Positions 1 through 64,000 of a DNA stretch of 64,000 nucleotides are shown one piece after another. A program made the position numbers and the translations under genes. Numbering within the stretch: position 1 is the first letter of the stretch; every line of letters starts with the position of its first letter. The notes below the pieces were generated by a model. The model saw only the letters and a program-made list of their open reading frames with translations. It ran no database searches and had not been told where the DNA came from. Source of the stretch: Escherichia coli (GTDB taxonomy: Bacteria > Pseudomonadota > Gammaproteobacteria > Enterobacterales > Enterobacteriaceae); assembly GCF_003019035.1 (NCBI RefSeq), contig NZ_CP027447.1; one strand, written 5' to 3'.

Positions 1-1
1 T

Positions 2-376
2 AATACCTATCTTAGCGGCATTGGATTTGAAAGTAGCGGCCTGGCGGCAGCTCATGCCATTCATAACGGCATGACGCAACTGGAGGAATGCCATCATTGC
101 TACCACGGTGAAAAAGTGGCATTTGGCGTCCTGGTACAGCTCGTACTGGAAAACGCACCACAGGAGGAAATTGAAACCGTACTCAATTTCTGCCATAGCG
201 TTGGTCTGCCGACAAATCTTCATATGTTAGGCGTGAAGGAAATTAATAAAGATAAATTACGGGCAGTGGCTGAAGCAGCGACTGCTGAAGGGGAAACTAT
301 CCATAATATGCCATTCGTAGTAACAGCGCAGGACGTTCTTTGCGCAATTTTAACTGCACATCATTTGGGACTTTAA
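2..376 (+). CDS. Glycerol dehydrogenase family protein (iron-containing alcohol dehydrogenase), 5' end outside window
   Basis: In-frame translation from the window edge gives ...[50 protein letters not shown]..., which matches the C-terminal region of GldA-type glycerol dehydrogenases; stop at 374-376. It is a paralog, not the canonical gldA locus. Confidence 0.75.
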
Positions 377-443
377 AAAAATAATACGGCCTGTGCAAAG
401 CAGGCCGTTGGTGTCATTTTAAATACTTCATTCGGGAATAAAT

Positions 444-1712
444 ATGACCAGTAACTGGAAACGTTGGATCACGCTGGCGTTATGTGGTATTGCCGGAAGT
501 GCAATATATAAATTGCCTTATTTACGGGAAACCTATTACGACGCGATGCAGCAGGCTACAGGAGCGACTAATGCTGAACTTGGTTTTCTAATGACAGCCT
601 ATGGTCTGGTGAACTTTTTATTATATCTACCTGGCGGTTGGGCTGCCGATAGATTTTCTGCACGTAAATTAATGACCTTTTCATTAATTTCCACCGGGAT
701 AAGTGGTTTTTATTATGCGACCTTCCCCTCGTATACTATGATCTGTTTGTTACATGCACTTTGGGCTGTTACAACCGTATTTACGTTTTGGGCCGTGTGT
801 GTGCGAATTATTCGTACCCTGGGAACCAGCGAAGAACAAGGTCGCTTATACGGTTACTGGTTTCTGGGTAAGGGATTAACCTCCATTGTACTGGGATTTC
901 TTTCCGTGCCGGTATTTGCCAAATTTGGCGAAGGTGTTGATGGTTTACGGGCGACAATTATTTTTTATTCCGTAGTGACTATTCTGGCCGGTGTTTTAGC
1001 TTGGTTTGTTTGTCAGGATGAAACGCACAGCGAAGATAAAGCGAATTTCCGTCTGGCAGATATGGCATTCGTGCTGAAAATGCCGACGGTTTGGCTGGCA
1101 GGTGTTGTGACCTTTTGTATGTGGTCAATTTATATCGGCTTTGGCATGGTCACGCCGTATCTCACGCAGATCCTGCATATGGGCGAATCGGAAGTGGCAG
1201 TTGCCAGTATTCTTCGCGCCTATGTGTTATTTGCGATGGGGGGATTAATTGGCGGACAACTGGCCGACCGCTGTGCGTCACGCACGCGTTTTATGATTTA
1301 CGCCTTTATCGGCATGATTGTCTTTACTACCGTTTATTTCTTCCTGCCCGGTGAGTCGCGCTACGTCACTATTGCGCTGGCGAATATGGTTGCGTTGGGC
1401 GTGTTTATTTACTCTGCGAATGCCGTGTTCTTCTCAATTATTGATGAGGTTCGGATCCCGGCAAAAGTCACAGGGACTGCTGCGGGTCTGATCTCTTTAC
1501 TGACTTATTTCCCGGAAATCTACTGCTACACGATGGTGGGCAATATGGTCGACCGCAAACCGGGTATTGCCGGTTATCAGGATGTTTTCCTGTTCATGTT
1601 GGTTTGCGCATTCATCGGCCTTATCGCCGCACTGGTCCTCCAGCGTGTGAATCGTAAAAGTAAAAATCAAGTCAATGAAATCACTGAAAACAATGCGGAT
1701 TGCGCATCCTGA
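444..1712 (+). CDS. MFS-type membrane transporter
   Basis: 422-aa ORF, highly hydrophobic with multiple predicted TM segments and a basic loop (ADRFSARK) after the second hydrophobic stretch, typical of MFS permeases; substrate unknown. Confidence 0.65.
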   Translation: MTSNWKRWITLALCGIAGSAIYKLPYLRETYYDAMQQATGATNAELGFLMTAYGLVNFLLYLPGGWAADRFSARKLMTFSLISTGISGFYYATFPSYTMICLLHALWAVTTVFTFWAVCVRIIRTLGTSEEQGRLYGYWFLGKGLTSIVLGFLSVPVFAKFGEGVDGLRATIIFYSVVTILAGVLAWFVCQDETHSEDKANFRLADMAFVLKMPTVWLAGVVTFCMWSIYIGFGMVTPYLTQILHMGESEVAVASILRAYVLFAMGGLIGGQLADRCASRTRFMIYAFIGMIVFTTVYFFLPGESRYVTIALANMVALGVFIYSANAVFFSIIDEVRIPAKVTGTAAGLISLLTYFPEIYCYTMVGNMVDRKPGIAGYQDVFLFMLVCAFIGLIAALVLQRVNRKSKNQVNEITENNADCAS

Positions 1713-1729
1713 GTCTGACGGGGGAACCA

Positions 1730-3094
1730 ATGGTGGACATGATTAATGAAAGTGCACGGCAAACGCCAGTCATTGCACAAACGGACGTTCTGGTTATCGG
1801 GGGCGGTCCGGCAGGATTAACGGCGGCGATAGCGGCGGGGCGGCTAGGTGCCAGAACCATGATTGTTGAGCGTTACGGCTCACTAGGCGGCGTATTGACG
1901 CAGGTTGGTGTGGAAAGTTTTGCCTGGTATCGCCATCCGGGGACGGAAGATTGTGAAGGGATTTGTCGTGAATATGAAGGCCGCGCGCGAGCATTGGGCT
2001 TCACGCGACCAGAACCTCAGTCAATTAGCGAAGTTATAGATACTGAAGGATTTAAAGTTGTTGCCGATCAGATGATAACGGAAGCTGGCGTTGAGCCGTT
2101 ATATCACTCCTGGGTTGTGGATGTGATCAAGGAAGGGGATACGTTATGCGGTGTTATTGTCGAGAACAAATCAGGACGAGGGGCAATTCTGGCGAAAAGA
2201 ATCGTCGATTGCACGGGGGATGCTGATATTGCTGCTCGTGCAGGCGCGCCCTGGACGAAACGGGGAAAGGACCAACTGATGGGCGTCACCGTGATGTTCA
2301 GTTGCGCAGGTGTCGATGTGGCGCGCTTTAACCGTTTTGTTGCGGAAGAACTTAAGCCGACCTACGCGGATTGGGGAAAAAACTGGACGATTCAAACCAC
2401 GGGCAAAGAAGACCAGATGTTTAGCCCTTATATGGAGGATATTTTTACCCGGGCGCAGCAGGATGGTGTGATTCCAGGCGACGCCCAGGCGATTGCCGGA
2501 ACCTGGTCAACCTTTTCTGAAAGCGGCGAAGCGTTTCAGATGAATATGGTGTACGCCTTTGGTTTTGACTGTACCGATGTCTTCGATTTAACCAAAGCAG
2601 AAATCGCCGGAAGGCAGCAAGCATTATGGGCAATTGACGCTCTACGCCATTATGTTCCGGGCTTTGAAAATGTACGGTTACGCAATTTTGGCGCCACGCT
2701 GGGTACACGTGAATCACGGCTTATTGAGGGGGAAATACGTATTGCTGATGATTACGTCCTTAATCAGGGGCGTTGTTCGGACAGTGTAGGGATTTTCCCG
2801 GAATTTATTGATGGTTCCGGTTATCTCATTTTGCCAACGACCGGGCGTTTCTTTCAGATCCCCTATGGCTGTCTGGTGCCACAAAAAGTGGAGAACCTTT
2901 TGGTCGCCGGTCGCTGTATTTCCGCAGGCGTAGTTGCACATACTTCTATGCGCAACATGATGTGTTGTGCCGTTACCGGTGAGGCCGCAGGCACTGCCGC
3001 CGTGGTTTCGCTACAGCAACATTGCACCGTGCGTCAGGTTGCTATCCCTGATTTGCAAAACACGCTGCAACAGCAGGGCGCACGTCTGGCATAA
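1730..3094 (+). CDS. FAD-dependent oxidoreductase
   Basis: N-terminal dinucleotide-binding motif VLVIGGGPAGLTAA and internal CTGDADIA motif; paralog of the ORF at 12263-13633 (same motifs, colinear). Start moved to the ATG at 1730, preceded by a GGGGGA Shine-Dalgarno; the track ORF start at 1700 overlaps the upstream gene. Confidence 0.7.
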   Translation: MVDMINESARQTPVIAQTDVLVIGGGPAGLTAAIAAGRLGARTMIVERYGSLGGVLTQVGVESFAWYRHPGTEDCEGICREYEGRARALGFTRPEPQSISEVIDTEGFKVVADQMITEAGVEPLYHSWVVDVIKEGDTLCGVIVENKSGRGAILAKRIVDCTGDADIAARAGAPWTKRGKDQLMGVTVMFSCAGVDVARFNRFVAEELKPTYADWGKNWTIQTTGKEDQMFSPYMEDIFTRAQQDGVIPGDAQAIAGTWSTFSESGEAFQMNMVYAFGFDCTDVFDLTKAEIAGRQQALWAIDALRHYVPGFENVRLRNFGATLGTRESRLIEGEIRIADDYVLNQGRCSDSVGIFPEFIDGSGYLILPTTGRFFQIPYGCLVPQKVENLLVAGRCISAGVVAHTSMRNMMCCAVTGEAAGTAAVVSLQQHCTVRQVAIPDLQNTLQQQGARLA

Positions 3095-3394
3095 CAACAA
3101 GGCGCAGAGAGCTGAAAACCTGTCTGCGCCTTGCAGGAGAAAGACCATGAGGGATGATGACCTTGAGCACTTAAGTGCCAATTACTGGATAACCACAGTT
3201 CTCTGCGGCCTCTTTTTGGGGATATTCCTGTTCATGCTGCAACAGCATCAGTGTGGTTTAGCTCTGTATTGTATTGCGGTACTTTCACTTATTTGCGCCT
3301 TTTTTTCTTTACGCCTTTCCCGACAATTGCAACACATGAAAAAGGAACGGCGAAATATTCGTCCTCATTGAATGAAAACATTCAGGAGACTGAA

Positions 3395-4936
3395 ATGCAA
3401 TATTTAAAAAAACGCTTTTCTTTGATTGAACTGAATGTGTTTATCCCAGCAATATTATTTATTGCGGTAATCATTCTGTGTTTGACGATATATCCACAAG
3501 ATACCAGCCGGTATATAAATAAAATACATCATTTTTTAACCTGGGAAATGGGCGGGATTTTTCTGGTCATGACTTTTCTGGTTGTACTTTGTTGTCTGTG
3601 GCTGGCCTTCTCACGTTATGGCGATATCTTGTTAGGTCAGTCGGGAGAAAAGCCTGACTTCAGCTTGTTAACCTGGCTTGGACTTATTTTTACTTCTGGA
3701 ACGGGGGGCAGCTTGTTATATCTGGCCTCTGTAGAGTGGATTTGGATCATTCAGCAACCGCCTTTTGGCGCGGCAGCAGGAAGCGCTCAGGCTGCTCGTT
3801 GGGCCTCTGCTTATGGCATGTTCCATTGGGGGCCGTCCGCATGGGCATGGTATCTGATTTGTGCCGTTCCCATTGGTTGGTTTATGCATGTTAAGAAAAC
3901 GAACTCATTAAAGGTCAGTGATTTATGCCGTGGGTGTCTGGGGGCACGTGCTGATGGTTTTTGCGGGCATTGTGTGAATTTTTTCTACATGTTTGGTTTG
4001 CTCGGCGGCGCGGTAACGTCTCTGGCGCTGGGAACGCCGATGATTTCTGCCGTATTTTGCCATGTGTTCCATCTGGATCCTGCCGGGCAGTTTATCAATG
4101 TCATGGTTATTTTTATCTGGACGCTAGTGCCATTATTAATTCTCTTTTTTGGACTTAAAAAAGGTGTGGCATGGGCCAGTAACTGGAATATTCGTGCCGA
4201 TATTTTTATGCTACTGGCAATACTGATTTGTGGACCGACAGCTTTTATACTTAACCAATCAATTGATGGTTTCGGCCTGATGCTGCAAAATTTTGTAGCG
4301 ATGAGTTTAAGTACCGATGCTATTGGTCGTAGCGGATTTCCACAGATGTGGACCGTATTTTATTTTTCATGGTGGGTCGTGTATGCCATCCCATTCGGTT
4401 TATTTATCGCCCGTATTTCAAAAGGAAGGACGATCCGGCAATTGATTGTATGTGGAACTCTGGCAGGTTCATTGGGATGCATGGTTTTTTACATGGTACT
4501 GGCTAATTTCGGCTTATCGTTGCAGACAACTCATGTCATCGATTTTGTTCCCATACTTAACGAACAAGGGCGAGGCGTTGTCGTTTCTCGTTTACTGGAG
4601 CAGCTACCCGCAAGTCAGGTGTTTTTGGTTGCTTTTGGGGCTATAGCATTAATTTCATATATTACCGGACACTGTACTGTGGGTTATGCCCTCGGTTTTG
4701 CGACGCAAAAACGGGCAGATAGTGAGAGTGAACCGGCATTCTGGAACGTGGCATTTTGGTTGATTATGACCGGAATCGTCGCCATCACACTCTATCTTCT
4801 TGATGCGCAAAGTCTGCAACCGCTACAAACGGTCTCTATACTGGCCGGACTACCGCTTTGCGGCGTAGTGTTTATTTTATTGAAGAGTTTTTTGACACAG
4901 TTTGCGGCTGAAGAGAAAACCGCGAGAGATGAATAA
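3395..4936 (+). CDS. BCCT-family (betaine/carnitine/choline-type) transporter
   Basis: Polytopic membrane protein with Trp-rich segments (GPSAWAWYL, WWVVYAIPFGLFIARISKGRTIRQ) characteristic of BCCT carriers. Start set at the ATG at 3395 (MQYLKKRF), preceded by CAGGAG; the track ORF from 3251 is an unlikely N-terminal extension. Confidence 0.7.
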   Translation: MQYLKKRFSLIELNVFIPAILFIAVIILCLTIYPQDTSRYINKIHHFLTWEMGGIFLVMTFLVVLCCLWLAFSRYGDILLGQSGEKPDFSLLTWLGLIFTSGTGGSLLYLASVEWIWIIQQPPFGAAAGSAQAARWASAYGMFHWGPSAWAWYLICAVPIGWFMHVKKTNSLKVSDLCRGCLGARADGFCGHCVNFFYMFGLLGGAVTSLALGTPMISAVFCHVFHLDPAGQFINVMVIFIWTLVPLLILFFGLKKGVAWASNWNIRADIFMLLAILICGPTAFILNQSIDGFGLMLQNFVAMSLSTDAIGRSGFPQMWTVFYFSWWVVYAIPFGLFIARISKGRTIRQLIVCGTLAGSLGCMVFYMVLANFGLSLQTTHVIDFVPILNEQGRGVVVSRLLEQLPASQVFLVAFGAIALISYITGHCTVGYALGFATQKRADSESEPAFWNVAFWLIMTGIVAITLYLLDAQSLQPLQTVSILAGLPLCGVVFILLKSFLTQFAAEEKTARDE

Positions 4937-4991
4937 TGATGTTCAGGAATGCCCGGTAATTTGCATTATCGGGCATTTTACCGAACGGGAA

Positions 4992-6134
4992 TTAACTCAG
5001 GACTGCATGAAAATACCCTGCCAAATTTTCTCCGAGACGAATTAAATTATTTTCCCCCTGACTCAGCGCGGTGGGTAAATCACAAGGACCATTGACGACG
5101 GAAAAACAGGCTTCGATTCCACACTGGCGTAACTCATTCAAATCAAGTTGATCATCGATATACCCGGCAATTGCGATAACCGGAACGCCCATCATCTGGG
5201 CGATTTTGGCCGCCCCCACAGGTGCTTTGCCATTCAGGCTTTGACGGTCTAATTTACCTTCACCGACAATCGCCAATGCTGCATATTTTAAATGTTGGGT
5301 ATATTGAATCGCTTCCAGCACGAGCGAAATACCCGGTTGTAAGCGAGCATCGAGAAAAGCCATCAAGGCCGCGCCAACGCCGCCAGCCGCCCCAGAACCG
5401 GGTATCGTATCGACTTCTTTACCACAACAACGGTAGATGCAACGGGCATAGTTTTTCATTCCCTGTTCCAGTTGCTCAAGGTTGTCAGCACTGGCCCCTT
5501 TTTGTTGAGCAAAAACCCGAGTCGCGCCGTTATCGCCGGTTAGTGGGTTGGTGACATCACAGGCTGCAATAAATTTCACATTTTTCAATCGTGGATCGAG
5601 GTGCTGTAAGTCAATGTGGTGAATTGCCGCCAGCCCCATCCCATTAACGGAGACTGATTGCCCTTCGGCGTCTGTAAACGATGCGCCAAGTGCCGACATC
5701 AACCCAATACCGCCATCATTTGTAGCACTGCCACCCAGGCATAGAATAACGGTATCAATATTGTGTTCCAGGGCGGCGAGAATAAGTTCGCCAGTGCCAA
5801 ACGACGTCGTATAAAGGGGAGAACGCTGGACAGGAGAAACCAGTTCCAGCCCTGAAGCTTGTGCCAGTTCTATCACTGCGGTGGTTTGGTTGCCTAAAAT
5901 ACCGTATTGCGCATGTATTGATTCTCCAAGCGGTCCGGTGACTTTTTTAGTGTAAAACGTACCGTCAGTCGCATGAATGAGTGTTTCGAGCGTGCCTTCG
6001 CCGCCGTCAGCCACGGGCAAACACACCAGTTGGCTGCCAGGCAGGACCTTGCGCCAGCCGGTTGCCAGCGCTTCGGCGACTTTCCATGCGGGAAGGCATT
6101 CTTTAAAGGAGTCGGGGGAGATAACTATCTTCAT
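4992..6134 (-). CDS. Glycerate kinase (GlxK/GarK family)
   Basis: 380-aa ORF beginning MKIVISPDSFKECL... with GGSATNDGG and AAGG motifs typical of glycerate kinases; last gene of a gcl-hyi-reductase-kinase operon on the minus strand. Confidence 0.85.
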   Translation of the reverse strand: MKIVISPDSFKECLPAWKVAEALATGWRKVLPGSQLVCLPVADGGEGTLETLIHATDGTFYTKKVTGPLGESIHAQYGILGNQTTAVIELAQASGLELVSPVQRSPLYTTSFGTGELILAALEHNIDTVILCLGGSATNDGGIGLMSALGASFTDAEGQSVSVNGMGLAAIHHIDLQHLDPRLKNVKFIAACDVTNPLTGDNGATRVFAQQKGASADNLEQLEQGMKNYARCIYRCCGKEVDTIPGSGAAGGVGAALMAFLDARLQPGISLVLEAIQYTQHLKYAALAIVGEGKLDRQSLNGKAPVGAAKIAQMMGVPVIAIAGYIDDQLDLNELRQCGIEACFSVVNGPCDLPTALSQGENNLIRLGENLAGYFHAVLS

Positions 6135-6208
6135 AGCAGGTCTCTCAAAATAGGGGAATGGGGCAGGGCAACGAGTGAACGAAGGGAACCGGTGGTTCCC
6201 TTAATTCA

Positions 6209-7096
6209 TTATTTACGGATAGTGAAATTGGCTTGTGTTTCAAGCGCCCGAATTAGCGCAGAATGATCCCACTCTTTACCACCAAGCGCGGCGCAGGCGC
6301 TAAATAATTGTTGCGTCATAGCCGTGTTAGGAAGCGGGGTATTCAACAGGCGAGCATTCTCCAGTGCCAGATTCAGATCTTTTTGATGCAGGCTAATTCG
6401 AAAACCAGGGGCGAATGTCCCTTTGATCATCCGTTCGCCATGAACTTCCAATACACGAGAGGAAGCAAAACCCCCCATCAGAGCTTCACGTACGCGGGCG
6501 GGATCGGCACCTGATTTACTGGCAAAAAGCAGGGCTTCAGCCACCGCTTCAATATTCAGTGCAACAATAATTTGGTTAGCGACTTTGCACGTTTGACCAT
6601 CACCGATGTTACCGACCAGAGTGATATTTTTACCCATCAATTCCAGAATCGGTTTGATCTGTAAATAAACCTCTTCACATCCGCCAACCATAATGGAAAG
6701 CGTCCCGGCTTTCGCGCCAACTTCACCGCCAGAGACGGGCGCATCGATATATTCCGCGCCTCCCGCGATAATACGTTGTGCAAATGCTTTGGTGGCAACC
6801 GGGGAAATTGAACTCATATCAATGACAATTTTCCCGTGGCTTAAACCGTGTATTACGCCATAGTTGGGATGAAAAAGAACATCCTCAACATGTGGGGTAT
6901 CAGGGAGCATGGTGATGATGACCTCACACTCCTGCGCGACTTCACGCGGTGTAGAGCAAACAATGCCACGTTCACCAATAAGCTCTTGCGGTGCAGGTTC
7001 AAAATGCGCTGAAAAATAAAGAGTATGTCCGGCTTGTTGTAAATTATAAGCCATCGGCTTACCCATTATGCCGGTGCCGATAAATCCAATATTCAT
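6209..7096 (-). CDS. Tartronate semialdehyde reductase (2-hydroxy-3-oxopropionate reductase, GlxR/GarR family)
   Basis: 295 aa; N-terminal NAD-binding GFIGTGIMG and the block KNITLVGNIGDGQTCKVANQIIVALNIEAVAEALLFASK are near-identical to E. coli GlxR; overall a diverged paralog. Confidence 0.85.
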   Translation of the reverse strand: MNIGFIGTGIMGKPMAYNLQQAGHTLYFSAHFEPAPQELIGERGIVCSTPREVAQECEVIITMLPDTPHVEDVLFHPNYGVIHGLSHGKIVIDMSSISPVATKAFAQRIIAGGAEYIDAPVSGGEVGAKAGTLSIMVGGCEEVYLQIKPILELMGKNITLVGNIGDGQTCKVANQIIVALNIEAVAEALLFASKSGADPARVREALMGGFASSRVLEVHGERMIKGTFAPGFRISLHQKDLNLALENARLLNTPLPNTAMTQQLFSACAALGGKEWDHSALIRALETQANFTIRK

Positions 7097-7113
7097 GATA
7101 AATACCTCAGGGA

Positions 7114-7896
7114 TTAAAATTGAGTCTCGTTTTTTAGCCAGCGTAGACTTTCAGTCGTTGTCGTAGATGGAATATATTCGCAACCAATCCATCCCTGATA
7201 ACCAATCTGGTCTATATAATTTAACAACCACGGGTAATTAATTTCTCCCGTCCCTGGTTCATGACGCCCAGGGTTATCGGCTAATTGAATATGTCCAATG
7301 TTATTCAGGTTGTTTTTGATTGTTGTAGCAATATTCCCTTCCATGATTTGCATATGATAAATATCGTATTGGTAGCGCAAATCAGGATGTTTTACATCAT
7401 GAATAATATTGAGAGCTTGTCTGGTATTGTTAACAAAAAAACCGGGAATATCTTTTGTATTAATGGCTTCCAGAACTAACTTTATCCCATGAGAAGCCAA
7501 TTTATCTACCGCATAGCGCAAATTTTCGACCAGTGTTTCATGACATTGTTCATGCGAATAACCACCTGGATGTTTTCCTGCAAGGCAATTAACTTGTGAA
7601 CAATTAAGGGCCAATGCATACTCTATTGCCCTGGAAACGCCCTCCTGAAATTCTTTTGCCCGACCAGGATGACATGCAATACCCCGTTCACCCTCTTGCC
7701 AGTTACCCGCAGGAAGATTAAACAGAACCTGCGTCAGATTATGTTGATGCAGTTGCGAAACTAACTCATCTGCAGAAAAGTCATAGGGGAAAAGATACTC
7801 AACGCCGTGGAATCCTGCGTGACTTGCCTGTGCAAAACGTTCAATAAATGGATACTCGGTAAAGAGCATAGATAAATTTGCTGCAAACTTTGCCAT
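7114..7896 (-). CDS. Hydroxypyruvate isomerase
   Basis: 260 aa; conserved Hyi blocks (ANLSMLF, GERGIACHPGR, LVENLRYA, QYDIYHMQIMEG, GTGEINY); paralog of K-12 Hyi. Confidence 0.85.
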   Translation of the reverse strand: MAKFAANLSMLFTEYPFIERFAQASHAGFHGVEYLFPYDFSADELVSQLHQHNLTQVLFNLPAGNWQEGERGIACHPGRAKEFQEGVSRAIEYALALNCSQVNCLAGKHPGGYSHEQCHETLVENLRYAVDKLASHGIKLVLEAINTKDIPGFFVNNTRQALNIIHDVKHPDLRYQYDIYHMQIMEGNIATTIKNNLNNIGHIQLADNPGRHEPGTGEINYPWLLNYIDQIGYQGWIGCEYIPSTTTTESLRWLKNETQF

Positions 7897-7908
7897 AATC
7901 CTGTTTCC

Positions 7909-9648
7909 TTATAAATCGAGAATTTCTTCAAATTCTGTGACTTTATTAATGTCAGGTCCCATAGCGATATTAGTCACGCGTTCAGTAATAATTTCCACAA
8001 CAACAGGTACGTGAAATTCGTCACGCAAACGCTGGGCTTCTTGCAGTGCAGGCGCAATATCCTGTGATGCGAATACGCGAATCGCTTTACATCCTAATCC
8101 TTCAACCACAGCTTTATGATCAACGCCATAACCATTAATTTCTGGAGCATTAATATTTTCAAATGACAGTTGAACGCAATAATCAATATCAAATGCACGT
8201 TGTGATTGACGAATCAAACCAAGATAAGCGTTGTTAAGTAAAATATGGATATACGGAAGATTAAATTGTGCGCCGACGGCTAATTCTTCAATCAAGAATT
8301 GAAAATCGTAATCACCGGATATTGCCACAACGGGAACAGATGGATCAGCTTTTACCGCGCCCAGTGCTGCGGGCATTGTCCAGCCTAGCGGCCCAGCCTG
8401 ACAGGCATTAATCCAGTGGCGTGGGCGGTAAACATGTAAAAATTGGTTTGCGGCGATTTGCGCCAGACCAATTGTCGAAATATAGCGTGTCTCCGGTCCG
8501 AAAACCTTATTCATTTCGTGATACACGCGCTGCGGTTTAATTGGATTGCAGTCAAAGTCTGAACGACGAAGCATTGTGCGTTTACGCTCGGCACATTCGG
8601 CAATCCAGCGACTGCGGTCTTTCAGTTCTCCACGTGACTTCATATCACGGGCGACCTGAATAAATAGCGTTAAGGCGCTTTCAGCATCAGAAACAATGCC
8701 CAGATCCGGCGCAAATATCCGGCCAATTTGTGCAGGTTCGATATCAACATGAATGAATTTGCGGCCTTCGGTGTAGGTCTCAATGGCTCCGGTATGACGG
8801 TTTGCCCAACGGTTACCGATACCAAAAACAAAATCGGAGGCCAGATAACTGGCGTTACCATAGCGATGACCCGCCTGACATCCCATGCGACCAATCATTA
8901 GGGGATGATCATCTGATAATGCGCCCCAACCGCGTAAGGTTTGAATGACGGGAACGCCAGTTAACTCGACAAACTCACGCAACAATTCACTCGCTTCGGC
9001 GTTAATAATGCCACCGCCAGCGATGATGACGGGCTTTTCGGCGCCATTTAGCATTTCTAATGCGCGTACGGCCTGGGCCCGTGTTGCCTGAGGTTGCCAG
9101 GGGGTTAGTGGCTGATAGAGATCGATATCAAACTCAATTTCGGTCATCTGAACATCAAAAGGGAGATCTAAAAGAACCGGGCCAGGGCGGCCTGAACGCA
9201 TTTCCCAGAAGGCTTTCTGGAATATCCCCGGCAACTGACCCGCTTCGAGAATTGTGCGAGCCATTTTGGTTACTGGCGTGGCGATAGCCTCAATATCGAC
9301 GGCCTGGAAATCTTCTTTATGAAGTTTTCCTACGGGAGCTTGACCAGTAATGCAGAGAATAGGAATGGAATCCGCGGAGGCGGAATAAAGCCCCGTAATC
9401 ATATCAGTGCCCGCAGGGCCTGATGTGCCAATACACACGCCAATATTGCCATTCTGACTGCGGGTGTAACCTTCAGCCATATGCGAGGCGCCCTCAACAT
9501 GACGGGCCAGAATATGATCAATACCGCCTGATTTTTTCATCGCGGCATAGAGTGGGTTGATTGCTGCGCCGGGTACACCAAAAGCAACGCTAATGCCTTC
9601 TTTTTTCAGTATTTCTACTGCAGCTTCGATTGCACGCATCCTCGCCAT
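7909..9648 (-). CDS. Glyoxylate carboligase (tartronate-semialdehyde synthase), ThDP-dependent
   Basis: 579 aa; colinear with K-12 Gcl ([20 protein letters not shown]..., [43 protein letters not shown]) but clearly diverged, so a second gcl-type gene rather than the canonical locus. Confidence 0.88.
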
Positions 9649-10026
9649 ACATTATTTCTCCTGATATTTACGCTGAGTTGAATAGTCAGTCAATTTTGGA
9701 ATTTAACGACGAAATATCTTTGAGGAAATAAAAGGGCAGAACAAATTTCGCTGCACTGTTTCACAGTGAAACAACTCGTATGCCTGTGTTGTTTCAGTTT
9801 GAATAATGATAAATATCAAACGCAAAGATTTCAGATGTTGTTGGCAGTTTTAAAATTTATCTAATGTATTATTCGTTTTTTATTGCTTTAACGGTTATTC
9901 TTTCTAATGTATGTATGGTTACATTGTTGATAAGGTCTGTTTTTGTAATGATCCAGACTAGATATTATTGCGTTTGATCAAGCTTACTGGCATAGCATTC
10001 TGATACAAGTTCTGAAAATGACTTGA

Positions 10027-11976
10027 ATGGATATTATTATAATGAATAAAGAGTCGTATCATAATGATCTAAAAAATAAATGGAAAATGTTTGTTAAGCA
10101 TGGTTGGGTCGCGACAAATTCGACTAATCATGTGATGCTGAGGTCATGGCAAAAATGTCTCAAGCATTGTGACCCTCGCCACTGGAACACGCCTGTCAAA
10201 GCTTCCGGGCAAACATTGCAGACGATTTTTTCTCGTAACGAAGAGTTTATTAGAATTTCACAAAGAGTTGTTGAAGACCATTTCACTCTGGCTGGTGACG
10301 ACCGGTTGGCATTTTTGATCATTGACCCACACGGCTGGGTTCTATCGTTGAATGCAGCAGGCGATTATTCCAGTCAATTGCGAGAGTTAGGAATTGAATC
10401 TGGTATGTCATGGGCCGAAGATGGCATTGGAACCAATGTATATAGTCTTTGTCGGGAAACAAATTTATATACACAACTGGAAGGAGCAGAACATTTTAGT
10501 GAACAGCTACATTGTTATGCGATGAGCGCTGCTCCGGTCATTGATTATTATGGTAATATCCATGGATACATTGTATGTATAATTGAAACTACCGCCGAGC
10601 TTGTTAAATTAAAAACATCATATTCATGTGCAACAGAAATCGCTAATTATATCTATATTGAGAATGAACAAAAGTTAATAAACAAAGTACTTTGCCAGCA
10701 TAATGCTGTGATTGAATGCATGGATGACGGTTTTATTTGTTGGAATAGTCATTCTTTAATTACGATGGTTAATTCTCAAGCACAAACACTACTGAATATT
10801 GATAAAGAAAGTTTAATTGGTCAGAACATCCGAAAAGGATTCGTATTTCCGCCGATTTTGAATGAGGCAATTACACAACGGAACAAACTATCGCAAAAGC
10901 AAATTGTCCTCGAATGCCGTGGCGAATTTATTGAACTTATGGTTACCCTTCGCCCGTTAAGCGATGGTTCGTTTTTACTTTTTCTTCATCCATTAGACAA
11001 AATCAGGAAAATAGCCCAACAGCAAATAAGCACTAATGCAAATTTTACCTTTGACAGTTTACATGCGGCTTCAGGTGGTATGAAGCAGGTATTACTTATC
11101 GCTCGCCGGGCAATTAAATCCATCTCTCCGATTTTGATCAATGGCGAAGAAGGTGTGGGAAAATTGAGTTTGGCGATGGCAATACATAATGAGAGCGAGC
11201 AACGTGATGGGCCATTTATTTCTGTAGATTGTCAGATGCTATCACCAGAAAATATCTTACACGAACTTCTTGGCTCTGATGTTGGCCCTTCGCCATCGAA
11301 ATTTGAACTGGCTCATAATGGCACCTTATATCTGGATAAAGTCGAATATCTATCAGGGGAAGTTCAGAGTGTTTTATTGAAAGTATTGAAAACGGGGCTT
11401 GTTACTCGCTCAGACAGCCATCGTTTGATCCCCGTACGCTTTCGCCTGATTACATGTACCAGTAGTTCGTTACGTGAGTACGTGCAACAAGGGGCTTTTA
11501 GCCGACAGCTATATTATGAGATCTCCATGAATGAAATTGAAATTCCGCCATTGCGCAAACGTCGTGAAGATCTCAAGCAAATGATTGACGATATTATTGA
11601 TAAGTATCAGGAGCGCACTCGAAAAAAAATGACAATCACGCCTGACGCAAATTCAGTTCTGCTTGAGTACCGTTGGCCTGGAAACATCTCCGAGTTCAAA
11701 AATCGAATGGAGAAGGTATTTATTAACTGCAATCGGCTTGTCCTCGGATTAGAGAATATTCCTCTGGATATCCGACAAAATAACAGTAGTGGCGACGATG
11801 ATATCCCTCATCTTACTTCACTGGCAGAATTGGAGATGCAAGCTATTGAGCATACATGTCGTGTCTGCGAATGGAATCTAACTAAAGCAGCTGAAGTATT
11901 AAAAATTGGTCGTACAACATTATGGCGCAAGCTTAAAATCTATAATCTCTATCCAAATGTTGAGCATGCAGATTGA
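10027..11976 (+). CDS. DhaR-like transcriptional regulator (sensor domains + degenerate AAA+ sigma54-interaction domain + Fis-type HTH)
   Basis: 649 aa; central block INGEEGVGKLSLAMAIHNESEQRDGPFISVDC ... FSRQLYYE and C-terminal IGRTTLWRKLK closely parallel E. coli DhaR (CGEEGVGKALLSQAIHNESE ... IGRTTLWRKMKQ), with no GAFTGA motif. Divergent from the gcl-type operon. Confidence 0.75.
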   Translation: MDIIIMNKESYHNDLKNKWKMFVKHGWVATNSTNHVMLRSWQKCLKHCDPRHWNTPVKASGQTLQTIFSRNEEFIRISQRVVEDHFTLAGDDRLAFLIIDPHGWVLSLNAAGDYSSQLRELGIESGMSWAEDGIGTNVYSLCRETNLYTQLEGAEHFSEQLHCYAMSAAPVIDYYGNIHGYIVCIIETTAELVKLKTSYSCATEIANYIYIENEQKLINKVLCQHNAVIECMDDGFICWNSHSLITMVNSQAQTLLNIDKESLIGQNIRKGFVFPPILNEAITQRNKLSQKQIVLECRGEFIELMVTLRPLSDGSFLLFLHPLDKIRKIAQQQISTNANFTFDSLHAASGGMKQVLLIARRAIKSISPILINGEEGVGKLSLAMAIHNESEQRDGPFISVDCQMLSPENILHELLGSDVGPSPSKFELAHNGTLYLDKVEYLSGEVQSVLLKVLKTGLVTRSDSHRLIPVRFRLITCTSSSLREYVQQGAFSRQLYYEISMNEIEIPPLRKRREDLKQMIDDIIDKYQERTRKKMTITPDANSVLLEYRWPGNISEFKNRMEKVFINCNRLVLGLENIPLDIRQNNSSGDDDIPHLTSLAELEMQAIEHTCRVCEWNLTKAAEVLKIGRTTLWRKLKIYNLYPNVEHAD

Positions 11977-12262
11977 TGCTTTTCAAATTGAAAGAATTTT
12001 AATATCGCAGTGTTTCATTTTGATGCAGTGCTTTAATGGTATTGAAATATTGTGATGTGCTCCATAAATGCCAATGTGGTTATTAGCCAGGGAGACGGAA
12101 AATGTGTTTACACTCCTGAAATAATAAAAAATAGGCAAAGAGAGATGATCTCCTTGTATGTCTGTATTAGCATGATGTTGCTTGTTAATAATTAAAAATA
12201 TCAACGCGCTTATATAAGCGCGGGGGATTGTTTTACTCAATTATTGAATACGGAGATAAAGT

Positions 12263-13633
12263 ATGGAATTTTATCTGGAACCCGCTCGTAATATACCTGT
12301 ACTGGCAACCACGGAAGTGTTAGTTGTTGGTGGTGGTCCATCGGGTATTGCCGCAGCAATGAGTGCCGCTCGTGAAGGCGCAGCTACTATGCTGATTGAA
12401 CGTTTCGGTTGTTTTGGCGGAATGATGACAACGGCTGGCGTCGAGTCAATTGCCTGGTGGCGTCATGAAAATACGGTAGAGTCAGGTGGACTGGCACGCG
12501 AAATAGAAGAAACGGCAAAATCAATGGGGGCGTCCAGCCCTGAGCCGCAATCGAATAGTCAGGCTATTAACGCCGAGCGTTTCAAACTGGTTGCGGATGC
12601 AATGCTTGAACAGGCAGGTGTGCGCCGCGTACTACACATTACCGCCGTTGATGTTATTAAGCAGGGCAATAATTTACTCGGCGTAATAACAGAGAGTAAA
12701 TCTGGTCGTCAGGCTATTTTGGCGAATGTCATTATTGACTGTACTGGCGATGCCGATATTGCATGGTTTGCCGGAGCACCATTTATTAAGCGTGAACGTG
12801 AAGACCTGATGTGTATGACAACCGTTTTTAGTTGCGCAAATGTCAATAAAAACGCGTTCATGCAAAATATTAAGAGCACGGAACCTAAATATGGAGACTG
12901 GGGGGCGGATGAAGAAAATAAAAACTGGTCTTATGATGTTCATGAATCTTGTCGCGATATGTTTAGCCCTTATCTGGGTAAAGTCTTTGCGAAAGGAAAG
13001 TCGGCAGGAATTATTCCAAAAGATGTGACGTTAGGCGGTTCCTGGAGTACGGTCACCGAGTATGGTGATGCGAATTACTTGAACGTTGTCAGCATCCCTG
13101 CCGTCGATTGTACGGATGTTTTTGACCTGACGCGTGCAGAAATAGAAGGCCGCAAGCAAGCCATGCAGGCGATTGAAGCGTTGCGTCAATTCCAGCCAGG
13201 ATTTGAACAGGCACAATTAAAAAATTTCGGTATGACGGTGGGAACAAGAGAATCAAGACATATTATTGGGCGAGTCCAGCTTACGGAAAATGATATTTGT
13301 AATGAGGGACGTCATGCGGATTCAATAGGGGTATTCCCTGAGTTTATAGATGGAAATGGTCATCTTAAATTACCTCTTGAAGCGAACTATTTTCAAATCC
13401 CTTATGGCGTAATGATTCCGCAGCAAGTTGAAAACCTGTTGGTTTGCGGACGGGCAATCGATGCAGATAATTTCGCCTATGCGACAATCCGTAATATGGG
13501 GTGTTGTATTGTCACTGGAGAAGGTGCAGGGACTGCCGCTGCTATTGCCATTAAAAATAACACTACCGTTTCACAGGTAGATATTCAGACGGTACAGGAA
13601 CGCTTACAGCAAAATGGCGTAAAAGTCTTTTAA
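12263..13633 (+). CDS. FAD-dependent oxidoreductase (paralog of 1730-3094)
   Basis: 456 aa; VLVVGGGPSGIAAA Rossmann motif and CTGDADIA motif, colinear with the ORF at 1730-3094; first gene of an operon with the downstream transporter. Confidence 0.7.
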   Translation: MEFYLEPARNIPVLATTEVLVVGGGPSGIAAAMSAAREGAATMLIERFGCFGGMMTTAGVESIAWWRHENTVESGGLAREIEETAKSMGASSPEPQSNSQAINAERFKLVADAMLEQAGVRRVLHITAVDVIKQGNNLLGVITESKSGRQAILANVIIDCTGDADIAWFAGAPFIKREREDLMCMTTVFSCANVNKNAFMQNIKSTEPKYGDWGADEENKNWSYDVHESCRDMFSPYLGKVFAKGKSAGIIPKDVTLGGSWSTVTEYGDANYLNVVSIPAVDCTDVFDLTRAEIEGRKQAMQAIEALRQFQPGFEQAQLKNFGMTVGTRESRHIIGRVQLTENDICNEGRHADSIGVFPEFIDGNGHLKLPLEANYFQIPYGVMIPQQVENLLVCGRAIDADNFAYATIRNMGCCIVTGEGAGTAAAIAIKNNTTVSQVDIQTVQERLQQNGVKVF

Positions 13634-13647
13634 CAGGGAATAAAGTT

Positions 13648-15051
13648 ATGAGAGAAAAACCCAGTTTTTATGTCGCGCTTACACCGATCATTTTTATGAT
13701 GATCGTGTTGGTTGTTGGCATCGGTGTTATGGGCTGGCCTGCCAGCGTCTGTTTATTAATTTCAGCGGCGTTTTCCTGCATTATTGCAATGGCTAAGCTG
13801 AAATATACCTGGGATGAAATCCAGGGGTTTATTATCGATAAGATTTCGGCGGTGATGGCACCGGTACTTATCGTTATTTTCGTTGGCTTTATGGTCGCGA
13901 CATGGAGCTATGCAGGTACACTGCCGATGCTGGTTTATTACGGTATGTTACTGGTTGCGCCCGCATGGCTTTATGCCATAGCGTTTTTTCTGAACGCAAT
14001 ATTGTCCTATGTTTCCGGGGCATCATGGGGATCTGTCGCTTCTATTGGTGTTGCATTAATGGGCATCGGTTCCGGCTTACATGCCGATCTTCCAATTCTG
14101 GCGGCAGCCATTGTTACCGGGGCTTATTTTGGCGACAAACTTTCACCGTTAAGTGATACCACTAACCTGACTTCAGCGGTAACCAAAACTAAACTTTATG
14201 ATCTGATTAAATATCTACTCTGGACGACCATCCCATCAACGATTATTAGCCTGCTGTTTTTTACCTGGCTGGGAATGATTCATACTTCTACGGGCTCTAT
14301 TTCACCAGAAAGCATGCAGATGCTGGTACAGCTCAAAGAGTTATATAAGTTTGGTCTGTTACCGCTACTGCCTATGCTTATTGTTCTGTGCTTTACCTTT
14401 TTGCGTTTGCCTACAGTACCGGCATTATTAAGCAGTGCGTTCGTGGCCGTATTGGTTGGATGGCTGTATCAAGGTTTCCCGCTGGCCGAAGGTATTAAGG
14501 CCACAATGAGTGGTTTCCGTCTGACGATGATCACTGATTCAACGACGCTGTTACCTTCTGTGAAAGAACTGCTTGAACAAGGCGGCCTGAATAATCAGGG
14601 CGGATTCCTGTCATTTATTATCTGCGCCATGATGTTTGCTGGCATCCTGACGGGAACAGGAATGATGGATGTCACATTACAAAGTGCGGCAAACAAAATA
14701 AAAAGTGCTTTTGGCGCTATTCTGGCAAGCGGTGTTTTAGCGATCATCATTAACTTACTTACCGGTTCTGATGGTTTGAATAAGATTGTTATATCTGAAT
14801 TGATGATGAAGAAATTCGAAGATCTTAATTTATCACCGTTAGTCTTAGCCCGAACGCTGGAAGATTTTGGCACCATGAGCGCGCCAATTATTCCGTGGTC
14901 AGCTGCCGGATTGTATATGGCGACAACACTAGGCGTGCCGACGTTTAGTTACTTGCCGTACTGTGTATTCTGTTTCTGCTCGATGATATTTGCGTTGATC
15001 TATGCTTCTACAGGTTTCCGTTTACTGCGCTTCAACGAAGCAAAGGCCTGA
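13648..15051 (+). CDS. NhaC-family Na+/H+ antiporter-like transporter
   Basis: 467-aa polytopic membrane protein with the NhaC-type motif GAYFGDKLSPLSDTTNL; begins 14 nt after the upstream oxidoreductase. Confidence 0.65.
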   Translation: MREKPSFYVALTPIIFMMIVLVVGIGVMGWPASVCLLISAAFSCIIAMAKLKYTWDEIQGFIIDKISAVMAPVLIVIFVGFMVATWSYAGTLPMLVYYGMLLVAPAWLYAIAFFLNAILSYVSGASWGSVASIGVALMGIGSGLHADLPILAAAIVTGAYFGDKLSPLSDTTNLTSAVTKTKLYDLIKYLLWTTIPSTIISLLFFTWLGMIHTSTGSISPESMQMLVQLKELYKFGLLPLLPMLIVLCFTFLRLPTVPALLSSAFVAVLVGWLYQGFPLAEGIKATMSGFRLTMITDSTTLLPSVKELLEQGGLNNQGGFLSFIICAMMFAGILTGTGMMDVTLQSAANKIKSAFGAILASGVLAIIINLLTGSDGLNKIVISELMMKKFEDLNLSPLVLARTLEDFGTMSAPIIPWSAAGLYMATTLGVPTFSYLPYCVFCFCSMIFALIYASTGFRLLRFNEAKA

Positions 15052-15076
15052 GTTATTCAAGATAATAAATGCGTTT

Positions 15077-15102
15077 GCCGGATGGATTAATCTCCATCCG
15101 GC
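15077..15102. terminator. Putative bidirectional hairpin terminator between the convergent transporter and hypT genes
   Basis: Perfect 9-bp inverted repeat GCCGGATGG / CCATCCGGC with an 8-nt loop in the 86-bp convergent gap. Confidence 0.45.
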
Positions 15103-15137
15103 GTTAATGTCAAAATTCCATGTTCTGCAGAATAATG

Positions 15138-16049
15138 TCAGCTAAGCACAATCTCCAGCTCGCGCAGTTCACGCCAGAAGCGTTCGGCAACGGGATTCAT
15201 GCGGGTATTCATCCGGTATGCGTAGGCCTGAATCGGGATCACCAGTTCGTCCCGATTCAGCACAACGAGCTGCCCGCTGCGAATTTCTTGTTGGATAGCG
15301 TACTCCGGCAGCCAGGCAATCCCACAGCCGTCGAGGGCAACCTGCTTTAAAAGCTCGCTCATCGAAGAGACAAAAAAGGTGCTGAAACTTAACTCACTGT
15401 GGCGCGTCAGGGTGCGATTAATCAATCGCCCCATGTAGGAGTTGCGGCTGTAATTCAGTAACGGAAAGTGTGGCTGCGCGAGGTTAAAAAGTGCTTCTCC
15501 GTGTTCGTCACTGGCGCAGACGGGGAACAATTGAGATTCAAATAAGCGAATGTGGTCAAATGGTGCTTCCAGCAAATCTTCGTCGTGAAAGGAAAAAATA
15601 CAGTCACTTTGCCCTTCACGCAGTTTATCGACCGCTTCATCGACATCAATGGCTTCAATCGCCCAGGTAAAGAGCGGCGGCATCTGGCTGATAATGGACG
15701 GTAACAGACCGAGGGAAAGAGAGTGTGCAGCGGCTATCTTGATTTTACGTTGCGCGTAATCGCTGCCGCCACGCAGCTCTGCCAGATTGCTTTCTAACTG
15801 TTGCAACAGATGGCGGATCTGCGAATGAAAGATTTTCCCTTGTTCCGAGAGTTGCAGCGGCGTCACCTGGCGGTTAAACAATTCAACGCCAATCGCCTGT
15901 TCCAGTGCACGGATGCGGCGGCTGAATGCCGGTTGCGAGACGTTGCGACTGACTGCCGCCTGGGAAAAGTTGCGGCATTTTTCCAAGGTCAGAAAATCAT
16001 AAAGCCATTTTGTTTCAATATTATGCAAAACCGCACCACAGCCATCCAT
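15138..16049 (-). CDS. hypT: LysR-family hypochlorite-responsive transcription factor HypT (YjiE)
   Basis: 303 aa, N-terminal LysR HTH (FLTLEKCRNFSQAAVSRNVSQPAFSRRIRALE); matches K-12 YjiE in sequence and in position next to iadA. Confidence 0.88.
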   Translation of the reverse strand: MDGCGAVLHNIETKWLYDFLTLEKCRNFSQAAVSRNVSQPAFSRRIRALEQAIGVELFNRQVTPLQLSEQGKIFHSQIRHLLQQLESNLAELRGGSDYAQRKIKIAAAHSLSLGLLPSIISQMPPLFTWAIEAIDVDEAVDKLREGQSDCIFSFHDEDLLEAPFDHIRLFESQLFPVCASDEHGEALFNLAQPHFPLLNYSRNSYMGRLINRTLTRHSELSFSTFFVSSMSELLKQVALDGCGIAWLPEYAIQQEIRSGQLVVLNRDELVIPIQAYAYRMNTRMNPVAERFWRELRELEIVLS

Positions 16050-16113
16050 TACGTTTTACTCTGTCAGCCGCCCTTGCGGGCATTCTACGTCCATTCGGGC
16101 GGCTGACAACCGT

Positions 16114-17286
16114 TTAAGCCGTTTCAAACGTTCCTTTCACGCAGGCTTTGCCGTCTTTGACCATCAGTTTGCCGCGAGCGTATACCTGCTCAATGCGCAA
16201 TTCTGGCGTCATGACCAGTAAGTCTGCGTCATTGCCTGGCAGAATTTCGCCTTTCCCGCTCAGGTTAAGGAAACCGGCTACGCTACTGGTGAGCGGGCGC
16301 AGGGCATCGCTGATACTGAAATCATAATCTTTGACCAGCACCTGCACGGTTTCCAGCAACGTTTCAAAACCGGCAACACCGATATGGGTTAAATTCCCTT
16401 CGTCATCGAAGAACGGCTGGCTACCGTTGCCGTCGGAGCTGAGGGTGACGCGTGCCAGCGGAATACCCGCCTGAACGGCGCGGGCAATACCTTCGGCAGG
16501 GGCGACCGGTTCGTCAATGCTGCTGGTGATGTCGATGGTGCCGCCTTTGCGCGCGAACTCCAGCGCCTGCTCAAACAACGGAACGTTGCGGTTAACGTGG
16601 GTCGGCAGCAGCTTGCTGATCGGCACATCGCAGTTTTCCAGCAGGTCATAGACAGGCTGTAACGCCTTTTTACTGTCGCCCATGTGGAACACGGTGACGC
16701 CAGGTTTACCGCCAAGCAAACCGCCAACGCGGGATTCCGCCGCCATATTAGCCAGGTGATAAACGTCCGGTGCGGCAGAACGGTGATCAGAGATGGCGCA
16801 TTTCACACCAATCACGCGATCGATAATCGCCACGTCTTTTTCCACGGAACCCGTAATAGTGCGGGAAGGGACATGATAAGCGCCGGTCAGCATCCAGGCG
16901 CTGATGCCTTCTTCATTGAGCGCACGGGTCTTGGCGAGCAGGGATTCCGGGTGGCGAGAGATAGAGTCGGTGCCCAGCAGACCAACCACTGACGTGACGC
17001 CCGCTTCCGTCAGGCGACTTAACGCCACTTCCGGCGTGCGCGTCGTGGGACCTGCTTCACCGCCACCGCCAATCAAATGAACGTGTTGATCAATAAAACC
17101 TGGGCAGAGGATCTGCCCGCGGAGATCGACAACCGTGCAGTCCGGTACAATGTCAGAAGGGATATTACTGGCAACGGCGATAATTTTGCCGTTAGCGACG
17201 AGGACATCGCAAACTCCCCGATCTTCCGGCGCATACAAATGCGCTCCCTGCAGCAGGGTAAAACCGGCTGCGGTATAATCAATCAT
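16114..17286 (-). CDS. iadA: Isoaspartyl dipeptidase
   Basis: 390 aa, amidohydrolase-fold metal ligands (FIDQHVHLIGGGGE); same length and neighbourhood as K-12 IadA. Confidence 0.88.
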   Translation of the reverse strand: MIDYTAAGFTLLQGAHLYAPEDRGVCDVLVANGKIIAVASNIPSDIVPDCTVVDLRGQILCPGFIDQHVHLIGGGGEAGPTTRTPEVALSRLTEAGVTSVVGLLGTDSISRHPESLLAKTRALNEEGISAWMLTGAYHVPSRTITGSVEKDVAIIDRVIGVKCAISDHRSAAPDVYHLANMAAESRVGGLLGGKPGVTVFHMGDSKKALQPVYDLLENCDVPISKLLPTHVNRNVPLFEQALEFARKGGTIDITSSIDEPVAPAEGIARAVQAGIPLARVTLSSDGNGSQPFFDDEGNLTHIGVAGFETLLETVQVLVKDYDFSISDALRPLTSSVAGFLNLSGKGEILPGNDADLLVMTPELRIEQVYARGKLMVKDGKACVKGTFETA

Positions 17287-17298
17287 GGTAACTCCTTG

Positions 17299-17760
17299 TT
17301 AAACAATAAGCTGCATAACCCAGATCGACAGCAATGCGTTAATCACGCAGACCGTAATGATATGCGGGTAATATTTGGCATTCACTTCGGCTGTCCCCAG
17401 GCAGCGACCGACATTTTGCACCGGGTTGCCCATTAAATACATCGCGGGCAGTAAAACGGTGACATCGTGACCGGTTAATGCGCCAGCGGTTGCCAGACTG
17501 GCGGCAACACCGACTGCGCCGCCCATACTCATTAATGCGGCTAAAAGGACGGTTGCCGCTTCACCGGGTAATCCCCACAGCGCCATTACGGGTTCACAGA
17601 TATGCCCCACCCAGTCGAGCAGGCCGGTAATTTTCAGCGCCTGAATGATGACAAACGCCATCACCACGTTTGGCAGCAGGTTGGTCGTGGCGATAGTAAA
17701 GCCACGGCGCGCGCCATCGATAAACATATCCATGACGTTTTTGCGGACCTGAGTTGTCAT
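17299..17760 (-). CDS. yjiG: Inner-membrane protein YjiG (nucleoside-recognition-type small membrane protein)
   Basis: 153-aa hydrophobic ORF; position and size match K-12 yjiG; stop overlaps the start of yjiH. Confidence 0.8.
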   Translation of the reverse strand: MTTQVRKNVMDMFIDGARRGFTIATTNLLPNVVMAFVIIQALKITGLLDWVGHICEPVMALWGLPGEAATVLLAALMSMGGAVGVAASLATAGALTGHDVTVLLPAMYLMGNPVQNVGRCLGTAEVNAKYYPHIITVCVINALLSIWVMQLIV

Positions 17761-18452
17761 GCTTGCGCTCCTTGCGTTGGGTTGCGACGTTCTTCGAAGT
17801 TAAGCCAGACGCGCAAAATGTTGGCTCCGACAAATTTAAACACCAGGATGACGGCTAAAGGTACGATTACGGACGTGCCCAGAAAGGCAAACACCGCGAC
17901 GCCGGAAGAGAAGTAGTTGGTGATGATGGCGCTACCGCTGGTTTGATATGCGGCGAATATCACTTTATCACGTTCGGTAATTTCCCCTTCCTGCGCCAGT
18001 TCTTTGGTCATACCTGCGGCGGCATCGGTGTTTTGCAGGTTAGCAATCAGCGCTAGTGAACAGATGCCTGGAATGCCCAACAACGGTTTTAGCACGGGCG
18101 TCATTAACTGCTGCGCGGCGCGCAATCCGCCAAGACCATCGGTAATCGAGATAATTCCCAGAGAGAGAATGACTGACGGTGCCAGCTCCAGCGCAAAGAG
18201 AAAGCCATCTTTAGCCCCCGCGCCACCCGCCCCGCGAAACGAGGTGGTGGCTCCGTTCGCACCAGGCAGTTGCCCAAACGATCCGTTCAGAACGGAAAAA
18301 TCAAAAACGCGCCACCAGCTGTCTGTTCCGGAAAAAACACCGGAAAAAAAGATTATGGTGAGAAAAAAAGCCAGATACCCTTTAATGCCCACTTTTTCTG
18401 TCGCCAGCTCCCCGGCTACAGCATCCCCTTGTTGTGTCATAACAATCCCCAT
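17757..18452 (-). CDS. yjiH: Inner-membrane protein YjiH
   Basis: 231-aa membrane protein upstream of and overlapping yjiG by 4 nt, as in K-12. Confidence 0.8.
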   Translation of the reverse strand: MGIVMTQQGDAVAGELATEKVGIKGYLAFFLTIIFFSGVFSGTDSWWRVFDFSVLNGSFGQLPGANGATTSFRGAGGAGAKDGFLFALELAPSVILSLGIISITDGLGGLRAAQQLMTPVLKPLLGIPGICSLALIANLQNTDAAAGMTKELAQEGEITERDKVIFAAYQTSGSAIITNYFSSGVAVFAFLGTSVIVPLAVILVFKFVGANILRVWLNFEERRNPTQGAQA

Positions 18453-18689
18453 TGTTTTTTTGTGTTTGTGTGTTGCTTGAGCCAGGAAAATTCCTGGAGC
18501 TGAAAAACCTTATCAGCCATGTGGGTATGGGGAAAATGCAAGTATGTTTCTGGCTATGCGTTTTTTGCATAGCGGAAAAATTACGCTATAGGGAAAAGGT
18601 TCTGCGCTGGATTGAGTTGCAGTAAATTCATAAACCCAGTGACAATGACATAAGTAAATAAAAACAGAAAATCCAGGGACGAAAACGAG

Positions 18690-19274
18690 ATGGCAAAGTA
18701 CAACGAAAAAGAGCTGGCGGATACGAGCAAGTTTTTAAGTTTTGTCCTCCGACACAAACCGGAGGCGATTGGTATCGTACTGGACCGTGAAGGATGGGCG
18801 GATATCGATAAGCTCATACTTTGTGCCCAAAAAGCGGGCAAGCGGTTAACCCGTGCATTGCTGGATACCGTTGTCGCCACCAGCGATAAAAAGCGTTTTA
18901 GTTATTCCAGTGATGGTAGGTGCATCCGCGCGGTTCAGGGGCATTCGACTTCGCAGGTCGCTATTTCCTTTGCCGAAAAAACACCGCCACAGTTTCTCTA
19001 CCACGGTACGGCAAGCCGTTTCCTTGACGAGATAAAAAAACAGGGGCTGATTGCAGGTGAGCGTCACTACGTACATCTCTCTGCTGATGAAGCAACGGCA
19101 CGCAAAGTGGGAGCAAGACACGGATCGCCGGTTATTTTAACCGTCAAAGCACAGGAAATGGCGAAACGAGGCCTCCCTTTCTGGCAAGCGGAAAACGGGG
19201 TCTGGCTGACATCAACGGTTGCTGTTGAGTTTCTTGAGTGGCCGTTCATGCCGGCTGGGTTACAAAAACAATAA
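18690..19274 (+). CDS. kptA: RNA 2'-phosphotransferase (Tpt1/KptA)
   Basis: N-terminus [43 protein letters not shown]... matches E. coli KptA; conserved RAVQGHS and HGT motifs. Confidence 0.88.
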
Positions 19275-19297
19275 ATTCAAGATATTGCAGGGGTTAT

Positions 19298-19327
19298 ATA
19301 GGACTGATAAGCGCAGCGGATCAGGCA
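19298..19327 (-). repeat. REP (repetitive extragenic palindromic) element, reverse orientation
   Basis: ATAGGACTGATAAGCGCAGCGGATCAGGCA resembles the reverse complement of the E. coli REP consensus (GCCTGATGCG...CTTATCAGGCCTAC). A separate perfect 10-bp-stem hairpin (AAGGATACCC/GGGTATCCTT) follows at about 19352-19379. Confidence 0.5.
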
Positions 19328-19394
19328 ATGTAGCGTTTGTTATCAGTCTGAAAGGATACCCTCGCACAAGGGTATCCTTAATAACCTGCTGAAA

Positions 19395-30525: not shown

Positions 30526-31677
30526 TTACAGCATCTCAATAAAGGCCGCGACACGGGTGCTGAGCTGCCCGATATCTGAGGTGGAGTAGTCTGTTTCAAT
30601 AGCGATATAAGGAATGTTGTGCTGATGACGCACATGACGTTTAATCGCCAGCGATTCCACCGCGTAGGTATGGCACGCCTGCAAAATCACATCAACTACG
30701 CCATCGACCTGATATTCTTCAACCATCTGGCTGAGCATTTGCAGGCGCTGATCGTTCGGCGAAACACAGGAGCAGCCAATCGCCAGATATTTATCCGCCA
30801 GCGCGTCGTAGACATCGCCCGTTTCTGCCACGCATTGCTCGGTCGCTTTCGCCCCGGTGCAGTTTTCATAACCGACAACCCAGCCGCCATTCTCTTCAAT
30901 CGCGCGCACCACTTTTTCTGCTGCGCCGCCAATCGGGCAGCCGGTGATTAAAATGCGCGGACGCGGGTCCAGTCGCTGGCCTTCTTCCCACTGCTGACGA
31001 ACGCGGGCGGTCATTGCATCCAGTTCATTGATCAACGCCTCTTTATCGAACCGGAAGGTTGCGCCGTAAACCACTTTCAGAATGTCGCTGCCGCTAAGCG
31101 CCGGAGGATTTAACTGCCCCAAATGATAAAAGTTGGCCAGTGCGCGACGTTCGCGGTTTTTCAGCACAATGGCATCGCGCAGAGCATCTTCGCTAATCTC
31201 GTGCCCAAAACGTTCTTCTACCGTTTTTTGCAAGCGCAGCATCTCGGCTTTCCATAACGCGCGTGAGGCATCGTCCTTAACGCTGTTTGGCAGTTGCATC
31301 ACATGAACGGGCTTAAATTCCGCCATGTATTCATACATTTTCTTTTTGCCGTCGCAGGTGGTTTCACCCACCACCAGATCGGAAAAGTAGAAGTAGGGGC
31401 ATTTATCGGTTTTGCCGAAGCCGTAGCTGCTTTTAATCAGCGGGCAGAGATTACGCGGCAGGTCTTTTTCCGCTTCTTCAATGGTTTCATCAGAGGTGGA
31501 ACAGAGTGAAACCACAACCGCACCGGCTGCCATTGGGATCTCTTGCGGCATAAAAGTACAGTAGGTACCAACCAGCGGAATGCCGCGCTCCTTGAGATCC
31601 ATGACGGTGAGAAAGCCTTTCTGGCGAGCTTCAGAGAACTGATCGAAAATGGCGGGTAGATCGGTGACAAGTGACAT
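30526..31677 (-). CDS. yjiM: 2-hydroxyglutaryl-CoA dehydratase D-component-like protein YjiM
   Basis: Matches K-12 YjiM from MSLVTDLPAIFDQF...; start set at that Met (the track ORF has a 7-codon extension); Cys-rich (CTFMPQ, GCPIGG, GCSCV) as expected for the Fe-S dehydratase family. Confidence 0.82.
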   Translation of the reverse strand: MSLVTDLPAIFDQFSEARQKGFLTVMDLKERGIPLVGTYCTFMPQEIPMAAGAVVVSLCSTSDETIEEAEKDLPRNLCPLIKSSYGFGKTDKCPYFYFSDLVVGETTCDGKKKMYEYMAEFKPVHVMQLPNSVKDDASRALWKAEMLRLQKTVEERFGHEISEDALRDAIVLKNRERRALANFYHLGQLNPPALSGSDILKVVYGATFRFDKEALINELDAMTARVRQQWEEGQRLDPRPRILITGCPIGGAAEKVVRAIEENGGWVVGYENCTGAKATEQCVAETGDVYDALADKYLAIGCSCVSPNDQRLQMLSQMVEEYQVDGVVDVILQACHTYAVESLAIKRHVRHQHNIPYIAIETDYSTSDIGQLSTRVAAFIEML

Positions 31678-31792
31678 GATTTTCCTTCCCCGTACCACGG
31701 GAGATAATGAAAAGAGGCCACATTATTACCATTCTTTTAGTGCGGTTTATTTGATCTCTCTCGCGGTTAGCCACTTAGTTTTTCATGGATTT

Positions 31793-33073
31793 CTAAAAAT
31801 TGCCGAGGGGGAACAAAGCCGGGAGCTGCGACAGCAAATACAAAATTAGCCCAATACAACCGCCAACTAGCGTACCGTTGACACGGATAAACTGCAGATC
31901 TTTGCCAATATTTAACTCGATTTGCCGCGACATATCCCGCGCATCCCAGCTTTTTACTGTATCGCTGATGTGGCGCGTCAGGAATGCGGAAAACTCAGGC
32001 GCGACGCGGTGCGCGGCTTGTTCCAGGTGACCATTTAACGACGCCCGCAAGGCATCATCGGCAATTAACGTTTCACCAAACCATTGACCCGCTCGTGCGA
32101 TACGTTCTTTCACACGAGAATCTTCACTGTTGATATCCACTTTCAGCCATTCCCGTAAATCCCCCCACAATTCACTGAGATAGCGATTAAAAGCTTCATC
32201 TTCTTTCAGATAGCTTTTTACGGCATCGGCTCGCGCTGCCATTTCCGGATCGTTTTTCAGCTTGTCGATCATGGCAAAGGTGGCGCGATCAAACGCATTG
32301 CGGATCTGATGCGCACGATCGCGACTAATATCATCAAGCAAAGAATTCACCGCGTCAGAAACCAACTCCGCGCTATGTTCGCCCAGCCATTCGGTGGGGA
32401 GAATTTTGGCTTTCAATGGATGCTCGCTCTCCAGCCAGCGAACAATTTGCTGGGCGATAAACTTGCGCGATTTATCGCGCTGGAGAAGGGCGATCAACTG
32501 TGCGATCAGCGTATCCAGCAGCACCTGATGACGATCGTTTTTGGTCATACTCTCCAGCATCAACGCACTGGTGCCGGAAAGATCGACCTTATCAATCGCC
32601 CGATGGACTGCGCGCTTAAGCAGGCGCTGAATACGCGCATCATCGGTCAGTTCAAGAAAACCACTCATGATCTGCAACAGATGCTGACCAACGCGGCGGG
32701 CGTTTTCTGGCTGACTAAACCAGTTGCCAATCAACAACGCCGGTTCGTGACGTCGAATCAATGCCACCAGCGATTGGGTATCGAGAAATTTTTCCTGCAC
32801 GAACTGACCGAGATTTTCGCCAATCCGGTCTTTATTACGCGGGATAATCGCCGTATGACGAGAAATGATCGGAATCGGCACGCGGCGAAATAGCGCCACC
32901 ACCGCAAACCAGTCCGCCAGCGCGCCGACCATCGCCGCTTCAGCAATCGCCTTCACGCCGCTCACCCAAAAATTGGGCGGCAAAAACAGCGTAACGACAA
33001 AGGTAGCAGCGGCGATAAGCAGTAAAGAGAGCGCCAACATTTTGGCGCGTCTGAGTTCAATGAGTTTATTCAT
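31793..33073 (-). CDS. yjiN: DUF445-family inner-membrane protein YjiN
   Basis: 426 aa, N-terminal TM segment then a long helical soluble region; position and size as K-12 yjiN. Confidence 0.8.
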
Positions 33074-33113
33074 AACGTTAAGAATAGAGCCTGACGGCAG
33101 GATCGCGCAAAAA

Positions 33114-34346
33114 TCACCGCTCCTCCGCCAGCTCGGCAGCCTGATGCTGGCGCACGCGATTGAGCAATCCCGCCAGGGTGAAAACGACGATAACGCCCGC
33201 TAAAACGGCTAACAGATGAAACGGCAAGCGACCGCCGTTAAACCACAGCCAGCGGCCGATTTCGACTGAGACAGACATCACCATCAGGATCACCATATTT
33301 AGCGATGCGGAGACGGTCCCTTTCGGTAAGTTATTGGAAAACAGCGTAAAGCGGAATAAGGTCGGGAAAATCAAACCAATCCCGAAAGCATACAGACTGG
33401 TGCCCAGCACCGACCACAGCCAGACGTGCGGCGACAGCAGATTGCCGATAATCAACAGCGAGAGGCCGACCAGTTGAAGGGGTACGGCACGCCAGATAAA
33501 CCGCGGTTCGGTCGGATCTTTAACGAAACGCGCCACGATGGCATTCGCAACAATCACCGCGCCGAACACCGGAACCTGTGTCCAGGCGAACTGCGAAGTT
33601 GTTAAGCCGCCTGCATCGATAAGGATCACCGGCGAGACAGCCACCCAGCTCATCATCGGGATATAGCTTAAAGAGATGGTTGCTGCGCCAAAGAGGAACA
33701 GCCGATTGCAAAAGACATTACGAAAATCGCGCAAGACGCTTTTGGCGCTAAACGGAACCGCGCCGCGCTTCACCGTCTCTGGCATCGCCAACAGTAAGCC
33801 AACAAATGAGATAAAACCCATAACCGCAATGATGGCAAAAAGGACTTTCCAGTGCATAAAGTGCATCAGAGCTGCGCCGGAAAGCGGGCCGATAATCGGC
33901 GCAATCAGTACGATGGAGGTGATAATCGCCATCAACTTGATCCCTTTTGTCTGTCCGAACGCCTCCTGCACCGTGACATAACCAACGGTGGCAATAAAAC
34001 AGATACTGGTGCCCTGAATGGCACGCGCGATAAGAAACTGTGTCATAGACGTTGTGAACATTGTCGCGGCGCAGGCAAGGGTAAAAATTAGCGCCCCGGT
34101 AATCAGCACCGGCCTGCGGCCAATTCTGTCGGAAAGTGGCCCCAATAGCCACTGTAACGCCATACCGCCAGCGAGATAGAGACTGACGGCAGCAGGGGCC
34201 AGACTGACATCGGCATTAAAATCACGTACCACATTAATAATCCCTGGCTGGATTAGATCCGTCGACAGGTACGCGGCAAAGTCATACAAAATCAACGCCA
34301 TCGGGAAAAACAGCGTGGCGGCATGGCGGGCAAAAAAACGTGGCAT
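33114..34346 (-). CDS. mdtM: Multidrug efflux MFS transporter MdtM (YjiO)
   Basis: Matches K-12 MdtM from [36 protein letters not shown]...; start set at that Met (410 aa). Confidence 0.85.
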
Positions 34347-34813
34347 AAAAAACAACTCCTTGTCCGGAGAACCCCAATGGGGAAAACGAAATTCAATACC
34401 GTCGGTAATGACGAAAGGCAGGCGAGAAGGACAAATGTACTGAATTTCATGTAATCAACCACACTGCCTGTGAACACACAGACAGAGAAATACCTTCTGA
34501 CTCCAGGTCAGAATGTATAACGATTACAAATAGTCATCAGCACATTACACCTCTTGAATTGATGGATTGCATAGAAAATATACACCTTAAGTGTAATTAA
34601 AATTTGCGGTTAATCAAAAGAGCGCGGTGGAAAGGGGAATATCTGCCGGGTACAGGACATGTAAAAACACGAGCCTGTTTCCGGAAAAATGTATCGTTTG
34701 CAGAGGAACAAAAATAGCCTGGAAAGCACCTCGGGGAACGAGAAATTGCCGGGTGAGAATTGTTTTGTTAGTCGCTACAGTCGGGCCATCTTATCTACAG
34801 GTGACGGATCGCC

Positions 34814-35770
34814 ATGACAAACTTCACGACCAGTACGCCGCATGACGCATTATTTAAATCCTTTCTCACGCACCCTGACACCGCGCGGGATTTTATGGAG
34901 ATCCACTTACCCAAAGATTTACGTGAACTGTGCGATCTCGACAGCTTAAAACTGGAATACGCCAGCTTTGTCGATGAAAAATTGCGGGCGCTACATTCCG
35001 ATATTCTGTGGTCGGTAAAGACCCGCGAAGGAGATGGCTATATTTATGTGGTGATTGAACATCAGAGCCGCGAGGATATCCATATGGCCTTTCGCCTGAT
35101 GCGATATTCCATGGCGGTGATGCAGCGCCATATCGAGCGTGATAAACGCCGGCCGCTACCGCTGGTCATCCCGATGCTGTTTTATCACGGTAGCCGTAGT
35201 CCTTACCCCTGGTCTTTGTGCTGGCTGGATGAATTTGCCGACCCGGCTACCGCACGGAAGCTTTATACCGCAGCGTTCCCGCTGGTGGATGTCACTGTCG
35301 TGCCAGACGACGAGATTGTGCAGCATCGCAGAGTCGCCCTGCTGGAGTTGATCCAAAAGCATATTCGCCAGCGCGATCTAATGGGGCTTATTGATCAACT
35401 GGCAGTATTACTGGTTACAGGGTGCGCTAATGACAGCCAGATAACCGCGCTGTTAAATTACATTTTACTGACTGGCGATGAAGCGCGTTTTAATGAGTTT
35501 ATCAGCGAACTTATCCGTCGAATGCCACAACACAGGGAGCGAATAATGACGATTGCAGAGCGAATTCATAATGATGGATGGCTGTTGGGAAGGGAGAGGG
35601 GGAGGAAAGAAGGGAAAGAAGAAGGGGAAAAGAGCCTCCTCCGATTGTTGTTGCAGAATGGGGCGGATCCTGAATGGATACAACGATATACCGGACTTTC
35701 GGCAGAGCAAATGCAGGCATTAGATCAGCCCTTGCCTGAAAGCAAGCGCGATCCATGGATCGAGTACTAA
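34814..35770 (+). CDS. rpnD: Rpn-family recombination-promoting nuclease (YhgA-like, PD-(D/E)xK), RpnD/YjiP-YjiQ equivalent, apparently intact
   Basis: 318 aa; N-terminal [24 protein letters not shown] and [11 protein letters not shown] motifs typical of YhgA-like transposase_31 proteins; Gly/Glu/Lys-rich stretch ([16 protein letters not shown]) near the C-terminus. Position corresponds to K-12 yjiP/yjiQ. Confidence 0.75.
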
Positions 35771-35797
35771 TCAGAGGCCGATGGCAAACGCAAAGCT

Positions 35798-35826
35798 GCC
35801 TGATGCGCTACGCTTATCAGGTCTAC
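35798..35826 (+). repeat. REP element
   Basis: GCCTGATGCGCTACGCTTATCAGGTCTAC is a close match to the E. coli REP consensus, lying in the rpnD-yjiR convergent gap. Confidence 0.7.
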
Positions 35827-35861
35827 ATAACCCATTAAATATATTGAATTTTAAAGATTTT

Positions 35862-35895
35862 GTAGACCTGGTAAGGTGTTCACATGGCATCCGGC
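35862..35895 (-). repeat. Degenerate REP element in inverted orientation (BIME-like pair with 35798-35826)
   Basis: Reverse complement reads GCCGGATGCCATGTGAACACCTTACCAGGTCTAC, a degenerate REP; the two REPs face each other. Confidence 0.5.
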
Positions 35896-36012
35896 ATGAA
35901 CGAAGCGCATTTTGCCTAAGCCATGCTGGAACGTGGAGATGACCCTGCAAAGATAAAACGAGTCACACGCTATTCGTGAGAGGAAATCAGGGGGCTCGCC
36001 ACTATTTCGAAT

Positions 36013-37425
36013 TCATTCCATTGCCCGATACACGGCTTCGCCAATTTGCTTCAGTGCTTCGCGATAGGTTTCGCTGAGCGGCAAAGCGCAGTTGATGCGC
36101 AGACAATTACGGTATTTGCCGGAAGCTGAGAAAATCGAGCCTGCCGCCACCTGGATTTTCATGCGGTATAGCTGCCGCGCAACGCAAACCATATCGACCT
36201 GTTCAGGCAATTCGATCCACAGTAAAAATCCGCCTTTCGGGCGCGTAATACAGATTTCGCAGGGAAAATATTCCCGTATCCAGCAGGTATAAAGCGCCAA
36301 ATTGCGCTGATAGATCTGCCGCATCCGCCGGATATGGCGATGATAGTGACCTTCCAGCACAAACGTTGCCGCCGCCATTTGCGTGGACGGCACATTAAAG
36401 CTGCTGATGGCATATTTCATATGCAGCAGTTTATCGTGATAGCGCCCCGGTGCGACCCAACCCACGCGCAGGCCTGGAGCAATACTTTTACTGAACGAGC
36501 TGCACAACAGCACTCGCCCGTCGATATCCCAGGAATGAATGGTCCGCGGGCGCGGATACTCCGTCGCCAGTTCGCCGTAGACATCATCTTCAAAAATCAC
36601 AATATCATGACGCTGAGCGAGAGAGAGAACGGCCCGTTTGCGCGCGTCCGGCATAATAAATCCCAGCGGATTATTACAGTTTGGCACCAGAATGATGCCT
36701 TTAATCGGCCACTGCTCCAGCGCCAGTTCCAGCGCTTCAACGCTGATGCCTGTTTCTGGATCGGTGGGGATTTCAATCACTTTCACGCCCATGCCGCGCA
36801 GCATCTGCATCGAACCGTAATAACAGGGGGATTCGACCGCGACAATATCGCCCGGTTTACACACTGCCATCAACGCCAGCGACATCGAGTTATGGCAGCC
36901 GCTGGTGATGATGATGTCATCGGCGGTGACCACCGAGCCGCTGTCGAGCATCAGGCGGGCAATCTGCTCGCGCAATACCCGCTGGCCGGCTAACAAGTCA
37001 TAACCGAGAACGGTTTGCAGATTATGCTGCACCACCCGGCTTAGCTCCCGCCACAGCGGTTTCAGGCTGGGCGTTTCGACATCCGGCGTGCTTTTACTTA
37101 ACGGAACAATGGAACTGTCGCTATGCGCCTCCAGCATATCCAGCACCTGATCCCACTGGGTAATTTCCACCGGGCGCTGCACCGGACGCGTCATCGGCGG
37201 TACTGGCGGCTGGGCTTTACGTTGTGCGACAAAATAACCCGAACGCGGCTGCGGAGTGATGAGCTTCATCGTCTCCAGCGTCTGGTACGCCTGCTGCACG
37301 GTGCTAATACTGACGCCGTGCTCCTGACTCAAGCTGCGCACCGACGGCAATTTCTCCCCGTGACGATACAGCCCTTGCTCAATCCGCTCTGCAAGCAGAG
37401 TCGCCAGATGTTGATAACGCGTCAT
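36013..37425 (-). CDS. yjiR: MocR-type transcriptional regulator (GntR HTH fused to PLP aminotransferase-like domain) YjiR
   Basis: 470 aa; N-terminal GntR HTH (LPSVRSLSQEHGVSISTVQQAY) followed by a fold-type I aminotransferase-like domain; same length and position as K-12 yjiR. Confidence 0.85.
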   Translation of the reverse strand: MTRYQHLATLLAERIEQGLYRHGEKLPSVRSLSQEHGVSISTVQQAYQTLETMKLITPQPRSGYFVAQRKAQPPVPPMTRPVQRPVEITQWDQVLDMLEAHSDSSIVPLSKSTPDVETPSLKPLWRELSRVVQHNLQTVLGYDLLAGQRVLREQIARLMLDSGSVVTADDIIITSGCHNSMSLALMAVCKPGDIVAVESPCYYGSMQMLRGMGVKVIEIPTDPETGISVEALELALEQWPIKGIILVPNCNNPLGFIMPDARKRAVLSLAQRHDIVIFEDDVYGELATEYPRPRTIHSWDIDGRVLLCSSFSKSIAPGLRVGWVAPGRYHDKLLHMKYAISSFNVPSTQMAAATFVLEGHYHRHIRRMRQIYQRNLALYTCWIREYFPCEICITRPKGGFLLWIELPEQVDMVCVARQLYRMKIQVAAGSIFSASGKYRNCLRINCALPLSETYREALKQIGEAVYRAME

Positions 37426-37601
37426 GCTGTATTCCTTATTTGGACCATACAGAGGGAAAAACCGGTACAGATGAGGCTAAAAAACCGGATGCAGATGCTG
37501 TTTTAACCTGTCTGTATGTTAAATAAAAGTAATGTTTGAATCTGTATTGTGAACTGCCAAAAGGCGGATGATGAAGCCTCTGAAAGATGAGGAGGCAGCA
37601 G

Positions 37602-37766
37602 ATGGAATTTCACGAAAACAAAGCTAAAGCACCGTTTATTGGACTTGTGCAACTCTGGCAGGCAGTGAGGACCTGGTGGCTGAAAAAGCAGACCCGGCGC
37701 GTGTTACAGCAGATGAGTGATGAGCGGTTGAGGGATATTGGGTTACGCAGGGAGGATGTGGAGTGA
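37602..37766 (+). CDS. yjiS: DUF1127 small protein YjiS
   Basis: 54-codon ORF below the track's size cutoff (MEFHENKAKAPFIGLVQLWQAVRTWWLKKQTRRVLQQMSDERLRDIGLRREDVE); ATG at 37602, TGA at 37764-37766; divergent from yjiR. Confidence 0.7.
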   Translation: MEFHENKAKAPFIGLVQLWQAVRTWWLKKQTRRVLQQMSDERLRDIGLRREDVE

Positions 37767-37807
37767 TGGGGCAATTTCCCTTCCCGTATGGGGAAGGGGA
37801 GAGAAAC

Positions 37808-38146
37808 TTAGCGTGGCGTTTTGCTACTAATCACCCCAATAAAATCCTGCACCTGCTTTTGTTTACGCGCCGACAGCTTGCACACCTGGCGCAGCGACAG
37901 CATCAGTTCGCTCTCTTCGGCGGCGGGTGGTTGGGCGGTGAGGACAATACAGCCTTCCATCACTTTGACATCTACCGCCGTGCCGGTGGCAAAACCGGCG
38001 GTTTCCAGCCACTGACCTTTCAGGGTGATGGCGGGAATACGGCTGTAATCCGGGTAGCGACTCGCATAACTCACGGTTAATTGACGGTTATTTGCCGGGG
38101 AGACTTCTGCTTCGAACGGTTGTGCAATAGAATGCGTGTCAGTCAT
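37808..38146 (-). CDS. symE: SOS-induced toxin SymE (type I toxin-antitoxin toxin, AbrB-fold)
   Basis: 112 aa, [52 protein letters not shown]... matches E. coli SymE; lies at the distal end of the hsd cluster as in K-12. Confidence 0.85.
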
Positions 38147-38216
38147 GATTACTATTCCTTAGAAATAGGGATTGTGATTAGCGGTGCGGGTGTGTTGGCG
38201 CACATCCGCACCGCGC
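38140..38216 (+). ncRNA. symR: Putative SymR antisense sRNA (antitoxin RNA for symE)
   Basis: Assigned by position only: in K-12 SymR is transcribed antisense across the symE start and 5' UTR. A TAGAAT -10-like hexamer lies just upstream inside symE on the + strand, and a 9-bp-stem hairpin (GCGGTGCGG ... CCGCACCGC) occupies the predicted 3' part. Ends are approximate. Confidence 0.4.
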
Positions 38217-38223
38217 TAAATAC

Positions 38224-38239
38224 CTGGATATATCATCAG
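38224..38239. promoter_or_regulatory. Candidate LexA box (SOS box) in the symE promoter region
   Basis: CTGGATATATCATCAG fits CTG-N10-CAG with an A/T-rich spacer, about 80 nt upstream of the symE start; consistent with the known SOS control of symE. Confidence 0.5.
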
Positions 38240-38360
38240 TAAATATGGGGAAAGTCCAGCTAAAAATAGAAAATAATAAAAGCGTTACTGGAAAGATCTG
38301 GAAGAGAAATTAACGTTAATTCAGAATGGCCGGATAACAAAGTGTATCCGGCCTTCATAA

Positions 38361-41300
38361 TTAGTTTAAAACACTCATATGATGTTCTTTAAAATTCTCT
38401 GCCTGTGCCAGCACTCCCATATAAACATCATCATTCGCTACTGGCGGGAACTTATGCTTGTGTAGAAGAAGAATAAGTTCAACTTTTAGTTTCGCTTTAA
38501 TATCATCGCGCTTACTCCAGTCAGGATATTTCGATGTGTTGTCAACCACGCTTTTCATCTCTTTTGCCAGTGACAGCATTTTTTCATCGTCATAGGTGAA
38601 CTGATATTTATCGCGCATATGAGCAAGAATGTCGAAAAACGCTTTTTCTTCAATATCAATACCTAAATCGGCCCATGTGCCCATTTCGGTTTTAATATCA
38701 TAGATAATATCGGTCATTTCCTGACTGAATGTATCGAATTCTTCACCGTTGAGTACATCATCTTCTCGCCGCTCATTATAACGATCTATAATCGCCTGGA
38801 AGCGGCGGGTGAAGTTAATCCCTTGCAACTGGTTCACTTTCTTGAAGTCGCTGATCGCTTTTTCCAGTAATTTTTGTAATAACTGGATCTTTGTTGCCGG
38901 AAGTTTGATCTTGTTAATTCGCGCCAGATAATCTTCGTCAAAAATATCGATGGATTCCGCTTTTTTATCGCCAAGAAAATAAATTTCTTCTACGCCATCA
39001 GCTTTTAGCGCTTCTGCAATCATTTCACGAACGCGTGCATTCATCTGGGTGACATCCGGTGCGTCACCTTTCGTCAGTTTGAAAACAATTGAACGAACAG
39101 CAAGATAATAGTGAATATGATCACGTTCTGTCTGTGATAGTGCTTCACTGCCGCAGCAGACGTCGTAGGCGGCTTTCATGCGTTTAACCAGTCCCATAAA
39201 ACGACGTTCAACTTTCTGGGTACGCAGAACAAATTCCGCCGCGCGGTTGAGGCAGGATAATTGCGCTTGTGGCTCACCACTAAAATAATCCCGACTGTCA
39301 AATTCGTAAAAGACTTGCCCCAACAAATCGAGATGGTTTTTAACTTCTATTACCGATTGCTGAATATCTTCAAAGTTGGTGGCATCAATGCGGGAATACA
39401 TTGCCAGTGCCTGGTTCATCTGACTTTTAATGCCGATGTAGTCCACCACTAACCCTTTACTTTTGCCTTCCAGTTTACGGTTAACGCGAGAAATGGTCTG
39501 GATAAGATTATGTTTTTGTAAGGGTTTATCAATATAGATGGTATCCAGTTCCGGGACGTCGAAACCAGTCAGCCACATATCAACAACAATGGCAATTTTG
39601 AAATTCGATTTAGCGTTTTTGAACTGCTTATCCAGCTCTTTACGATATTCTTTTGTGCCCAGTAAATCATAAAGCGCCTCGTCGTCATCTTTACCGCGCG
39701 TCATGACCATCTTCACCATTTCTGAAGGCGGTAACTCTTTCTGCTCCTGTTCCGTCAGGACGACGCCATCGGGGGCTTGCTTCACTTCAAACCAGGTAGG
39801 GCGAATAGCTTTAAGCTGGCGGTAGAAATCCCAGGCAATTTCACGGCTGGCACAAACAAACATGGCTTTGCCTTTTACGGTGGAACCTTCGGCTACGCGT
39901 TTTTCATAATGTTTAGCAAAATCTTCCGCGAGGGCTTTTAACCGATCTTCATCACCCAGTACCGCATTCATGGTTGCGGTGGCTTTTTTGCTTTCGTCGA
40001 TTTGCCACTCATTGGTGCCTGCGTTTGCGCACTCTTCGTAATACTTTTCGACTTCTTCCAGTTTGCTGGAGTCCAGGATCACTTTAGCCGCACGGCCTTC
40101 GTACACGATGCGTACAGTGATTTCATCCTGAACGGATTCGGTCATGGTGTAACTGTCGATCACCTCACCGAAGACATCGAGCGTCGCGTCAATCGGTGTG
40201 CCGGTAAAGCCAACATAGGTGGCGTTTGGCAGTGAATCGTGCAGGTATTTCGCAAAGCCATAAGTTTTGCGCACTTTTCCGCTTTCTTTATCGACGATGA
40301 CTTTCTGGTCGAGGTTAACCTGGCTGCGATGTGCTTCGTCTGAGATGCAAATGATATTGCTGCGTTCAGAAAGGAGTTCGGTGTCTTCGGTGAATTTATG
40401 GATCGTTGTCAGGAATACACCGCCACTATTGCGTCCCGCCAGTTGATTACGCAAATCTTCACGGCTGATAACAGGAACGATGGTGTCGTCGCCAATGTAA
40501 TTTTTGGCGTTGCACATTTGCGCAGAAAGCTGATCGTCCAGATCGGTGCGGTCGGTGATCAAAACAATGGTCGGGCTGGCAAACTCCACGCTCTTCATCA
40601 AAAGACGCGTTAAAAATTGCATGGTGTAACTTTTGCCACAGCCCGTTGCGCCAAAGTAGGTGCCGCCTTTACCGTTACCGAAAGGTTTACGCGCTTGCTT
40701 GATGCTGTAATAGAGTTTGCGGGCGGCATAGTACTGCGGATATCGGCAGCAAATTTTTACTTCGTGCTTAGCTTTATCCGGGAAGCAGATAAAGTTTTTA
40801 ATCACATCCAGCAGACGTACCGGATGAAACAGCCCCTGAATCATTGAGTGCAATGACGGAATTCCGTCCTGTTCACGGTTTTCATTACCGGTGACTTTGC
40901 GCCATGAGTAAAAATATTCATAGGGCGCAAACAGGTTGCCCATCCGGTTATTAACGCCATCGCTAATAATGCAGAGCGCGTTGTAGATAAACAGTTGCGG
41001 AATATCCCGGCGGTAGCGTTTACAGAGCTGCTTCCAGGCATCACCTATACTGGCTTCCTGCTCGCGCACCGCGCTTTTAAATTCAAAGACGACCAATGGC
41101 AGACCATTGATATAGAGAATGCCGTCAGGAATACGAGTCTGATTATCTTTGCCGGAGATTTTAAGCTGGTTAACAATCTTAATCCGGTTAAGCGGCGGAT
41201 TAATATAGGAGGGCGGGAGTTCTGCCGCCTGTTGCAACGGGACATCTTCGGCGTCAAATATCTGGCGCAGTGCGGCAGGTAGATGCCGGGTGTCGAGCAA

Positions 41301-41624
41301 TTCAATATAGAGATCTTTTTGTTGCCGATCGTCGCGTTTGAACAGAAAACCATTTGCCAGCCAGCGACAAAATGTTTTGTTGCTTTCATAAAGATCGGAG
41401 GCCGGAAGCGTGGTGAACTGTTTGATCAGTCGCTGAATCTCTTCTTCAGTAATGCCATCAGGCTGGTAGCGTGCCGCTAAATAATGACGGAGATCGTCTT
41501 CGATAATGACCTGATCGAGACTTGAACGAGGGACATTATCGCCGATCAGGTGTTGATATCCCTGATCCTGTAATAGTTCAATGATCGCTTGTTCTAATTT
41601 TGCTTCACTGAAAGAGAGACTCAT
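38361..41624 (-). CDS. hsdR: Type I restriction enzyme R subunit (HsdR), not EcoKI-type
   Basis: About 1087 aa; conserved nuclease motif (VVFEFKS), DEAD/DEAH helicase Walker A (GATGCGKSYTM) and helicase motifs. Start set at the ATG (MSLSFSEAK...) preceded by GGAG; the track ORF begins at an upstream TTG. The sequence and length differ from K-12 EcoKI HsdR. Confidence 0.88.
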   Translation of the reverse strand: MSLSFSEAKLEQAIIELLQDQGYQHLIGDNVPRSSLDQVIIEDDLRHYLAARYQPDGITEEEIQRLIKQFTTLPASDLYESNKTFCRWLANGFLFKRDDRQQKDLYIELLDTRHLPAALRQIFDAEDVPLQQAAELPPSYINPPLNRIKIVNQLKISGKDNQTRIPDGILYINGLPLVVFEFKSAVREQEASIGDAWKQLCKRYRRDIPQLFIYNALCIISDGVNNRMGNLFAPYEYFYSWRKVTGNENREQDGIPSLHSMIQGLFHPVRLLDVIKNFICFPDKAKHEVKICCRYPQYYAARKLYYSIKQARKPFGNGKGGTYFGATGCGKSYTMQFLTRLLMKSVEFASPTIVLITDRTDLDDQLSAQMCNAKNYIGDDTIVPVISREDLRNQLAGRNSGGVFLTTIHKFTEDTELLSERSNIICISDEAHRSQVNLDQKVIVDKESGKVRKTYGFAKYLHDSLPNATYVGFTGTPIDATLDVFGEVIDSYTMTESVQDEITVRIVYEGRAAKVILDSSKLEEVEKYYEECANAGTNEWQIDESKKATATMNAVLGDEDRLKALAEDFAKHYEKRVAEGSTVKGKAMFVCASREIAWDFYRQLKAIRPTWFEVKQAPDGVVLTEQEQKELPPSEMVKMVMTRGKDDDEALYDLLGTKEYRKELDKQFKNAKSNFKIAIVVDMWLTGFDVPELDTIYIDKPLQKHNLIQTISRVNRKLEGKSKGLVVDYIGIKSQMNQALAMYSRIDATNFEDIQQSVIEVKNHLDLLGQVFYEFDSRDYFSGEPQAQLSCLNRAAEFVLRTQKVERRFMGLVKRMKAAYDVCCGSEALSQTERDHIHYYLAVRSIVFKLTKGDAPDVTQMNARVREMIAEALKADGVEEIYFLGDKKAESIDIFDEDYLARINKIKLPATKIQLLQKLLEKAISDFKKVNQLQGINFTRRFQAIIDRYNERREDDVLNGEEFDTFSQEMTDIIYDIKTEMGTWADLGIDIEEKAFFDILAHMRDKYQFTYDDEKMLSLAKEMKSVVDNTSKYPDWSKRDDIKAKLKVELILLLHKHKFPPVANDDVYMGVLAQAENFKEHHMSVLN

Positions 41625-41690
41625 ATCGCGCTCCAACCCTGGCTAATTTCTGGTAAGCATTCCCGTATCAGTAGAAAACCTTACCAGAAA

Positions 41691-41710
41691 GCCCCTGATT
41701 TTACAGGGGC
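41691..41710 (-). terminator. Hairpin immediately downstream of hsdS (possible attenuator/terminator before hsdR)
   Basis: 7-bp perfect stem GCCCCTG/CAGGGGC with a 6-nt loop, about 8 nt after the hsdS stop, followed by T-rich sequence on the minus strand; an adjacent 10-bp inverted repeat (TTCTGGTAAG ... CTTACCAGAA) lies in the hsdR leader. Confidence 0.35.
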
Positions 41711-41718
41711 AAAATGCG

Positions 41719-43113
41719 TTATGCAGTTTCTGTATCGGTGTTGAGATCCGGAAGATCTTCCCGGGATAGCTCACCGGAGATGAGTTTCGGGAGCAGGGTG
41801 TCGCGGAGGTTGCTCAGGACTATTTGATTATTATTATGTGACTTGTCAATCCAAGGCATAACGATATTATAAAAAGTATTAATTATTTCAACATCTGGCA
41901 TAACTACATGTTCAGCCTCAAGAAAATATTTTGTCTGGAAGTTAGCGATTCCTGTACTTTGGTTTTGGTATTCCCACATTTTTCCATCGTTATATATTTT
42001 ATTGAGGTGTAAACTAATTATTAGCCCTATCTCTATAGATAACGGCTCAAACTTGCGACAAAAACTAGCAGGTTCAATAATACCCCCTAATCGACTTATA
42101 ATCTGTTCAGTCATGAAAATTGAACGGCCAGTTGACTGCGTTGGACTTCCTCCTGAAACTTCTATTATAATATCACCATTATTAATTTTTCTTTTTTCGA
42201 GTTTTTTGGGTTCTACCCATCTACATGGGGCAGAACTCATTTTCCCTGAAATTAACTCCGGGATATCAGTACCGCGCACTATCACTGCTTGAATTGTATG
42301 CTTTTCATCTCTGGAATCACTCCCCCAGTCACCACCAATTGTATTTTTTAGTAAACTATTAACATTTGAAAACTTCCAACCTTTAGGAATTAAACCTAAC
42401 TCCGTTTCTTCAAATTCACTTGGGAAAAGCGAGCGGATTTCCGCCGGAAGCGGTTTAAAATCTGTACTATTACGTACTTTTTGACGCAACTCGGCACGAG
42501 ATTGCAGAGCCTCCGGGATTGGATTTCCTGCATCCAGAGCGTTATCAACCACCGGATCAAAATCCACAAACCAGGATTTGAACAGGGTTTGGGACATTTG
42601 TTCTAATGACTTATTTATTACTTCATTGGATTTTAGCTTACTAAATATAAGAGTGTTTGTTTTTGCGATATGTTGGCAATATTTATCTGGTGCAAGATTA
42701 AATTCATAATCTAATATGGCTGTTTTATCACCCCTTGGCATTTTGGTGCCTTTGGATGTTAAAACAGTATGTTCGATGAATTTTTGATCCATTAATACTG
42801 ATAGAATATAATTAGAATTAATATTTTTTTTAGGACGGAATACAATTACATCGTTAGAACAGCCACCAGTTCGATCTGCAAGCCATAGTTTTTTAAAATA
42901 TGTTCTGATATTCGAGAATAAAATATCTCCAGAATGAAATTTTGTTATTTTCCCTGTGCTAGGTTTACTATTTGCTATTGATATACCTCCAAAATTGGTA
43001 AGCATATTTTCAGTTGATATGTAATCGCAAAGACTAATTTGCGATACATCAACTTTAGTAGTGATGATATCTACAACTTCTTTAAGTTTTATTTTCTCCC
43101 ACTTACTCCCCAT
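41719..43113 (-). CDS. hsdS: Type I restriction-modification specificity subunit (HsdS), two target-recognition domains
   Basis: Start MGSKWEKIKLKEV... overlaps the last 11 nt of hsdM (ATGGGGAGTAA); AT-rich coding sequence with two variable regions separated by a conserved central segment, as in HsdS proteins. Confidence 0.85.
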   Translation of the reverse strand: MGSKWEKIKLKEVVDIITTKVDVSQISLCDYISTENMLTNFGGISIANSKPSTGKITKFHSGDILFSNIRTYFKKLWLADRTGGCSNDVIVFRPKKNINSNYILSVLMDQKFIEHTVLTSKGTKMPRGDKTAILDYEFNLAPDKYCQHIAKTNTLIFSKLKSNEVINKSLEQMSQTLFKSWFVDFDPVVDNALDAGNPIPEALQSRAELRQKVRNSTDFKPLPAEIRSLFPSEFEETELGLIPKGWKFSNVNSLLKNTIGGDWGSDSRDEKHTIQAVIVRGTDIPELISGKMSSAPCRWVEPKKLEKRKINNGDIIIEVSGGSPTQSTGRSIFMTEQIISRLGGIIEPASFCRKFEPLSIEIGLIISLHLNKIYNDGKMWEYQNQSTGIANFQTKYFLEAEHVVMPDVEIINTFYNIVMPWIDKSHNNNQIVLSNLRDTLLPKLISGELSREDLPDLNTDTETA

Positions 43114-44722
43114 AACCCAGCACCTCCAGATTCTGGCGAATCGCACGATCCAGTTCTTCCGCCTGCTTCATCTGCTCAAACAACGTCTTCGACAATTCGC
43201 GCATTTTCGTCTCAAATGCCACGCCGTCCTCTTCCTGCTCGGCTGCACCTACATAGCGGCCCGGTGTCAGAACGTAGTCGTTATCTTTAATGTCTTGCAG
43301 GGTCGCAACTTTGCAGAAGCCAGCCTGGTCTTCATATTTTTCCAGCTTGCTGTCACCACGCGCAATCCGTGCAGCCAGTTCTTCCGGCGTACTGCGCCAG
43401 GCATGGTAGGTATCGGCGATGGTGGCAATATCTTCCGTTGTTAACTCTTTAGTTGTGCGGCTAATCATGGTGCCGAGGTTACGCGCATCAATAAACAGCG
43501 TCTCGCCCTGACGATCACGATAACCTTTGGCCGGATCGGCAGCCTTCGATTTGGTCATAAACCATAAACACACCGGGATCTGCGTGGTGTAAAACAACTG
43601 ACCTGGCAGAGCGATCATGCAGTCAATCAGATCATTTTCGATCATCTGTGCACGGATCTCGCCTTCACCGCTGGTGTTAGAACTCATCGAACCGTTTGCC
43701 AGCACAAAACCTGCTGTGCCGTTAGCCGACAGCTTGGAGAGCATATGCAAAATCCAGCCGTAGTTGGCGTTACCGGTTGGCGGCATACGATACCCAGCAA
43801 AACGTGGGTCTTTGGTTAATTCGGCTTCATTACGCCAGTCTTTCAGGTTGAACGGCGGGTTCGCCAGAATGTAGTCGGCTTTCAGGTCCGGGTGCTGGTC
43901 GCTAAAGAAAGTGTTTGCCGGTCGTTCGCCGAGGTTAGCTGAAAGACCGCGAATGGCGAGGTTCATTTTTGCCAGTTTATACGTCGTGGCAGTCAGTTCC
44001 TGACCATACAGCGCGATATCACGGCTTTTACCCTGATGGCTCTCGACAAACTTCACCGACTGCACGAACATCCCCGCCGAACCGCAGCACGGGTCATAAA
44101 TTTTGCCCTGAAAGGGTTCGAGCATTTCAGTTAACAGCGTAACCACACATTTAGGCGTGTAGAACTCACCACCGCCTTTGCCTTCAGTTGCGGCAAACTT
44201 ACCGAGGAAGTATTCGTAAACGCGTCCGACCAGGTCTTCTTTCGATAACGTTTCAACGTCAGTTTCGTGTGCCAGCGTTTCGATGTTGTCGATGGTATCA
44301 ATCAGTGACGCCAGTTTTTTGGTTTCCAGATTCTGACGGCTGAAGTAGTTGTCTGGCAGCGCGCCTTTCAGGGTTGGGTTACGTTTCTCAATGGTCGAGA
44401 GGGCGGTGTCAATACGAACCGCAATATCGTCCTGTTTGGCATTTTGTTTGATAAACGACCAGCGCGCCTCTTCCGGCAGGTAGAAAATGTTGTCCTGCTG
44501 GTAGAACACTTCCATCTCAAGGAAGTCAGCTTGCCCATCGGCAATCATTTTTTTGCGGCGTGCTTCAAACTTATCGCTGATGAATTTCAGGAACACGAGG
44601 CTCAACACCACGTGCTTGTATTCGGAGGACTCAACGCTACCGCGAAGCTGGTTTGCTGTATCCCATAATGTTTCTTCAAAGCCTTTCTTTGCTTTGGCTT
44701 TTTTAGTTGGTGCTTTGGCCAT
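43103..44722 (-). CDS. hsdM: Type I restriction-modification N6-adenine DNA methyltransferase subunit (HsdM)
   Basis: 539 aa; AdoMet-binding region (YDPCCGSAGMF) and catalytic NPPF motif (LANPPFN); the N-terminus (MAKAPTKKAKAKKGFEETLW...) differs from K-12 EcoKI HsdM. Confidence 0.9.
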   Translation of the reverse strand: MAKAPTKKAKAKKGFEETLWDTANQLRGSVESSEYKHVVLSLVFLKFISDKFEARRKKMIADGQADFLEMEVFYQQDNIFYLPEEARWSFIKQNAKQDDIAVRIDTALSTIEKRNPTLKGALPDNYFSRQNLETKKLASLIDTIDNIETLAHETDVETLSKEDLVGRVYEYFLGKFAATEGKGGGEFYTPKCVVTLLTEMLEPFQGKIYDPCCGSAGMFVQSVKFVESHQGKSRDIALYGQELTATTYKLAKMNLAIRGLSANLGERPANTFFSDQHPDLKADYILANPPFNLKDWRNEAELTKDPRFAGYRMPPTGNANYGWILHMLSKLSANGTAGFVLANGSMSSNTSGEGEIRAQMIENDLIDCMIALPGQLFYTTQIPVCLWFMTKSKAADPAKGYRDRQGETLFIDARNLGTMISRTTKELTTEDIATIADTYHAWRSTPEELAARIARGDSKLEKYEDQAGFCKVATLQDIKDNDYVLTPGRYVGAAEQEEDGVAFETKMRELSKTLFEQMKQAEELDRAIRQNLEVLGYGE

Positions 44723-44785
44723 GATGAACTCTGTTCAGATAAATTGGGTCGCTATTGTAATGGTAGAGACGGCAGATTTCGCCCT

Positions 44786-45952
44786 TTAATCCATCTCCAG
44801 CTCATCAAACAACTGCAAATCTACATCCAGCAATTCCACTGCATTGCTGCGGCGAATGCCGACGTTATTTTCGATTAACAGTTCCAGTAAGCGATCGCCG
44901 TCGATAAGCGTAATGGGCGCGGCCCCCGGAAAGAGCGCCGCTTCTGCACATTTCGCTGCAAATTTCCCGGTGGTGATGAGCGTACCGCGAATGGCCTTGT
45001 GGTAAGGCAACGCTCCGCGCAACTGGTCGATATACGGTCGAGTGATGGTGTTCTGCATTCTTTTGACCTGCACCACTTCGGTAATAGTGGTGATGCCGAC
45101 CTGCACCTGACCAATCACGTCCACACCTTTATCGCCTGAGGCTTTGGTCACTTCGACCTGCTCGTAGCCCATTGCTTCCAGTAATTGACCGACCAGTTGT
45201 TCAAATTTGTACGGGTTCATCGTGCTGATTTGTTCGCGCAGCAGCTCTTTTTGCTGTTCGTTATAGCGTTTTACCGCTTCCAACAGCTCTTTACGCGGAT
45301 CGCTTTTTCGTGCAGGCAACGCTTTTCCAAGCCAGGCGCGCCCGGTATCGGTGATGCGATAGCTCATGCCTTCACGGTTAACCATGTCACGGTCGATAAG
45401 GTTATAGAGACGGGAGTAGAGCGTGCTTTTCACTGAACTTGCTGACGCGAATTTCGAATGCTGATGCAAAAAGGCCTGCCATTCCGGCAATAAATCGGCG
45501 CGGCGCGACATTTCCCGGCCAGCCAGCAGCTCAAGCAGTTGCAGAATGCCTTCCTGGTCGTCCAGTGAACGCAGCGTTTTTTCGTCATCTTGCAGGAATT
45601 TTTGCCCGCGCGAGGTGGGCTGCCAGGTATCGTCTGGCGTGCTTTCCATCAGCTCAAACTGGGGATAGTTGAGGAATAAGTAGCAGCCGTAGCTGTGGCG
45701 CGGGTTCAATATGTGATTATCGGTATCCCAAATACGACGGGCGATGTCGGCATCTTCACCCGTTAAGCGTTCGCTGATCCACAGGTCAGGTTCCGACCAG
45801 TCAACGGGTTTTTGCGGCGTTCCGGTTTGCTCGTGAATGGCAGTAATCATATTGCGCACCGCTTTCAGGGAATAGCCTGAGACGGCTTTCATCATAGCCT
45901 TAACTTGCGCATAGGTAGGAAAAAGCGGGGTAATGACTTTGTAGTTTTTCAC
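44786..45952 (-). CDS. Mrr-like restriction endonuclease family protein (extended N-terminal region + Mrr-type PD-(D/E)xK catalytic domain)
   Basis: 388 aa; C-terminal third carries Mrr-catalytic-like blocks (GDKGVDVIG ... VQVKR ... GTLITTGKF ... LIDGD); N-terminal ~240 aa have no K-12 Mrr counterpart. GTG start preceded by AGGGA; 63 bp upstream of hsdM on the same strand. Confidence 0.65.
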   Translation of the reverse strand: MKNYKVITPLFPTYAQVKAMMKAVSGYSLKAVRNMITAIHEQTGTPQKPVDWSEPDLWISERLTGEDADIARRIWDTDNHILNPRHSYGCYLFLNYPQFELMESTPDDTWQPTSRGQKFLQDDEKTLRSLDDQEGILQLLELLAGREMSRRADLLPEWQAFLHQHSKFASASSVKSTLYSRLYNLIDRDMVNREGMSYRITDTGRAWLGKALPARKSDPRKELLEAVKRYNEQQKELLREQISTMNPYKFEQLVGQLLEAMGYEQVEVTKASGDKGVDVIGQVQVGITTITEVVQVKRMQNTITRPYIDQLRGALPYHKAIRGTLITTGKFAAKCAEAALFPGAAPITLIDGDRLLELLIENNVGIRRSNAVELLDVDLQLFDELEMD

Positions 45953-46105
45953 GGTAATCCCTTAACGACAGCGAGGTGTTTAGTGTGCCATGTCAGGCGA
46001 GAAATTCTATTGGATGAATCAAGTCCAACTCACACATTGTCAATTTCATGGTTGATTATTCGAAACGTGATGCTATTTCCAACATCAACGCTATAATTGC
46101 AGAAT

Positions 46106-46135
46106 AATTGTACATACATTTTTGTATATACAATT
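46106..46135. promoter_or_regulatory. Near-perfect 13-bp-arm palindrome (candidate operator / -10 region) upstream of the brnT remnant
   Basis: AATTGTACATACA-TTTT-TGTATATACAATT, with one mismatch between arms and an internal perfect palindrome TTGTATATACAA, ending about 14 nt before the brnT ATG; typical of an autoregulated TA promoter. Confidence 0.45.
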
Positions 46136-46148
46136 AGGGATGGCAACT

Positions 46149-46277
46149 ATGCCAATGGAGTTTGAATGGGATGCAAATAAGGCCAAAGGTAATCGGGTGA
46201 AACATGGCATCCGCTTTGAAGATGCGGTGTTAGTGTTTGATGATCCACAACGAACGGAATCGCTATGAGCATGGTTA
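46149..46277 (+). pseudogene. Truncated BrnT-like (DUF497) ribonuclease toxin remnant
   Basis: Translation MPMEFEWDANKAKGNRVKHGIRFEDAVLVFDDPQRTECYEHG* has the conserved DUF497 N-terminus (FEWD..K...N..KHG..FE.A..VF.DP) but stops after 42 codons, against about 90 aa for intact BrnT toxins. Confidence 0.5.
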
Positions 46278-46567
46278 AACATAAACGAGGGACCTCCTCT
46301 ACACTCGATGTGCAGCATGAGGCCGAACTGAAGGCGCTGGCGAATAAATCCGACGAAGATATTGATTACAGTGATATCCCACCTTCCAGCGATGAGCAAT
46401 GGTCTAACGCAGAACGCGGTAAGTTTTATCGGCCATTGAAAACTCAGGCCTCGGTGCGTATTGATTCTGATGTGATGGAATGGTTGAAGCGACCAGGTAA
46501 AGGCTATCAAACTCGCCTGAACGCAATTTTACGTGAAGCGATGCTGCGCGATCAGAACAAAAAATAA
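46265..46567 (+). CDS. BrnA-like antitoxin (CopG/RHH-related, COG3514-type), apparently intact
   Basis: 100 aa; C-terminal GKFYRPLKTQASVRIDSDVMEWLKRPGKGYQTRLNAILREAMLRDQ matches the conserved BrnA antitoxin signature (GYQTRINAILR); overlaps the 3' end of the toxin remnant. Confidence 0.6.
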   Translation: MSMVKHKRGTSSTLDVQHEAELKALANKSDEDIDYSDIPPSSDEQWSNAERGKFYRPLKTQASVRIDSDVMEWLKRPGKGYQTRLNAILREAMLRDQNKK

Positions 46568-46589
46568 TTCAGGCCGCCACATGGCGGCC
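46559..46589 (-). terminator. Putative rho-independent terminator of yjiA
   Basis: Perfect 7-bp stem GGCCGCC/GGCGGCC, followed on the minus strand by TGAATTATTTTTT, just downstream of the yjiA stop. Confidence 0.5.
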
Positions 46590-46600
46590 ATCATCCAAAA

Positions 46601-47557
46601 TTACTTCCTCAACCCCGCAAACGCCGCCCGAATCTCATCCTCCGGCAGCTGAATCCCGATAAACACCATCGTGCTATGCGGTTTTTCATCGCCCCATGGC
46701 CTGTCCCAGTCGGCGCTGTAGAGGCGCTGGACACCCTGGAACAGCAGGCGATTAGGTTCGCCGTCAATCCATAGCATCCCTTTGTAACGCAGTAGTTTAT
46801 CCGCCGACTCCAGCAGCAGGTTTTCCATCACGCGGGAAACTTCGCTGATATCTACCGGGTAATCCAGTTCCACCACAATCGACGAAATATCGTTTTGTTT
46901 GTCCGCGATAAAGTGGAAACGCGGTTTGGTGCTGACGACGTTCTCTTCCAGCATAAAACCGTTGGTGTTGAACAGCAGGCCCAGGTCGATGTCGCCGTGG
47001 GTGACGGTGTAGATCGGTGCACGGGCGTTGATGCGCGCCAGGCGTTCACGCAGTTTTTCTGCTTCGCCTGCGACGTCGGTTTTAGTCAGCAGAATACGGT
47101 CGGCGTAGCCAACCTGTGACTGGGCGATGGTGAACTGGTTCATCTGCTCATCGGCATGTACCGCATCCACCAGCGCAATCACGCCGTCCAGCAGGTAACG
47201 CTGGCATAAAATCTCATGGGAGAAAAAGGTCTGAATAATCGGGCCGGGATCGGCCATGCCGGTGCATTCAATCACCAGACGGTCGAACTGAATATTGCCC
47301 TTGTCGAGATTATCCAGCAGGTCGAGTAGGGCGTCTTCCAGCTCGTTGGAGCGCGAACAGCAGATGCAGCCGTTGGTCAGCGTTTTGATCTGCGTGACGC
47401 GATCGCCAATCAGTTGATCATCAACGGAGACTTCGCCGAATTCGTTTTCAATCACGGCAATCTTGTAGCCGTGTTGTTCGTTAAGAATATGGCGCAGCAG
47501 GGTGGTTTTGCCGGCGCCTAAAAAACCGGTGAGTAGGGTAACTGCAATCGGGTTCAT
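46601..47557 (-). CDS. yjiA: CobW/P47K-family GTPase YjiA (zinc-associated G3E GTPase)
   Basis: Matches K-12 YjiA from MNPIAVTLLTGFLGAGKTTLLRHILNEQHGYKIAVIENEFGEVSVDD...; GCICC metal-binding motif; the track ORF has a 28-codon extension that is not used. Confidence 0.9.
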   Translation of the reverse strand: MNPIAVTLLTGFLGAGKTTLLRHILNEQHGYKIAVIENEFGEVSVDDQLIGDRVTQIKTLTNGCICCSRSNELEDALLDLLDNLDKGNIQFDRLVIECTGMADPGPIIQTFFSHEILCQRYLLDGVIALVDAVHADEQMNQFTIAQSQVGYADRILLTKTDVAGEAEKLRERLARINARAPIYTVTHGDIDLGLLFNTNGFMLEENVVSTKPRFHFIADKQNDISSIVVELDYPVDISEVSRVMENLLLESADKLLRYKGMLWIDGEPNRLLFQGVQRLYSADWDRPWGDEKPHSTMVFIGIQLPEDEIRAAFAGLRK

Positions 47558-47567
47558 GCTCTCTCCA

Positions 47568-47771
47568 TTAACAACAGCGCATACCGCCTTTACCATCGCC
47601 GCCGTAGCGCGCGTTCTGGCGTTCGCGGAAGAATTCTTCATAGCTCATGTACGGCTTGTCGGGATGGTTGGTCTTCATATGCTCGACGTAGTTGTCGTAG
47701 TCTGGAATGCCAATCAACATCTTCGCCGCCTGGCCGAGATATTTTTTTGCCTGTCCTAAGTTACCAAACAT
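47568..47771 (-). CDS. yjiX: DUF466 small protein YjiX (BtsT-associated)
   Basis: 67 aa ([67 protein letters not shown]); lies 10 nt upstream of yjiA and downstream of btsT, as in K-12. Confidence 0.85.
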
Positions 47772-47820
47772 AGTTCACTCTGATAAGAACAAAGCCCCGC
47801 CGAAGCGGGGCTAAACACGG

Positions 47821-49971
47821 TTAGTGGTGCGAAGAGATCTTCACGCCGCCTTCCGGGATTGGAACGTACGGTGTTTCTTTGTCAGTACGTTTGTCGCTGT
47901 TACGCACCTTCAGCCAGGTTTTGAAACCGTAGAAGATGATGCTGTACACCACAATCAGGAACAGAATACTCAGACCTGCGTTGGTGTAGTTGTTCACAAC
48001 GATGTGGTTCATGTTGGCAATCTGCTGCGCCGTCAGGTCAGTACCGTTAGCAATCTTCTCTTTGTACTGGCTTGCCATGTAGAAGAAGCCTTCCATCTGC
48101 GGGTTGGTGCTGAACAGTTTCAGGCCCAGCGCCCAGGTGGTGCAGATAAGCAGCCATACAGCCGGAACAACAGTTACCCAGATGTATTGGGTGCGCTTCA
48201 TCTTAATCAGCACAACGGTGCCCAGTACCAGCGCTACGGCTGCCAGCATCTGGTTGGAGATACCGAACAGCGGCCACAGGCTCTTAACGCCGCCCAGCGG
48301 ATCGACCACGCCCTGATACAGCAGGTAGCCCCACAGACCCACACAGCCCGCAGTACCGATGATACCGGCAACCAGAGAGTCGGTTTTTTTCAGGAACGGG
48401 ATGAAGTTACCCAGCAGGTCCTGCAGCATAAAGCGGCCAGAACGGGTACCCGCATCCAGCGCGGTCAGGATGAACAGGGCTTCGAACAGAATACCGAAGT
48501 GATACCAGAAGCCCATGTCAGCCATCGGCAGCACTTTGTGGAACACATGAGCGATACCTACCGCCAGCGTCGGCGCACCACCTGCACGGTTCAGGACAGA
48601 AGGCTCACCAATGTCTTTCGCGGTTTGCAGGATCTGCTCTGGCGAAATCACGAAGCCCCAGGAGCTGACGGTCGCTGCCGCGTGTGCGGTAACGTCTTTC
48701 AGCTGCGCCATGATGATCGGCGCGTTCTCGCCACCCATTTCATGCAGGTTAGGCATGGTGATGCCGAGGCCAGCAGGCGGGGTGTTCATCGCGAAGTAAA
48801 GACCCGGTTCGATGATGGACGCAGCAACCAGCGCCATAATCGCCACGAAGGACTCCATCAGCATTGCGCCGTAGCCAATGAAACGCGCGTCGGTTTCGTT
48901 AGCCAGCAGTTTCGGTGTCGTGCCGGAAGAGATCAGCGCGTGGAAGCCAGATACCGCACCACAGGCGATGGTGATGAACAGGAACGGGAACAGAGCGCCT
49001 TTCCACAGCGGGCCAGTACCGTCAATGTACTGGGTCATCGCAGGCATTTTCAGTTCCGGGTTCAGCACCACGATACCCAGCGCCAGGCCGACGATAACGC
49101 CGATTTTCAGGAAGGTTGCCAGATAGTCGCGCGGTGCGAGGATCAGCCACACTGGCAGCAGTGCGGAAACAAACGCATAGCCAATCAGTGCGAAGGTAAT
49201 GGTGGTGTCTTTAAAGGTCAGTGCCGGACCCCAGTACGGATCGTGAGCAATCACGCCACCGAAGTAGATAGAGGCAACCAGCAGCACGATACCAATGACA
49301 GAGACTTCACCTACACGCCCCGGACGAATAAAGCGCATGTAGATACCCATAAACAGCGCAATCGGTACGGTTGAGCAAACGGTGAAGACACCCCACGGAC
49401 TTTCGGCCAGGGCTTTAACCACAATCAGCGCCAGGACGGCAAGGATGATGATCATGATTAAGAAACAGCCAAACAGCGCGATAGTCCCCGGTACTGGTCC
49501 CATCTCTTCTTTGATCATCTCACCGAGAGATGCGCCGTTACGGCGAGAGGAGATAAACAGCACCATAAAGTCCTGTACCGCACCGGCCAGCACTACCCCC
49601 GCCAGCAGCCACAGCGTGCCAGGCAGGTAGCCCATCTGCGCGGCGAGAACCGGACCAACCAGCGGACCAGCACCGGCGATAGCGGCGAAGTGGTGACCAA
49701 ACAACACGTAACGGTTGGTCGGAACATAGTTCAGACCGTCGTTGTTAATAACCGCAGGCGTCGCGCGCGTGGGGTCGAGTTTCATCACCTTCTGGGCGAT
49801 GTACAGACTGTAGTAGCGATAAGCCACCAGATACACCGACACAGAGGCGACCACGATCCACAGGGCACTGACGTGCTCCCCCCGACGTAATGCAACTACC
49901 GCGAGGCAGAATGCACCGATGATTCCGAGAATCACCCAGGGTATGTGCTTGAATATCTTTTTAGTATCCAT
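47821..49971 (-). CDS. btsT: CstA-family pyruvate/H+ symporter BtsT (YjiY)
   Basis: Matches K-12 BtsT from MDTKKIFKHIPWVILGIIGAF...; start set at that Met (716 aa); large polytopic membrane protein. Confidence 0.9.
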   Translation of the reverse strand: MDTKKIFKHIPWVILGIIGAFCLAVVALRRGEHVSALWIVVASVSVYLVAYRYYSLYIAQKVMKLDPTRATPAVINNDGLNYVPTNRYVLFGHHFAAIAGAGPLVGPVLAAQMGYLPGTLWLLAGVVLAGAVQDFMVLFISSRRNGASLGEMIKEEMGPVPGTIALFGCFLIMIIILAVLALIVVKALAESPWGVFTVCSTVPIALFMGIYMRFIRPGRVGEVSVIGIVLLVASIYFGGVIAHDPYWGPALTFKDTTITFALIGYAFVSALLPVWLILAPRDYLATFLKIGVIVGLALGIVVLNPELKMPAMTQYIDGTGPLWKGALFPFLFITIACGAVSGFHALISSGTTPKLLANETDARFIGYGAMLMESFVAIMALVAASIIEPGLYFAMNTPPAGLGITMPNLHEMGGENAPIIMAQLKDVTAHAAATVSSWGFVISPEQILQTAKDIGEPSVLNRAGGAPTLAVGIAHVFHKVLPMADMGFWYHFGILFEALFILTALDAGTRSGRFMLQDLLGNFIPFLKKTDSLVAGIIGTAGCVGLWGYLLYQGVVDPLGGVKSLWPLFGISNQMLAAVALVLGTVVLIKMKRTQYIWVTVVPAVWLLICTTWALGLKLFSTNPQMEGFFYMASQYKEKIANGTDLTAQQIANMNHIVVNNYTNAGLSILFLIVVYSIIFYGFKTWLKVRNSDKRTDKETPYVPIPEGGVKISSHH

Positions 49972-50238
49972 AGTAAAACCTGGCATGTATTGATTAATAG
50001 TTGGCCGAAGCCGTTCTAGGTTTGCGTTGCGTTTGAGGAGGTAAATTGACCGCTATCCTGCAGTGATGTTGCCAGAGTTACGCGCGCGTAAAGTAAGGTA
50101 AATAACTGAGTGGTTATTTTAGGGATGTAAGCGGTCAGGAATGGCGGTGAGCGGTTGGGCAAGAATTATTCGTCGGGTGGATATGTGATTGAGATCACAA
50201 TAAAAATGCCCCTTCGATAATTAACCGAAGGGGCGTTC

Positions 50239-51459
50239 TTAGAAGAGAGTGTCTAATTCTGCCAGTACGTTGTAGTCGTCATCAGTCAATAACAACGTTT
50301 TCCATTTGTCGAAGGTCAGGCACGGATGCGATGTGCCAAACACCAGAATATCCCCCACTTGCACGTCGCTATTAGCTGACAGTTGCAACATGCAGTGCTG
50401 ATCCATAATACCTGTACTGCGAATCGCCTGTGGATCAAATGCCAGTGATTTGCCGTTGCGGTAGTGGGCGACTGGTTGCGGCAGTCCGGCGTCGAAGGCG
50501 CAATCACGCTTACCAAAATTTACCACCGCACGATCAGCTTCCGGCACCGATTGCACCATGGCGACCAGTTCCAGCGCAGATGTGAGATCGCCTGCCAGAT
50601 CGCAGGCCACAGGATCACGGGCAAGCAACTGTTGTTGTGCCGCGTCGTAGATCCCGGTGTCGTGAGTGATGTAGCAGCCAGGGCGAATAACAATGCGGCA
50701 GTTATCAGGCTTTTCTGCCGCCAGCCAGATATTGCACACCACGTCATACCAGACCGTGCCTGCTCCGGTGAGAATAAACTCGCCATCAACCAGACTTGCT
50801 ATATCACAGGCCAGTTGTGCGGCATCCCGCAGCAGAGCTTCTACCTGCGGTTGTGGATCGTCACCGTGTAAAACGCCTTCATATAACTCAAGCCCCCGCA
50901 GGCGTAACCCCGGTAATTGGGCTGCCTGTTTAGCCAGTGTCAGTGCGGCATCCCTTGAGCGGCAACCACAGCGCCCGCCGGGGACACCCAACTCAATCAT
51001 CACGTTCAGTGTCTGTTGCTGACTGGCAAAAAAGGCAGACAAAGCGCGGGCGTTCTCAATGCTGTCGATACAGCAGATAAAATCGACCGTCGGGTAATGT
51101 CGTTGCAACTGGGCAATCAACTGCATATTCGCCTTGCCGACCAGCTGGTTAACCATCAGCACTCGCTGAATACCGCTCGCCATTGCCGCACCAGCCTGCC
51201 ATGCGCTACCGACACCTATTGCCCAGGCACCAGCCGCCTGCTGCGCCTGAAAAATCCACGGCGTCATGGTGGTTTTACCGTGCGGTGCCAGTGAAACGCC
51301 GCGCGCGTCAGCGTAGCGTTGCATCCACGTAATGTTGTTCTCCAGGGCCTGCTTTTTAATGATCGCGGCAGGTAAACAGACATCTTCGGCAAGGAGATTT
51401 GCGGGCATTTGCATCAGGGCAGATTTATGGGGAACCAGAGGTTCTGAGTGGTATTTCAT
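50239..51459 (-). CDS. PLP-dependent D-serine-dehydratase-like / D-threonine-aldolase-family enzyme (alanine-racemase N-terminal fold)
   Basis: 406 aa; PLP-lysine context LAPHGKTT near the N-terminus and a C-terminal beta-domain, typical of the DSD1-like family; divergent from the D-aminoacylase gene. Confidence 0.65.
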   Translation of the reverse strand: MKYHSEPLVPHKSALMQMPANLLAEDVCLPAAIIKKQALENNITWMQRYADARGVSLAPHGKTTMTPWIFQAQQAAGAWAIGVGSAWQAGAAMASGIQRVLMVNQLVGKANMQLIAQLQRHYPTVDFICCIDSIENARALSAFFASQQQTLNVMIELGVPGGRCGCRSRDAALTLAKQAAQLPGLRLRGLELYEGVLHGDDPQPQVEALLRDAAQLACDIASLVDGEFILTGAGTVWYDVVCNIWLAAEKPDNCRIVIRPGCYITHDTGIYDAAQQQLLARDPVACDLAGDLTSALELVAMVQSVPEADRAVVNFGKRDCAFDAGLPQPVAHYRNGKSLAFDPQAIRSTGIMDQHCMLQLSANSDVQVGDILVFGTSHPCLTFDKWKTLLLTDDDYNVLAELDTLF

Positions 51460-51659
51460 AACATTTACCTTTTAAGTTTTTCACCGTATCGGATGTGAGT
51501 ATCATTTGTAACTAAATGAAATATAAATATTTAGTTTATTTATCTTATTATTTATGAATAAAAGTATCATAAAATCATCTGGGTTTTGCGTAGTTTTCCA
51601 CTGTTTTTCGTCCTTGTAAATGGTTAACTTGTCACCATTGCAGAAATGGAGTGACGAAC

Positions 51660-53102
51660 ATGCAGGTTGACTGGTTAATCAAAAATGTGACCGTTATCGA
51701 CGGTAGCGGCGGCCCTGAATTTCGCGGTGACGTGGCAATAACAGGTGATCGGATTGTCGATATTGCCCCTGCGCTTAACGTTACGGCGCAGCAGGTCATT
51801 GACGGGGAAGGGCGGGTGCTGGCACCAGGGTTTATCGACGTTCATACCCATGACGATATCAACGTTATTCGCATCCCGGAATATCTGCCAAAGATCAGCC
51901 AGGGGATCACTACGGTGATTGTCGGTAACTGCGGGATTAGTGCGGCGTCGGCGAAAATGAAAGGTGAAGTTCCTGACCCGATGAATCTGTTGGGGGAAGC
52001 AGAGCACTTTATTTATCCTACCGTTGAAAGCTATGCCCAGGCAGTGGAAGCAGCCAGGCCGTCACTGAACGTTGGCACGCTGATTGGTCATACGGCGCTG
52101 CGTAATAACCATATGGACGACCTGTTTCGCCCGGCGACGGTGGATGAAATTGCCGCTATGCGTGCCGACTTACGTCTGGCGTTGAGTCAGGGGGCGCTGG
52201 GGTTAAGTTCCGGGCTGGCCTATGCAACGGCATTTCAGGCGACTACCGAAGAAGTCATGGCGCTGGCGGAAGAATTAGCCGGTGAGAAGGGCGTTTATAC
52301 CACCCATCTGCGTTCTGAATTTGAACCGATTCTCGATGCCCTGGATGAGGCGTTTCGTATTGGGCGTCATGGCAAAGTGCCTGTCGTGGTTTCCCACCAT
52401 AAATGCGCCGGGGCGAAAAACTGGGGGCGGACAAAAGAAACGTTGGCCTTTTTTGACCAAATGCGTCAACACCAGGAAATTGGCTGCGATGTCTACCCTT
52501 ACTCGGCCAGTTCTTCAACGCTGGATCTCAAACAAGTCACCGACGAATTCGATATTGTGATCACCTGGTCACAAACACATCCGCAGCAGGCCGGGAAAAC
52601 ACTGGCACAAATCGCCATCGACTGGCAGATGAGTATGCTGGAGGCCGCGAAGTTGCTGATGCCTGCCGGGGCTATCTATTACAACATGGACGAGCGCGAC
52701 GTCCGCAGAGTGTTGAGTTATCCGGTCAGTATGATTGGCTCTGACGGACTGCCCAATGATCCCATGCCGCATCCGCGTTTATGGGGCGCTTTCCCTCGCG
52801 TGCTGGGTCACTATTGCCGTGATGAAGGCTTATTCCCACTGACCACGGCTATCCACAAAATGACCGGGCTTTCTGCCAGCCGTTTTCGTCTGCCTCAGCG
52901 TGGGCTGGTGAAAGTCGGCTATTTTGCGGACCTGGTGTTGTTCGATCCACAAACCATTCGTGATGTTGCCAGCTTTTCTGATCCCAAACGCCCGGCAGAT
53001 GGCATTGAGGCGGTGATGGTGAACGGCGTTATGAGCTATGGTCGCGATAAACACATTACAGGCCGTGCGGGACGCTTCCTGCGCCGCCAGACCTCACATT
53101 AA
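51660..53102 (+). CDS. N-acyl-D-amino-acid deacylase (D-aminoacylase, amidohydrolase superfamily)
   Basis: Colinear with characterised D-aminoacylases: PGFIDVHTHDD, ISQGITTVIVGNCGIS, VVSHHKCAGAKNWGRTKETL, MIGSDGLPNDPMPHPRLWGAFPRVLGHY, GYFADLVLFDP. Start set at the ATG at 51660 (GGAG upstream); the track ORF begins at a GTG three codons earlier. Confidence 0.78.
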   Translation: MQVDWLIKNVTVIDGSGGPEFRGDVAITGDRIVDIAPALNVTAQQVIDGEGRVLAPGFIDVHTHDDINVIRIPEYLPKISQGITTVIVGNCGISAASAKMKGEVPDPMNLLGEAEHFIYPTVESYAQAVEAARPSLNVGTLIGHTALRNNHMDDLFRPATVDEIAAMRADLRLALSQGALGLSSGLAYATAFQATTEEVMALAEELAGEKGVYTTHLRSEFEPILDALDEAFRIGRHGKVPVVVSHHKCAGAKNWGRTKETLAFFDQMRQHQEIGCDVYPYSASSSTLDLKQVTDEFDIVITWSQTHPQQAGKTLAQIAIDWQMSMLEAAKLLMPAGAIYYNMDERDVRRVLSYPVSMIGSDGLPNDPMPHPRLWGAFPRVLGHYCRDEGLFPLTTAIHKMTGLSASRFRLPQRGLVKVGYFADLVLFDPQTIRDVASFSDPKRPADGIEAVMVNGVMSYGRDKHITGRAGRFLRRQTSH

Positions 53103-53111
53103 GGAGTGAAT

Positions 53112-53501
53112 ATGAGTATTAAACGTTACGGTACGGAAGGTGGAACAGGCACTGGCGGGCAGCATTTGCCGTTTGCCAGGGCGGTTGAGGCGGGCGGCTG
53201 GCTGTACGTCTCCGGGCAAACCCCCATGAAAAACGGTGAAGTGGTAGAAGGCGGTATCGTTGAACAGTCACGACTGGCGATCCAAAACTGTGTCGACATC
53301 ATGACTGAAGCCGGTTATAGCCTGGCGGATGTGGTTCACGTGAAAGTGATCCTGACCGACGCCCGCTATTTCCAGTCATTTAATAAAGTATTCAGAGAAT
53401 TTTTTGGCGAGAATCCGCCTGCACGTATTTGTTGTGTAGCTGATCTGGTTGTCGATTGTAAAGTTGAAGTCGATGTGACCTGTTATAACGCGACCCGCTA
53501 A
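53112..53501 (+). CDS. RidA/YjgF-family reactive-intermediate deaminase
   Basis: About 129 aa with typical RidA features (AGGWLYVSGQ, C-terminal VEVD); start at the ATG preceded by AAGGAG; begins 10 nt after the deacylase stop. Confidence 0.72.
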   Translation: MSIKRYGTEGGTGTGGQHLPFARAVEAGGWLYVSGQTPMKNGEVVEGGIVEQSRLAIQNCVDIMTEAGYSLADVVHVKVILTDARYFQSFNKVFREFFGENPPARICCVADLVVDCKVEVDVTCYNATR

Positions 53502-53603
53502 TAAATTTAAGAATTAAAAAAATAGACCGCAATTGAGTGCTGAATACATTCAGCACTCCGGGAACTCTTACTTTATTCTCTCTCTACTGGCAGGATGTGA
53601 ATT

Positions 53604-55073
53604 ATGAACAGTCATATCTTTTTAGTCGGCTTTATTATTTATGCCATCGCCATGATTTGGCTTGGTTGGTTTGTGTCTCGTAATCAGAAAAGCGGAGAAG
53701 ATTTTCTGCTGGGCGGGCGTTCGTTGCCGCTGTTTCTGACGCTGGGCTCAACCGTTGCCACGATGGTTGGCACGGGTTCCAGTATGGGCGCCGTGGGCTT
53801 TGGCTACAGCAATGGCTGGGCCGGAATGCTTTATGGCGTCGGTGGGGCCGTAGGTATATTACTGGTGGCGTGGCTGTTTGCACCGGTACGTAAATTACGT
53901 TTTATGACCATGAGTGAAGAAATATCTTATTATACTGGCGGGAGTCATTTAATTAAAAATATTGTCGGCCTGATGATATTTATTGCCTCTATTGGCTGGC
54001 TGGGGGCGCATATATTAGGTGGCAGTATGTATCTTGCCTGGGCAACAGGTATTGATCTTACTGTAGCAAAATTAATTATCGCCTTAGCTTTTGCGATTTA
54101 CGTTATTATCGGCGGTTATTCGGCGGTAGTGTGGACAGACACCATTCAGGCCTTAATTCTGTTCTTTGGCTTTATATTGATGGCTATTCTCGCCGTTGTT
54201 CACGTTGGCGGCTGGAGTGCGATTGAACAGGCGATGGACCCAAAAGCGATGAGCCTGTTTGCGATTGATAAAATGGGCGTTCTACCTGCGCTTTCGCTGG
54301 CGCTGGTTATTGGTGTCGGCGTACTGGCCACACCGTCTTATCGCCAGCGTATTTACTCGGGTAAAGATGTTCCCTCTGTACGCCGTTCGTTTGTTATTAC
54401 TGGGGTGTTATATCTGTTCTTCTCGATTTTGCCTGCCATTATCGGCATGGCGGCGTTCACCATGAACCCAAATCTGGAAAACAGCAACTACGCCTTCTTG
54501 TTCGCGACCAGTTTCTTACCTGCCATTCTTGGGCTGGTGGTGCTGATTGCCGGGCTTTCAGCCACCATGTCTTCTGCCAGCTCCGATGCCATCGCGGCGG
54601 TGGCGATTATGATGCGCGACGTCTACACCATGATTACCGGCAGAATGCCGCCGGAGGACAAGGCCATTACTTACTCACGCTGGATGTTGACCTTTGTTAT
54701 TGGCCTGGCGCTGGTCTTTGCTCTGACCTCTAATGACATCATCAGCTACATTACCAAAATGATTTCGATGCTGATGTCCGGGCTGTTTATCTGCTCGATT
54801 CTCGGTCGCTTCTGGCTACGCTTTAACTGGCAGGGCGCGCTGGCGGCGTTAGTGAGCGGTATGGTGATGTCAATTGTGGTGCTGATGAATGCCGACTGGC
54901 TGGCTTACTGGGGTAACCCGTGTATTCCGTCAGTGCTGGGCAGCCTGGTCGCTGGCGTACTGGTGACGTTGGTAACGCCAGCAAGTCAGGTCAGCCGGGA
55001 AGAAGCTTTGGCTATTATCACCAATGAGCGTGAAAACCAGAGTGTCGTGATCACCAAACCTGAAGAAGCATAA
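53604..55073 (+). CDS. Sodium:solute symporter (SSS) family transporter
   Basis: 489-aa polytopic membrane protein with an SSS-like N-terminal region (GGRSLPLFLTLGSTVATMVGTGSSMG); co-oriented with the deacylase and RidA genes. Confidence 0.72.
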   Translation: MNSHIFLVGFIIYAIAMIWLGWFVSRNQKSGEDFLLGGRSLPLFLTLGSTVATMVGTGSSMGAVGFGYSNGWAGMLYGVGGAVGILLVAWLFAPVRKLRFMTMSEEISYYTGGSHLIKNIVGLMIFIASIGWLGAHILGGSMYLAWATGIDLTVAKLIIALAFAIYVIIGGYSAVVWTDTIQALILFFGFILMAILAVVHVGGWSAIEQAMDPKAMSLFAIDKMGVLPALSLALVIGVGVLATPSYRQRIYSGKDVPSVRRSFVITGVLYLFFSILPAIIGMAAFTMNPNLENSNYAFLFATSFLPAILGLVVLIAGLSATMSSASSDAIAAVAIMMRDVYTMITGRMPPEDKAITYSRWMLTFVIGLALVFALTSNDIISYITKMISMLMSGLFICSILGRFWLRFNWQGALAALVSGMVMSIVVLMNADWLAYWGNPCIPSVLGSLVAGVLVTLVTPASQVSREEALAIITNERENQSVVITKPEEA

Positions 55074-55082
55074 CCGACAATG

Positions 55083-55988
55083 CTAATCGCCAAGTGGCTG
55101 GCGGTTAGCGCCCCCACGGTGGCTGTCTAACACGAGTTTTATCCGCCGCAGGCGATCTTTCGCCTGCGCTTTATTTGCCATTGCCAGTTCTGTTGCCAGT
55201 ACATCGACCATGGCTAACATCGCGTAGCGGGAAGGGGTGGGCTTAAAGATGTAATCACTTTCCTGAACCAGTAACGGCAATACCAGATCCACCTGTTCCG
55301 CCAGCGGTGTTTGTGCTGGCGTAATGGCAATAACACGCGCGCCATACTGACGGGCGATTGCCGCACTTTCGATGATTTCCGGTGTATAACCGCCCAGCGA
55401 AAGCACAATCACCACATCCTGCGGCATGACTGCCGAGCACATCATTCTCATCATCAGGGCATCATTCTGACTGACCACCGGTAGCCCCAGACGGAATAAA
55501 CGGTACTGAATCTCCTGTGAACAGATAGTGGAACCGCCGCCAGTTCCTAACGCAAGAATTTGCCGCGCCTGACTTAACCAGCTTACAGCCTGGCTGATGG
55601 CATTCATATCCAGCGAACGACGATGCGTCTCCAGCACGCTAATAATCGCTTCGTAGATCCCCTGAACACCGTCAAGATCCGGTACATCGAGAATAAACCG
55701 CTGCCCGACAGCCAGTGACTGCGCCAGTTTGACTTTCAACTCGCGGACATCTTTGCACCCCAGTGCACGGGCAAAACGCGTCACCGACGCCTGACTGGTT
55801 TGCGTTAACCGTGCCAGCTCAGCAATTGGCAACTCTACTGCGGCAGAGACGTCATCAAGAATAAATTGTGCGATACGCTTTTCAGTGGCTGTTAACGCCA
55901 TAAACCGTTCGGTAATGCAGGAGATGATATCGATGCTATAAGCCATAGGAGTATCACTGGTTCGAAGAAGATTGATACTTTGTACCAT
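55083..55988 (-). CDS. RpiR/MurR-family transcriptional regulator (HTH + SIS domain)
   Basis: N-terminal RpiR HTH (TATEKRIAQFILDD...ELARLTQTSQASVTRFARALG) followed by a sugar-isomerase (SIS) domain. Start uncertain: it could be Met1 or Met15 of the track ORF. Confidence 0.72.
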   Translation of the reverse strand: MVQSINLLRTSDTPMAYSIDIISCITERFMALTATEKRIAQFILDDVSAAVELPIAELARLTQTSQASVTRFARALGCKDVRELKVKLAQSLAVGQRFILDVPDLDGVQGIYEAIISVLETHRRSLDMNAISQAVSWLSQARQILALGTGGGSTICSQEIQYRLFRLGLPVVSQNDALMMRMMCSAVMPQDVVIVLSLGGYTPEIIESAAIARQYGARVIAITPAQTPLAEQVDLVLPLLVQESDYIFKPTPSRYAMLAMVDVLATELAMANKAQAKDRLRRIKLVLDSHRGGANRQPLGD

Positions 55989-56127
55989 AAACTGCCGCTA
56001 TAGAGTGTGACCCTCACAAAAAACGCAAGTTTGCTGCAACAAAAGCAGTGCCGACGCTTTTCCACAGCATAAAGTTTTCCACCACCAGGCCGACAACCAG
56101 TGTATCTGTCTAGTGGAAAGAGAAACC

Positions 56128-57792
56128 ATGTTAAAACGTATCAAGATCGTGACCAGCTTACTGCTGGTTTTGGCCGTTTTTGGCCTTTTACAACTGACAT
56201 CAGGCGGTCTGTTCTTTAATGCCTTAAAGAATGACAAAGAAAATTTCACTGTTTTACAAACCATTCGCCAGCAGCAATCCACGCTGAATGGCAGCTGGGT
56301 CGCGTTGTTGCAGACGCGTAACACCCTCAACCGCGCGGGTATCCGCTACATGATGGATCAGAATAATATTGGTAGCGGTTCAACCGTTGCTGAGCTGATG
56401 CAGAGTGCCAGTATTTCGCTGAAACAGGCGGAAAAAAACTGGGCGGATTACGAAGTGTTGCCGCGTGACCCGCGTCAGAGCACCGCCGCAGCGGCAGAGA
56501 TCAAACGTAATTACGATATTTATCACAATGCGCTGGCGGAGCTGATCCAACTGTTAGGTGCAGGCAAAATCAACGAGTTCTTTGATCAGCCGACCCAGGG
56601 ATATCAGGACGGTTTCGAGAAGCAGTATGTGGCTTACATGGAGCAAAACGATCGGCTCTATGATATCGCCGTCAGCGATAATAATGCCTCCTACAGCCAG
56701 GCGATGTGGATTCTGGTGGGCGTGATGATCGTCGTACTGGCGGTCATCTTCGCCGTCTGGTTCGGTATTAAAGCCTCGTTGGTAGCGCCAATGAATCGCC
56801 TGATTGACAGCATTCGTCATATTGCAGGCGGCGATCTGGTGAAACCGATTGAGGTGGATGGCTCTAATGAGATGGGGCAACTGGCTGAGAGTTTGCGCCA
56901 TATGCAGGGAGAGCTGATGCGTACCGTCGGTGATGTGCGCAACGGGGCCAATGCCATCTATAGCGGTGCCAGCGAAATCGCTACCGGCAATAACGATCTC
57001 TCTTCGCGCACCGAGCAACAGGCCGCTTCGCTGGAAGAGACGGCAGCCAGCATGGAGCAACTGACCGCAACGGTGAAGCAGAACGCCGAAAATGCGCGCC
57101 AGGCCAGCCACCTGGCGTTAAGTGCTTCTGAAACGGCGCAACGCGGCGGCAAAGTGGTAGATAACGTGGTGCAGACTATGCGCGATATCTCCACCAGTTC
57201 GCAGAAAATCGCCGATATTATCAGCGTAATTGACGGCATTGCCTTCCAGACCAATATTCTCGCTTTGAACGCGGCGGTTGAAGCAGCGCGCGCGGGTGAG
57301 CAAGGGCGCGGTTTTGCGGTGGTCGCGGGTGAAGTGCGTAATCTGGCCCAGCGCAGCGCTCAGGCGGCTCGTGAAATTAAAAGCCTGATTGAAGACTCGG
57401 TGGGCAAAGTGGATGTTGGCTCTACGCTGGTCGAAAGCGCCGGGGAAACCATGGCAGAGATTGTCAGCGCTGTGACCCGCGTGACGGACATTATGGGCGA
57501 AATTGCTTCGGCTTCTGATGAGCAGAGCCGTGGTATCGATCAGGTTGGCTTAGCAGTAGCTGAGATGGACAGAGTAACCCAACAGAACGCTGCGCTGGTG
57601 GAAGAATCTGCCGCCGCTGCCGCCGCGCTGGAAGAGCAGGCCAGTCGCCTGACCGAAGCTGTGGCAGTGTTCCGGATTCAGCAACAGCAGCAACATCAGC
57701 GTGAAACATCGGCTGTGGTAAAAACCGTGACGCCAGCTGCGCCGCGTAAAATGGCCGTGGCAGATAGCGGGGAGAACTGGGAAACGTTTTAA
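56128..57792 (+). CDS. tsr: Methyl-accepting chemotaxis protein I (serine chemoreceptor)
   Basis: Matches E. coli Tsr from [27 protein letters not shown]... through the C-terminal NWETF pentapeptide; the track ORF has a 5-codon extension that is not used. Confidence 0.92.
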
Positions 57793-57805
57793 TCGCCATA
57801 AAAAT

Positions 57806-57831
57806 GCCCGATAAGCAAAATGTTATCGGGC
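57806..57831 (-). terminator. Rho-independent terminator in the tsr/lgoT convergent gap (mainly for lgoT)
   Basis: Perfect 9-bp stem GCCCGATAA/TTATCGGGC with an 8-nt loop; on the minus strand it is followed by ATTTTTAT. Confidence 0.55.
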
Positions 57832-57840
57832 ATAGGGAGA

Positions 57841-64000: not shown

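Follow-up and report, generated by a model that had tools for sequence, protein, structure and literature searches.

The GimA (ibeA) Island of Escherichia coli as a Probable Catabolic Regulon with a DhaR-Type Regulator and Carrier-Paired Flavoenzymes

The analysed window is a 64,000 bp stretch of the Escherichia coli contig NZ_CP027447.1. [quoted passage not shown] The whole 20.3-kb locus is probably one catabolic regulon for one or a few related small, polar, charged compounds. Its gene content suggests a single regulon, governed by the DhaR-type regulator IbeR, that would lead to dihydroxyacetone phosphate and, via glyoxylate, to phosphoglycerate. The curated cut-offs were passed by the glyoxylate carboligase (Gcl), hydroxypyruvate isomerase (Hyi), reductase, glycerate kinase, DhaK, DhaL and glycerol dehydrogenase, and by the Enzyme I domain. 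A broader reading has, in our estimate, about an even chance of being right: GimA would be no invasion island but the E. coli form of a widespread catabolic regulon, in which carrier-paired IbeA-family flavoenzymes split small charged molecules into a glycerol/dihydroxyacetone unit and glyoxylate, and IbeR senses dihydroxyacetone flux.

Identity, Borders and Distribution of the Island

The name GimA and a functional annotation of the locus date from 2001 (Huang et al. 2001; Homeier et al. 2010, PMC2878320); it measures 20.3 kb, with a G+C content of 46.2% (PMC2878320). Its operons are ptnIPKC, cglDTEC, gcxKRCI and ibeRAT. The ibeA gene has been much studied (PMC2878320, PMC4359115, PMC7545054), and the island is overrepresented among meningitis and avian pathogenic strains (PMC2878320).

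The window contains the right 15.1 kb of the locus, or about three quarters of it: the end of GimA2 (cglD, cglT, cglE and cglC), GimA3 (the gcx glyoxylate operon) and GimA4 (ibeR, ibeA and ibeT). Operon order and strands match the published layout, with the ptn operon and most of cglD lying outside the window. The insertion site is between iraD (yjiD) and hypT (yjiE), which abut in K-12; K-12 homology stops after iraD and restarts at window position 15,134. The left border is about 5.2 kb before position 1, and the right border is at 15,133. The insert of strain SMS-3-5 spans 20,327 bp and has a G+C content of 46.15%, and the window is 99.7% identical in DNA to this annotated region, where ibeA is labelled. 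The part of the insert in the window has a G+C content of 45.3% (rest of the window 49.6%), with values among the island genes ranging from 40% to 52%.

The sequence-only reading of this DNA had proposed an accessory island upstream of hypT, which agrees with the lower G+C content and with the K-12 arrangement. All the genes that it listed are present at essentially the right coordinates; the extent given for the insert (1–15,100) is too short, by some 5.2 kb on the left and up to position 15,133 on the right. It had also regarded the gene combination as undescribed. This was wrong, because GimA had already been named, and the RefSeq annotation labels its genes.

Compared with the GimA of studied ExPEC strains (PAI-iraD), the site, size, G+C content and gene order are all the same. 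Nothing substantial differs, the window merely being cut 5.2 kb inside the island and thus lacking GimA1 and most of cglD. The allele is nearest to those of phylogroup-F-like strains such as SMS-3-5 (99.7%), versus 95–99% for classical B2 strains; ibeA itself is 99.3% identical in DNA to that of BEN2908 and UM146 and 98.5% to that of LF82. GimA was found in 246 of 5426 complete E. coli genomes, and the whole 15 kb is present in every one of the 246 ibeA-bearing genomes.

The cgl Operon

The window begins within cglD (plus strand), of which the last 125 codons (1–376) are included, the start lying 706 bases before the window. The GldA-like dehydrogenase recognised earlier is thus present, though as a 3′ fragment, and its translation is identical to the C-terminal part of the glycerol dehydrogenase of SMS-3-5. 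Full-length CglD is 57% identical to K-12 GldA and scores 558 bits with the NCBIfam glycerol dehydrogenase model (cut-off 336); its score with the glycolaldehyde reductase model (442 bits) is below the 550-bit cut-off. The next gene, cglT (444–1712, plus strand), encodes an MFS transporter of 422 aa with multiple hydrophobic stretches; 13 overlapping hydrophobic segments were counted, which is typical of a polytopic membrane protein. Among the NCBIfam models, those of the PgtP and galactonate-type anion transporter families match it, but only weakly.

The product of cglE (1730–3094, plus strand) is an FAD oxidoreductase of 454 aa belonging to the IbeA family (PF12831). CglE is 68–78% identical to BCCT-linked homologues of Vibrio, Photobacterium, Pseudovibrio and Endozoicomonas and falls in the flavoenzyme orthologue group that adjoins BCCT carriers. 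The operon ends with cglC (3395–4936, plus strand), coding for a BCCT-family carrier of 513 aa (356 bits with the general BCCT model). Its best NCBIfam match is the CaiT-type L-carnitine/gamma-butyrobetaine antiporter, at 391 bits and below the 541-bit cut-off. A substrate with a choline-like head group, hinted at earlier from this carrier type, is a conjecture.

The 300-bp gap between cglE and cglC holds a candidate gene for a small membrane protein of 74 aa with two hydrophobic segments (3147–3371, plus strand). A Shine-Dalgarno-like AGGAGA is located 7 nt before its ATG. The ORF has no RefSeq annotation in SMS-3-5; the exact 74-aa sequence occurs on at least 1000 contigs and is called a "hypothetical protein" in other E. 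coli records.

The gcx Glyoxylate Operon

Four contiguous minus-strand genes make up GimA3. The first of the operon is gcxC (7909–9648), encoding glyoxylate carboligase (NF008431, 1077 bits, cut-off 791), followed by gcxI (7114–7896) for hydroxypyruvate isomerase (TIGR03234, 390 bits, cut-off 353), gcxR (6209–7096) for 2-hydroxy-3-oxopropionate (tartronate semialdehyde) reductase (TIGR01505, 383 bits, cut-off 341) and gcxK (4992–6134) for glycerate kinase (TIGR00045, 550 bits, cut-off 168). GcxI also exceeds the cut-off of the 2-oxo-tetronate isomerase model (377 versus 325 bits). The pathway logic proposed earlier, from glyoxylate through tartronate semialdehyde and glycerate to phosphoglycerate, fits these assignments, each of the four proteins exceeding at least one NCBIfam cut-off; judged by family membership, the gcx proteins would convert glyoxylate to phosphoglycerate.

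The earlier view that these are diverged paralogues and not the canonical locus was confirmed. Amino acid identity to the K-12 proteins is 69.6% for GcxC and Gcl, 55.5% for GcxI and Hyi, 62.8% for GcxR and GlxR and 47.8% for GcxK and GlxK, far from near-identity; GcxK is 49% identical to GarK, and GcxR is 42% identical to GarR. The canonical gcl-hyi-glxR block is present in 5408 of the 5426 complete genomes, and therefore at least 228 of the 246 island-bearing genomes carry both copies. The four enzyme families and their order are shared with the glycerate pathway of the K-12 allantoin regulon (gcl-hyi-glxR...glxK). In K-12, however, glxK is separated from the other three genes by about 4.4 kb, with allW, allB and ybbY in between, while the gcx operon is without all genes and without AllR/AllS and has a DhaR-type box upstream instead.

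Dihydroxyacetone Kinase Genes, IbeR and DhaR-Type Boxes

The left end of the island, outside the window, carries dhaK, dhaL and a dhaM-Enzyme I fusion, which together encode a PTS-type dihydroxyacetone kinase equipped with an Enzyme I of its own. DhaK scores 460 bits with TIGR02363 (cut-off 406) and DhaL 248 bits with TIGR02365 (cut-off 138); in the fusion, the DhaM domain reaches 120 bits with TIGR02364 (cut-off 98) and the full Enzyme I domain 461 bits (cut-off 342). Identity to the E. coli dhaKLM-dhaR system is 59% for DhaK and 55% for DhaL. The two systems differ in that the island DhaM is fused to a full Enzyme I (793 aa versus 472 aa), a glycerol dehydrogenase gene is divergently linked in the island, and the regulators are only 33% identical.

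This regulator, encoded by ibeR (10,042–11,976, plus strand), has a GAF/PAS sensing end, an AAA+ core and an HTH, the domain order of DhaR. It scores 986 bits with the NCBIfam DhaR equivalog NF008485 (cut-off 551), and its alignment with K-12 DhaR spans residues 35 to 636 at 33% identity. In a full-length alignment, the sigma-54 contact motif GAFTGA is absent from both IbeR and K-12 DhaR, and no sigma-54-type promoter was found in the intergenic regions of the island. DhaR depends on sigma-70; DhaL activates it and DhaK represses it (PMC10084136).

The inverted repeat TGTTTCA-N3-TGAAACA, a putative DhaR site, is present in the K-12 dhaK promoter and also precedes gcxC, ibeA and the ptnK/cglD pair. 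In K-12, TGTTTCATAGTGAAACA and a second copy 31 bp on lie 117 bp upstream of dhaK. The arrangement before gcxC matches: TGTTTCACAGTGAAACA, a perfect 7-3-7 inverted repeat, and TGTTTCAGTTTGAATAA, 33 bp apart (9757–9806), are 109–158 bp upstream of the gcxC start codon. The distance between box pair and gene seen at K-12 dhaK is kept at gcxC and ptnK. A third box in the window, TGTTTCATTTTGATGCA (12,011–12,027), lies between ibeR and ibeA, 236 bp upstream of ibeA. Unlike in the E. coli dha system, the island boxes thus stand before a glyoxylate operon and a flavoenzyme-carrier operon as well. The 64-kb window contains three boxes (0.32 expected), a number reached in none of 100 shuffles, and all three fall in GimA promoter regions. 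Over 1.59 Mb of loci searched, five matches with at most one mismatch were found, all of them in dha or GimA-like clusters.

The IbeA Flavoenzyme Family

The 456-aa product of ibeA (12,263–13,633, plus strand) is a soluble flavoprotein of an uncharacterised family. PF12831 matches it end to end (E = 1e-93 over residues 18–448), the Rossmann FAD motif starts at residue 19, and G23, G25 and G28 of the GxGxxG motif are invariant in 65 homologues. The AlphaFold2 model shows a globular flavoprotein fold with a mean pLDDT of 94.4. No export signal and no hydrophobic or membrane-anchoring segment was found in IbeA, the highest 19-residue hydropathy being 1.43. RefSeq names the protein a [quoted passage not shown], and the second-hand account of Paris 2024, in which IbeA is a homodimeric FAD protein, agrees with a soluble flavoprotein.

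IbeA and CglE are 51% identical; the two paralogous flavoenzymes, the three carriers and the DhaR-like regulator described earlier are all borne out. The IbeA-family flavoenzymes form three orthologue groups with one carrier type each, and IbeA belongs to the group adjoining NhaC-type carriers. Members of the family share about 50% identity over a range that extends from enterobacteria to marine Rhodobacterales and Chloroflexi, and sequences assigned to haptophyte and dinoflagellate algae also belong to it.

The glyoxylate-releasing oxidases ThiO (glycine oxidase), IdaA (iminodiacetate oxidase) and glyphosate oxidoreductase were considered as relatives of IbeA and rejected: they belong to Pfam DAO, not PF12831, and are 13–16% identical. 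Geranylgeranyl reductase, FixC and halogenases outscore DAO-type oxidases against IbeA-family proteins. ThiO, IdaA and glyphosate oxidoreductase oxidise the bond beside a carboxymethyl group, releasing glyoxylate, and the likeness to the IbeA family lies in a possible mode of action alone, not in membership.

Related Gene Sets in Other Genera

Outside E. coli, the GimA-like gene set was seen in five genera from two proteobacterial classes: Citrobacter, Serratia, Vibrio, Photobacterium and Pseudovibrio. In Citrobacter sp. NCU1, a single cluster combines gcl-hyi-glxR-glxK and dhaM/EI-dhaL-dhaK with gldA, a flavoenzyme and an MFS carrier. In Pseudovibrio stylochi, an uninterrupted same-strand run contains gcl-hyi-glxR, a glycerate 2-kinase, gldA, dhaK, dhaL, dhaM/EI, a flavoenzyme and an MFS carrier; the glycerate 2-kinase is non-homologous and fills the same slot. 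BCCT and NhaC carriers, flavoenzymes, gldA, dhaKLM/EI and a DhaR-like regulator occur together in Vibrio jasicida and Photobacterium, and in Vibrio these are followed by a gcl gene. The Serratia cluster comprises an MFS carrier, gldA, dhaKLM/EI, an IbeA homologue and NhaC, with no gcl module within 10 kb. In most other bacteria, the homologues of 45–57% identity have unrelated neighbourhoods. This and the missing gcl module of the Serratia cluster count against the regulon reading.

Proposed Mechanism and Alternative Explanations

In the proposed scheme, each compound would be imported by its own carrier, the BCCT protein CglC, the NhaC-type IbeT or the MFS protein CglT, and oxidised by the neighbouring cytoplasmic IbeA-family flavoenzyme, CglE or IbeA. 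In the smallest clusters no pathway-specific catalyst other than the flavoenzyme is encoded, and therefore the oxidised product presumably breaks up unaided; a C-N, C-O or C-S link beside the oxidised carbon is the obvious guess for the bond broken. A C3 fragment would give dihydroxyacetone via CglD, to be phosphorylated by the PEP-dependent kinase of the island (DhaK, DhaL and DhaM fused to a complete Enzyme I). The C2 fragment would be glyoxylate, converted to phosphoglycerate by Gcl, Hyi, the reductase and glycerate kinase in turn. IbeR, like DhaR, would be a sigma-70-type activator reading the nucleotide state of DhaL and the occupancy of DhaK; the island encodes paralogous DhaK and DhaL, and binding of these to IbeR is the control that we infer. 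Dihydroxyacetone flux would therefore induce all operons via the boxes. The invasion and stress phenotypes of ibeA, ibeR and ibeT mutants may then be indirect metabolic consequences.

Classically, GimA is a virulence island and IbeA a surface-exposed invasin for vimentin, PSF and Caspr1, with the metabolic genes as accessories or as mere modulators of invasion according to carbon source. Many experimental papers report such receptor binding, which speaks against the regulon reading, and the literature on ibeA, ibeR and ibeT mutants, with reduced invasion and virulence, as well as the enrichment of the locus in pathogenic strains, favours the invasin. We nevertheless hold it unlikely: the protein has neither a signal peptide nor a hydrophobic segment, its FAD motif, end-to-end PF12831 match and confident model are those of a flavoprotein, and RefSeq now calls it an oxidoreductase. 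Free-living Vibrio, Photobacterium and Serratia carry homologues of 68–86% identity within this set of catabolic genes, and others of 45–57% occur in marine bacteria, an archaeal MAG and algae. The island could also be a mosaic of unrelated neighbours, namely a module for the fermentation of glycerol/dihydroxyacetone, a surplus glyoxylate module and ibeRAT as a stress module acting on an unrelated substrate of its own. Every module alone is a complete known pathway, the Serratia cluster does without gcl, and the spread in gene G+C content would suit such an origin; this is improbable, however, given the recurrence of the combination in five further genera (with the same-strand Pseudovibrio run and its non-homologous kinase), the common box before the gcx, ibeA and ptnK/cglD units and the presence of the whole 15 kb in all ibeA-bearing E. 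coli genomes.

A role in redox or stress defence was also weighed, in which IbeA and CglE would be reductases detoxifying an oxidant or reactive aldehyde and the island would protect rather than feed; we give it only a slim chance. On this view CglD would reduce glycolaldehyde, methylglyoxal or hydroxyacetone, and the dihydroxyacetone kinase and Gcl would clear toxic dihydroxyacetone and glyoxylate. Both of the latter are reactive carbonyl compounds, and the sub-threshold match of CglD to the glycolaldehyde reductase model points the same way. According to Flechard 2012 (as cited) and PMC4359115, loss of ibeA, ibeR or GimA increases sensitivity to H2O2; for ibeA and ibeR mutants this is not obviously predicted by a purely catabolic role, a point against the regulon reading. 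Three dedicated uptake-type carriers, each with its own flavoenzyme orthologue group, suit nutrient import better, though, and a complete route to glycolytic intermediates is encoded. The catabolic regulon is thus the reading preferred here.

The island as such has no discovery value, because its name dates back 25 years and RefSeq annotates it. Being a named island, though not a characterised pathway, it fits in part the refuting condition set in the sequence-only reading. Many ExPEC typing schemes use its ibeA gene as a virulence marker, while the sequence evidence points to a cytoplasmic enzyme of a nutrient-use regulon. The earlier caution that the substrate and the flavoenzyme reactions could not be deduced stands, and no paper identifying either was found in a literature search. 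Once identified, the substrate would recast the long-standing invasin story and could reveal a host or dietary compound favouring meningitis-associated, avian-pathogenic and adherent-invasive lineages. If the catabolic regulon is real, knowing the substrate would also give a function to the conserved flavoenzyme family, and the virulence phenotypes of ibeA mutants would be metabolic side effects.

The Right Edge of the Island

The last island gene, ibeT (13,648–15,051, plus strand), encodes an NhaC-family carrier of 467 aa (TIGR00931, 381 bits, cut-off 370), with the ArcD arginine/ornithine antiporter as the second-best model (291 bits). It is convergent with hypT (15,138–16,049, minus strand), in front of which K-12 homology is restored. 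Between ibeT and hypT, and just short of the right border of the insert, lies a hairpin, GCCGGATGGA-TTAATC-TCCATCCGGC (15,077–15,102).

Identity of the insert

GimA has been described as a 20.3-kb cluster with a G+C content of 46.2%, located at the yjiD-yjiE site and composed of the operons ptnIPKC, cglDTEC, gcxKRCI and ibeRAT (Homeier et al. 2010, PMC2878320, summarising Huang et al. 2001). In K-12, iraD (yjiD) directly adjoins hypT (yjiE) with no insert, and alignment to K-12 places the insert studied here from just past iraD to window position 15133. The closest genome, SMS-3-5, is 99.7% identical across all 15,100 bases, and its insert is 20,327 bp long with a G+C content of 46.15%. The 456-aa flavoprotein is labelled ibeA in RefSeq. 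IbeA has been studied in strains BEN2908, UM146 and LF82, and the window copy of the gene shares 99.3% identity with ibeA of the first two and 98.5% with that of LF82. The insert is thus almost certainly GimA, an already known object. The sequence-only reading had held that the gene combination was not a described pathway. As a combination it is GimA and has a name; as a pathway the statement stands, with no substrate named in the literature searched, in which Huang 2001, Flechard 2012, Paris 2024 and Bachler 2005 were covered through papers citing them.

The island was found in 246 of 5426 complete E. coli genomes. In all 246 ibeA-bearing genomes, 80% or more of the 15-kb query maps to a single place, chromosomal in every case, consistent with the view of Homeier et al. 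that the island is inherited vertically.

Gene content

The ORF list of the window agrees with the RefSeq annotation of SMS-3-5, so the gene inventory of the sequence-only reading is correct, and every protein could be assigned to a family. The GldA-like dehydrogenase of that inventory is present, but only a fragment of it, the last 125 codons of the glycerol dehydrogenase gene cglD, lies inside the window (1-376, + strand). It is followed on the same strand by genes for an MFS transporter (444-1712), a FAD oxidoreductase (1730-3094) and a BCCT carrier (3395-4936). Genes for glycerate kinase (4992-6134), 2-hydroxy-3-oxopropionate reductase (6209-7096), hydroxypyruvate isomerase (7114-7896) and glyoxylate carboligase (7909-9648) are oriented in the reverse direction. 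The DhaR-like regulator (10042-11976), second FAD oxidoreductase (12263-13633) and NhaC-type carrier (13648-15051) are oriented forwards again, and hypT (15138-16049) is on the minus strand.

The gap between cglE and cglC is occupied by a 74-aa ORF (3147-3371, + strand), which has a good ribosome-binding site and whose product contains two hydrophobic segments. It is unannotated in SMS-3-5 RefSeq, an identical protein is recorded as hypothetical in many other E. coli records, and it may explain why published GimA gene counts differ (14 vs 15). A scan of window 1-16500 against Rfam at E <= 0.1 gave no match, and hence no known riboswitch or leader in this 300-bp gap.

In the SMS-3-5 copy, three further proteins are encoded within the 5.2 kb left of the window. 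The island DhaK is 59% identical to its K-12 counterpart (TIGR02363, 460 bits vs a cut-off of 406) and the island DhaL is 55% identical to K-12 DhaL (248 vs 138). The third, of 793 aa, is a DhaM-type EIIA-HPr module fused to a complete Enzyme I, with the N-terminal, mobile and C-terminal domains of PEP-utilisers (TIGR01417, 461 vs 342). CglD shares 57% identity with GldA and scores 558 bits against a cut-off of 336 for the glycerol dehydrogenase model. Judged by these families, DhaK, DhaL, DhaM/EI and CglD are predicted to make up a self-contained route from glycerol through dihydroxyacetone to DHAP.

Comparison with the canonical glyoxylate locus

In BLASTP comparisons with K-12, identities were 69.6% for Gcl, 55.5% for Hyi, 62.8% for the reductase against GlxR (42% against GarR) and 47.8% for the glycerate kinase against GlxK (49.2% against GarK). 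All four proteins exceed the curated NCBIfam cut-offs (Gcl 1077 vs 791 bits, Hyi 390 vs 353, reductase 383 vs 341, glycerate kinase 550 vs 168). Of the 5426 genomes, 5408 have the canonical gcl-hyi-glxR block, and therefore at least 228 of the island-bearing genomes have two copies. The possibility that the island is simply the canonical gcl locus was ruled out by the 48-70% identity and the near-universal canonical copy elsewhere in the genome; the four genes are paralogues, as first proposed. The Hyi paralogue (7114-7896, - strand) also passes the 2-oxo-tetronate isomerase (OtnI) model, with 377 bits against a cut-off of 325; since the two models overlap, its assignment to hydroxypyruvate leans partly on gene context. 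The two flavoproteins of the island, CglE and IbeA, are 51% identical to one another.

IbeR and DhaR-type boxes

IbeR is 32.6% identical to K-12 DhaR by BLASTP. An alignment of the two spans residues 35 to 636, and the GAFTGA motif is absent from IbeR, as it is from DhaR. DhaR acts at a sigma-70 promoter, is activated by DhaL and is repressed by DhaK (PMC10084136). The island itself encodes DhaK and DhaL, and the DhaR-like regulator therefore has cognate partners inside it. No match to the sigma-54 promoter consensus was found in the island intergenic regions, the overall count being at chance level. A generic sigma-70 promoter scan was uninformative, since counts were not above those of shuffles.

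Comparison of the island intergenic regions revealed a shared motif. Between dhaK and dhaR, K-12 has TGTTTCATAGTGAAACA, a perfect inverted repeat that lies 117 bp upstream of dhaK, and a degenerate second copy 31 bp further along. Candidate DhaR-type boxes upstream of gcxC are the perfect TGTTTCACAGTGAAACA at 9757 and TGTTTCAGTTTGAATAA at 9790, a pair lying 109-158 bp from the gene; another, TGTTTCATTTTGATGCA, is found upstream of ibeA at 12011. Just outside the window, in the divergent ptnK-cglD region, two more boxes are spaced 32 bp apart and precede ptnK (dhaK) by 94-126 bp. The 64-kb window contains three boxes with at most two mismatches, where 0.32 would be expected, and none of 100 shuffles gave as many. 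With at most one mismatch, 1.59 Mb of loci from many bacteria yielded five, all in dha or GimA-like clusters (E. coli GimA, K-12 dhaK, two in Photobacterium and one in Citrobacter NCU1). The motif is specific. In Photobacterium, Vibrio and Citrobacter, boxes stand ahead of carrier and flavoenzyme operons.

The inverted repeat is a putative DhaR operator, and we infer a single IbeR regulon, comprising the gcx, ibeA-ibeT and ptn/cgl transcription units, that senses dihydroxyacetone flux. There may be cross-talk with the chromosomal DhaR. The literature searched yielded no mention of DhaR-type boxes in GimA.

The IbeA flavoenzyme

IbeA is a full-length match to Pfam PF12831 (E = 1e-93), and no hydrophobic segment was found in its 456 aa. 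It carries a GxGxxG motif at the FAD site, and arginines R329 and R410, candidate catalytic residues, are invariant across 65 homologues. Papers citing Paris et al. 2024 describe it as a homodimeric FAD protein. The AlphaFold2 model has a mean pLDDT of 94.4. A PDB sequence search matched a FAD-binding motif of 40-90 residues only, and relatives retrieved from AFDB50 with the model are all unnamed. Relatives sharing 45-57% identity have a very wide distribution, covering Rhodobacterales, SAR86, Halieaceae, Chloroflexi, Desulfobacterales and a Lokiarchaeota MAG. AFDB50 entries assigned to algae show 39-49% identity at TM-scores of at least 0.9, including Chrysophaeum (39%) and Emiliania huxleyi, Symbiodinium and Cladocopium (the latter two Symbiodiniaceae; 44-47%); one assigned to Chloropicon primus is 33% identical, with a TM-score of 0.95. 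These entries may be true algal genes or contaminating bacterial sequence.

Beyond the clusters of enterobacteria, Vibrionaceae and Pseudovibrio, the 45-57% homologues (Rhodobacterales, Desulfobacterales, Chloroflexi, SAR86 and two Roseobacter plasmids) have heterogeneous neighbourhoods that give no consistent substrate clue; ABC ATPases, aminotransferases, C-S lyase-family enzymes, an AnmK-like kinase and housekeeping genes occur there. Neither sequence nor fold allows the reaction to be deduced.

Related clusters in other bacteria

Relatives of IbeA were searched for and their gene neighbourhoods compared; each gene set given below lies together in one neighbourhood. Citrobacter sp. NCU1 carries gcl-hyi-glxR-glxK, dhaM/EI-dhaL-dhaK, gldA, a flavoenzyme and an MFS gene. 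The alphaproteobacterium Pseudovibrio (Polycladidibacter) stylochi has gcl, hyi, glxR, a non-homologous glycerate 2-kinase, gldA, dhaK, dhaL, dhaM/EI, a flavoenzyme and an MFS gene in a single uninterrupted run on one strand. Vibrio jasicida and Photobacterium nomapromontoriensis share genes for BCCT, a flavoenzyme, a second PF12831 protein (25% identical), a cyclophilin-like protein, an IbeA orthologue, NhaC, gldA, dhaK-dhaL-dhaM/EI and a DhaR-like regulator; in V. jasicida a gcl gene comes after the cluster. Serratia sp. S1B has MFS, gldA, dhaKLM/EI, an IbeA orthologue and NhaC, with no gcl within 10 kb.

Three orthologue groups can be distinguished among the flavoenzymes, and each is tied to one kind of carrier: an IbeA-type group with NhaC (68-86% identity inside the group), a CglE-type group with BCCT (67-78%) and a third with MFS (72%). 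Identity between groups is 47-60%.

The second PF12831 protein, of 425-445 aa and about 25% identical to IbeA and CglE, follows the BCCT-flavoenzyme pair in Vibrio, Photobacterium and Pseudovibrio (loci L006, 5056-6784; L094, 7898-9602; L090, 11402-12679). In both Vibrionaceae, a 123-aa cyclophilin-like protein (PF04126) comes next. Neither protein is present in E. coli. In Vibrio, a PatB-like C-S lyase gene immediately precedes the ibeA orthologue.

Proposed function

The gene set seen in the sequence-only reading is confirmed, and its interpretation is partly supported. On balance, GimA is probably a catabolic regulon. One or a few related small charged compounds would enter via CglC, IbeT and CglT and be oxidised in the cytoplasm by CglE and IbeA. 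The product presumably splits unaided into glyoxylate and a C3 unit at the glycerol or triose level, because the smallest clusters, those of Citrobacter NCU1 and Pseudovibrio, have no pathway-specific catalyst besides the flavoenzyme. The C3 unit would pass through CglD and the PEP-dependent kinase to DHAP, and glyoxylate would be converted to phosphoglycerate by Gcl, Hyi, the reductase and glycerate kinase. Dihydroxyacetone turnover would activate IbeR via DhaL and DhaK. Carboxymethyl ethers or amines, opine-like or glycation-type adducts, the DGCC betaine-lipid head group, onium compounds (DMSP relatives) and C2/C3 sulfonates were considered as substrates and are not claimed; confidence in any particular one is very low.

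A mosaic of unrelated modules is unlikely, because the modules recur together in other bacteria and share boxes before the island operons. Recurrence in two proteobacterial classes favours one functional unit over a chance mosaic, as does the exchange of the glycerate kinase for an unrelated enzyme of the same function. Many experimental papers stand behind IbeA as an invasin; however, the protein lacks any export signal and its catabolic gene context is conserved in free-living bacteria, which makes this role improbable. A role of the island in detoxification or redox balance would account for the H2O2 phenotypes but leaves unexplained three uptake carriers paired with flavoenzyme orthologue groups, and we regard it as somewhat less probable still. 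What is still of interest is the substrate question, the family to which the flavoenzymes belong, and the way in which DhaR-type boxes link all parts of the GimA locus.

Other variable regions of the window

Window ~37,800-46,600 is not colinear with SMS-3-5, a 743-bp piece being the sole match; the SMS-3-5 counterpart is a variable restriction/defence region (GmrSD, symE and hsd remnants). By colinearity with SMS-3-5, window ~50,200-55,900 corresponds to a second accessory cluster, between btsT and tsr, which in that genome encodes an amino acid deaminase, an N-acyl-D-amino-acid deacylase, a RidA protein, a sodium:solute symporter and an RpiR-type regulator. K-12 is not known to carry such genes between btsT and tsr. 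The inverse autotransporter IatD is encoded by a 5.2-kb gene at ~19,400-24,600 (- strand), located between kptA and yjiJ in SMS-3-5.

What the first reader, a model, noticed from the sequence alone, without database searches (positions are those of the whole stretch)
9751..12035. Shared GCA-N-TGTTTCA motif and palindromes in both AT-rich promoter regions of the island
The gcl/regulator divergent region contains the palindrome TGTTTCAC-A-GTGAAACA (about 9757-9773), preceded by GCACTGTTTCA. The promoter region of the second oxidoreductase operon contains GCAGTGTTTCA (about 12007-12017), GCAGTGCTTTA (about 12025-12035) and a perfect palindrome TTTCAA-A-TTGAAA (11981-11993). A recurring GCA(C/G)TGTTTCA element in both control regions is what one would expect of a common regulator site, plausibly for the DhaR-like protein. 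I found no convincing sigma54 -24/-12 element (TGGCAC-N5-TTGC) in either region, which fits a DhaR-type sigma70-dependent activator.
Basis: seen in the sequence. Interest (0 to 1): 0.4.

Follow-up and report, generated by a model that had tools for sequence, protein, structure and literature searches.

The report
DhaR-type operator pairs in GimA island
The repeated TGTTTCA words flanking the regulator gene ibeR in the E. coli GimA virulence island are halves of paired 17-bp inverted repeats, the same operator design found at the dihydroxyacetone regulator DhaR's own promoter, so they are very probably the binding sites through which IbeR (and possibly DhaR) controls the island, including the invasion-associated gene ibeA.

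Summary
The window is the ExPEC GimA island. The motif as defined, GCA-N-TGTTTCA, is not above chance, and its GCA prefix and the GCAGTGCTTTA copy are not conserved in orthologues.

The real unit is a 17-bp inverted repeat, YGTTTCA-N3-TGRAACR. It occurs as tandem pairs with centres 32-33 bp apart:
- 9757-9773 + 9790-9806, in the gcl/ibeR divergent region.
- 11979-11995 + 12011-12027, starting 3 bp after the ibeR stop and 244 bp upstream of ibeA.
- A third pair outside the window, in the island's dhaK/gldA divergent region.

The same architecture sits in the K-12 dhaK-dhaR control region. It also sits next to IbeR/DhaR homologues in Pluralibacter, Citrobacter, Serratia and Vibrio: 13 pairs against 0.29 expected.

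IbeR scores as a DhaR equivalog, lacks GAFTGA, and shares the invariant helix IGRTTLWRK with DhaR. Neither region has a sigma54 -24/-12 element.

Verdict: these are DhaR-family operators for a sigma70-dependent regulator. Binding is inferred, not shown. This is a new member of a known kind, of moderate interest.

The parts
9757..9773 (.). Operator site 1 (strong, gcl-proximal): TGTTTCAcagTGAAACA, matching 14 of 14 specified positions of the inverted repeat.
   Evidence: best single PWM score in the window, 19.8 bits. It aligns with TGTTTCAtagTGAAACA in Pluralibacter and in K-12 dhaK-dhaR.
9790..9806 (.). Operator site 2 (weaker, gcl-distal): TGTTTCAgttTGAATAA. Its centre lies 33 bp from the centre of site 1.
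   Evidence: The left half TGTTTCA is invariant in E. coli, Pluralibacter and Citrobacter.
11979..11995 (.). Operator site a: CTTTTCAaatTGAAAGA.
   Evidence: 12.4 bits. It aligns with TGTTTCAttaTGAAATA in Pluralibacter.
12011..12027 (.). Operator site b: TGTTTCAtttTGATGCA. Its centre lies 32 bp from site a and 244 bp upstream of the ibeA ATG.
   Evidence: 12.1 bits. It aligns with CGTTTCTtttTGGAAAA in Pluralibacter, where the distance to the ibeA ATG is 245 bp.
10042..11976 (+). ibeR, annotated 'dhaR' by RefSeq/PGAP. It is a DhaR-family regulator with PAS, an AAA+ (Sigma54_activat) domain without GAFTGA, and a Fis-type HTH.
   Evidence: NF008485 at 985.8 bits, cutoff 551.
7909..9648 (-). gcl (gcxC), first gene of the gcl-hyi-glxR-glxK operon. 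It is the probable target of operator pair 1, whose site centres lie 117 and 150 bp upstream of its ATG.
   Evidence: The same pair lies upstream of gcl in Pluralibacter, Citrobacter and two Serratia.
12263..15051 (+). ibeA (FAD-dependent oxidoreductase) and ibeT (NhaC-type antiporter). They are the probable targets of operator pair 2.
   Evidence: An ibeA-like gene sits behind a tandem pair in Pluralibacter and, after a BCCT transporter gene, in Serratia.
9716..9744 (-). Putative sigma70 promoter of gcl (inferred only): -35 TTGTTC at 9744..9739, a 17-nt spacer, and -10 AAAGAT at 9721..9716. This would put the operator centres near -56 and -89.
   Evidence: A TTG conserved 12-14 nt after the proximal operator in five gcl loci. 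It was not found by the consensus scan. No transcription start data are available.
12042..12070 (+). Possible ibeA promoter (weak inference): TTGAAA at 12042-12047, 14 nt after site b, with a poor -10 TAAATG at 12065-12070.
   Evidence: Read from the sequence. It is not conserved in Pluralibacter and was not reported by the scan.

Best explanation
The TGTTTCA words are half-sites of a DhaR-family operator.

**Anatomy (shown).** The operator is a 17-bp inverted repeat, YGTTTCA-N3-TGRAACR. It is always present as two copies with centres 31-34 bp apart, about three helical turns, so both lie on the same face of the DNA. Usually one copy is near-perfect and one is weaker. GimA carries three such pairs:
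- Upstream of gcl, in the gcl/ibeR divergent region.
- Upstream of ibeA-ibeT.
- Between the island's dhaK-dhaL-ptsP and gldA operons, outside the window.

**Mechanism (inferred).**
- IbeR is a DhaR paralogue with the same HTH recognition helix (IGRTTLWRK) and no GAFTGA. It binds each pair, probably as two dimers.
- From there it controls adjacent sigma70 promoters. The proximal site centre lies roughly 56-58 bp upstream of the predicted start, which is class-I-like geometry.
- The four operons of the island would then form one IbeR regulon.
- By analogy with DhaR, IbeR activity is probably set by the island's own DhaK/DhaL paralogues.
- Because the core-genome DhaR has the same recognition helix and operator, it may also occupy these sites.
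For: 1. The K-12 dhaK-dhaR region carries TGTTTCAtagTGAAACA plus TGTTCCAtatTGAAACT with centres 31 bp apart. This is almost identical to window 9757-9806.
2. The GimA dhaK/gldA region carries AGATTCAtaaTGAAACA plus TGTTCCAaaaTGAAATG with centres 32 bp apart.
3. In 137 kb around seven IbeR/DhaR homologues from Pluralibacter, Citrobacter, Serratia and Vibrio there are 13 tandem pairs against 0.285 expected (largest null value 4). Single sites are at chance, 87 against 78.6. Twelve of the 13 pairs are intergenic next to gcl, dhaK, gldA, a BCCT transporter, an ibeA-like gene or the regulator.
4. A PWM trained only on the non-E. coli sites ranks 9757 (29.7 bits) and 11979 (24.5 bits) first and second in the window. 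The next independent position scores 1.6, and the null maximum is 21.7.
5. In the phylogenetic footprints the half-sites are the conserved blocks, while the flanks and the GCA prefix vary.
6. IbeR is a DhaR equivalog at 985.8 bits, against 1020.6 for K-12 DhaR. GAFTGA is absent and IGRTTLWRK is invariant in all six aligned proteins.
7. No sigma54 promoter element is present. DhaR is documented to act at a sigma70 promoter (PMC10084136).
8. ibeA mRNA changes in a delta-ibeR mutant (PMC4359115).
Against: - No binding experiment for IbeR, or a DhaR footprint, could be read. Bächler 2005, Cortes 2008, Fléchard 2012 and Chi 2009 are not held in the library.
- The PWM test is partly circular, because the training sites were picked by similarity to the E. 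coli-derived pattern. The pair-count test and the intergenic placement are the independent evidence.
- The sites upstream of ibeA are degenerate (11 and 12 of 14 positions) and lie 244-276 bp from the ATG. That requires a long leader or a distant promoter.
- ibeA was up-regulated, not down-regulated, in delta-ibeR APEC (PMC4359115). At ibeA the regulator may therefore repress under those conditions. DhaR is annotated as a dual regulator.
- The promoters are predicted only. The consensus scans found nothing above shuffles.
- Sequence analysis cannot separate IbeR from DhaR as the occupant of these sites.
Confidence: 0.8

Rival explanations
1. The sites are bound mainly by the core-genome DhaR rather than by IbeR. 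The island would have been wired into the existing dihydroxyacetone regulon, and IbeR would act elsewhere or redundantly.
For: The operator of K-12 dhaK-dhaR is almost the same sequence, and the recognition helix is identical in DhaR and IbeR. The dhaK-dhaR region is present in 5383 of 5426 E. coli genomes, so GimA strains have both proteins.
Against: The tandem pairs travel with the IbeR-type regulator gene in Pluralibacter, Citrobacter and Serratia, directly flanking it. A cis-linked regulator is the simpler reading. A delta-ibeR mutant changes ibeA mRNA even though dhaR is presumably intact (PMC4359115).
Confidence: 0.12
2. The resemblance is chance similarity in AT-rich, H-NS-type island intergenic DNA. 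The palindromes have no specific protein partner, or act only as hairpins.
For: TGTTTCA is at its expected frequency. Each palindrome alone is weak, with p about 0.02-0.14.
Against: Tandem-pair scores exceed all 100 null 64-kb sequences. There are 13 pairs against 0.285 expected in orthologous loci, 12 of them intergenic. Spacing (31-34 bp) and position are conserved across genera as far as Vibrio. No U-tract follows the hairpins.
Confidence: 0.03
3. The sites belong to another global regulator with a similar half-site, such as Cra/FruR (TGAAAC|GTTTCA) or CRP (TGTGA-N6-TCACA).
For: The half-site TGAAAC equals the Cra left half-site (from knowledge of the Cra consensus). The island encodes carbon-source metabolism.
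Against: The orientation and spacing are wrong. Here the halves are GTTTCA-N3-TGAAAC, with a 3-bp gap and outward-facing relative to Cra's abutting TGAAAC-GTTTCA. The CRP halves are in the reverse order (sequence). Neither regulator explains the 32-bp tandem architecture or the strict linkage to DhaR-family genes.
Confidence: 0.03

Closest known systems
E. coli K-12 DhaR and the dhaK-dhaR divergent control region (Bächler et al. 2005; summarised in PMC10084136)
   Same: - The protein family is the same: NF008485 equivalog, PAS/AAA+/HTH_8 domains, no GAFTGA.
- The recognition helix is identical.
- The strong operator is almost identical (TGTTTCA-N3-TGAAACA), followed by a weaker copy about 3 helical turns away.
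- The placement is divergent, about 100-130 bp upstream of the target gene's ATG.
- The promoter type is sigma70.
- dhaK/dhaL genes are present in the same gene cluster.
   Different: - IbeR is only 31% identical to DhaR.
- The targets extend beyond dhaKL to gcl-hyi-glxR-glxK, gldA with an MFS transporter and an FAD oxidoreductase, and ibeA-ibeT.
- There are three operator pairs per island rather than one.
- The operators lie 244-277 bp from the ibeR start, against 72-103 bp for dhaR, so autoregulation by promoter occlusion is less obvious.
- I could not read a published DhaR footprint. Here the K-12 operator is itself inferred from conservation.
TyrR and its strong/weak TyrR boxes (from general knowledge of the TyrR regulon)
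   Same: TyrR is also an AAA+ protein of the enhancer-binding-protein family that has lost sigma54 coupling and acts at sigma70 promoters. It uses palindromic boxes that occur as a strong box next to a weak box, so higher-order assembly fills the weak one. It acts as a dual activator and repressor.
   Different: The box sequence differs (TGTAAA-N6-TTTACA), as do the spacing and the ligand-binding domains. There is no evidence here for ligand-driven hexamerisation. This is a resemblance in how the system works, not family membership.
Classical sigma54 enhancer-binding proteins (NtrC, NifA) with tandem upstream activator sequences
   Same: The AAA+ core and the Fis-type HTH are shared, and the palindromic upstream sites are paired.
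   Different: There is no GAFTGA and no -24/-12 promoter. The sites lie next to a -35-like element rather than 100-150 bp upstream of a sigma54 promoter.

Membership tests
DhaR family of regulators (protein IbeR) | Scores above the curated cutoff of the NCBIfam DhaR equivalog model NF008485. | tested here: met
   985.8 bits against a cutoff of 551. K-12 DhaR itself scores 1020.6.
DhaR family of regulators (protein IbeR) | Architecture of an N-terminal sensor (GAF/PAS), an AAA+ Sigma54_activat core and a C-terminal Fis-type HTH. | tested here: met
   PAS at 222-317, Sigma54_activat at 343-499, AAA_lid_14 and HTH_8 at 593-633. Pfam did not call a GAF domain, but the N-terminus aligns with DhaR.
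DhaR family of regulators (protein IbeR) | Loss of the GAFTGA sigma54-contact motif. | tested here: met
   IbeR reads ELLGSDVGP--SPSKFELAHNGTLYLD and DhaR reads EFIGGDRTDNENGRLSRLELAHGGTLFLE. PMC10084136 states that DhaR lacks the sigma54-binding motif.
DhaR family of regulators (protein IbeR) | Activity controlled by binding of DhaK (co-repressor) and DhaL-ADP (co-activator). | not testable with these tools
   The island encodes dhaK, dhaL and a ptsP/dhaM-like gene. Interaction with IbeR is inferred only.
DhaR-type tandem operator | A 17-bp inverted repeat YGTTTCA-N3-TGRAACR. | tested here: met
   the four window sites match 14, 12, 11 and 12 of 14 positions. C6 and G12 are present in all four.
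DhaR-type tandem operator | Two copies with centres 31-34 bp apart. | tested here: met
   33 bp (9765/9798) and 32 bp (11987/12019). K-12 has 31 bp and the other genera 31-34 bp. Pair count is 13 against 0.285 expected.
DhaR-type tandem operator | Conserved in orthologous promoters and linked to a DhaR-family gene. | tested here: met
DhaR-type tandem operator | Physically bound by the regulator. | not testable with these tools
   No EMSA, footprint or ChIP data were accessible. The primary papers are not held in the library.
Sigma54-dependent enhancer/promoter | A -24/-12 element TGGCAC-N5-TTGC downstream of the sites. | tested here: not met
   no match with up to 2 mismatches in 9649-10041 or 11977-12262.
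   9 shared 11-mer pairs (up to 1 mismatch) against a null mean of 5.96, and 22% of nulls reach the observed value; 4 matches against 2.45 expected.
   The prefixes are AAGC and TTCT at gcl and GATGG at ibeA. GCAGTGCTTTA aligns with AAAGAGCGCCT.
Cra/FruR or CRP operator | Half-site order and spacing: Cra TGAAAC|GTTTCA abutting, CRP TGTGA-N6-TCACA. | tested here: not met
   Sequence. The halves are in the opposite order with a 3-bp gap. The consensus sequences are taken from general knowledge.

The most novel reading that the evidence does not exclude
GimA would be a single IbeR regulon. All its operons (dhaKL-ptsP, gldA-MFS-oxidoreductase, gcl-hyi-glxR-glxK and ibeA-ibeT) carry the same tandem operator that the core-genome DhaR uses. 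The invasion and oxidative-stress gene ibeA would then be under 'trigger-enzyme' control, with DhaK/DhaL-type kinase subunits reporting a triose or glyoxylate-type metabolite. It would also be cross-wired to the housekeeping dihydroxyacetone sensor, with DhaR and IbeR competing or cooperating at each other's sites. The conserved linkage with a BCCT transporter and an IbeA-like flavoprotein from Vibrio to E. coli would further mean that IbeA is a catabolic enzyme of an unidentified DhaR-regulated pathway rather than primarily an invasin.
Probability: 0.35. Interest if true: 0.55.

Novelty: new member of a known kind. Interest (0 to 1): 0.4.

Why it matters
ibeA is a widely used virulence marker of neonatal-meningitis and avian pathogenic E. 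coli. [quoted passage not shown]

A defined, testable operator ties ibeA, the glyoxylate/glycerate operon and the island's DHA-kinase operon to one DhaR-type regulator. That gives a concrete regulatory model for the island:
- It explains why ibeA expression responds to ibeR deletion (PMC4359115).
- It points to metabolite sensing through DhaK/DhaL paralogues.
- It predicts cross-talk with the core DhaR.

It also yields a family-wide operator model (YGTTTCA-N3-TGRAACR, two copies about 32 bp apart) that can be used to annotate DhaR regulons from Vibrio to Enterobacteriaceae.

Tried and rejected
- **Literature.** I tried to read the primary papers that might have mapped promoters or sites: Cortes 2008 (PMC2519445), Fléchard 2012 (PMC3415484), Chi 2009 (PMC2655632) and Bächler 2005 (PMC545809 and its DOI). 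None is held. A full-text search for the operator sequences found nothing relevant. I therefore cannot say whether a DhaR footprint has been published. My recollection that Fléchard's work touched on IbeR and H-NS control of ibeA is unverified and is not used.
- **Sigma70 scans.** The consensus scans gave no more hits than shuffles, and none that explains the geometry. The gcl promoter proposal rests only on a conserved TTG.
- **Sigma54.** I looked at TTAGCATGATGTTGCTT (about 12167-12183) as a possible -24/-12 element. It has AG instead of GG, its spacing is one base short, and it is not conserved in Pluralibacter, so I rejected it.
- **Duplication.** I tested whether the ibeR-upstream and ibeA-upstream regions are duplicates, because both have operator centres 244 and 276-277 bp from the ATG. 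There is no homology beyond the operators.
- **Within-species variation.** This has little power because the alleles are at least 98.8% identical. Operator pair 1 is invariant. Pair 2 changes only at tolerated positions.
- **Other regulators and hairpins.** Cra, CRP, FNR, IHF and terminator-hairpin readings of the palindromes were considered and rejected on half-site order and spacing, or on the lack of a U-tract.
Full report
**What the window is.** Region 9600-12300 matches 246 of 5426 complete E. coli genomes at 98.8% identity or better in the rows listed. It is annotated gcl / dhaR / ibeA. The annotated neighbourhood in strain ExPEC XM runs, from one end: dhaK-dhaL-ptsP, divergent from gldA-MFS-FAD oxidoreductase; a BCCT transporter; glycerate kinase-glxR-hyi-gcl, divergent from 'dhaR'; then ibeA, nhaC and hypT. 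This is the GimA island with its four operons, ptnIPKC, cglDTEC, gcxKRCI and ibeRAT (PMC2878320, PMC4359115). Its annotated start is 10042, and the open frame reaches back to 10027.

**Check of the observation.**
- TGTTTCA occurs 13 times against 12.1 expected.
- GCASTGTTTCA with up to one mismatch occurs 4 times against 2.45 expected.
- Two AT-rich regions of this size share an 11-mer with up to one mismatch in 97% of nulls. The observed count was 9 pairs against a null mean of 5.96.
- The palindromes taken singly are weak, with p about 0.02-0.14.
- The absence of a sigma54 -24/-12 element is confirmed.

**What is really there.** The K-12 dhaK-dhaR intergenic region reads ...TGTTTCAtagTGAAACA...(14 nt)...TGTTCCAtatTGAAACT.... 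The window has the same architecture twice:
- TGTTTCAcagTGAAACA (9757-9773) plus TGTTTCAgttTGAATAA (9790-9806), centres 33 bp apart.
- CTTTTCAaatTGAAAGA (11979-11995) plus TGTTTCAtttTGATGCA (12011-12027), centres 32 bp apart.

A third pair lies in the island's dhaK/gldA divergent region, outside the window: L001 3465 and 3497, centres 32 bp apart.

The 'TGTTTCA core' is a half-site. The TTTCAA-A-TTGAAA palindrome is the centre of site a. GCAGTGCTTTA overlaps the right half of site b. The 'GCA-N' prefixes lie outside the repeats.

**Related loci.** One scan of species-representative genomes with IbeR returned seven loci: Pluralibacter at 76% identity, Citrobacter sp. NCU1 at 62%, two Serratia at 45-46% and three Vibrio at 40-42%.
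- Every locus carries tandem pairs of the same repeat with the two copies 31-34 bp apart.
- In total there are 13 pairs in 137 kb against 0.285 expected, with a largest null value of 4.
- Single sites are at their chance level, 87 against 78.6, so the pair is the signal.
- Twelve of the 13 pairs are intergenic, immediately upstream of gcl, dhaK, gldA, a BCCT transporter followed by an IbeA-like flavoprotein, ibeA itself, or the regulator gene. The one intragenic pair is the weakest, with both sites at 10 of 14 positions.
- A PWM trained only on the non-E. coli sites places the two window pairs first and second at 29.7 and 24.5 bits. The next independent position scores 1.6. Null 64-kb sequences reach at most 21.7. 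The island dhaK/gldA pair scores 34.6 and K-12 dhaK-dhaR scores 39.9.
- This PWM test is partly circular, because the training sites were recognised by similarity to the E. coli pattern. The pair-count and placement tests are the independent evidence.

**Footprints.**
- In the E. coli/Pluralibacter/Citrobacter alignment of the gcl-ibeR region, the invariant blocks are GTTTCA...G.AAC and TGTTTCA.T.TGAA.
- Upstream of ibeA, both sites are retained in Pluralibacter (TGTTTCAttaTGAAATA and CGTTTCTtttTGGAAAA). Nearly the same distance to the ibeA ATG is kept, 245 against 244 bp. GCAG and GCAGTGCTTTA are not conserved.
- Within E. coli the alleles are too similar to be informative. Pair 1 is invariant. 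In strain A32, pair 2 changes only at positions the family tolerates.

**The protein.**
- IbeR matches the NCBIfam DhaR equivalog at 985.8 bits, against a cutoff of 551 and 1020.6 for K-12 DhaR.
- It has PAS, Sigma54_activat, AAA-lid and HTH_8 domains.
- It is 31% identical to K-12 DhaR. All six aligned homologues lack GAFTGA and share the invariant HTH segment IGRTTLWRK. A common recognition helix explains a common operator.
- DhaR is documented to act at a sigma70 promoter, to lack the sigma54-binding motif, and to be switched by DhaK and DhaL (PMC10084136, citing Bächler 2005 and Shi 2014).

**How it most likely works.**
- *Shown:* the anatomy, the conservation and the linkage to DhaR-family genes.
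- *Inferred:* IbeR binds each pair, plausibly as two dimers on one face of the helix, and regulates adjacent sigma70 promoters.
- *gcl promoter:* for gcl, a TTG conserved 12-14 nt beyond the proximal operator in five genera suggests a -35 (TTGTTC, 9744..9739) with a weak -10 (AAAGAT, 9721..9716). This puts the operator centres near -56 and -89. By eye, similar -35-like hexamers follow the proximal site at the island dhaK (TTGTTT, 14 nt; sequence) and at ibeA (TTGAAA, 12042-12047, 14 nt). The ibeA one is not conserved in Pluralibacter. These promoters are predictions; the consensus scans did not support them.
- *Direction of control is uncertain:* ibeA mRNA rose in a delta-ibeR APEC mutant (PMC4359115). 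That would fit repression in the uninduced state, and DhaR is annotated as a dual regulator.
- *Signal input:* by analogy, the input would come through the island's DhaK/DhaL paralogues. This was not tested.
- *Cross-occupancy:* the core dhaK-dhaR region is present in 5383 of 5426 genomes, so GimA strains have both regulators. Each may occupy the other's operators, but this cannot be resolved by sequence analysis.

**Comparison and novelty.** The closest system is K-12 DhaR/dhaKLM. The family, operator and promoter type are the same. The differences are the wider target set, the three operator pairs per island, and the greater distance of the operators from the regulator's own start codon. In operation it also resembles the strong and weak boxes of TyrR; this is a resemblance only, drawn from general knowledge. 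It is not a sigma54 enhancer system.

I found no accessible paper that reports an IbeR binding site, and a 2026 paper calls the GimA regulon elusive (PMC13128420). I could not read the primary DhaR and ibeRAT transcription papers, so prior description of the DhaR operator cannot be excluded. I therefore rate this as a new member of a known kind, of moderate interest.

Noticed in passing
window 12205-12222: A perfect GC-rich palindrome, CGCGCTTATATAAGCGCG, lies 41 bp upstream of the ibeA ATG. It was flagged as terminator-like on the minus strand. Pluralibacter has a different small palindrome (CGCAttaattTGCG) at the aligned place. It could be a leader hairpin or another regulator's site.
   Followed up: partly
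window 12161-12174: The block TCTGTATTAGCATG is identical in E. coli and Pluralibacter, within otherwise diverged DNA upstream of ibeA. It superficially resembles a -24/-12 element but has the wrong spacing. Its function is unknown.
   Followed up: partly
window 9963-9982 and 10001-10009: The blocks ATTATTGCGTTTGATCAA (containing the palindrome TTGATCAA) and TGATACAAG upstream of ibeR are conserved across E. coli, Pluralibacter and partly Citrobacter. They may be the ibeR promoter or a second regulator's site.
   Followed up: no
window 9757-10042 versus 11979-12263: The operator centres lie 277 and 244 bp from the ibeR ATG and 276 and 244 bp from the ibeA ATG. The ibeA distance is kept in Pluralibacter at 245 bp. 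There is no sequence homology between the two leaders beyond the operators. This is unexplained.
   Followed up: partly
L001 3465-3513 (island dhaK/gldA divergent region, about 6.3 kb upstream of window position 1): A third tandem operator pair of GimA, with a tandem PWM score of 34.6. This implies that the island's DHA-kinase and gldA operons belong to the same regulon.
   Followed up: yes
L004 12090-12137, L006 9788-9837 and L007 8857-8906: In Serratia and Vibrio the tandem operators sit next to BCCT-family (betaine/choline/carnitine-type) transporter genes. In Serratia an IbeA-like FAD oxidoreductase follows. This hints that IbeA belongs to a conserved catabolic pathway for an unidentified substrate.
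   Followed up: partly
window 10027-10041: The ibeR open frame starts at ATG 10027 (MDIIIMNKESY...), whereas RefSeq annotates the start at 10042. The homologues align from the 10042 start.
   Followed up: partly
window 19395-24635 (minus strand): A 1746-aa ORF encodes an inverse autotransporter (intimin/invasin-like) with an IAT_beta domain and many Big_1 and Invasin_D3 repeats. At the corresponding distance downstream, strain XM carries yjiJ, yjiK, ytiA, yjiL and yjiM, but I did not compare the two sequences there. It is unrelated to the finding.
   Followed up: no

Follow-up and report, generated by a model that had tools for sequence, protein, structure and literature searches.

MocR Operators and the Predicted YjiR Regulog

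The MocR-type regulators GabR, TauR, and PdxR are domain-swapped dimers in which each wHTH sits on one DNA box (PMC5320631). In the comparative survey of Suvorova and Rodionov (2016), MocR motifs are described as having mostly a TGT or TGG core and as consisting of two to four boxes in direct and/or inverted orientation, with two to three helical turns between direct repeats; the most frequent layout is "two direct plus one inverted" (PMC5320631). According to the same survey, MocR regulators usually repress their own gene and activate a divergent target when PLP and an effector are bound, and PdxR switches between direct and inverted box pairs with its PLP state (PMC5320631).

A "YjiR - Enterobacteriales" regulog forms part of this collection (Suvorova and Rodionov 2016; RegPrecise). 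Its listed members are E. coli b4340 and the regulators of Citrobacter koseri, Enterobacter 638, Pectobacterium, and Klebsiella, and its target is COG5457, the YjiS/DUF1127 family, a family that is described as frequent in MocR regulons (PMC5320631). Because COG5457 is listed as the target of YjiR, the link between YjiR and yjiS had already been predicted in silico in 2016.

YjiR is among the remaining uncharacterised transcription factors of E. coli. Our literature search found no EMSA, footprint, ChIP, reporter, or genetic work on YjiR at the boxes described below; an EHEC in vivo induction study, a paper on biosensor insertion sites, a survey of unknown transcription factors, and a gSELEX review all mention yjiR and contain no operator data. 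The product of the divergent gene, YjiS, restrains the growth of Salmonella in macrophages, and the Salmonella study (2025) ascribes the induction of yjiS to SsrB with no mention of YjiR; it looked to SsrB and not to the regulator encoded 176 bp away (PMC11707872).

The yjiR-yjiS Locus

The window analysed here is a stretch of 64,000 nucleotides from the E. coli contig NZ_CP027447.1 (assembly GCF_003019035.1). The two divergent genes and the translation signal of the second are located as follows:

36013–37425, minus strand: yjiR, MocR-type regulator of 470 amino acids (open reading frame list and RefSeq annotation of the K-12-like orthologue)
37602–37766, plus strand: yjiS, small DUF1127 protein of 54 amino acids (Pfam PF06568 and RefSeq annotation), the presumed regulated target
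37589–37595, plus strand: GAGGAGG, Shine-Dalgarno sequence of yjiS

The spacer between the two genes, 37426–37601, is 176 bp long. An initial annotation, made from the sequence alone, had described a control region of ~175 bp between a MocR-type regulator and a DUF1127 gene, and the Pfam domains agree with this description. In YjiR, residues 4–66 form a GntR wHTH (PF00392) and residues 130–461 form a class I/II aminotransferase fold (PF00155). The PLP-lysine motif is retained as SFSK in the alignment with the aminotransferase lysine motif, and the full-length protein matches GabR (4n0b, E = 1.9e-21) and PdxR (7pq9). YjiR has the features expected of a regulator that acts on a MocR operator, namely an N-terminal GntR wHTH, a C-terminal fold-type-I aminotransferase domain, and the PLP lysine.

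The window comes from an Escherichia genome that falls outside typical E. coli; the nucleotide identity of the segment to most E. coli is ~93%, and its nearest match is Escherichia sp. E1V33. The yjiR-yjiS segment is present in 3739 of 5426 complete E. coli genomes, which makes the pair accessory within the species, in agreement with the patchy distribution of yjiR reported for EHEC (PMC6550539). Some genomes carry a damaged yjiR. The Enterobacteriaceae MAG MGYG-HGUT-00110 has an in-frame TAG at codon 24 and keeps all boxes, E. coli E69 gives a match to residues 1–142 of the YjiR query only, and E. albertii has only a yjiR fragment.

Directly after yjiS lies symE (37808–38146, minus strand). 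The antisense RNA of symE, symR, is found at 38141–38217 (93 bits); it is the only known RNA family that was identified with Rfam, and it is located outside the spacer. An open reading frame at 38361–41636, encoding 1091 amino acids, resembles a type I restriction R-subunit. In K-12, yjiT, yjiV, and mcrBC are located between yjiS and symE, and the window strain thus differs from K-12 in its version of the immigration control region.

Six Boxes in the Shared Spacer

The initial annotation had noticed the hexamer CTGTAT three times on the plus strand and its complement, as ATACAG or GTACAG, twice, and had put these copies forward as candidate YjiR operator sites. All five are present, CTGTAT at 37427–37432, 37512–37517, and 37542–37547, ATACAG at 37447–37452, and GTACAG at 37465–37470. 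The alignment of orthologous spacers described below shows that the repeated element is an 8-mer rather than a hexamer, with ATCTGTAT on one strand and ATACAGAT on the opposite one. It also reveals a degenerate box that had been overlooked. The resulting six boxes are:

37425–37432, plus strand: box A, TGCTGTAT; core CTGTA identical in 56 of 56 orthologues
37447–37454, minus strand: box B, ATACAGAG on the plus strand, consensus ATACAGAT, the reverse complement of ATCTGTAT; core 99.3% identical
37465–37472, minus strand: box C, GTACAGAT on the plus strand; core 99.6% identical, core centre 18 bp from that of box B
37489–37496, minus strand: box D, ATGCAGAT on the plus strand, degenerate, a one-mismatch match to ATCTGTAT; core 86% identical
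37510–37517, plus strand: box E, GTCTGTAT, consensus ATCTGTAT; core identical in 56 of 56
37540–37547, plus strand: box F, ATCTGTAT; core identical in 56 of 56

All boxes lie inside the spacer common to yjiR and its divergent target, the location expected of a MocR operator, and together they extend over ~120 bp. Boxes A, E, and F have the forward orientation and boxes B, C, and D the reverse orientation. From A to F, the core centres are 21, 18, 24, 22, and 30 bp apart, that is, ~2–3 helical turns, which is the MocR spacing. The array also has the TGT core and the mixture of direct and inverted orientations described for MocR motifs. Its six boxes, however, exceed the two to four of the published descriptions, which speaks against the MocR reading. 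The six boxes can be read as two triads, A/B/C and D/E/F, each of which has the "two direct plus one inverted" layout.

Of the 53 one-mismatch matches to ATCTGTAT in the 64-kb window, five are packed into 101 bp inside the spacer. An exact ATCTGTAT is also found at 36248, deep inside the yjiR coding sequence. The CTGTAT at 37366–37371 was considered as a seventh box and rejected. It encodes Leu19-Tyr20 of YjiR, is exact in 40 of 58 sequences, and varies synonymously in the same manner as the neighbouring codons, so its occurrence there is a coincidence.

Box D differs in Klebsiella. At four Klebsiella loci the box (TGCAG on the plus strand) is replaced by CTGTAC in the K. oxytoca group and by GTGTAC in K. 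pneumoniae. The replacement has the opposite orientation and is shifted ~4 bp rightwards, an apparent flip of one box (37489–37498).

Clustering and Conservation of the Boxes

CTGTAT is not enriched in the window as a whole, where it was found 25 times and expected 21.6 ± 4.4 times. Within the spacer, four exact copies of CTGTAT/ATACAG are grouped in 121 bp, and this hexamer reached four copies in 0 of 20,000 dinucleotide-preserving shuffles of the spacer. Some hexamer, whichever its sequence, reached at least four copies in 2.7% of the 20,000 shuffles, and the single sequence is therefore suggestive and only moderately significant. The initial annotation had made its claim depend on a hexamer frequency above expectation. 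Such an excess exists locally, as a modest clustering, and is absent across the window, so the case for the boxes rests on clustering together with conservation. Taken by themselves, the unexceptional frequency in the window and the 2.7% of shuffles favour the explanation that a frequent hexamer has clustered by chance in an AT-rich spacer and that close kinship is the only cause of its conservation.

Conservation was assessed among the relatives of YjiR. A scan of one genome per species gave 59 loci encoding YjiR relatives, and in 55 of them a divergent DUF1127 gene is located 176–183 bp from yjiR. The alignment consists of 55 orthologous spacers and the window spacer, 56 distinct sequences from ~15 genera, including Escherichia, Citrobacter, Klebsiella, Kluyvera, Lelliottia, Leclercia, Huaxiibacter, Silvania, Mangrovibacter, Shimwellia, Pseudescherichia, and Pluralibacter.

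Conservation in orthologous regions, the other point on which the initial annotation had staked its proposal, is pronounced. Five of the cores are 99.3–100% identical in the 56 spacers, while the DNA between the boxes is 68% identical, and random placement of five pentamers equalled the conservation of the boxes in 0 of 100,000 trials. The boxes stand as invariant islands in variable DNA, with almost no indels between them. Among the 56 spacers, box B is missing solely from one Pluralibacter MAG. In Salmonella Poona, boxes B, C, E, and F are exact and box A has one substitution (CCGTAT). The synonymous positions in the first 40 codons of yjiR vary freely in the same genomes in which the boxes are invariant, which indicates selection and not recent ancestry. 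Both the sequence and the spacing of the boxes are under strong purifying selection. The difference in conservation between the boxes and the surrounding spacer refutes a chance cluster, to which we assign a negligible probability. Part of the constraint on box A could be translational, as this box is placed between the Shine-Dalgarno sequence and the start codon of yjiR.

Boxes at Distant yjiR Homologues

A YjiR homologue with 50% identity (locus L062) belongs to a 90% cluster that includes Neptunomonas concharum, of the order Oceanospirillales, and faces a DUF1127 gene. The boxes at L062 follow in the same order, CTGTACAG, GTACAGAT, ATACAGAT, ATCTGTGC, and ATCTGTAT, with core spacings of 18/24/22/31 bp compared with 18/24/22/30 bp in the window. 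Between Enterobacterales and a genome of the Oceanospirillales type, the spacings thus differ by no more than 1 bp. The position of box D, degenerate in the window, is a perfect ATACAGAT in L062, and an exact TGAATCTGTAT is found 31 bp from the equivalent of box E. The L062 box beside the start codon has the other orientation than box A of the window. The recurrence of the architecture in another bacterial order, at 50% protein identity, is a further argument against a chance cluster preserved by kinship.

A YjiR homologue of Providencia (44% identical) is accompanied by GATCTGTAT and AATCTGTCAC, 24 bp apart. The divergent gene of this locus (L063, 911–1048) encodes a 45-amino-acid protein without a DUF1127 hit, and ATCTGT-type repeats persist upstream of it; the target may have been swapped at this locus. 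A 43%-identical homologue on an AT-rich metagenomic contig has neither boxes nor a DUF1127 neighbour and is uninformative. The common order and spacing at L062, together with the repeats in Providencia, show that the motif follows the regulator, and the boxes travel with yjiR homologues down to 44–50% identity.

The ArcA Site and Other Candidate Regulators

ArcA has been mapped to this spacer. An ArcA ChIP-seq peak was labelled yjiS/yjiR by Park et al. (2013), and in the supplements of that study an ArcA-P box with a score of 17.4 bits, ATGTTAAATAAAAGTAATATT, is located at K-12 4569688–4569708, corresponding to −43 to −23 relative to the mapped start of yjiR (PMC3798270). In an arcA mutant yjiR was up 2.9-fold, and the sigma-70 occupancy at yjiR was reduced anaerobically (PMC3798270). 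K-12 and the window align without indels at this site, which places the yjiR start (K-12 4569665) at ~37493, inside box D, and the ArcA site at the following position:

37516–37536, plus strand: ArcA-P box, ATGTTAAATAAAAGTAATGTT, between boxes E and F; published ArcA site

The published ChIP and expression data show ArcA to be a repressor of yjiR, bound between boxes E and F. The final two nucleotides of box E overlap this site. The most conserved long block of the spacer, the AT-rich and near-invariant GTTAAATAAAAGT between boxes E and F, owes its conservation to the ArcA-P box and would otherwise be creditable to YjiR. It is not a YjiR box, as the published site accounts for it.

An alternative is that a transcription factor other than YjiR occupies the boxes and that YjiR is merely encoded nearby. 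The candidates are ArcA elements, LexA half-sites, PhoB-type CTGTCA repeats, or an unidentified regulator. ArcA does bind the spacer, but the two repeat elements called by Park et al. are both inside 37516–37536 (PMC3798270), and the boxes are 27, 51, 69, and 90 bp from the ArcA site, distances that are not multiples of 11. The CTGTAT boxes were also considered as ArcA-P direct repeats and rejected, as TGTTA-type repeats with 11-bp phasing under the ChIP peak are found only at 37516–37536. For LexA, CTGTAT is a half-site and the LexA-regulated symE/symR locus is 600 bp away. However, 37426–37601 contains no CTGT-N8-ACAG even with one mismatch allowed, which excludes LexA.

The case for PhoB draws on the reported link of DUF1127 proteins with phosphate signalling (PMC12501420) and on one Providencia box, ATCTGTCAC. 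On the other hand, Pho boxes need tandem repeats of 11 bp, whereas the boxes at the YjiR locus are 18–30 bp apart. More generally, the boxes accompany yjiR homologues in the Oceanospirillales-type and Providencia genomes, in which the other regulators differ. Binding of the boxes by a factor other than YjiR is, in our judgement, quite unlikely, and the reading of the boxes as predicted YjiR operators is preferred.

Putative Promoters and the yjiR Leader

With the start of yjiR at ~37493, as given by the position of the ArcA site, and with the conservation pattern upstream of yjiS, the promoter elements would be located as follows:

37500–37505, minus strand: putative −10 element of yjiR, TAAAAC on the minus strand
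37567–37572, plus strand: putative −10 element of yjiS, GATGAT (pattern nAnnAT), with an implied start near 37579

On the yjiR side, TTTTA at 37501–37505 (TAAAA on the minus strand) is invariant or at least 90% conserved. Box D would overlap the transcription start, and box E would lie between the −10 and −35 elements. Boxes C, B, and A would be at about +23, +41, and +61 of a 68-nt yjiR leader, with box A covering about +61 to +68. On the yjiS side, positions 37568, 37571, and 37572 (hexamer positions 2, 5, and 6) are invariant in the 56 sequences, while hexamer positions 1, 3, and 4 are variable, and in L062 this distance from box F is occupied by TAAGCT. With yjiS starting near 37579, box F would take the place of a −35 element and box E would be ~30 bp further upstream.

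A consensus scan of both strands of the spacer for promoters and terminators found nothing, including no strong sigma-70 promoter, and a weight-matrix promoter scan gave weak, inconsistent candidates only. As a result, the promoter geometry and the sign of regulation depend on a single table value for the start of yjiR together with the conservation patterns. The absence of a strong sigma-70 promoter is compatible with a yjiS promoter that needs an activator. A SELEX peak of the RpoD holoenzyme has been reported in the yjiR-yjiS spacer, and the hexamers guessed in that study (TTCACA-19-TTTTAT for yjiR and TTAACC-15-TAAAAG for yjiS) are unlike those proposed here (Shimada et al. 2014, PMC3946193). 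By that guess yjiS would start near 37536 and box E would fall in the promoter spacer, which would imply repression. The portion of the genome-wide start-site data of Kim et al. 2012 accessible to us has no yjiR or yjiS entry.

Two RNA features were seen near yjiS. Ahead of the Shine-Dalgarno sequence of yjiS there is a conserved GCCTCT, whose pairing with GGAGGC can give an anti-Shine-Dalgarno hairpin (37576–37596). The RNA 37536–37620 folds at −22.3 kcal/mol (z = −2.76), and the helix is 85.5% paired over 57 sequences, compared with 46–63% when the partners are slid, with weak covariation. The hairpin matters only if the yjiS start is upstream of 37576. Sub-threshold Rfam hits to archaeal C/D-box snoRNAs at 37563–37604 come from TGATGA...CTGA in this strain and were rejected; other genera read GAAGATAAAG at these positions, so the resemblance is due to chance.

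If yjiR starts at ~37493, boxes A–C are transcribed, and they could act as RNA. The CUGUAU of box B and the AUACAG of box A would then be the arms of a hairpin around the Shine-Dalgarno sequence of yjiR, with translational control as its effect. Boxes A and B are indeed perfect complements, separated by 14 nt and placed on either side of the Shine-Dalgarno sequence, and the Salmonella change of CTGTAT to CCGTAT still permits a G-U pair. However, the yjiR leader folds no better than its shuffles (−13.5 kcal/mol, z = +0.31), and both arms are invariant over ~15 genera with no compensatory change, which is not the behaviour of RNA stems. Further copies of the 8-mer are found at C, D, E, and F, to which a pairing of A with B does not apply, and the reversed orientation of the box beside the start codon in L062 is likewise at odds with such a hairpin. 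An RNA function of boxes A–C is thus considered very improbable.

Proposed Action of YjiR

The predicted role of the six boxes as YjiR operators draws on their conservation, the MocR family context, and the published regulog, which together support the candidate sites of the initial annotation. We estimate the probability of this reading at roughly 75%. A YjiR dimer would place one wHTH on each of two boxes, and six boxes would allow several dimers or alternative pairings set by the PLP or effector state, of which PdxR is a described case.

With the promoter positions given above, boxes D and E overlap the start and the promoter core of yjiR and boxes A–C are in the transcribed leader, so that occupancy of D and E, helped by A–C, would shut off yjiR. 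Boxes E and F would be just upstream of, and over the missing −35 element of, a weak yjiS promoter, so that effector-bound YjiR at these boxes would turn on yjiS, following the logic of GabR, PdxR, and TauR. ArcA-P bound between E and F would add anaerobic repression of yjiR. We see even odds that the direction of control combines autorepression of yjiR with activation of yjiS, and the sign at yjiS is the weakest step.

A more far-reaching proposal is that the boxes are one fixed scaffold and not redundant copies. YjiR dimers would assemble or re-pair on it according to the PLP or effector state, with ArcA-P intercalated between E and F, and YjiS would tune two-component systems. The nearly fixed spacing in the two orders is the observation behind this proposal, as is the modulation of sensor kinases by DUF1127 family members, which has been described for PhoR in Agrobacterium and for SsrA/B in Salmonella. 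We regard the proposal as unlikely. If it were true, the MocR-DUF1127 pair would be a widespread module that passes an amine/PLP signal and the redox state to the tuning of two-component systems.

Comparison with Known Systems

Judged from its sequence, the yjiR-yjiS spacer appears to be an ordinary, well-conserved MocR autoregulatory region that had already been predicted computationally, and the value of its analysis would be practical and not conceptual. The box map offers a precise handle on the YjiR-yjiS link, on effector screening, and on the separation of YjiR control from ArcA control.

The closest described case is the YjiR regulog itself, which is concerned with the same regulator and the same predicted target and likewise relies on phylogenetic footprinting of the divergent upstream region (PMC5320631). 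The comparison with the part of the regulog description accessible to us is by regulator and target, and not by motif. The present analysis goes beyond the 2016 regulog in the six-box map, the spacing kept as far as a Neptunomonas-type genome, the separation of the ArcA and YjiR sites, and the promoter model, and both are purely computational. The ArcA-P operator at yjiR shares the spacer with the YjiR boxes but is an element of its own, set between E and F, and differs from them in its TGTTA-type repeats and 11-bp phasing.

GabR of Bacillus subtilis (gabR-gabT) is like YjiR in having a divergent target and direct-repeat boxes several helical turns apart in the shared region, and it represses itself and activates its target on binding PLP and effector (PMC5320631). 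[quoted passage not shown] The target of GabR is an aminotransferase operon, whereas that of YjiR is presumed to be a small DUF1127 protein. The PdxR operators of Bacillus clausii, Corynebacterium glutamicum, and Listeria resemble the YjiR array in their mixed direct and inverted boxes in a divergent spacer, and differ from it in box sequence, in having three boxes instead of six, and in a target that functions in PLP synthesis. For an array whose boxes outnumber those that a single dimer can occupy, PdxR provides the precedent.

Follow-up and report, generated by a model that had tools for sequence, protein, structure and literature searches.

The symE/symR locus of an Escherichia coli restriction island corresponds to that of K-12, including its LexA operator

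Introduction

The closest described system is the symE-symR type I toxin-antitoxin pair of E. coli K-12 (yjiW-ryjC) with its LexA operator, described by Kawano, Aravind & Storz 2007 and reportedly by Fernandez de Henestrosa et al. 2000. In K-12, the SymE protein is controlled by LexA, by the antisense RNA SymR and by Lon, and SymR is a stable RNA that stands in roughly 10-fold excess over the symE mRNA (PMC1891008). The box ahead of K-12 yjiW/symE has been reported as a LexA site (PMC1891008). Its published heterology index (HI) is 7.9, and symE expression depends on LexA, yet AZT did not induce the gene significantly (PMC11228462). The biochemical activity of SymE is disputed, with an RNase and a DNA-binding nucleoid protein as the two proposals. 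Growth inhibition, and either DNA binding with nucleoid condensation or RNA cleavage, are known from K-12 experiments alone (PMC1891008, PMC11894785), and later work, as summarised in PMC11894785, describes a protein without RNase activity that binds DNA non-specifically and condenses the nucleoid.

Three further type I pairs under SOS control in E. coli, tisB/istR-1, dinQ/agrB and hokE/sokE, are built like symE/SymR: LexA has its operator at the promoter of the toxin gene, and a small antisense RNA, made constitutively, keeps the toxin mRNA from being translated. Their toxins are small membrane peptides, whereas SymE is a soluble protein of 112-113 aa with an AbrB/MazE fold, and their RNAs are divergently encoded or trans-like, whereas SymR is a true cis-antisense RNA lying over the 5' end of its target.

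The surroundings of symE have a literature of their own. The immigration-control region (ICR), a cassette that lies between yjiS and yjiA, has long been described as replaceable, and its variation in E. coli and relatives was reportedly treated by Sibley & Raleigh 2004. Type I restriction systems of families IA, IB and ID, three Type IV families, brnAT, symE/symR and rpn pairs make up the content of this site according to a 2025 EcoSal Plus review (PMC12707154). Kawano et al. 2007 aligned symER loci from K-12, O157:H7, CFT073, UTI89, Shigella and Salmonella and found SymE genes associated with restriction-modification operons and other mobile elements (PMC1891008).

Here we analyse a locus of this kind in a stretch of 64,000 nt from E. 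coli (contig NZ_CP027447.1), hereafter the window, in whose coordinates all positions are given (Table 1). An earlier note, made from the letters of the window, had drawn attention to symE, a candidate LexA box and the region antisense to the symE 5' end. Our analysis leads us to the view that these genes are the chromosomal symE/symR pair of an E. coli-like genome and that the pair would work as described for K-12, through layered repression of a growth-inhibiting protein, a reading to which we assign a probability of about 0.93. Like the ICR as described, the window has a variable block between yjiS/yjiR and yjiA that carries a Type I system, an Mrr-type nuclease, brnAT and symE/symR, and there is no difference in kind between the two. 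Since the window does not depart from the published picture, both the symE/SymR/operator locus and the layout of the island are already known. The locus is a textbook case of multilayered repression of a harmful protein in its documented place in a restriction island, and matters little beyond correct annotation.

Table 1. Positions of the symE/symR locus and its neighbours in the window
Feature	Position	Strand	Basis and remarks
yjiR	36013..37425	-	ORF
yjiS (DUF1127)	37587..37766	+	ORF and domain; convergent with symE
Segment joining yjiS to the shared symE module	37767..37828	.	Locus comparison
symE CDS	37808..38146	-	Intact ORF, 112 codons and stop; 112-aa product
Inferred SymR promoter, inside symE codons 5-14	38105..38133	+	K-12 alignment; TAGAAT at 38128..38133, weak -35
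SymR antisense RNA, 77 nt	38141..38217	+	Rfam RF01809, fold, K-12 identity
LexA operator TACTGATGATATATCCAGGT	38222..38241	-	K-12 alignment, matrix score, cross-species retention
Upstream part of shared module TTTTTAGCTGGACTTTCCCCATATT	38242..38277	-	Locus comparison
Hairpin GGCCGGATA-N8-TATCCGGCC	38319..38345	-	-21.3 kcal/mol in 81-nt context, z = -4.5
hsdR, 1091 aa, last gene of the hsdM-hsdS-hsdR Type I operon	38361..41636	-	ORF and domains; co-directional with symE
hsdS		-	Type I operon
hsdM		-	Type I operon
Mrr_cat (Mrr-type) nuclease	44786..45952	-	ORF and domain
brnA	46265..46567	+	Intact; brnT apparently disrupted
yjiA, yjiX, btsT			Beyond brnA

symE and its antisense RNA

The symE gene is intact, as the earlier note had held. 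Its product scores 218.2 bits against the NCBIfam equivalog NF010128 ('endoribonuclease SymE'; cut-off 132), over 1-110 of 113 profile positions, and 75 bits against Pfam PF08845 (SymE_toxin; gathering score 29), and it is 93% identical to K-12 SymE. The start codon lies at 38144..38146 on the minus strand. The same note had called the protein a toxin; the family assignment behind that label stands, and the label itself is dated, given the later work that presents SymE as a DNA-binding, nucleoid-condensing protein with no RNase activity. The K-12 RefSeq record now names it 'nucleoid-associated protein SymE'. Codons 1-106 belong to a module held in common with K-12 and the last six are specific to loci in which symE abuts yjiS, so that the 112-aa window protein ends in SSKTPR and the 113-aa K-12 protein in AGKQKVA.

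On the opposite strand, SymR is recovered at full length by the Rfam RF01809 covariance model (93.1 bits against a gathering score of 61, E = 2.2e-17, model positions 1-77 of 77). The RNA is predicted to fold at -41.4 kcal/mol (z = -7.2 against shuffled sequences), with one hairpin at its 5' end and a long G+C-rich one at its 3' end, the latter being the terminal hairpin that had been noticed earlier in the antisense region. Alignment to the K-12 element had been named beforehand as a way to refute the assignment, and the two RNAs do align, with 68 of 77 positions identical. Eight of the nine changes fall in the 5' hairpin and its loop and the ninth strengthens the 3' stem. The 5' end of SymR is placed 3 nt inside symE, beyond the ATG, and from there the RNA spans the start codon, the Shine-Dalgarno sequence and the 5' leader. 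This geometry matches the K-12 annotation, in which symE ends at locus position 11841 and symR occupies 11836..11912. The differences in the 5' hairpin also alter the Shine-Dalgarno context of symE, which is AAGGAA in the window and GGAGAA in K-12.

The putative SymR promoter has its TAGAAT element 7 nt before the 5' end of the RNA, and the whole promoter stretch is base-for-base the same as in K-12, where mutations in the -10 element abolished SymR (PMC1891008). A scan with a sigma-70 consensus called neither the symE nor the symR promoter, a result of a simple scan that we regard as uninformative rather than negative.

Comparison of nine E. coli loci showed that the most variable stretch of the whole shared unit is the loop of the SymR 5' hairpin, which is also the symE Shine-Dalgarno region (38157-38166 in the window). 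It occurs in five versions, and the symE ribosome-binding site changes along with it (AAGGAA, GGAGAA, AGGGAA, ACGAGAA). These versions do not track the adjacent hsd family, the one in the window being common to one IB and one IA locus. Two further variants deserve mention. In E. coli ST131 strain 4433 (locus L006), the 6-nt loop of the SymR 3' hairpin, at the equivalent of about 38193-38198, is exactly reverse-complemented while the stem is kept (CGCCAA to TTGGCG on the symE strand), which looks like a small hairpin-loop inversion. In E. coli LST200A (locus L008; NZ_CP110858.1, about 8985-9165), all of symE beyond about its first 11 codons has been lost to an IS1A insertion; the LexA box and a complete symR are left next to hsdS, the latter an orphan antisense RNA gene without its target.

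The LexA operator

The earlier note had also pointed to a CTG-N10-CAG element resembling a LexA box about 80 nt upstream of symE. Such an element is present, its 16-mer core CTGGATATATCATCAG lying at 38224..38239, 78-93 nt upstream of the ATG. The operator lies 4 nt beyond the 3' end of SymR and would therefore lie over the core promoter and start region of symE. Two tests that could have gone against it had been named in advance, alignment with the K-12 element and a weight-matrix threshold. In the alignment the box falls in the same columns as the yjiW/symE box of K-12, from which it is one base apart, an A to C substitution before CAG (window TACTGATGATATATCCAGGT, K-12 TACTGATGATATATACAGGT). 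For the second we took 20 E. coli boxes from the literature (PMC3009722, Tables 4 and 7), none of them the symE box, and derived a symmetric matrix. The window site scores 14.1 bits, inside the 11.5-25.8 bits spanned by the 20 genuine boxes in leave-one-out scoring, and would by this measure be a weak-to-moderate operator. The K-12 symE box scores 15.4 bits and the next best site in the window 12.5. Values that we call 'HI-like', 8.9 for K-12 and 9.8 for the window, come from our own matrix and are not the published heterology index. The literature searched, including the review PMC6590174, which gives no sequences, yielded the HI value alone for the K-12 box and not its exact string.

Could the element have arisen by chance, leaving symE of the window strain outside LexA control? 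We think this extremely unlikely. The bare CTG-N10-CAG pattern is common enough to raise the question, with 26 occurrences in the window where about 15 are expected, so that by itself it carries no significance, and the matrix score is a low one: simulated 64-kb sequences hold 0.18 sites at or above 14.1 bits on average, and 16% of them have one somewhere. Because the score lies at the weak end and is reached in that share of random sequences, what carries the case for the operator is its position and homology rather than the score by itself. The same simulations put the chance of such a site in a given 100 nt at about 3 in 10,000, the symE box is the top-scoring site of the window, and it is the sole one of the 26 copies with an A/T-rich spacer (8 of 10 positions). 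It aligns exactly with a K-12 site reported to be LexA-bound, and it keeps its place across species. A scan with one genome per species gave 45 symE-like loci with enough upstream sequence, and 40 of them retain CTG-N10-CAG at a fixed offset of 56-62 nt. These 40 operators comprise 29 different 20-mers in which nine of the ten spacer positions vary, so that across species the site behaves like the footprint of a binding protein. A chance origin is thus rejected on position and conservation and not on the count of the pattern, and the reading that we prefer, a genuine LexA operator, is retained.

The single difference from K-12 might be taken for a mutation of decay. We reject this since C is the majority allele in E. 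coli and is frequent at that position in genuine boxes: an allele-specific megablast of complete E. coli genomes found C in 2226 and the K-12 A in 440, and C precedes CAG in eight of the nine aligned E. coli loci and in 8 of the 20 training boxes. Many of the 440 genomes with the K-12 allele are laboratory K-12 derivatives. The operator that has been studied in K-12 is the minority allele, and the version in the window is the common one.

Among the 51 cross-species pattern matches, five failed the symE filter and were set aside (from Rhizobiaceae, Saprospiraceae, Alphaproteobacteria, Calothrix and one Bacillota MAG). Two MAGs labelled Bacillota, L051 (JAEYGZ010000044.1) and L040 (JAEWTL010000091.1), carry the E. 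coli symE operator and hsd genes of Escherichia type (97-100% protein identity). L051, which combines an E. coli-type box with hsd genes of family IA, resembles an Escherichia contig; both contigs are likely mis-binned or contaminant.

What is observed in the window is the identity and intactness of symE, SymR and the operator, their correspondence to K-12 and the retention of the operator across species. The regulatory sequence that we envision is modelled on K-12. LexA bound to TACTGATGATATATCCAGGT over the symE promoter would block transcription until DNA damage triggers LexA self-cleavage. SymR, a 77-nt RNA that would be stable as in K-12 and is presumably made from the promoter inside the first symE codons, is perfectly complementary to the leader, the Shine-Dalgarno sequence and the start codon, and would block symE translation and lower the level of the mRNA. 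Any SymE protein that was made would be removed by Lon, as in K-12. For the strain from which the window comes, we infer repression, SOS induction and control by SymR and Lon from the K-12 experiments.

Flanks of symE

The note that preceded this work placed symE directly downstream of the Type I restriction-modification genes, as in K-12, and against yjiS. Both statements agree with the annotation. On the upstream side, hsdR ends 214 nt before the symE ATG on the same strand. One candidate interpretation, in which symE and hsdS were convergent in K-12 and the window represented an inversion, was rejected: the K-12 annotation shows symE co-directional with hsdS, and the comparison with K-12 therefore stands. 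On the downstream side, yjiS ends 41 nt from the stop codon of symE, with no yjiT, yjiV or mcrBC between the two genes. The K-12 order, by annotation, is yjiS, yjiT, yjiV, mcrC, mcrB, symE/symR, hsdS, hsdM, hsdR, mrr, yjiA. Both loci are thus downstream of and co-directional with Type I hsd genes, with the antisense RNA at the same offset and the operator at the same position, and they differ in the neighbours themselves, which are hsdR of an M-S-R operon upstream and yjiS downstream in the window, and hsdS of EcoKI and mcrB in K-12.

The segment between yjiS and the shared module consists of about 10 nt common to other yjiS loci followed by about 52 nt that occur only in the yjiS-symE-hsdR arrangement, and holds the CCCTTCCC/GGGAAGGG hairpin and the last symE codons. 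At the other end, homology to the K-12 (IA) and IB loci stops at about 38267-38277, and the symE -35 region presumably falls within TTTTTAGCTGGACTTTCCCCATATT, where the shared module extends upstream of the operator. Between this point and the hsdR stop codon stands a hairpin (Table 1) that is specific to this cassette type and has no U tract. A terminator scan gave no match at this hairpin, which may be a terminator or an insulator. As the sole structure between hsdR and the symE promoter is this U-tract-free hairpin, transcription may read through from hsdR into symE; in CFT073, deletion of hsd reportedly had a polar effect on yjiW.

A shared module between exchangeable neighbours

Beyond annotation, the earlier note proposed that symE/SymR is a conserved anchor of the island while the neighbouring defence cargo is swapped. 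We compared nine E. coli loci, a small sample. They share a unit of about 440 bp, corresponding to window positions from about 37829 to 38267-38277, which comprises the operator with about 30 nt ahead of it, SymR and symE codons 1-106. Between the window and K-12 the module is 94.5% identical over 439 bp. The unit follows the last gene of three kinds of Type I system, the EcoKI-type IA (R, M, S), the EcoAI-type IB (R, M, S) and the M, S, R type of the window, and it has at least four downstream neighbours: mcrBC, a GmrSD gene, a DUF1998 fragment and, directly, yjiS. The swapping of cargo around a single module of about 440 bp, after three unrelated Type I families, is borne out. The anchor fares less well. 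The unit is carried by 2859 of 5426 complete E. coli genomes (53%), and is therefore variable content, unlike framework genes such as yjiA or yjiN; in many species it stands apart from any hsd genes; and one breakpoint lies within symE itself. SymE ends in (A/T)GKQKVA where the Type IV slot is filled and in SSKTPR where yjiS abuts, the window included. Since the last 6-7 codons vary with the downstream neighbour, the downstream boundary of the swapped DNA lies inside symE. That the versions of the SymR 5' hairpin do not track the hsd family points further to crossovers within the unit.

These observations raise the question of whether the unit is a retained hinge of the restriction island, either coupled to restriction or permitting independent swaps of the Type I and Type IV slots. 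We consider this unlikely, and each of its two forms can be weighed separately. One form would make the symE/SymR/LexA-box module a functional partner of Type I restriction, with its position after the hsd operon selected rather than that of an independent selfish pair. The arrangement has features that such a partnership would explain. In E. coli the module stands co-directional with, and 214-290 nt past, whichever gene comes last in three Type I families that are unrelated to one another; in other species, 14 of 34 assessable loci have a co-directional hsd gene that ends 218-289 nt upstream of symE; on the upstream side the module breaks off sharply some 30 nt ahead of the operator; deletion of hsd is reported to act polarly on yjiW; and SymE is a non-specific DNA-binding protein under SOS control (PMC1891008, PMC11894785). 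The remaining 20 of the 34 assessable loci have no Type I gene nearby, and Kawano et al. attributed the association to mobile or selfish elements being located together (PMC1891008). The literature consulted gives no phenotype that ties SymE to restriction, and deletion of hsdSMR had no measurable effect beyond restriction itself. On balance, we find the partnership distinctly improbable; an example of it would be an SOS-induced DNA-binding protein that limits self-restriction or serves as a back-up when restriction damages the chromosome.

The other form holds that the module is mainly a patch of shared homology, a recombination joint for the independent exchange of Type I and Type IV slots, and matters little as a regulated gene. 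Such a joint would account for the 92-98% identity over about 440 bp between otherwise unrelated flanks, for SymR 5' hairpin versions unlinked to the hsd family and for C-terminal codons that follow the downstream neighbour and not the hsd family upstream. Against it, the reading frame, the SymR structure and the operator have all stayed intact, and the operator keeps its triplets from species to species although its spacer varies, which points to selection on function and not just on homology. The sample behind this comparison is nine E. coli loci, and the two roles are not mutually exclusive. We judge a role mainly as a joint to be improbable, and favor the reading given at the outset, a regulated symE/symR locus of the K-12 kind. 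Were the hinge reading true, an SOS-triggered, DNA-coating protein could, for example, temper self-restriction. As it stands, the observations could guide a small study of cassette recombination in defence islands and leave current understanding unchanged.

Neighbourhood of the locus

The island of the window has one of the standard alternative arrangements of the ICR, with the M-S-R Type I system, an Mrr-type nuclease and brnTA in place of EcoKI, mrr and mcrBC. The Type I system differs in gene order and HsdR length from the IA (EcoKI) and IB (EcoAI) loci, and by exclusion it is probably family ID, the other Type I family known from the ICR site (PMC12707154). The arrangement is a common one: a 901-bp stretch covering yjiS, symE and hsdR is matched whole in 917 of the 5426 complete E. 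coli genomes, and the three loci whose annotation was inspected (L002, L003 and L006) have the identical layout. Over 25 kb (30000-54999) the window is about 97.7% identical to the nearest complete E. coli genome (about 2.3% diverged), so that its lineage has no close representative among the 5426.

Three minor observations concern other genes. Ahead of the intact brnA, at about 45975-46270 on the plus strand, there is no brnT reading frame of normal length, and the closest relative, L003, annotates brnT as truncated; given the disruption in the window and the truncation in L003, the antitoxin gene may have lost its toxin. Between an Rpn-family gene and yjiR, at 35819-35861 on the minus strand, the Rfam family ES036/CssrF, an sRNA, gives a match of 35.2 bits, against a gathering score of 37.6. 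Finally, an intact ORF of 318 aa occupies 34814-35770 on the plus strand, where close relatives annotate an Rpn-family recombination-promoting nuclease; its K-12 counterpart, rpnD, is a pseudogene.

What the first reader, a model, noticed from the sequence alone, without database searches (positions are those of the whole stretch)
38361..45952. Alternative immigration-control-region allele: non-EcoKI type I R-M (hsdM-hsdS overlapping, then hsdR) with mcrBC and K-12-type mrr absent
The hsd genes sit at the K-12 hsd position (between symE and yjiA), but HsdR, HsdM and HsdS differ in sequence and length from EcoKI, so this is a different type I family and specificity. hsdS overlaps hsdM by 11 nt. 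A hairpin and an inverted repeat lie between hsdS and hsdR, suggesting partly independent hsdR expression. The mcrBC, yjiT, yjiV and mrr genes of K-12 are missing; an Mrr-like gene and a TA remnant are present instead. This hypervariable locus is a known hotspot for defence-gene exchange. Which type I family this allele belongs to cannot be decided by eye.
Basis: partly seen in the sequence, partly recalled or inferred. Interest (0 to 1): 0.5.

Follow-up and report, generated by a model that had tools for sequence, protein, structure and literature searches.

The report
Type ID restriction-modification cassette, E. coli
This is an intact, already described kind of E. coli DNA-defence cassette (a type ID restriction-modification system with a neighbouring Mrr-family nuclease) sitting where K-12 has EcoKI; it is ordinary, except that its DNA-recognition subunit carries a rare, uncharacterised combination of recognition domains.

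Summary
On the minus strand lie hsdM (43103-44722), hsdS (41719-43113, 11-nt overlap with hsdM) and hsdR (38361-41624), between symE/symR and yjiA. An Mrr-like nuclease gene (44786-45952) and a truncated brnT plus intact brnA replace K-12 mrr. K-12 yjiT, yjiV and mcrBC are absent.

The family question is settled: this is type ID (StySBLI/EcoR9I/KpnAI family). HsdR and HsdM are 99.4% identical to EcoMII of E. coli EC958. EcoMII is a proven enzyme whose HsdR is reported as 92% identical to StySBLI. Identity to EcoKI (IA) and to the CFT073 EcoAI-type enzyme (IB) is only 22-27%.

All catalytic motifs are intact and there are no frameshifts. About 788 of 5,426 complete E. coli genomes carry the cassette. 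All four proteins already exist as exact sequences in public databases.

Only hsdS is unusual. TRD1 occurs in 56 genomes, TRD2 in 4, and the two together in 1. The recognition sequence is unassigned; a spacing of 6 bp between methylated adenines is inferred.

Two abutting perfect hairpins between hsdS and hsdR are real and conserved across Enterobacterales type ID systems, but they show no covariation and their function is untested.

Verdict: a known kind at a known hotspot; low interest.

The parts
38361..41624 (-). hsdR, restriction/translocase subunit (1087 aa from the ATG at 41624; the mechanical ORF extends to a TTG at 41636)
   Evidence: TIGR00348 HsdR at 3.8e-139 and PADLOC REase_I at E=0. 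Pfam domains HSDR_N, SWI2_SNF2, T1R_D3-like and T1RH-like_C. 99.4% identical over all 1087 aa to EC958 EcoMII HsdR. The PD...EFK nuclease motif, GATGCGKS, DEAH and QTISRVNR motifs can be read directly in the translation.
38328..38353 (-). Hairpin just after the hsdR stop codon (GGCCGGATA...TATCCGGCC); probable end of the operon transcript
   Evidence: Sequence read. Folds at -18 kcal/mol, z = -5.9. Function is inferred.
41647..41690 (-). Intergenic hairpin 2: 11-bp perfect arms (TTTCTGGTAAG / CTTACCAGAAA) around a 22-nt loop with an inner 5-bp stem
   Evidence: -17.7 kcal/mol, z = -5.5. The arms are conserved in 9 Enterobacterales type ID loci while the loop varies.
41691..41710 (-). Intergenic hairpin 1: GC-rich 7-bp stem and 6-nt loop, 8 nt after the hsdS stop, followed by UUUCU; resembles a weak terminator
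   Evidence: -13.7 kcal/mol, z = -4.2. The stem is invariant in 9 loci apart from one G-C to G-U change.
41719..43113 (-). hsdS, specificity subunit (464 aa). By codon arithmetic from the alignment: TRD1 42640-43113, central conserved region 42373-42639, TRD2 41908-42372, C-terminal conserved region 41719-41907. The direct DNA comparison with EC958 puts the divergent stretches at 42607-43098 and 41813-42373.
   Evidence: PADLOC Specificity_I at 1.4e-135; Pfam Methylase_S. Against EcoMII HsdS, only aa 159-247 (83%, ungapped) and the C-terminus align. TRD1 DNA is in 56 of 5426 genomes, TRD2 in 4, and both only in SCU-301.
43103..44722 (-). hsdM, N6-adenine methyltransferase subunit (539 aa); its last 11 nt overlap the hsdS start
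   Evidence: PADLOC MTase_I at 8e-193. Pfam HsdM_N plus N6_Mtase. 99.4% identical to EcoMII HsdM. The DPCCGSAG and NPPF motifs can be read in the translation.
44786..45952 (-). Mrr-family nuclease gene (388 aa), co-oriented with hsdM and 63 nt upstream of it. N-terminal half contains winged-helix-like folds; C-terminal Mrr_cat PD-QxK nuclease.
46149..46250 (+). brnT toxin remnant (internal deletion of about 160 bp)
   Evidence: Alignment with EC958. Annotated as a partial BrnT pseudogene in SCU-301.
46265..46567 (+). brnA antitoxin gene, intact (100 aa)
   Evidence: 97% identical to EC958 BrnA; annotated as BrnA in SCU-301 and EC958.
37808..38146 (-). symE, the conserved left anchor of the cassette
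   Evidence: NCBIfam NF010128 at 1.4e-65. 92.7% identical to SymE of K-12 and of CFT073.
38141..38217 (+). symR antisense antitoxin RNA
   Evidence: Rfam RF01809, 93.1 bits, E 1.2e-17.
46601..47557 (-). yjiA, the conserved right anchor
   Evidence: NF008578 at 3.4e-205. 98.4% identical to K-12 YjiA. DNA homology to K-12 resumes at 46601.

Best explanation
This is the type ID allele of the E. coli immigration control region. It is an intact hsdM-hsdS-hsdR type I restriction-modification system of the StySBLI/EcoR9I/KpnAI/EcoMII family, preceded by an Mrr-family, probably modification-dependent (type IV), nuclease gene.

Mechanism, from established knowledge of type I enzymes:
- An M2S1 complex methylates one adenine on each strand of a bipartite target chosen by the two recognition domains of HsdS.
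- When the R2M2S1 complex meets an unmethylated target, HsdR hydrolyses ATP, reels in DNA and cuts it far from the site.

For this allele the target is unknown, because both recognition domains differ from those of EcoMII. The central spacer of HsdS has the same length as in EcoMII, so the two methylated adenines should be 6 bp apart, as in the rest of the family (inferred).

The Mrr-like protein most likely acts on its own against modified DNA that escapes the type I enzyme (inferred).

The two hairpins between hsdS and hsdR most likely lower or time hsdR expression relative to hsdM and hsdS, by partial termination or by shaping the mRNA (inferred, not shown).
For: Family assignment:
- HsdR is 99.4% and HsdM 99.4% identical to EC958 EcoMII, with the same gene order and flanks.
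- Knock-out of EcoMII abolished AAC(N4)CTTT methylation, and its HsdR is reported as 92% identical to StySBLI HsdR (PMC4659465).
- K. pneumoniae ATCC 13883 carries a homologue at 91% (HsdR) and 94% (HsdM) identity.
- Type ID is one of the three families found at this locus, in 12% of 9,040 enterobacterial genomes (PMC12707154).

Not the other families:
- 22-27% identity to EcoKI and to the CFT073 EcoAI-type enzyme.
- Only partial matches to EcoR124.

Intactness:
- Lengths are identical to the functional EcoMII proteins and the catalytic motifs are present.

Spacing:
- The 89-aa central region aligns without gaps to EcoMII HsdS.
- The family hallmark is D = 6 bp.

Mrr-like protein:
- Mrr_cat domain with D...QxK invariant in 36 homologues.
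- The fold matches AspBHI and MspJI nucleases plus winged helices.
- It stands alone in 3 of 10 sampled contexts elsewhere.

Hairpins.
Against: - No StySBLI, EcoR9I or KpnAI sequence could be compared directly, so the link to the founder enzyme rests on a published figure.
- No methylome or restriction assay exists for this hsdS allele.
- The hairpins show no compensatory changes: 17 of 23 pairs never vary, and one pair is broken in 4 of 9 sequences.
- Hairpin 1 is followed by only three U residues.
- No significant hsdR promoter was found.
- No activity has been shown for any member of this Mrr-like family. Searches for its protein accessions and its PADLOC candidate label in papers turned up only defence-system surveys.
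Confidence: 0.93

Rival explanations
1. The Mrr-like protein is not an independent type IV enzyme. Instead it is a functional partner of the type I system, for example a back-up nuclease released when the type I complex is inhibited by phage anti-restriction proteins, as PrrC is with EcoprrI.
For: - It is co-oriented with hsdM and only 63 nt upstream of it.
- The pairing is conserved in Escherichia, Enterobacter, Pluralibacter and Klebsiella.
- Relatives at 52-80% identity lie within one gene of type I systems of other families in 6 of 10 sampled contexts, once between hsdR and hsdM, and once next to BREX.
Against: - It stands alone in 3 of 10 contexts.
- It has decayed to remnants in Citrobacter and Superficieibacter while hsdMSR stays intact.
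- It is absent from more distant type ID systems such as Pragia, Tolumonas and Vibrio.
- Clustering of type IV with type I genes is the norm in defence islands (PMC12707154).
Confidence: 0.1
2. The cassette is a silent or decayed remnant that no longer restricts or modifies.
For: - The neighbouring brnT is truncated, which shows that decay occurs at this locus.
- No expression data are available for this strain.
Against: - All four ORFs are full length and the same length as in EC958, where the system methylates over 99% of its sites.
- Catalytic motifs are intact.
- There are no frameshifts or internal stops.
Confidence: 0.04
3. The two intergenic inverted repeats act at the DNA level, as a protein-binding operator or recombination site, rather than as RNA hairpins. 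Alternatively, they have no function.
For: - The arms are almost invariant, so conservation could be of sequence rather than of pairing.
- There is no covariation, and the shuffle control is not exceeded.
Against: - Both single-sided stem changes seen (Pragia in hairpin 1, K. pneumoniae in hairpin 2) give G-U pairs on the mRNA-sense strand; on the other strand they would be A-C mismatches.
- The inner stem uses U-G pairs.
- Loops vary freely while stems do not.
- Hairpin 1 sits 8 nt after a stop codon, the usual place for an RNA 3' structure.
Confidence: 0.25

Closest known systems
EcoMII of E. coli ST131 strain EC958 (EC958_0076-0079; recognises AAC(N4)CTTT)
   Same: Same locus, gene order and flanks: yjiR-yjiS-symE-hsdR-hsdS-hsdM-Mrr-like-brnTA-yjiA. 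HsdR is 99.4%, HsdM 99.4% and the Mrr-like protein 98.7% identical. The 94-nt hsdS-hsdR spacer lies within a 12.3-kb stretch that is colinear with EC958 at 97.1%.
   Different: Both recognition domains of HsdS differ (464 aa against 434 aa; only the central 89 aa and the C-terminus align), so the target sequence must differ. brnT is truncated here.
StySBLI / EcoR9I / KpnAI (founder type ID enzymes)
   Same: Same family by the published 92% identity of EcoMII HsdR to StySBLI HsdR. A K. pneumoniae homologue is 91-94% identical. All are alleles at the enteric immigration control region.
   Different: Their targets are CGA(N6)TACC, AGCA(N6)TGA and GGCA(N6)TTC.
EcoKI (type IA, K-12) and the EcoAI-type enzyme of CFT073 (type IB)
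   Same: Same chromosomal slot between symE and yjiA, the same three-subunit logic, and each is accompanied by a type IV gene (mrr in K-12, DUF262/GmrSD in CFT073).
   Different: Their gene order is hsdR-hsdM-hsdS, with hsdS next to symE. Protein identity is only 22-27%. Their HsdR is 1170 or 810 aa against 1087 aa here.
EcoKMrr (K-12 Mrr)
   Same: C-terminal Mrr_cat PD-QxK nuclease domain (30.6% identical over 173 aa) and a winged-helix type N-terminal DNA-binding part.
   Different: 388 aa against 304 aa. The N-terminal 240 residues match no Pfam family (no Mrr_N hit) and the model shows a larger helical and winged-helix region. The gene is co-oriented with hsdM rather than divergent from hsdR. 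No activity is known.

Membership tests
Type ID restriction-modification (StySBLI family) | High sequence identity of HsdM and HsdR to family members, low identity to other families | tested here: met
   99.4% identical to EcoMII HsdR and HsdM. EcoMII HsdR is reported as 92% identical to StySBLI HsdR (PMC4659465). 22-27% identical to the IA and IB enzymes. The link to the founder enzyme is indirect.
Type ID restriction-modification (StySBLI family) | Subunit exchange or complementation with family members; antibody cross-reaction | not testable with these tools
   These are the defining tests for type I families (PMC3874165; PMC12707154). They need genetics and protein work.
Type ID restriction-modification (StySBLI family) | 6 bp between the two methylated adenines of the target | not testable with these tools
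   Family hallmark per Table 1 of PMC12707154. Supported only indirectly: the HsdS central region aligns to EcoMII HsdS over 89 aa without gaps.
Type ID restriction-modification (StySBLI family) | Gene order hsdM-hsdS-hsdR at the enteric immigration control region | tested here: met
   The order is seen in the window, in EC958 and in 48 related loci with both genes on one strand. The position between symE and yjiA is confirmed.
Type IA (EcoKI family) | Near-identity of HsdM and HsdR to EcoKI | tested here: not met
   HsdR 24.7% over 219 aa; HsdM 24.5% over 396 aa.
Type IB (EcoAI family) | High identity to EcoAI-type HsdM and HsdR; EcoEI_R_C domain in HsdR | tested here: not met
   HsdR 22.4% over 223 aa and HsdM 26.8% over 362 aa against CFT073. 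The HsdR C-terminus is T1RH-like_C, not EcoEI_R_C.
Type IC (EcoR124 family) | High identity to EcoR124 HsdM and HsdR | tested here: not met
   Only partial, weak matches: HsdR E about 1e-23 over residues 148-514, HsdM E 1.2e-38. There is no EcoR124_C domain.
Mrr family type IV restriction enzyme | Mrr_cat PD-(D/E/Q)xK nuclease domain with catalytic residues | tested here: met
Mrr family type IV restriction enzyme | Cleavage dependent on modified DNA | not testable with these tools
   No experimental report was found for this subfamily.

The most novel reading that the evidence does not exclude
Two readings remain open.

1. The 388-aa Mrr-like family, which accompanies type I systems of at least four families and also BREX, could be a dedicated companion that senses failure or inhibition of methylation-based immunity, rather than an ordinary modification-dependent nuclease.

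2. The conserved double hairpin between hsdS and hsdR could be a specific RNA device that delays HsdR synthesis when the cassette enters a new host.
Probability: 0.1. Interest if true: 0.55.

Novelty: already known. Interest (0 to 1): 0.15.

Why it matters
The result mainly allows correct annotation. The strain carries a type ID system, not EcoKI. It lacks McrBC and K-12 Mrr, so it will restrict unmodified incoming DNA at an as yet unknown bipartite site. That matters for transforming or conjugating DNA into this lineage and for phage host range.

The rare pairing of recognition domains is a textbook case of new specificities arising by domain shuffling.

Two side observations could be followed up cheaply: the Mrr-like family that repeatedly sits beside methylation-based defence systems, and the conserved double hairpin before hsdR. 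Neither is established as new biology here.

Tried and rejected
- **Founder papers.** I tried to read the founding type ID paper (PMC60208), Murray's review (PMC98998) and Sibley and Raleigh (PMC373321). None is held. The link to StySBLI therefore rests on Forde et al..
- **Recognition sequence.** I tried to assign it. HsdS has no informative match in solved structures; the only hit is 7vru_C at 3.8e-8 over TRD1. Its recognition domains match neither EcoKI, EcoMII nor the CFT073 HsdS. REBASE is not available, so the target is left unassigned.
- **Named RNA family.** I looked for one at the intergenic hairpins. Rfam found only symR.
- **Covariation.** I tested the hairpins on 9 loci. There is none, because the stems hardly vary.
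- **Dispersed repeat.** I checked whether the 94-nt spacer is one. It is single copy, present in 861 genomes, always chromosomal and unannotated.
- **hsdR promoter.** Promoter-like hits are at the chance level.
- **Phase variation.** I found no simple repeats or tandem arrays that would suggest it.
- **Rejected families.** Type IA, IB and IC membership are rejected.
- **Literature on the proteins.** I searched papers for the protein accessions and for PDC-S02. Only defence-system surveys turned up, with no functional work.

Full report
**1. What is there**

Between yjiR/yjiS/symE and yjiA, the minus strand carries four large intact ORFs:
- a 388-aa gene at 44786-45952;
- hsdM at 43103-44722 (539 aa);
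- hsdS at 41719-43113 (464 aa);
- hsdR at 38361-41624 (1087 aa from the ATG; the mechanical ORF starts 12 nt earlier at a TTG).

NCBIfam and PADLOC models call them HsdR (TIGR00348, 3.8e-139; REase_I, E=0), a type I methyltransferase (8e-193) and a specificity subunit (1.4e-135). The fourth protein matches PADLOC candidate PDC-S02 (2e-207) and type IV restriction enzyme models. Pfam domains:
- HsdR: HSDR_N, SWI2_SNF2, T1R_D3-like and T1RH-like_C.
- HsdM: HsdM_N and N6_Mtase.
- HsdS: Methylase_S.
- The fourth protein: Mrr_cat only, at residues 243-359.

The nuclease (PD...EFK), helicase (GATGCGKS, DEAH, QTISRVNR) and methyltransferase (DPCCGSAG, NPPF) motifs can be read in the translations.

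**2. Position and what is missing**

Alignment of the window with K-12 shows:
- Homology runs through yjiN-mdtM-rpn-yjiR-yjiS up to window 37771.
- It resumes at 37829-38277 (symE plus symR; symR is confirmed by Rfam at 93 bits).
- It is lost from 38278 to 46600 and resumes at yjiA (46601).

K-12 has 7.6 kb (yjiT, yjiV, mcrC, mcrB) where the window has about 57 bp. K-12 hsdS-hsdM-hsdR-mrr is replaced by an 8.3-kb cassette: hsdR, hsdS, hsdM, the Mrr-like gene, a brnT remnant and brnA. brnT has lost about 160 bp relative to EC958; brnA is intact.

**3. Which family**

- Against EcoKI (type IA): HsdR 24.7% over 219 aa, HsdM 24.5% over 396 aa, HsdS no real match.
- Against the EcoAI-type enzyme of CFT073 (type IB): HsdR 22.4% over 223 aa, HsdM 26.8% over 362 aa.
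- Against EcoR124 (type IC): only weak partial matches in the structure database.
- Against the ICR of E. coli ST131 strain EC958: the same gene order and flanks, with HsdR 99.4%, HsdM 99.4% and the Mrr-like protein 98.7% identical.

Forde et al. (PMC4659465) named the EC958 system EcoMII. They showed by knock-out and SMRT sequencing that it methylates AAC(N4)CTTT. They reported its HsdR as 92% identical to StySBLI, the founder of type ID, and noted the adjacent Mrr gene.

A 2025 review (PMC12707154) lists types IA, IB and ID as the three families at this locus (14%, 11% and 12% of 9,040 enterobacterial genomes). Each is accompanied by its own type IV genes and by brnAT, symE/symR and rpn.

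A K. pneumoniae type strain carries a homologue at 91% (HsdR) and 94% (HsdM) identity. KpnAI, another founder member, is also from Klebsiella.

The allele is therefore type ID. The caveat is that I could not align StySBLI itself.

**4. How common**

- Megablast finds part of the 7.6-kb region in 1,141 of 5,426 complete E. coli genomes, and at least 80% of it in 788.
- The exact sequences of all four proteins are already in public collections: HsdR on 100 contigs, HsdM on 199, HsdS on 68 and the Mrr-like protein on at least 1,000.
- A scan of one genome per species found HsdR relatives from 99% down to 51% identity. They occur in Gammaproteobacteria, Campylobacterota, Bacteroidota, Spirochaetes and candidate phyla, with hsdM upstream on the same strand wherever both were captured.
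- In about half of those loci, extra genes (Fic/Doc-like, ABC-type and QatA-like ATPases, and unknowns) sit between hsdS and hsdR. That junction is therefore a modular boundary across the family.

**5. The specificity subunit**

Against EcoMII HsdS, only the central region (aa 159-247; 83% identical, 89 aa, no gaps) and the C-terminus align. Both recognition domains are different, so the target is not AAC(N4)CTTT.

TRD1 DNA occurs in 56 of 5,426 genomes, TRD2 in 4, and the combination only in SCU-301. This is the classic domain reassortment of type I enzymes.

Families are marked by the distance between the methylated adenines, which is 6 bp for type ID. EcoMII fits that spacing. The equal length of the central region suggests the same spacing here (inference). 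The half-sites cannot be assigned with the tools available.

**6. The hairpins**

The 94-nt hsdS-hsdR spacer holds two abutting perfect inverted repeats.
- Hairpin 1 is GCCCCUG-6 nt-CAGGGGC. It starts 8 nt after the hsdS stop and folds at -13.7 kcal/mol.
- Hairpin 2 is UUUCUGGUAAG-22 nt-CUUACCAGAAA, with an inner stem, and folds at -17.7 kcal/mol.
- A GGAG and the hsdR ATG follow.

The element is single copy, present in 861 genomes and unannotated. It matches no Rfam family.

It is conserved in nine Enterobacterales type ID loci, including Pragia (HsdR 84%). It is absent from Tolumonas, Vibrio, Shewanella and Marinomonas relatives.

Stems are nearly invariant while loops vary. 94.7% of cells pair, against 32-66% when the partners are slid. 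However, 17 of 23 pairs never vary, one pair is broken in 4 of 9 sequences, and the shuffle control is not exceeded. The two single-sided changes both give G-U pairs on the mRNA-sense strand, a weak hint that the structure acts in RNA.

Hairpin 1 is flagged as terminator-like but has a poor U tract. No convincing hsdR promoter appears.

My reading is that this is a leaky terminator or mRNA-shaping element that sets HsdR below HsdM and HsdS.

**7. The Mrr-like gene**

- It shares only its C-terminal nuclease domain with EcoKMrr (30.6% over 173 aa).
- More than 900 homologues exist, full length down to about 50% identity, and all are named merely 'restriction endonuclease'.
- D274, D278, E292, Q295 and K297 are invariant.

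Within the type ID family, the gene is linked to hsdM only in Enterobacteriaceae. It has decayed in Citrobacter and Superficieibacter while hsdMSR stays intact.

Ten contexts of more distant homologues were sampled:
- Six lie within one gene of a type I system of other families, once between hsdR and hsdM.
- One lies next to BREX.
- Three stand alone.

That pattern fits an autonomous nuclease that travels with methylation-based systems. The same protein (97-99% identical) coexists with many different hsdS alleles. It therefore cannot be attacking the m6A marks these enzymes make; this is an inference.

**8. Verdict**

The open question has a clear answer: type ID, EcoMII-like. The cassette is intact, common and published. 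Only the pairing of recognition domains is rare, and its target unknown. Interest is low.

Noticed in passing
window 19395-24635 (-): A 1746-aa inverse autotransporter adhesin (NCBIfam IatC N-terminal model at E=0; intimin-like) lies between kptA and yjiJ. These two genes are adjacent in EC958 and CFT073.
   Followed up: partly
window 27200-29173 (-): An AT-rich (about 36% GC) 657-aa pentapeptide-repeat protein with weak similarity to type III effectors PipB2 and SopA is inserted between yjiK and yjiL. It is absent at this spot in EC958 and CFT073.
   Followed up: partly
window 50155-56067: About 5.9 kb between btsT and tsr has no counterpart in K-12, CFT073 or EC958. It encodes an amino acid deaminase, an N-acyl-D-amino-acid deacylase, a RidA protein and a sodium:solute symporter, as annotated in SCU-301.
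   Followed up: no
window 46149-46567 (+): brnT has lost about 160 bp while brnA is intact, leaving an antitoxin without its toxin. The shared promoter region with its palindrome (TGTACATACATTTTTGTATATACA) is kept.
   Followed up: partly
L083, L085, L087, L090, L091, L096, L089 (homologues of window 44786-45952): The 388-aa Mrr-like family sits beside type I systems of several other families (HsdR with EcoEI_R_C, EcoR124_C or T1RH-like_C ends), once between hsdR and hsdM, and once beside BREX. It stands alone in three other contexts.
   Followed up: partly
L011-L079 (type ID-like loci in other phyla): In about half of the related loci, 1-5 kb of extra genes lie between hsdS and hsdR. They include Fic/Doc-like proteins, ABC-type and QatA-like ATPases, and several proteins with no family match.
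   Followed up: partly
window 38328-38353 (-): A strong hairpin (GGCCGGATA...TATCCGGCC, -18 kcal/mol) lies directly after the hsdR stop. About 110 nt beyond it on the facing strand is the symR gene, so hsdR transcription runs towards symE/symR.
   Followed up: no

Follow-up and report, generated by a model that had tools for sequence, protein, structure and literature searches.

A pair of conserved hairpins between hsdS and hsdR in a putative StySBLI-type restriction-modification cluster of Escherichia coli

Leaky intrinsic terminators are known to lie between cistrons, as at the rplL-rpoB attenuator, which has an RNase III site next to it, and at T1 between rpsU and dnaG. That intergenic structures protect mRNA and that segments of one operon decay differently is likewise established in E. 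coli (Dar and Sorek 2018, PMC5927463). Type I restriction-modification enzymes are a family whose regulation is called little studied in the relevant passages of a review, which also give the layout of EcoKI as Pres, a terminator after hsdR, and then Pmod (PMC12707154). That hsdR has its own promoter is a textbook statement, attributed to Murray 2000 in a passage of PMC10030836.

Here we describe two hairpins, numbered in the order of transcription, that lie between hsdS and hsdR on the minus strand of a 64,000-nt stretch of E. coli DNA (contig NZ_CP027447.1; "the window" below). Like the rplL-rpoB and rpsU-dnaG attenuators, this gap has a GC-rich hairpin and a U-run between co-oriented genes, the downstream product being the one needed less. 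At rplL-rpoB a second, processed helix lies nearby, as hairpin 2 does here, and that attenuator is to our knowledge the closest architectural analogue. Unlike in those two cases, the U-tract here is short and interrupted, the helices abut within 94 nt, and termination and processing are predicted. With malE-malF and other instances of differential decay the locus shares a stable, conserved structure just downstream of the genes expected to be more abundant, and, as in the structures of PMC5927463, the stem sequence is conserved above the neutral rate. However, most of the structures in PMC5927463 lie inside the downstream coding sequence, whereas this element is intergenic, and its single copy and cassette-specific occurrence set it apart from the malE-malF element, which is a REP repeat. 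As in EcoKI, a hairpin or terminator parts the R unit from the M/S unit, with independent dosing of the nuclease as the rationale. In contrast to EcoKI, the gene order is reversed to M-S-R (as in Types IC and ID), no recognisable hsdR promoter stands behind the hairpin, and the second conserved hairpin has no described EcoKI counterpart. The cassette in the window appears to be the same as that of EcoMII (strain EC958) and StySBLI. The searched text of the EC958 study covered EcoMII methylation specificity and the hsdM transcript level only and yielded no description of intergenic hairpins (PMC4659465). Our literature searches, whose scope did not extend to the original Type ID gene-layout papers, found no description of this hsdS-hsdR gap. 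With hairpin 1 as an apparent weak transcription stop, the pair would be an ordinary kind of operon tuning, one undescribed so far for the Type I enzyme family.

The gene calls of the first-pass annotation, with hsdS upstream and hsdR downstream on the minus strand, are borne out by Pfam and by RefSeq annotation of a near-identical locus (L001; 99.8% identity to the window over the 551-nt query). The methyltransferase subunit gene hsdM (43103–44722, minus strand; open reading frame with Pfam N6_Mtase at 5.7e-106 and HsdM_N; annotated as subunit M in L001) is the first gene of the hsdM-hsdS-hsdR unit. The specificity subunit gene hsdS (41719–43113, minus strand; Pfam Methylase_S) takes its start from RefSeq at L001 (CDS 7838-9232, 1395 nt) and with that start overlaps hsdM by 11 nt; its open reading frame in the Pfam run was 41719-43146. 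On the minus strand it ends ...GAA ACT GCA TAA, the stop lying at 41721-41719. The third gene, hsdR (38361–41624, minus strand), encodes the 1087-residue restriction/translocase subunit (Pfam HSDR_N, SWI2_SNF2, T1R_D3-like and T1RH-like_C). We take ATG 41624 as its start because a Shine-Dalgarno sequence, GGAG (41631–41634, minus strand), stands six bases upstream and RefSeq annotates the same ATG at L001. The gap then measures 94 nt (41718-41625). The 82 bp given earlier had come from a mechanical ORF finder, which chose an in-frame TTG upstream, at 41636.

A Mrr-type nuclease is encoded upstream of hsdM (Pfam). The 63-nt mrr-hsdM gap (44723-44785, minus strand) lacks a hairpin; a possible weak promoter, GCGAAA-17-TACAAT, can be seen there by eye about 30 nt upstream of the hsdM ATG, below the scan threshold. 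Some E. coli hsdS alleles (L002, at 6040-6100, and L085) have an earlier TAA, by a change from GAA, so that HsdS is 13 residues shorter. The gap to hsdR in these alleles is 133 nt, and the extra 39 nt stay conserved.

The gap sequence was found in 861 of 5426 complete E. coli genomes (~16%). Its place is invariably chromosomal and between hsdS and hsdR, the median being one copy per genome, and the flanks are matched at 95-99% in 826 E. coli genomes. One plasmid record, a large E. coli replicon, also has it. Carriers of the cassette include ST131 and ATCC 25922, and across the gap ST131 genomes do not differ from the window (100% identity). A dispersed repeat of the REP, BIME or MITE kind was considered and rejected, given a median of one place per genome and an arm motif with no second exact copy in the window. 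In RefSeq the neighbourhood of L001 reads btsT-yjiX-yjiA-brnAT-mrr-hsdM-hsdS-hsdR-symE-yjiS-yjiR, which is the Immigration Control Region. Three subunit genes in the order hsdM-hsdS-hsdR, placed in this region and adjoining mrr, make up a Type ID layout. The published description of EC958, an ST131 strain, includes the statement that EcoMII is an hsdM-hsdS-hsdR operon adjoining mrr and that its HsdR is 92% identical to that of StySBLI, the founder of Type ID (PMC4659465). The review's passage on the Immigration Control Region lists IA, IB and ID as the Type I families found there (PMC12707154). Because of these two statements and the ST131 gap identity, we treat the locus as a StySBLI-type (Type ID) mrr-hsdM-hsdS-hsdR cluster. 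The assignment is indirect: members of one family share more than about 70% HsdR/HsdM identity with StySBLI, and the link here runs via EC958 and the ST131 gap match.

Read along the minus strand, the gap consists of CGCATTTT after the hsdS stop, hairpin 1, hairpin 2 and then TTAGCCAGGGTT-GGAG-CGCGAT-ATG. Hairpin 1 (41691–41710, minus strand) is GCCCCTG/TAAAAT/CAGGGGC, or GCCCCUG-UAAAAU-CAGGGGC as RNA: seven base pairs, six of them G-C, around a 6-nt loop, with a dG of about -13.7 kcal/mol. The 7-bp-stem hairpin that had been reported after hsdS is thus present on the minus strand at 41710-41691, although it begins 8 nt past the TAA and not immediately after it. The U-rich tail, UUUCUGGU (41683–41690, minus strand; 5 U in 8), also supplies the first bases of the 5' arm of hairpin 2. 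Both the inverted-repeat search and the fold gave hairpin 2 (41647–41690, minus strand). Its outer stem is a perfect 11-bp helix (41690-41680 with 41657-41647) formed by the arms TTTCTGGTAAG and CTTACCAGAAA, 22 nt apart; the earlier description, a 10-bp repeat with a spacer of about 22 nt, had the spacer right and the repeat one base too short. Inside the outer stem are a 2x2 internal loop, an inner stem (41677-41673 with 41664-41660; UUUCU/GGGAA) and an apical loop (41672-41665), the full minus-strand sequence being TTTCTGGTAAG-GT-TTTCT-ACTGATAC-GGGAA-TG-CTTACCAGAAA. Hairpin 2 follows hairpin 1 with zero linker and ends 12 nt from the hsdR Shine-Dalgarno sequence, which is unpaired in the predicted fold. 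Its 16-19 bp are interrupted by one or two internal mismatches, and it is predicted to be able to stack on hairpin 1.

Folding the minus-strand transcript, the check proposed in the first-pass annotation, predicted both hairpins and a gap more stable than its shuffles. The 94-nt gap folds at -37.6 kcal/mol, whereas its dinucleotide shuffles give -23.7 +/- 3.3 (z = -4.2) and none of 200 was as stable; with short flanks (116 nt) z is -4.9. By itself the inverted repeat of hairpin 2 is unremarkable: the 64-kb window has 25 such repeats (at least 10 nt, within 40 nt), and it ranks 21st. With its 7 pairs (6 of them G-C), 6-nt loop and TTTCTGGT tail, hairpin 1 matches a terminator-like pattern, and its stem is of the kind found in intrinsic terminators (GC-rich, 5-14 bp, small loop). 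Taken alone, the pattern match is weak evidence; the scan returned 7 sites in 4.5 kb, with 4.9 expected. The 5 U in 8 of the tail UUUCUGGU satisfy the scan pattern, yet only three are consecutive, and in variant L090 (metagenome Ga0182747_1010261, 3727-3821) the run is down to UU. No Rfam 15 family reached its gathering score in the gap, where the best, isrK, scored 18.1 bits (threshold 50). The sole match in the whole-window Rfam scan was symR, outside the gap.

Two other structured features of the window lie near the far end of hsdR. The symR antitoxin sRNA (38141-38217, plus strand; RF01809, 93 bits) is antisense to the 5' end of symE, and its terminator stem is the 14-nt inverted repeat at 38181-38214. 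A 9-bp hairpin, GGCCGGATA/TATCCGGCC (38328-38353, minus strand), begins 8 nt past the hsdR stop, the same offset as that of hairpin 1 from the hsdS stop. It has a weak tail, AUUCUGAAUU, and a REP-like look, and the terminator scan gave no call for it.

Several other roles for the gap were tried and set aside. Sequestration of the Shine-Dalgarno sequence by hairpin 2 was rejected, as a complementary segment is absent and the Shine-Dalgarno sequence is open in all folds. A long-range helix between the hsdS stop region and the hsdR AUG is weak in the single-sequence fold and is not predicted for the Superficieibacter variant, and the alignment fold retains only 3+2 marginal pairs of it. A mini-ORF, ATGCTTACCAGAAATTAG, in the 3' arm of hairpin 2 has its ATG in some E. 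coli alleles only, with ATC or ACC elsewhere. Function on the plus strand was also rejected, since neither hairpin has a U-run there and the wobble pairs form on the sense strand only.

Constraint on the gap was measured as mean pairwise differences per site across 29 distinct variants. These comprised E. coli alleles, Superficieibacter electus (found by scanning one genome per species), assemblies with 91-93%-identical HsdR, and 22 metagenome variants, collected with a search pattern that was anchored in the ribosome-binding site and start region only and so left the hairpins outside it. The stem of hairpin 1 had 0.029 differences per site and its loop 0.131. For hairpin 2 the outer and inner stems had 0.063 and 0.020, and the internal and apical loops 0.244 and 0.309; the spacer from the hsdS stop to hairpin 1 had 0.124. 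Fourfold-degenerate sites in the first 900 nt of hsdR differed at 0.32 per site across the same set, and at ~0.5 between the window and the Superficieibacter/L088 clade. By this yardstick the stems evolve at roughly 6-20% of the neutral rate and the apical loop of hairpin 2 is neutral. Both stems are strongly conserved and under purifying selection.

The same numbers bear on the idea that the hairpins have no function, having been passively inherited (for example as insertion remnants), and look conserved through recent horizontal transfer. Three facts would fit such an origin: the cassette moves among Enterobacteriaceae, inverted repeats of such a size abound in the window (25 of them), and hairpin 2 is absent outside the StySBLI clade. 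However, loops and spacers have diverged by 0.12-0.31 per site and stems by 0.02-0.06, and because this contrast sits inside the same 94 nt, recent transfer of the whole cassette is ruled out as its cause. The element is also single-copy, with no dispersed repeat, and hairpin 1 shows a compensatory change. We had reason to disfavour lack of function already and give it very little credence.

The pattern of substitutions supports hairpin 1 as a helix in sense-strand RNA. Its stem is invariant in 27 of the 29 variants, and in two lineages, L090 and L101, the closing pair has changed on both sides, from G-C to C-G. L090 has also gained a C-G pair at a position that is T·T in the reference, and it carries a U-G that pairs on the sense strand only. 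The tally for hairpin 1 is thus one pair with a two-sided change (2 sequences) and one wobble. Hairpin 2 had no two-sided (compensatory) change among the 29 variants. Four of its pairs have wobble changes, including G-C to G-U in 8 sequences, and three have breaks; at the U-G of the inner stem, U-G is the commonest state (28/29). About eight independent single changes break a pair, with a hot spot at position 41684 (G to T, G to A, or the partner C to G). In L090 three uncompensated changes have nearly abolished hairpin 2 (fold z -0.3), with hairpin 1 kept. Overall, 97.6% of cells were paired. The covariation score was 0.042 against 0.034 for shuffles, a level reached by 2 of 500; this is a small signal from one pair among related sequences. 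When natural variants were set against random mutants with equal numbers of substitutions, the natural form was the more stable in all 6 comparisons on hairpin 1, in 19 of 25 on hairpin 2 and in 24 of 26 on the two combined; these counts are not independent, because the sequences are related. Hairpin 2 is clearly constrained, and a long helix robust to single mismatches would fit the data as well as two conserved sequence blocks.

Alternatively, hairpin 2 could be a DNA palindrome that serves as the operator of a dimeric protein and not an RNA structure. An operator would account for arms conserved in sequence without compensatory change, for the tolerance of single half-site changes and for a spacer that varies freely between the arms. 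The arms, however, are 17-18 nt each and ~33 bp apart from centre to centre, unlike typical operators. The conserved inner-stem U-G is asymmetric as DNA and paired in sense-strand RNA, and the frequent C-to-T change seen in 8 variants yields G-U. By Pfam and RefSeq annotation no cassette-specific transcription factor is encoded nearby, and we know of no controller protein for Type I systems. We therefore rate an operator as highly improbable.

A standard scan for sigma-70 promoters (-35/-10 with 16-18 bp spacing) found none on the minus strand of the gap. A permissive scan returned a single, extended -10-like candidate with 7-8 of 13 matches: TGGTAAGGT, containing the weak motif TGnTAAGGT (41678–41686, minus strand) in the 5' arm of hairpin 2, with 3/6 in the -10, the TG present and 3-4/6 in the -35. 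The motif resembles the galP1 extended -10. With no recognisable sigma-70 promoter in the gap, hsdR therefore probably relies on read-through, and passage through hairpin 1 is the most likely course of its transcription judging from the sequence.

The alternative is that hairpin 1 ends the hsdMS transcript efficiently and that hsdR is transcribed from TGnTAAGGT (41686-41678) as its own weak extended -10 promoter. The -35 would then lie in the loop of hairpin 1 and the start site near 41672, and the palindrome would be incidental or an operator. Such a promoter would fit the classical two-promoter Type I layout and is compatible with attenuation at hairpin 1, as the two do not exclude each other. 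Reviews hold that hsdR usually has its own promoter (PMC10030836), and EcoKI has a terminator between its two units according to the corresponding section of PMC12707154. The motif is conserved, and the sole hot spot of the 5' arm falls on its "n", which varies more than any other stem position and can be G, T or A. In L090, two of the three changes that break hairpin 2 keep or improve the motif: the TGn is retained and the hexamer becomes TAAAGT. Against this, the match is weak and appears under permissive settings only, and by our estimate roughly 7% of gaps as long as this one would have a TGnTAnnnT by chance. Initiation near 41672 would also give a transcript without the 5' arm, and the conservation of the 3' arm and inner stem, which is just as strong, would go unexplained. 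Because both arms are conserved, a promoter alone does not explain hairpin 2. Relatives with clear terminators, moreover, also lack a downstream promoter. On balance we consider a separate hsdR promoter unlikely, while keeping it in view. Another promoter-like site, TTGAAA-16-TAATAT with an overlapping exact TATAAT (41864-41891, minus strand), lies within hsdS, ~150 nt before its stop codon, where this allele has its AT-rich variable 3' target-recognition region. Because it is allele-specific, it is unlikely to be a conserved hsdR promoter.

The junction between hsdS and hsdR was also compared across 80 loci encoding the same HsdR family, and its architecture is highly variable. Many distant members (among L015-L074) have an upstream open reading frame that overlaps hsdR by 1, 4 or 8 nt, and others in that range have unrelated genes between hsdS and hsdR. 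In gammaproteobacterial loci with hsdS directly upstream and a gap of at least 60 nt, an unrelated strong hairpin starts within ~20 nt of the hsdS stop. Such hairpins were found in Edwardsiella (L009, L011), Aeromonas (L010, L014), Proteus (L012), Enterovibrio (L017), Vibrio mimicus (L021) and Shewanella (L076), with dG values from -12.7 to -20.5. Clear U-runs follow several of them, including those of L012 (GGCGGUUUUUCUUAU), L021 (CCGUUUUUAACG) and L017. In two loci from Pseudoalteromonas, whose gaps are shorter (48 and 63 nt), there is no hairpin. A permissive promoter scan from the hairpin to the start codon in the gaps of the other genera gave nothing convincing. The post-hsdS hairpin thus recurs by position and not by descent. 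The genome-wide scan contained no relatives with HsdR identity between 92% and 73%, and hairpin 2, which is not traceable beyond the StySBLI clade, is by these comparisons confined to it. The first-pass annotation had made conservation in related hsd loci a check on its proposal. Both elements are kept within the StySBLI clade; outside it, only the position of a hairpin is shared and hairpin 2 is absent. In Vibrio sp. T20 (L007, 1985-2095) a near-perfect hairpin of ~110 nt fills the 249-nt hsdS-hsdR gap (fold z -6.5); in appearance it is closer to an inserted element of the MITE type than to a terminator.

Our favoured reading, held tentatively and as somewhat short of probable, is that the gap is a cis element on the hsdMSR mRNA, in which a leaky terminator or 3'-protective hairpin and a leader stem-loop lower hsdR relative to hsdMS. 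Transcription would enter upstream of hsdM, and possibly from mrr. Hairpin 1 and its short U-tract would act as a weak intrinsic terminator and could in addition block 3' exonucleases once endonucleolytic cleavage has occurred; in both cases the hsdM-hsdS message would be commoner and longer-lived than the message that reaches hsdR. Polymerases that read through would transcribe hairpin 2, a long stem-loop upstream of the hsdR Shine-Dalgarno sequence. This stem-loop would most likely set the processing or stability of the hsdR segment, as a substrate for RNase III or RNase E or as a 5' protective structure. The outcome would be an R subunit made in smaller amounts and later than the M2S methylase. 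We infer the termination, the read-through, the processing and the effect on subunit ratio from the sequence.

The idea that the hairpins form a partial terminator or regulatory RNA structure uncoupling R from M and S gains from the constraint on the stems, from the compensatory swap and terminator-like pattern of hairpin 1, from the positional recurrence and from the lack of a recognisable promoter. The part that concerns hairpin 2 fares less well, since compensatory changes are missing there and a link to the ribosome-binding site is not evident. A "regulatory RNA structure" there is a guess, and a role in processing or stability is the most economical guess. The poor U-tract, the uncompensated changes in hairpin 2, its loss in L090, the small covariation signal and the textbook view that hsdR is transcribed from a promoter of its own all count against the favoured reading. 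Because the U-tract of hairpin 1 is short and interrupted, termination there would be weak at most and may be negligible.

A weak U-tract would also suit control that is purely post-transcriptional. There would then be no termination: hairpin 1 would block 3' exonucleases, hairpin 2 would provide an entry site for RNase III or RNase E, and differential decay of a full-length hsdMSR mRNA would set the ratio of R to M/S. The abutting helices could stack into ~25 bp, and hairpin 2, at 16-19 bp with internal mismatches, resembles known RNase III substrates. Protection of the malE-malF type and widespread differential decay within operons are documented (PMC5927463). However, hairpin 2 is shorter than the canonical two-turn substrate of RNase III (near-continuous dsRNA of ~20 bp or more), and the true U-runs behind the hairpins of relatives (L012, L017, L021) point to termination. 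We regard a mechanism without any termination as rather improbable.

A further possibility, which we put forward as a long shot, is restriction alleviation at the RNA level in Type ID systems. Hairpin 2 would then serve either as an RNA switch or as the site recognised by a host or mobile-element factor, for instance an RNase III- or protein-dependent gate, and would delay or throttle HsdR synthesis on entry of the cassette into an unmodified host or upon DNA damage. If true, such a gate would be distinct from the ClpXP proteolysis of Types IA and IB and from the assembly control of Type IC.

If the element is only a leaky terminator, the arrangement would be ordinary operon tuning. A compact conserved element at this junction offers a concrete, easily mutated handle on how M-S-R-ordered systems keep the nuclease below the methylase, a question that bears on the establishment of the cassette in new hosts and on the engineering of hard-to-transform clinical strains.
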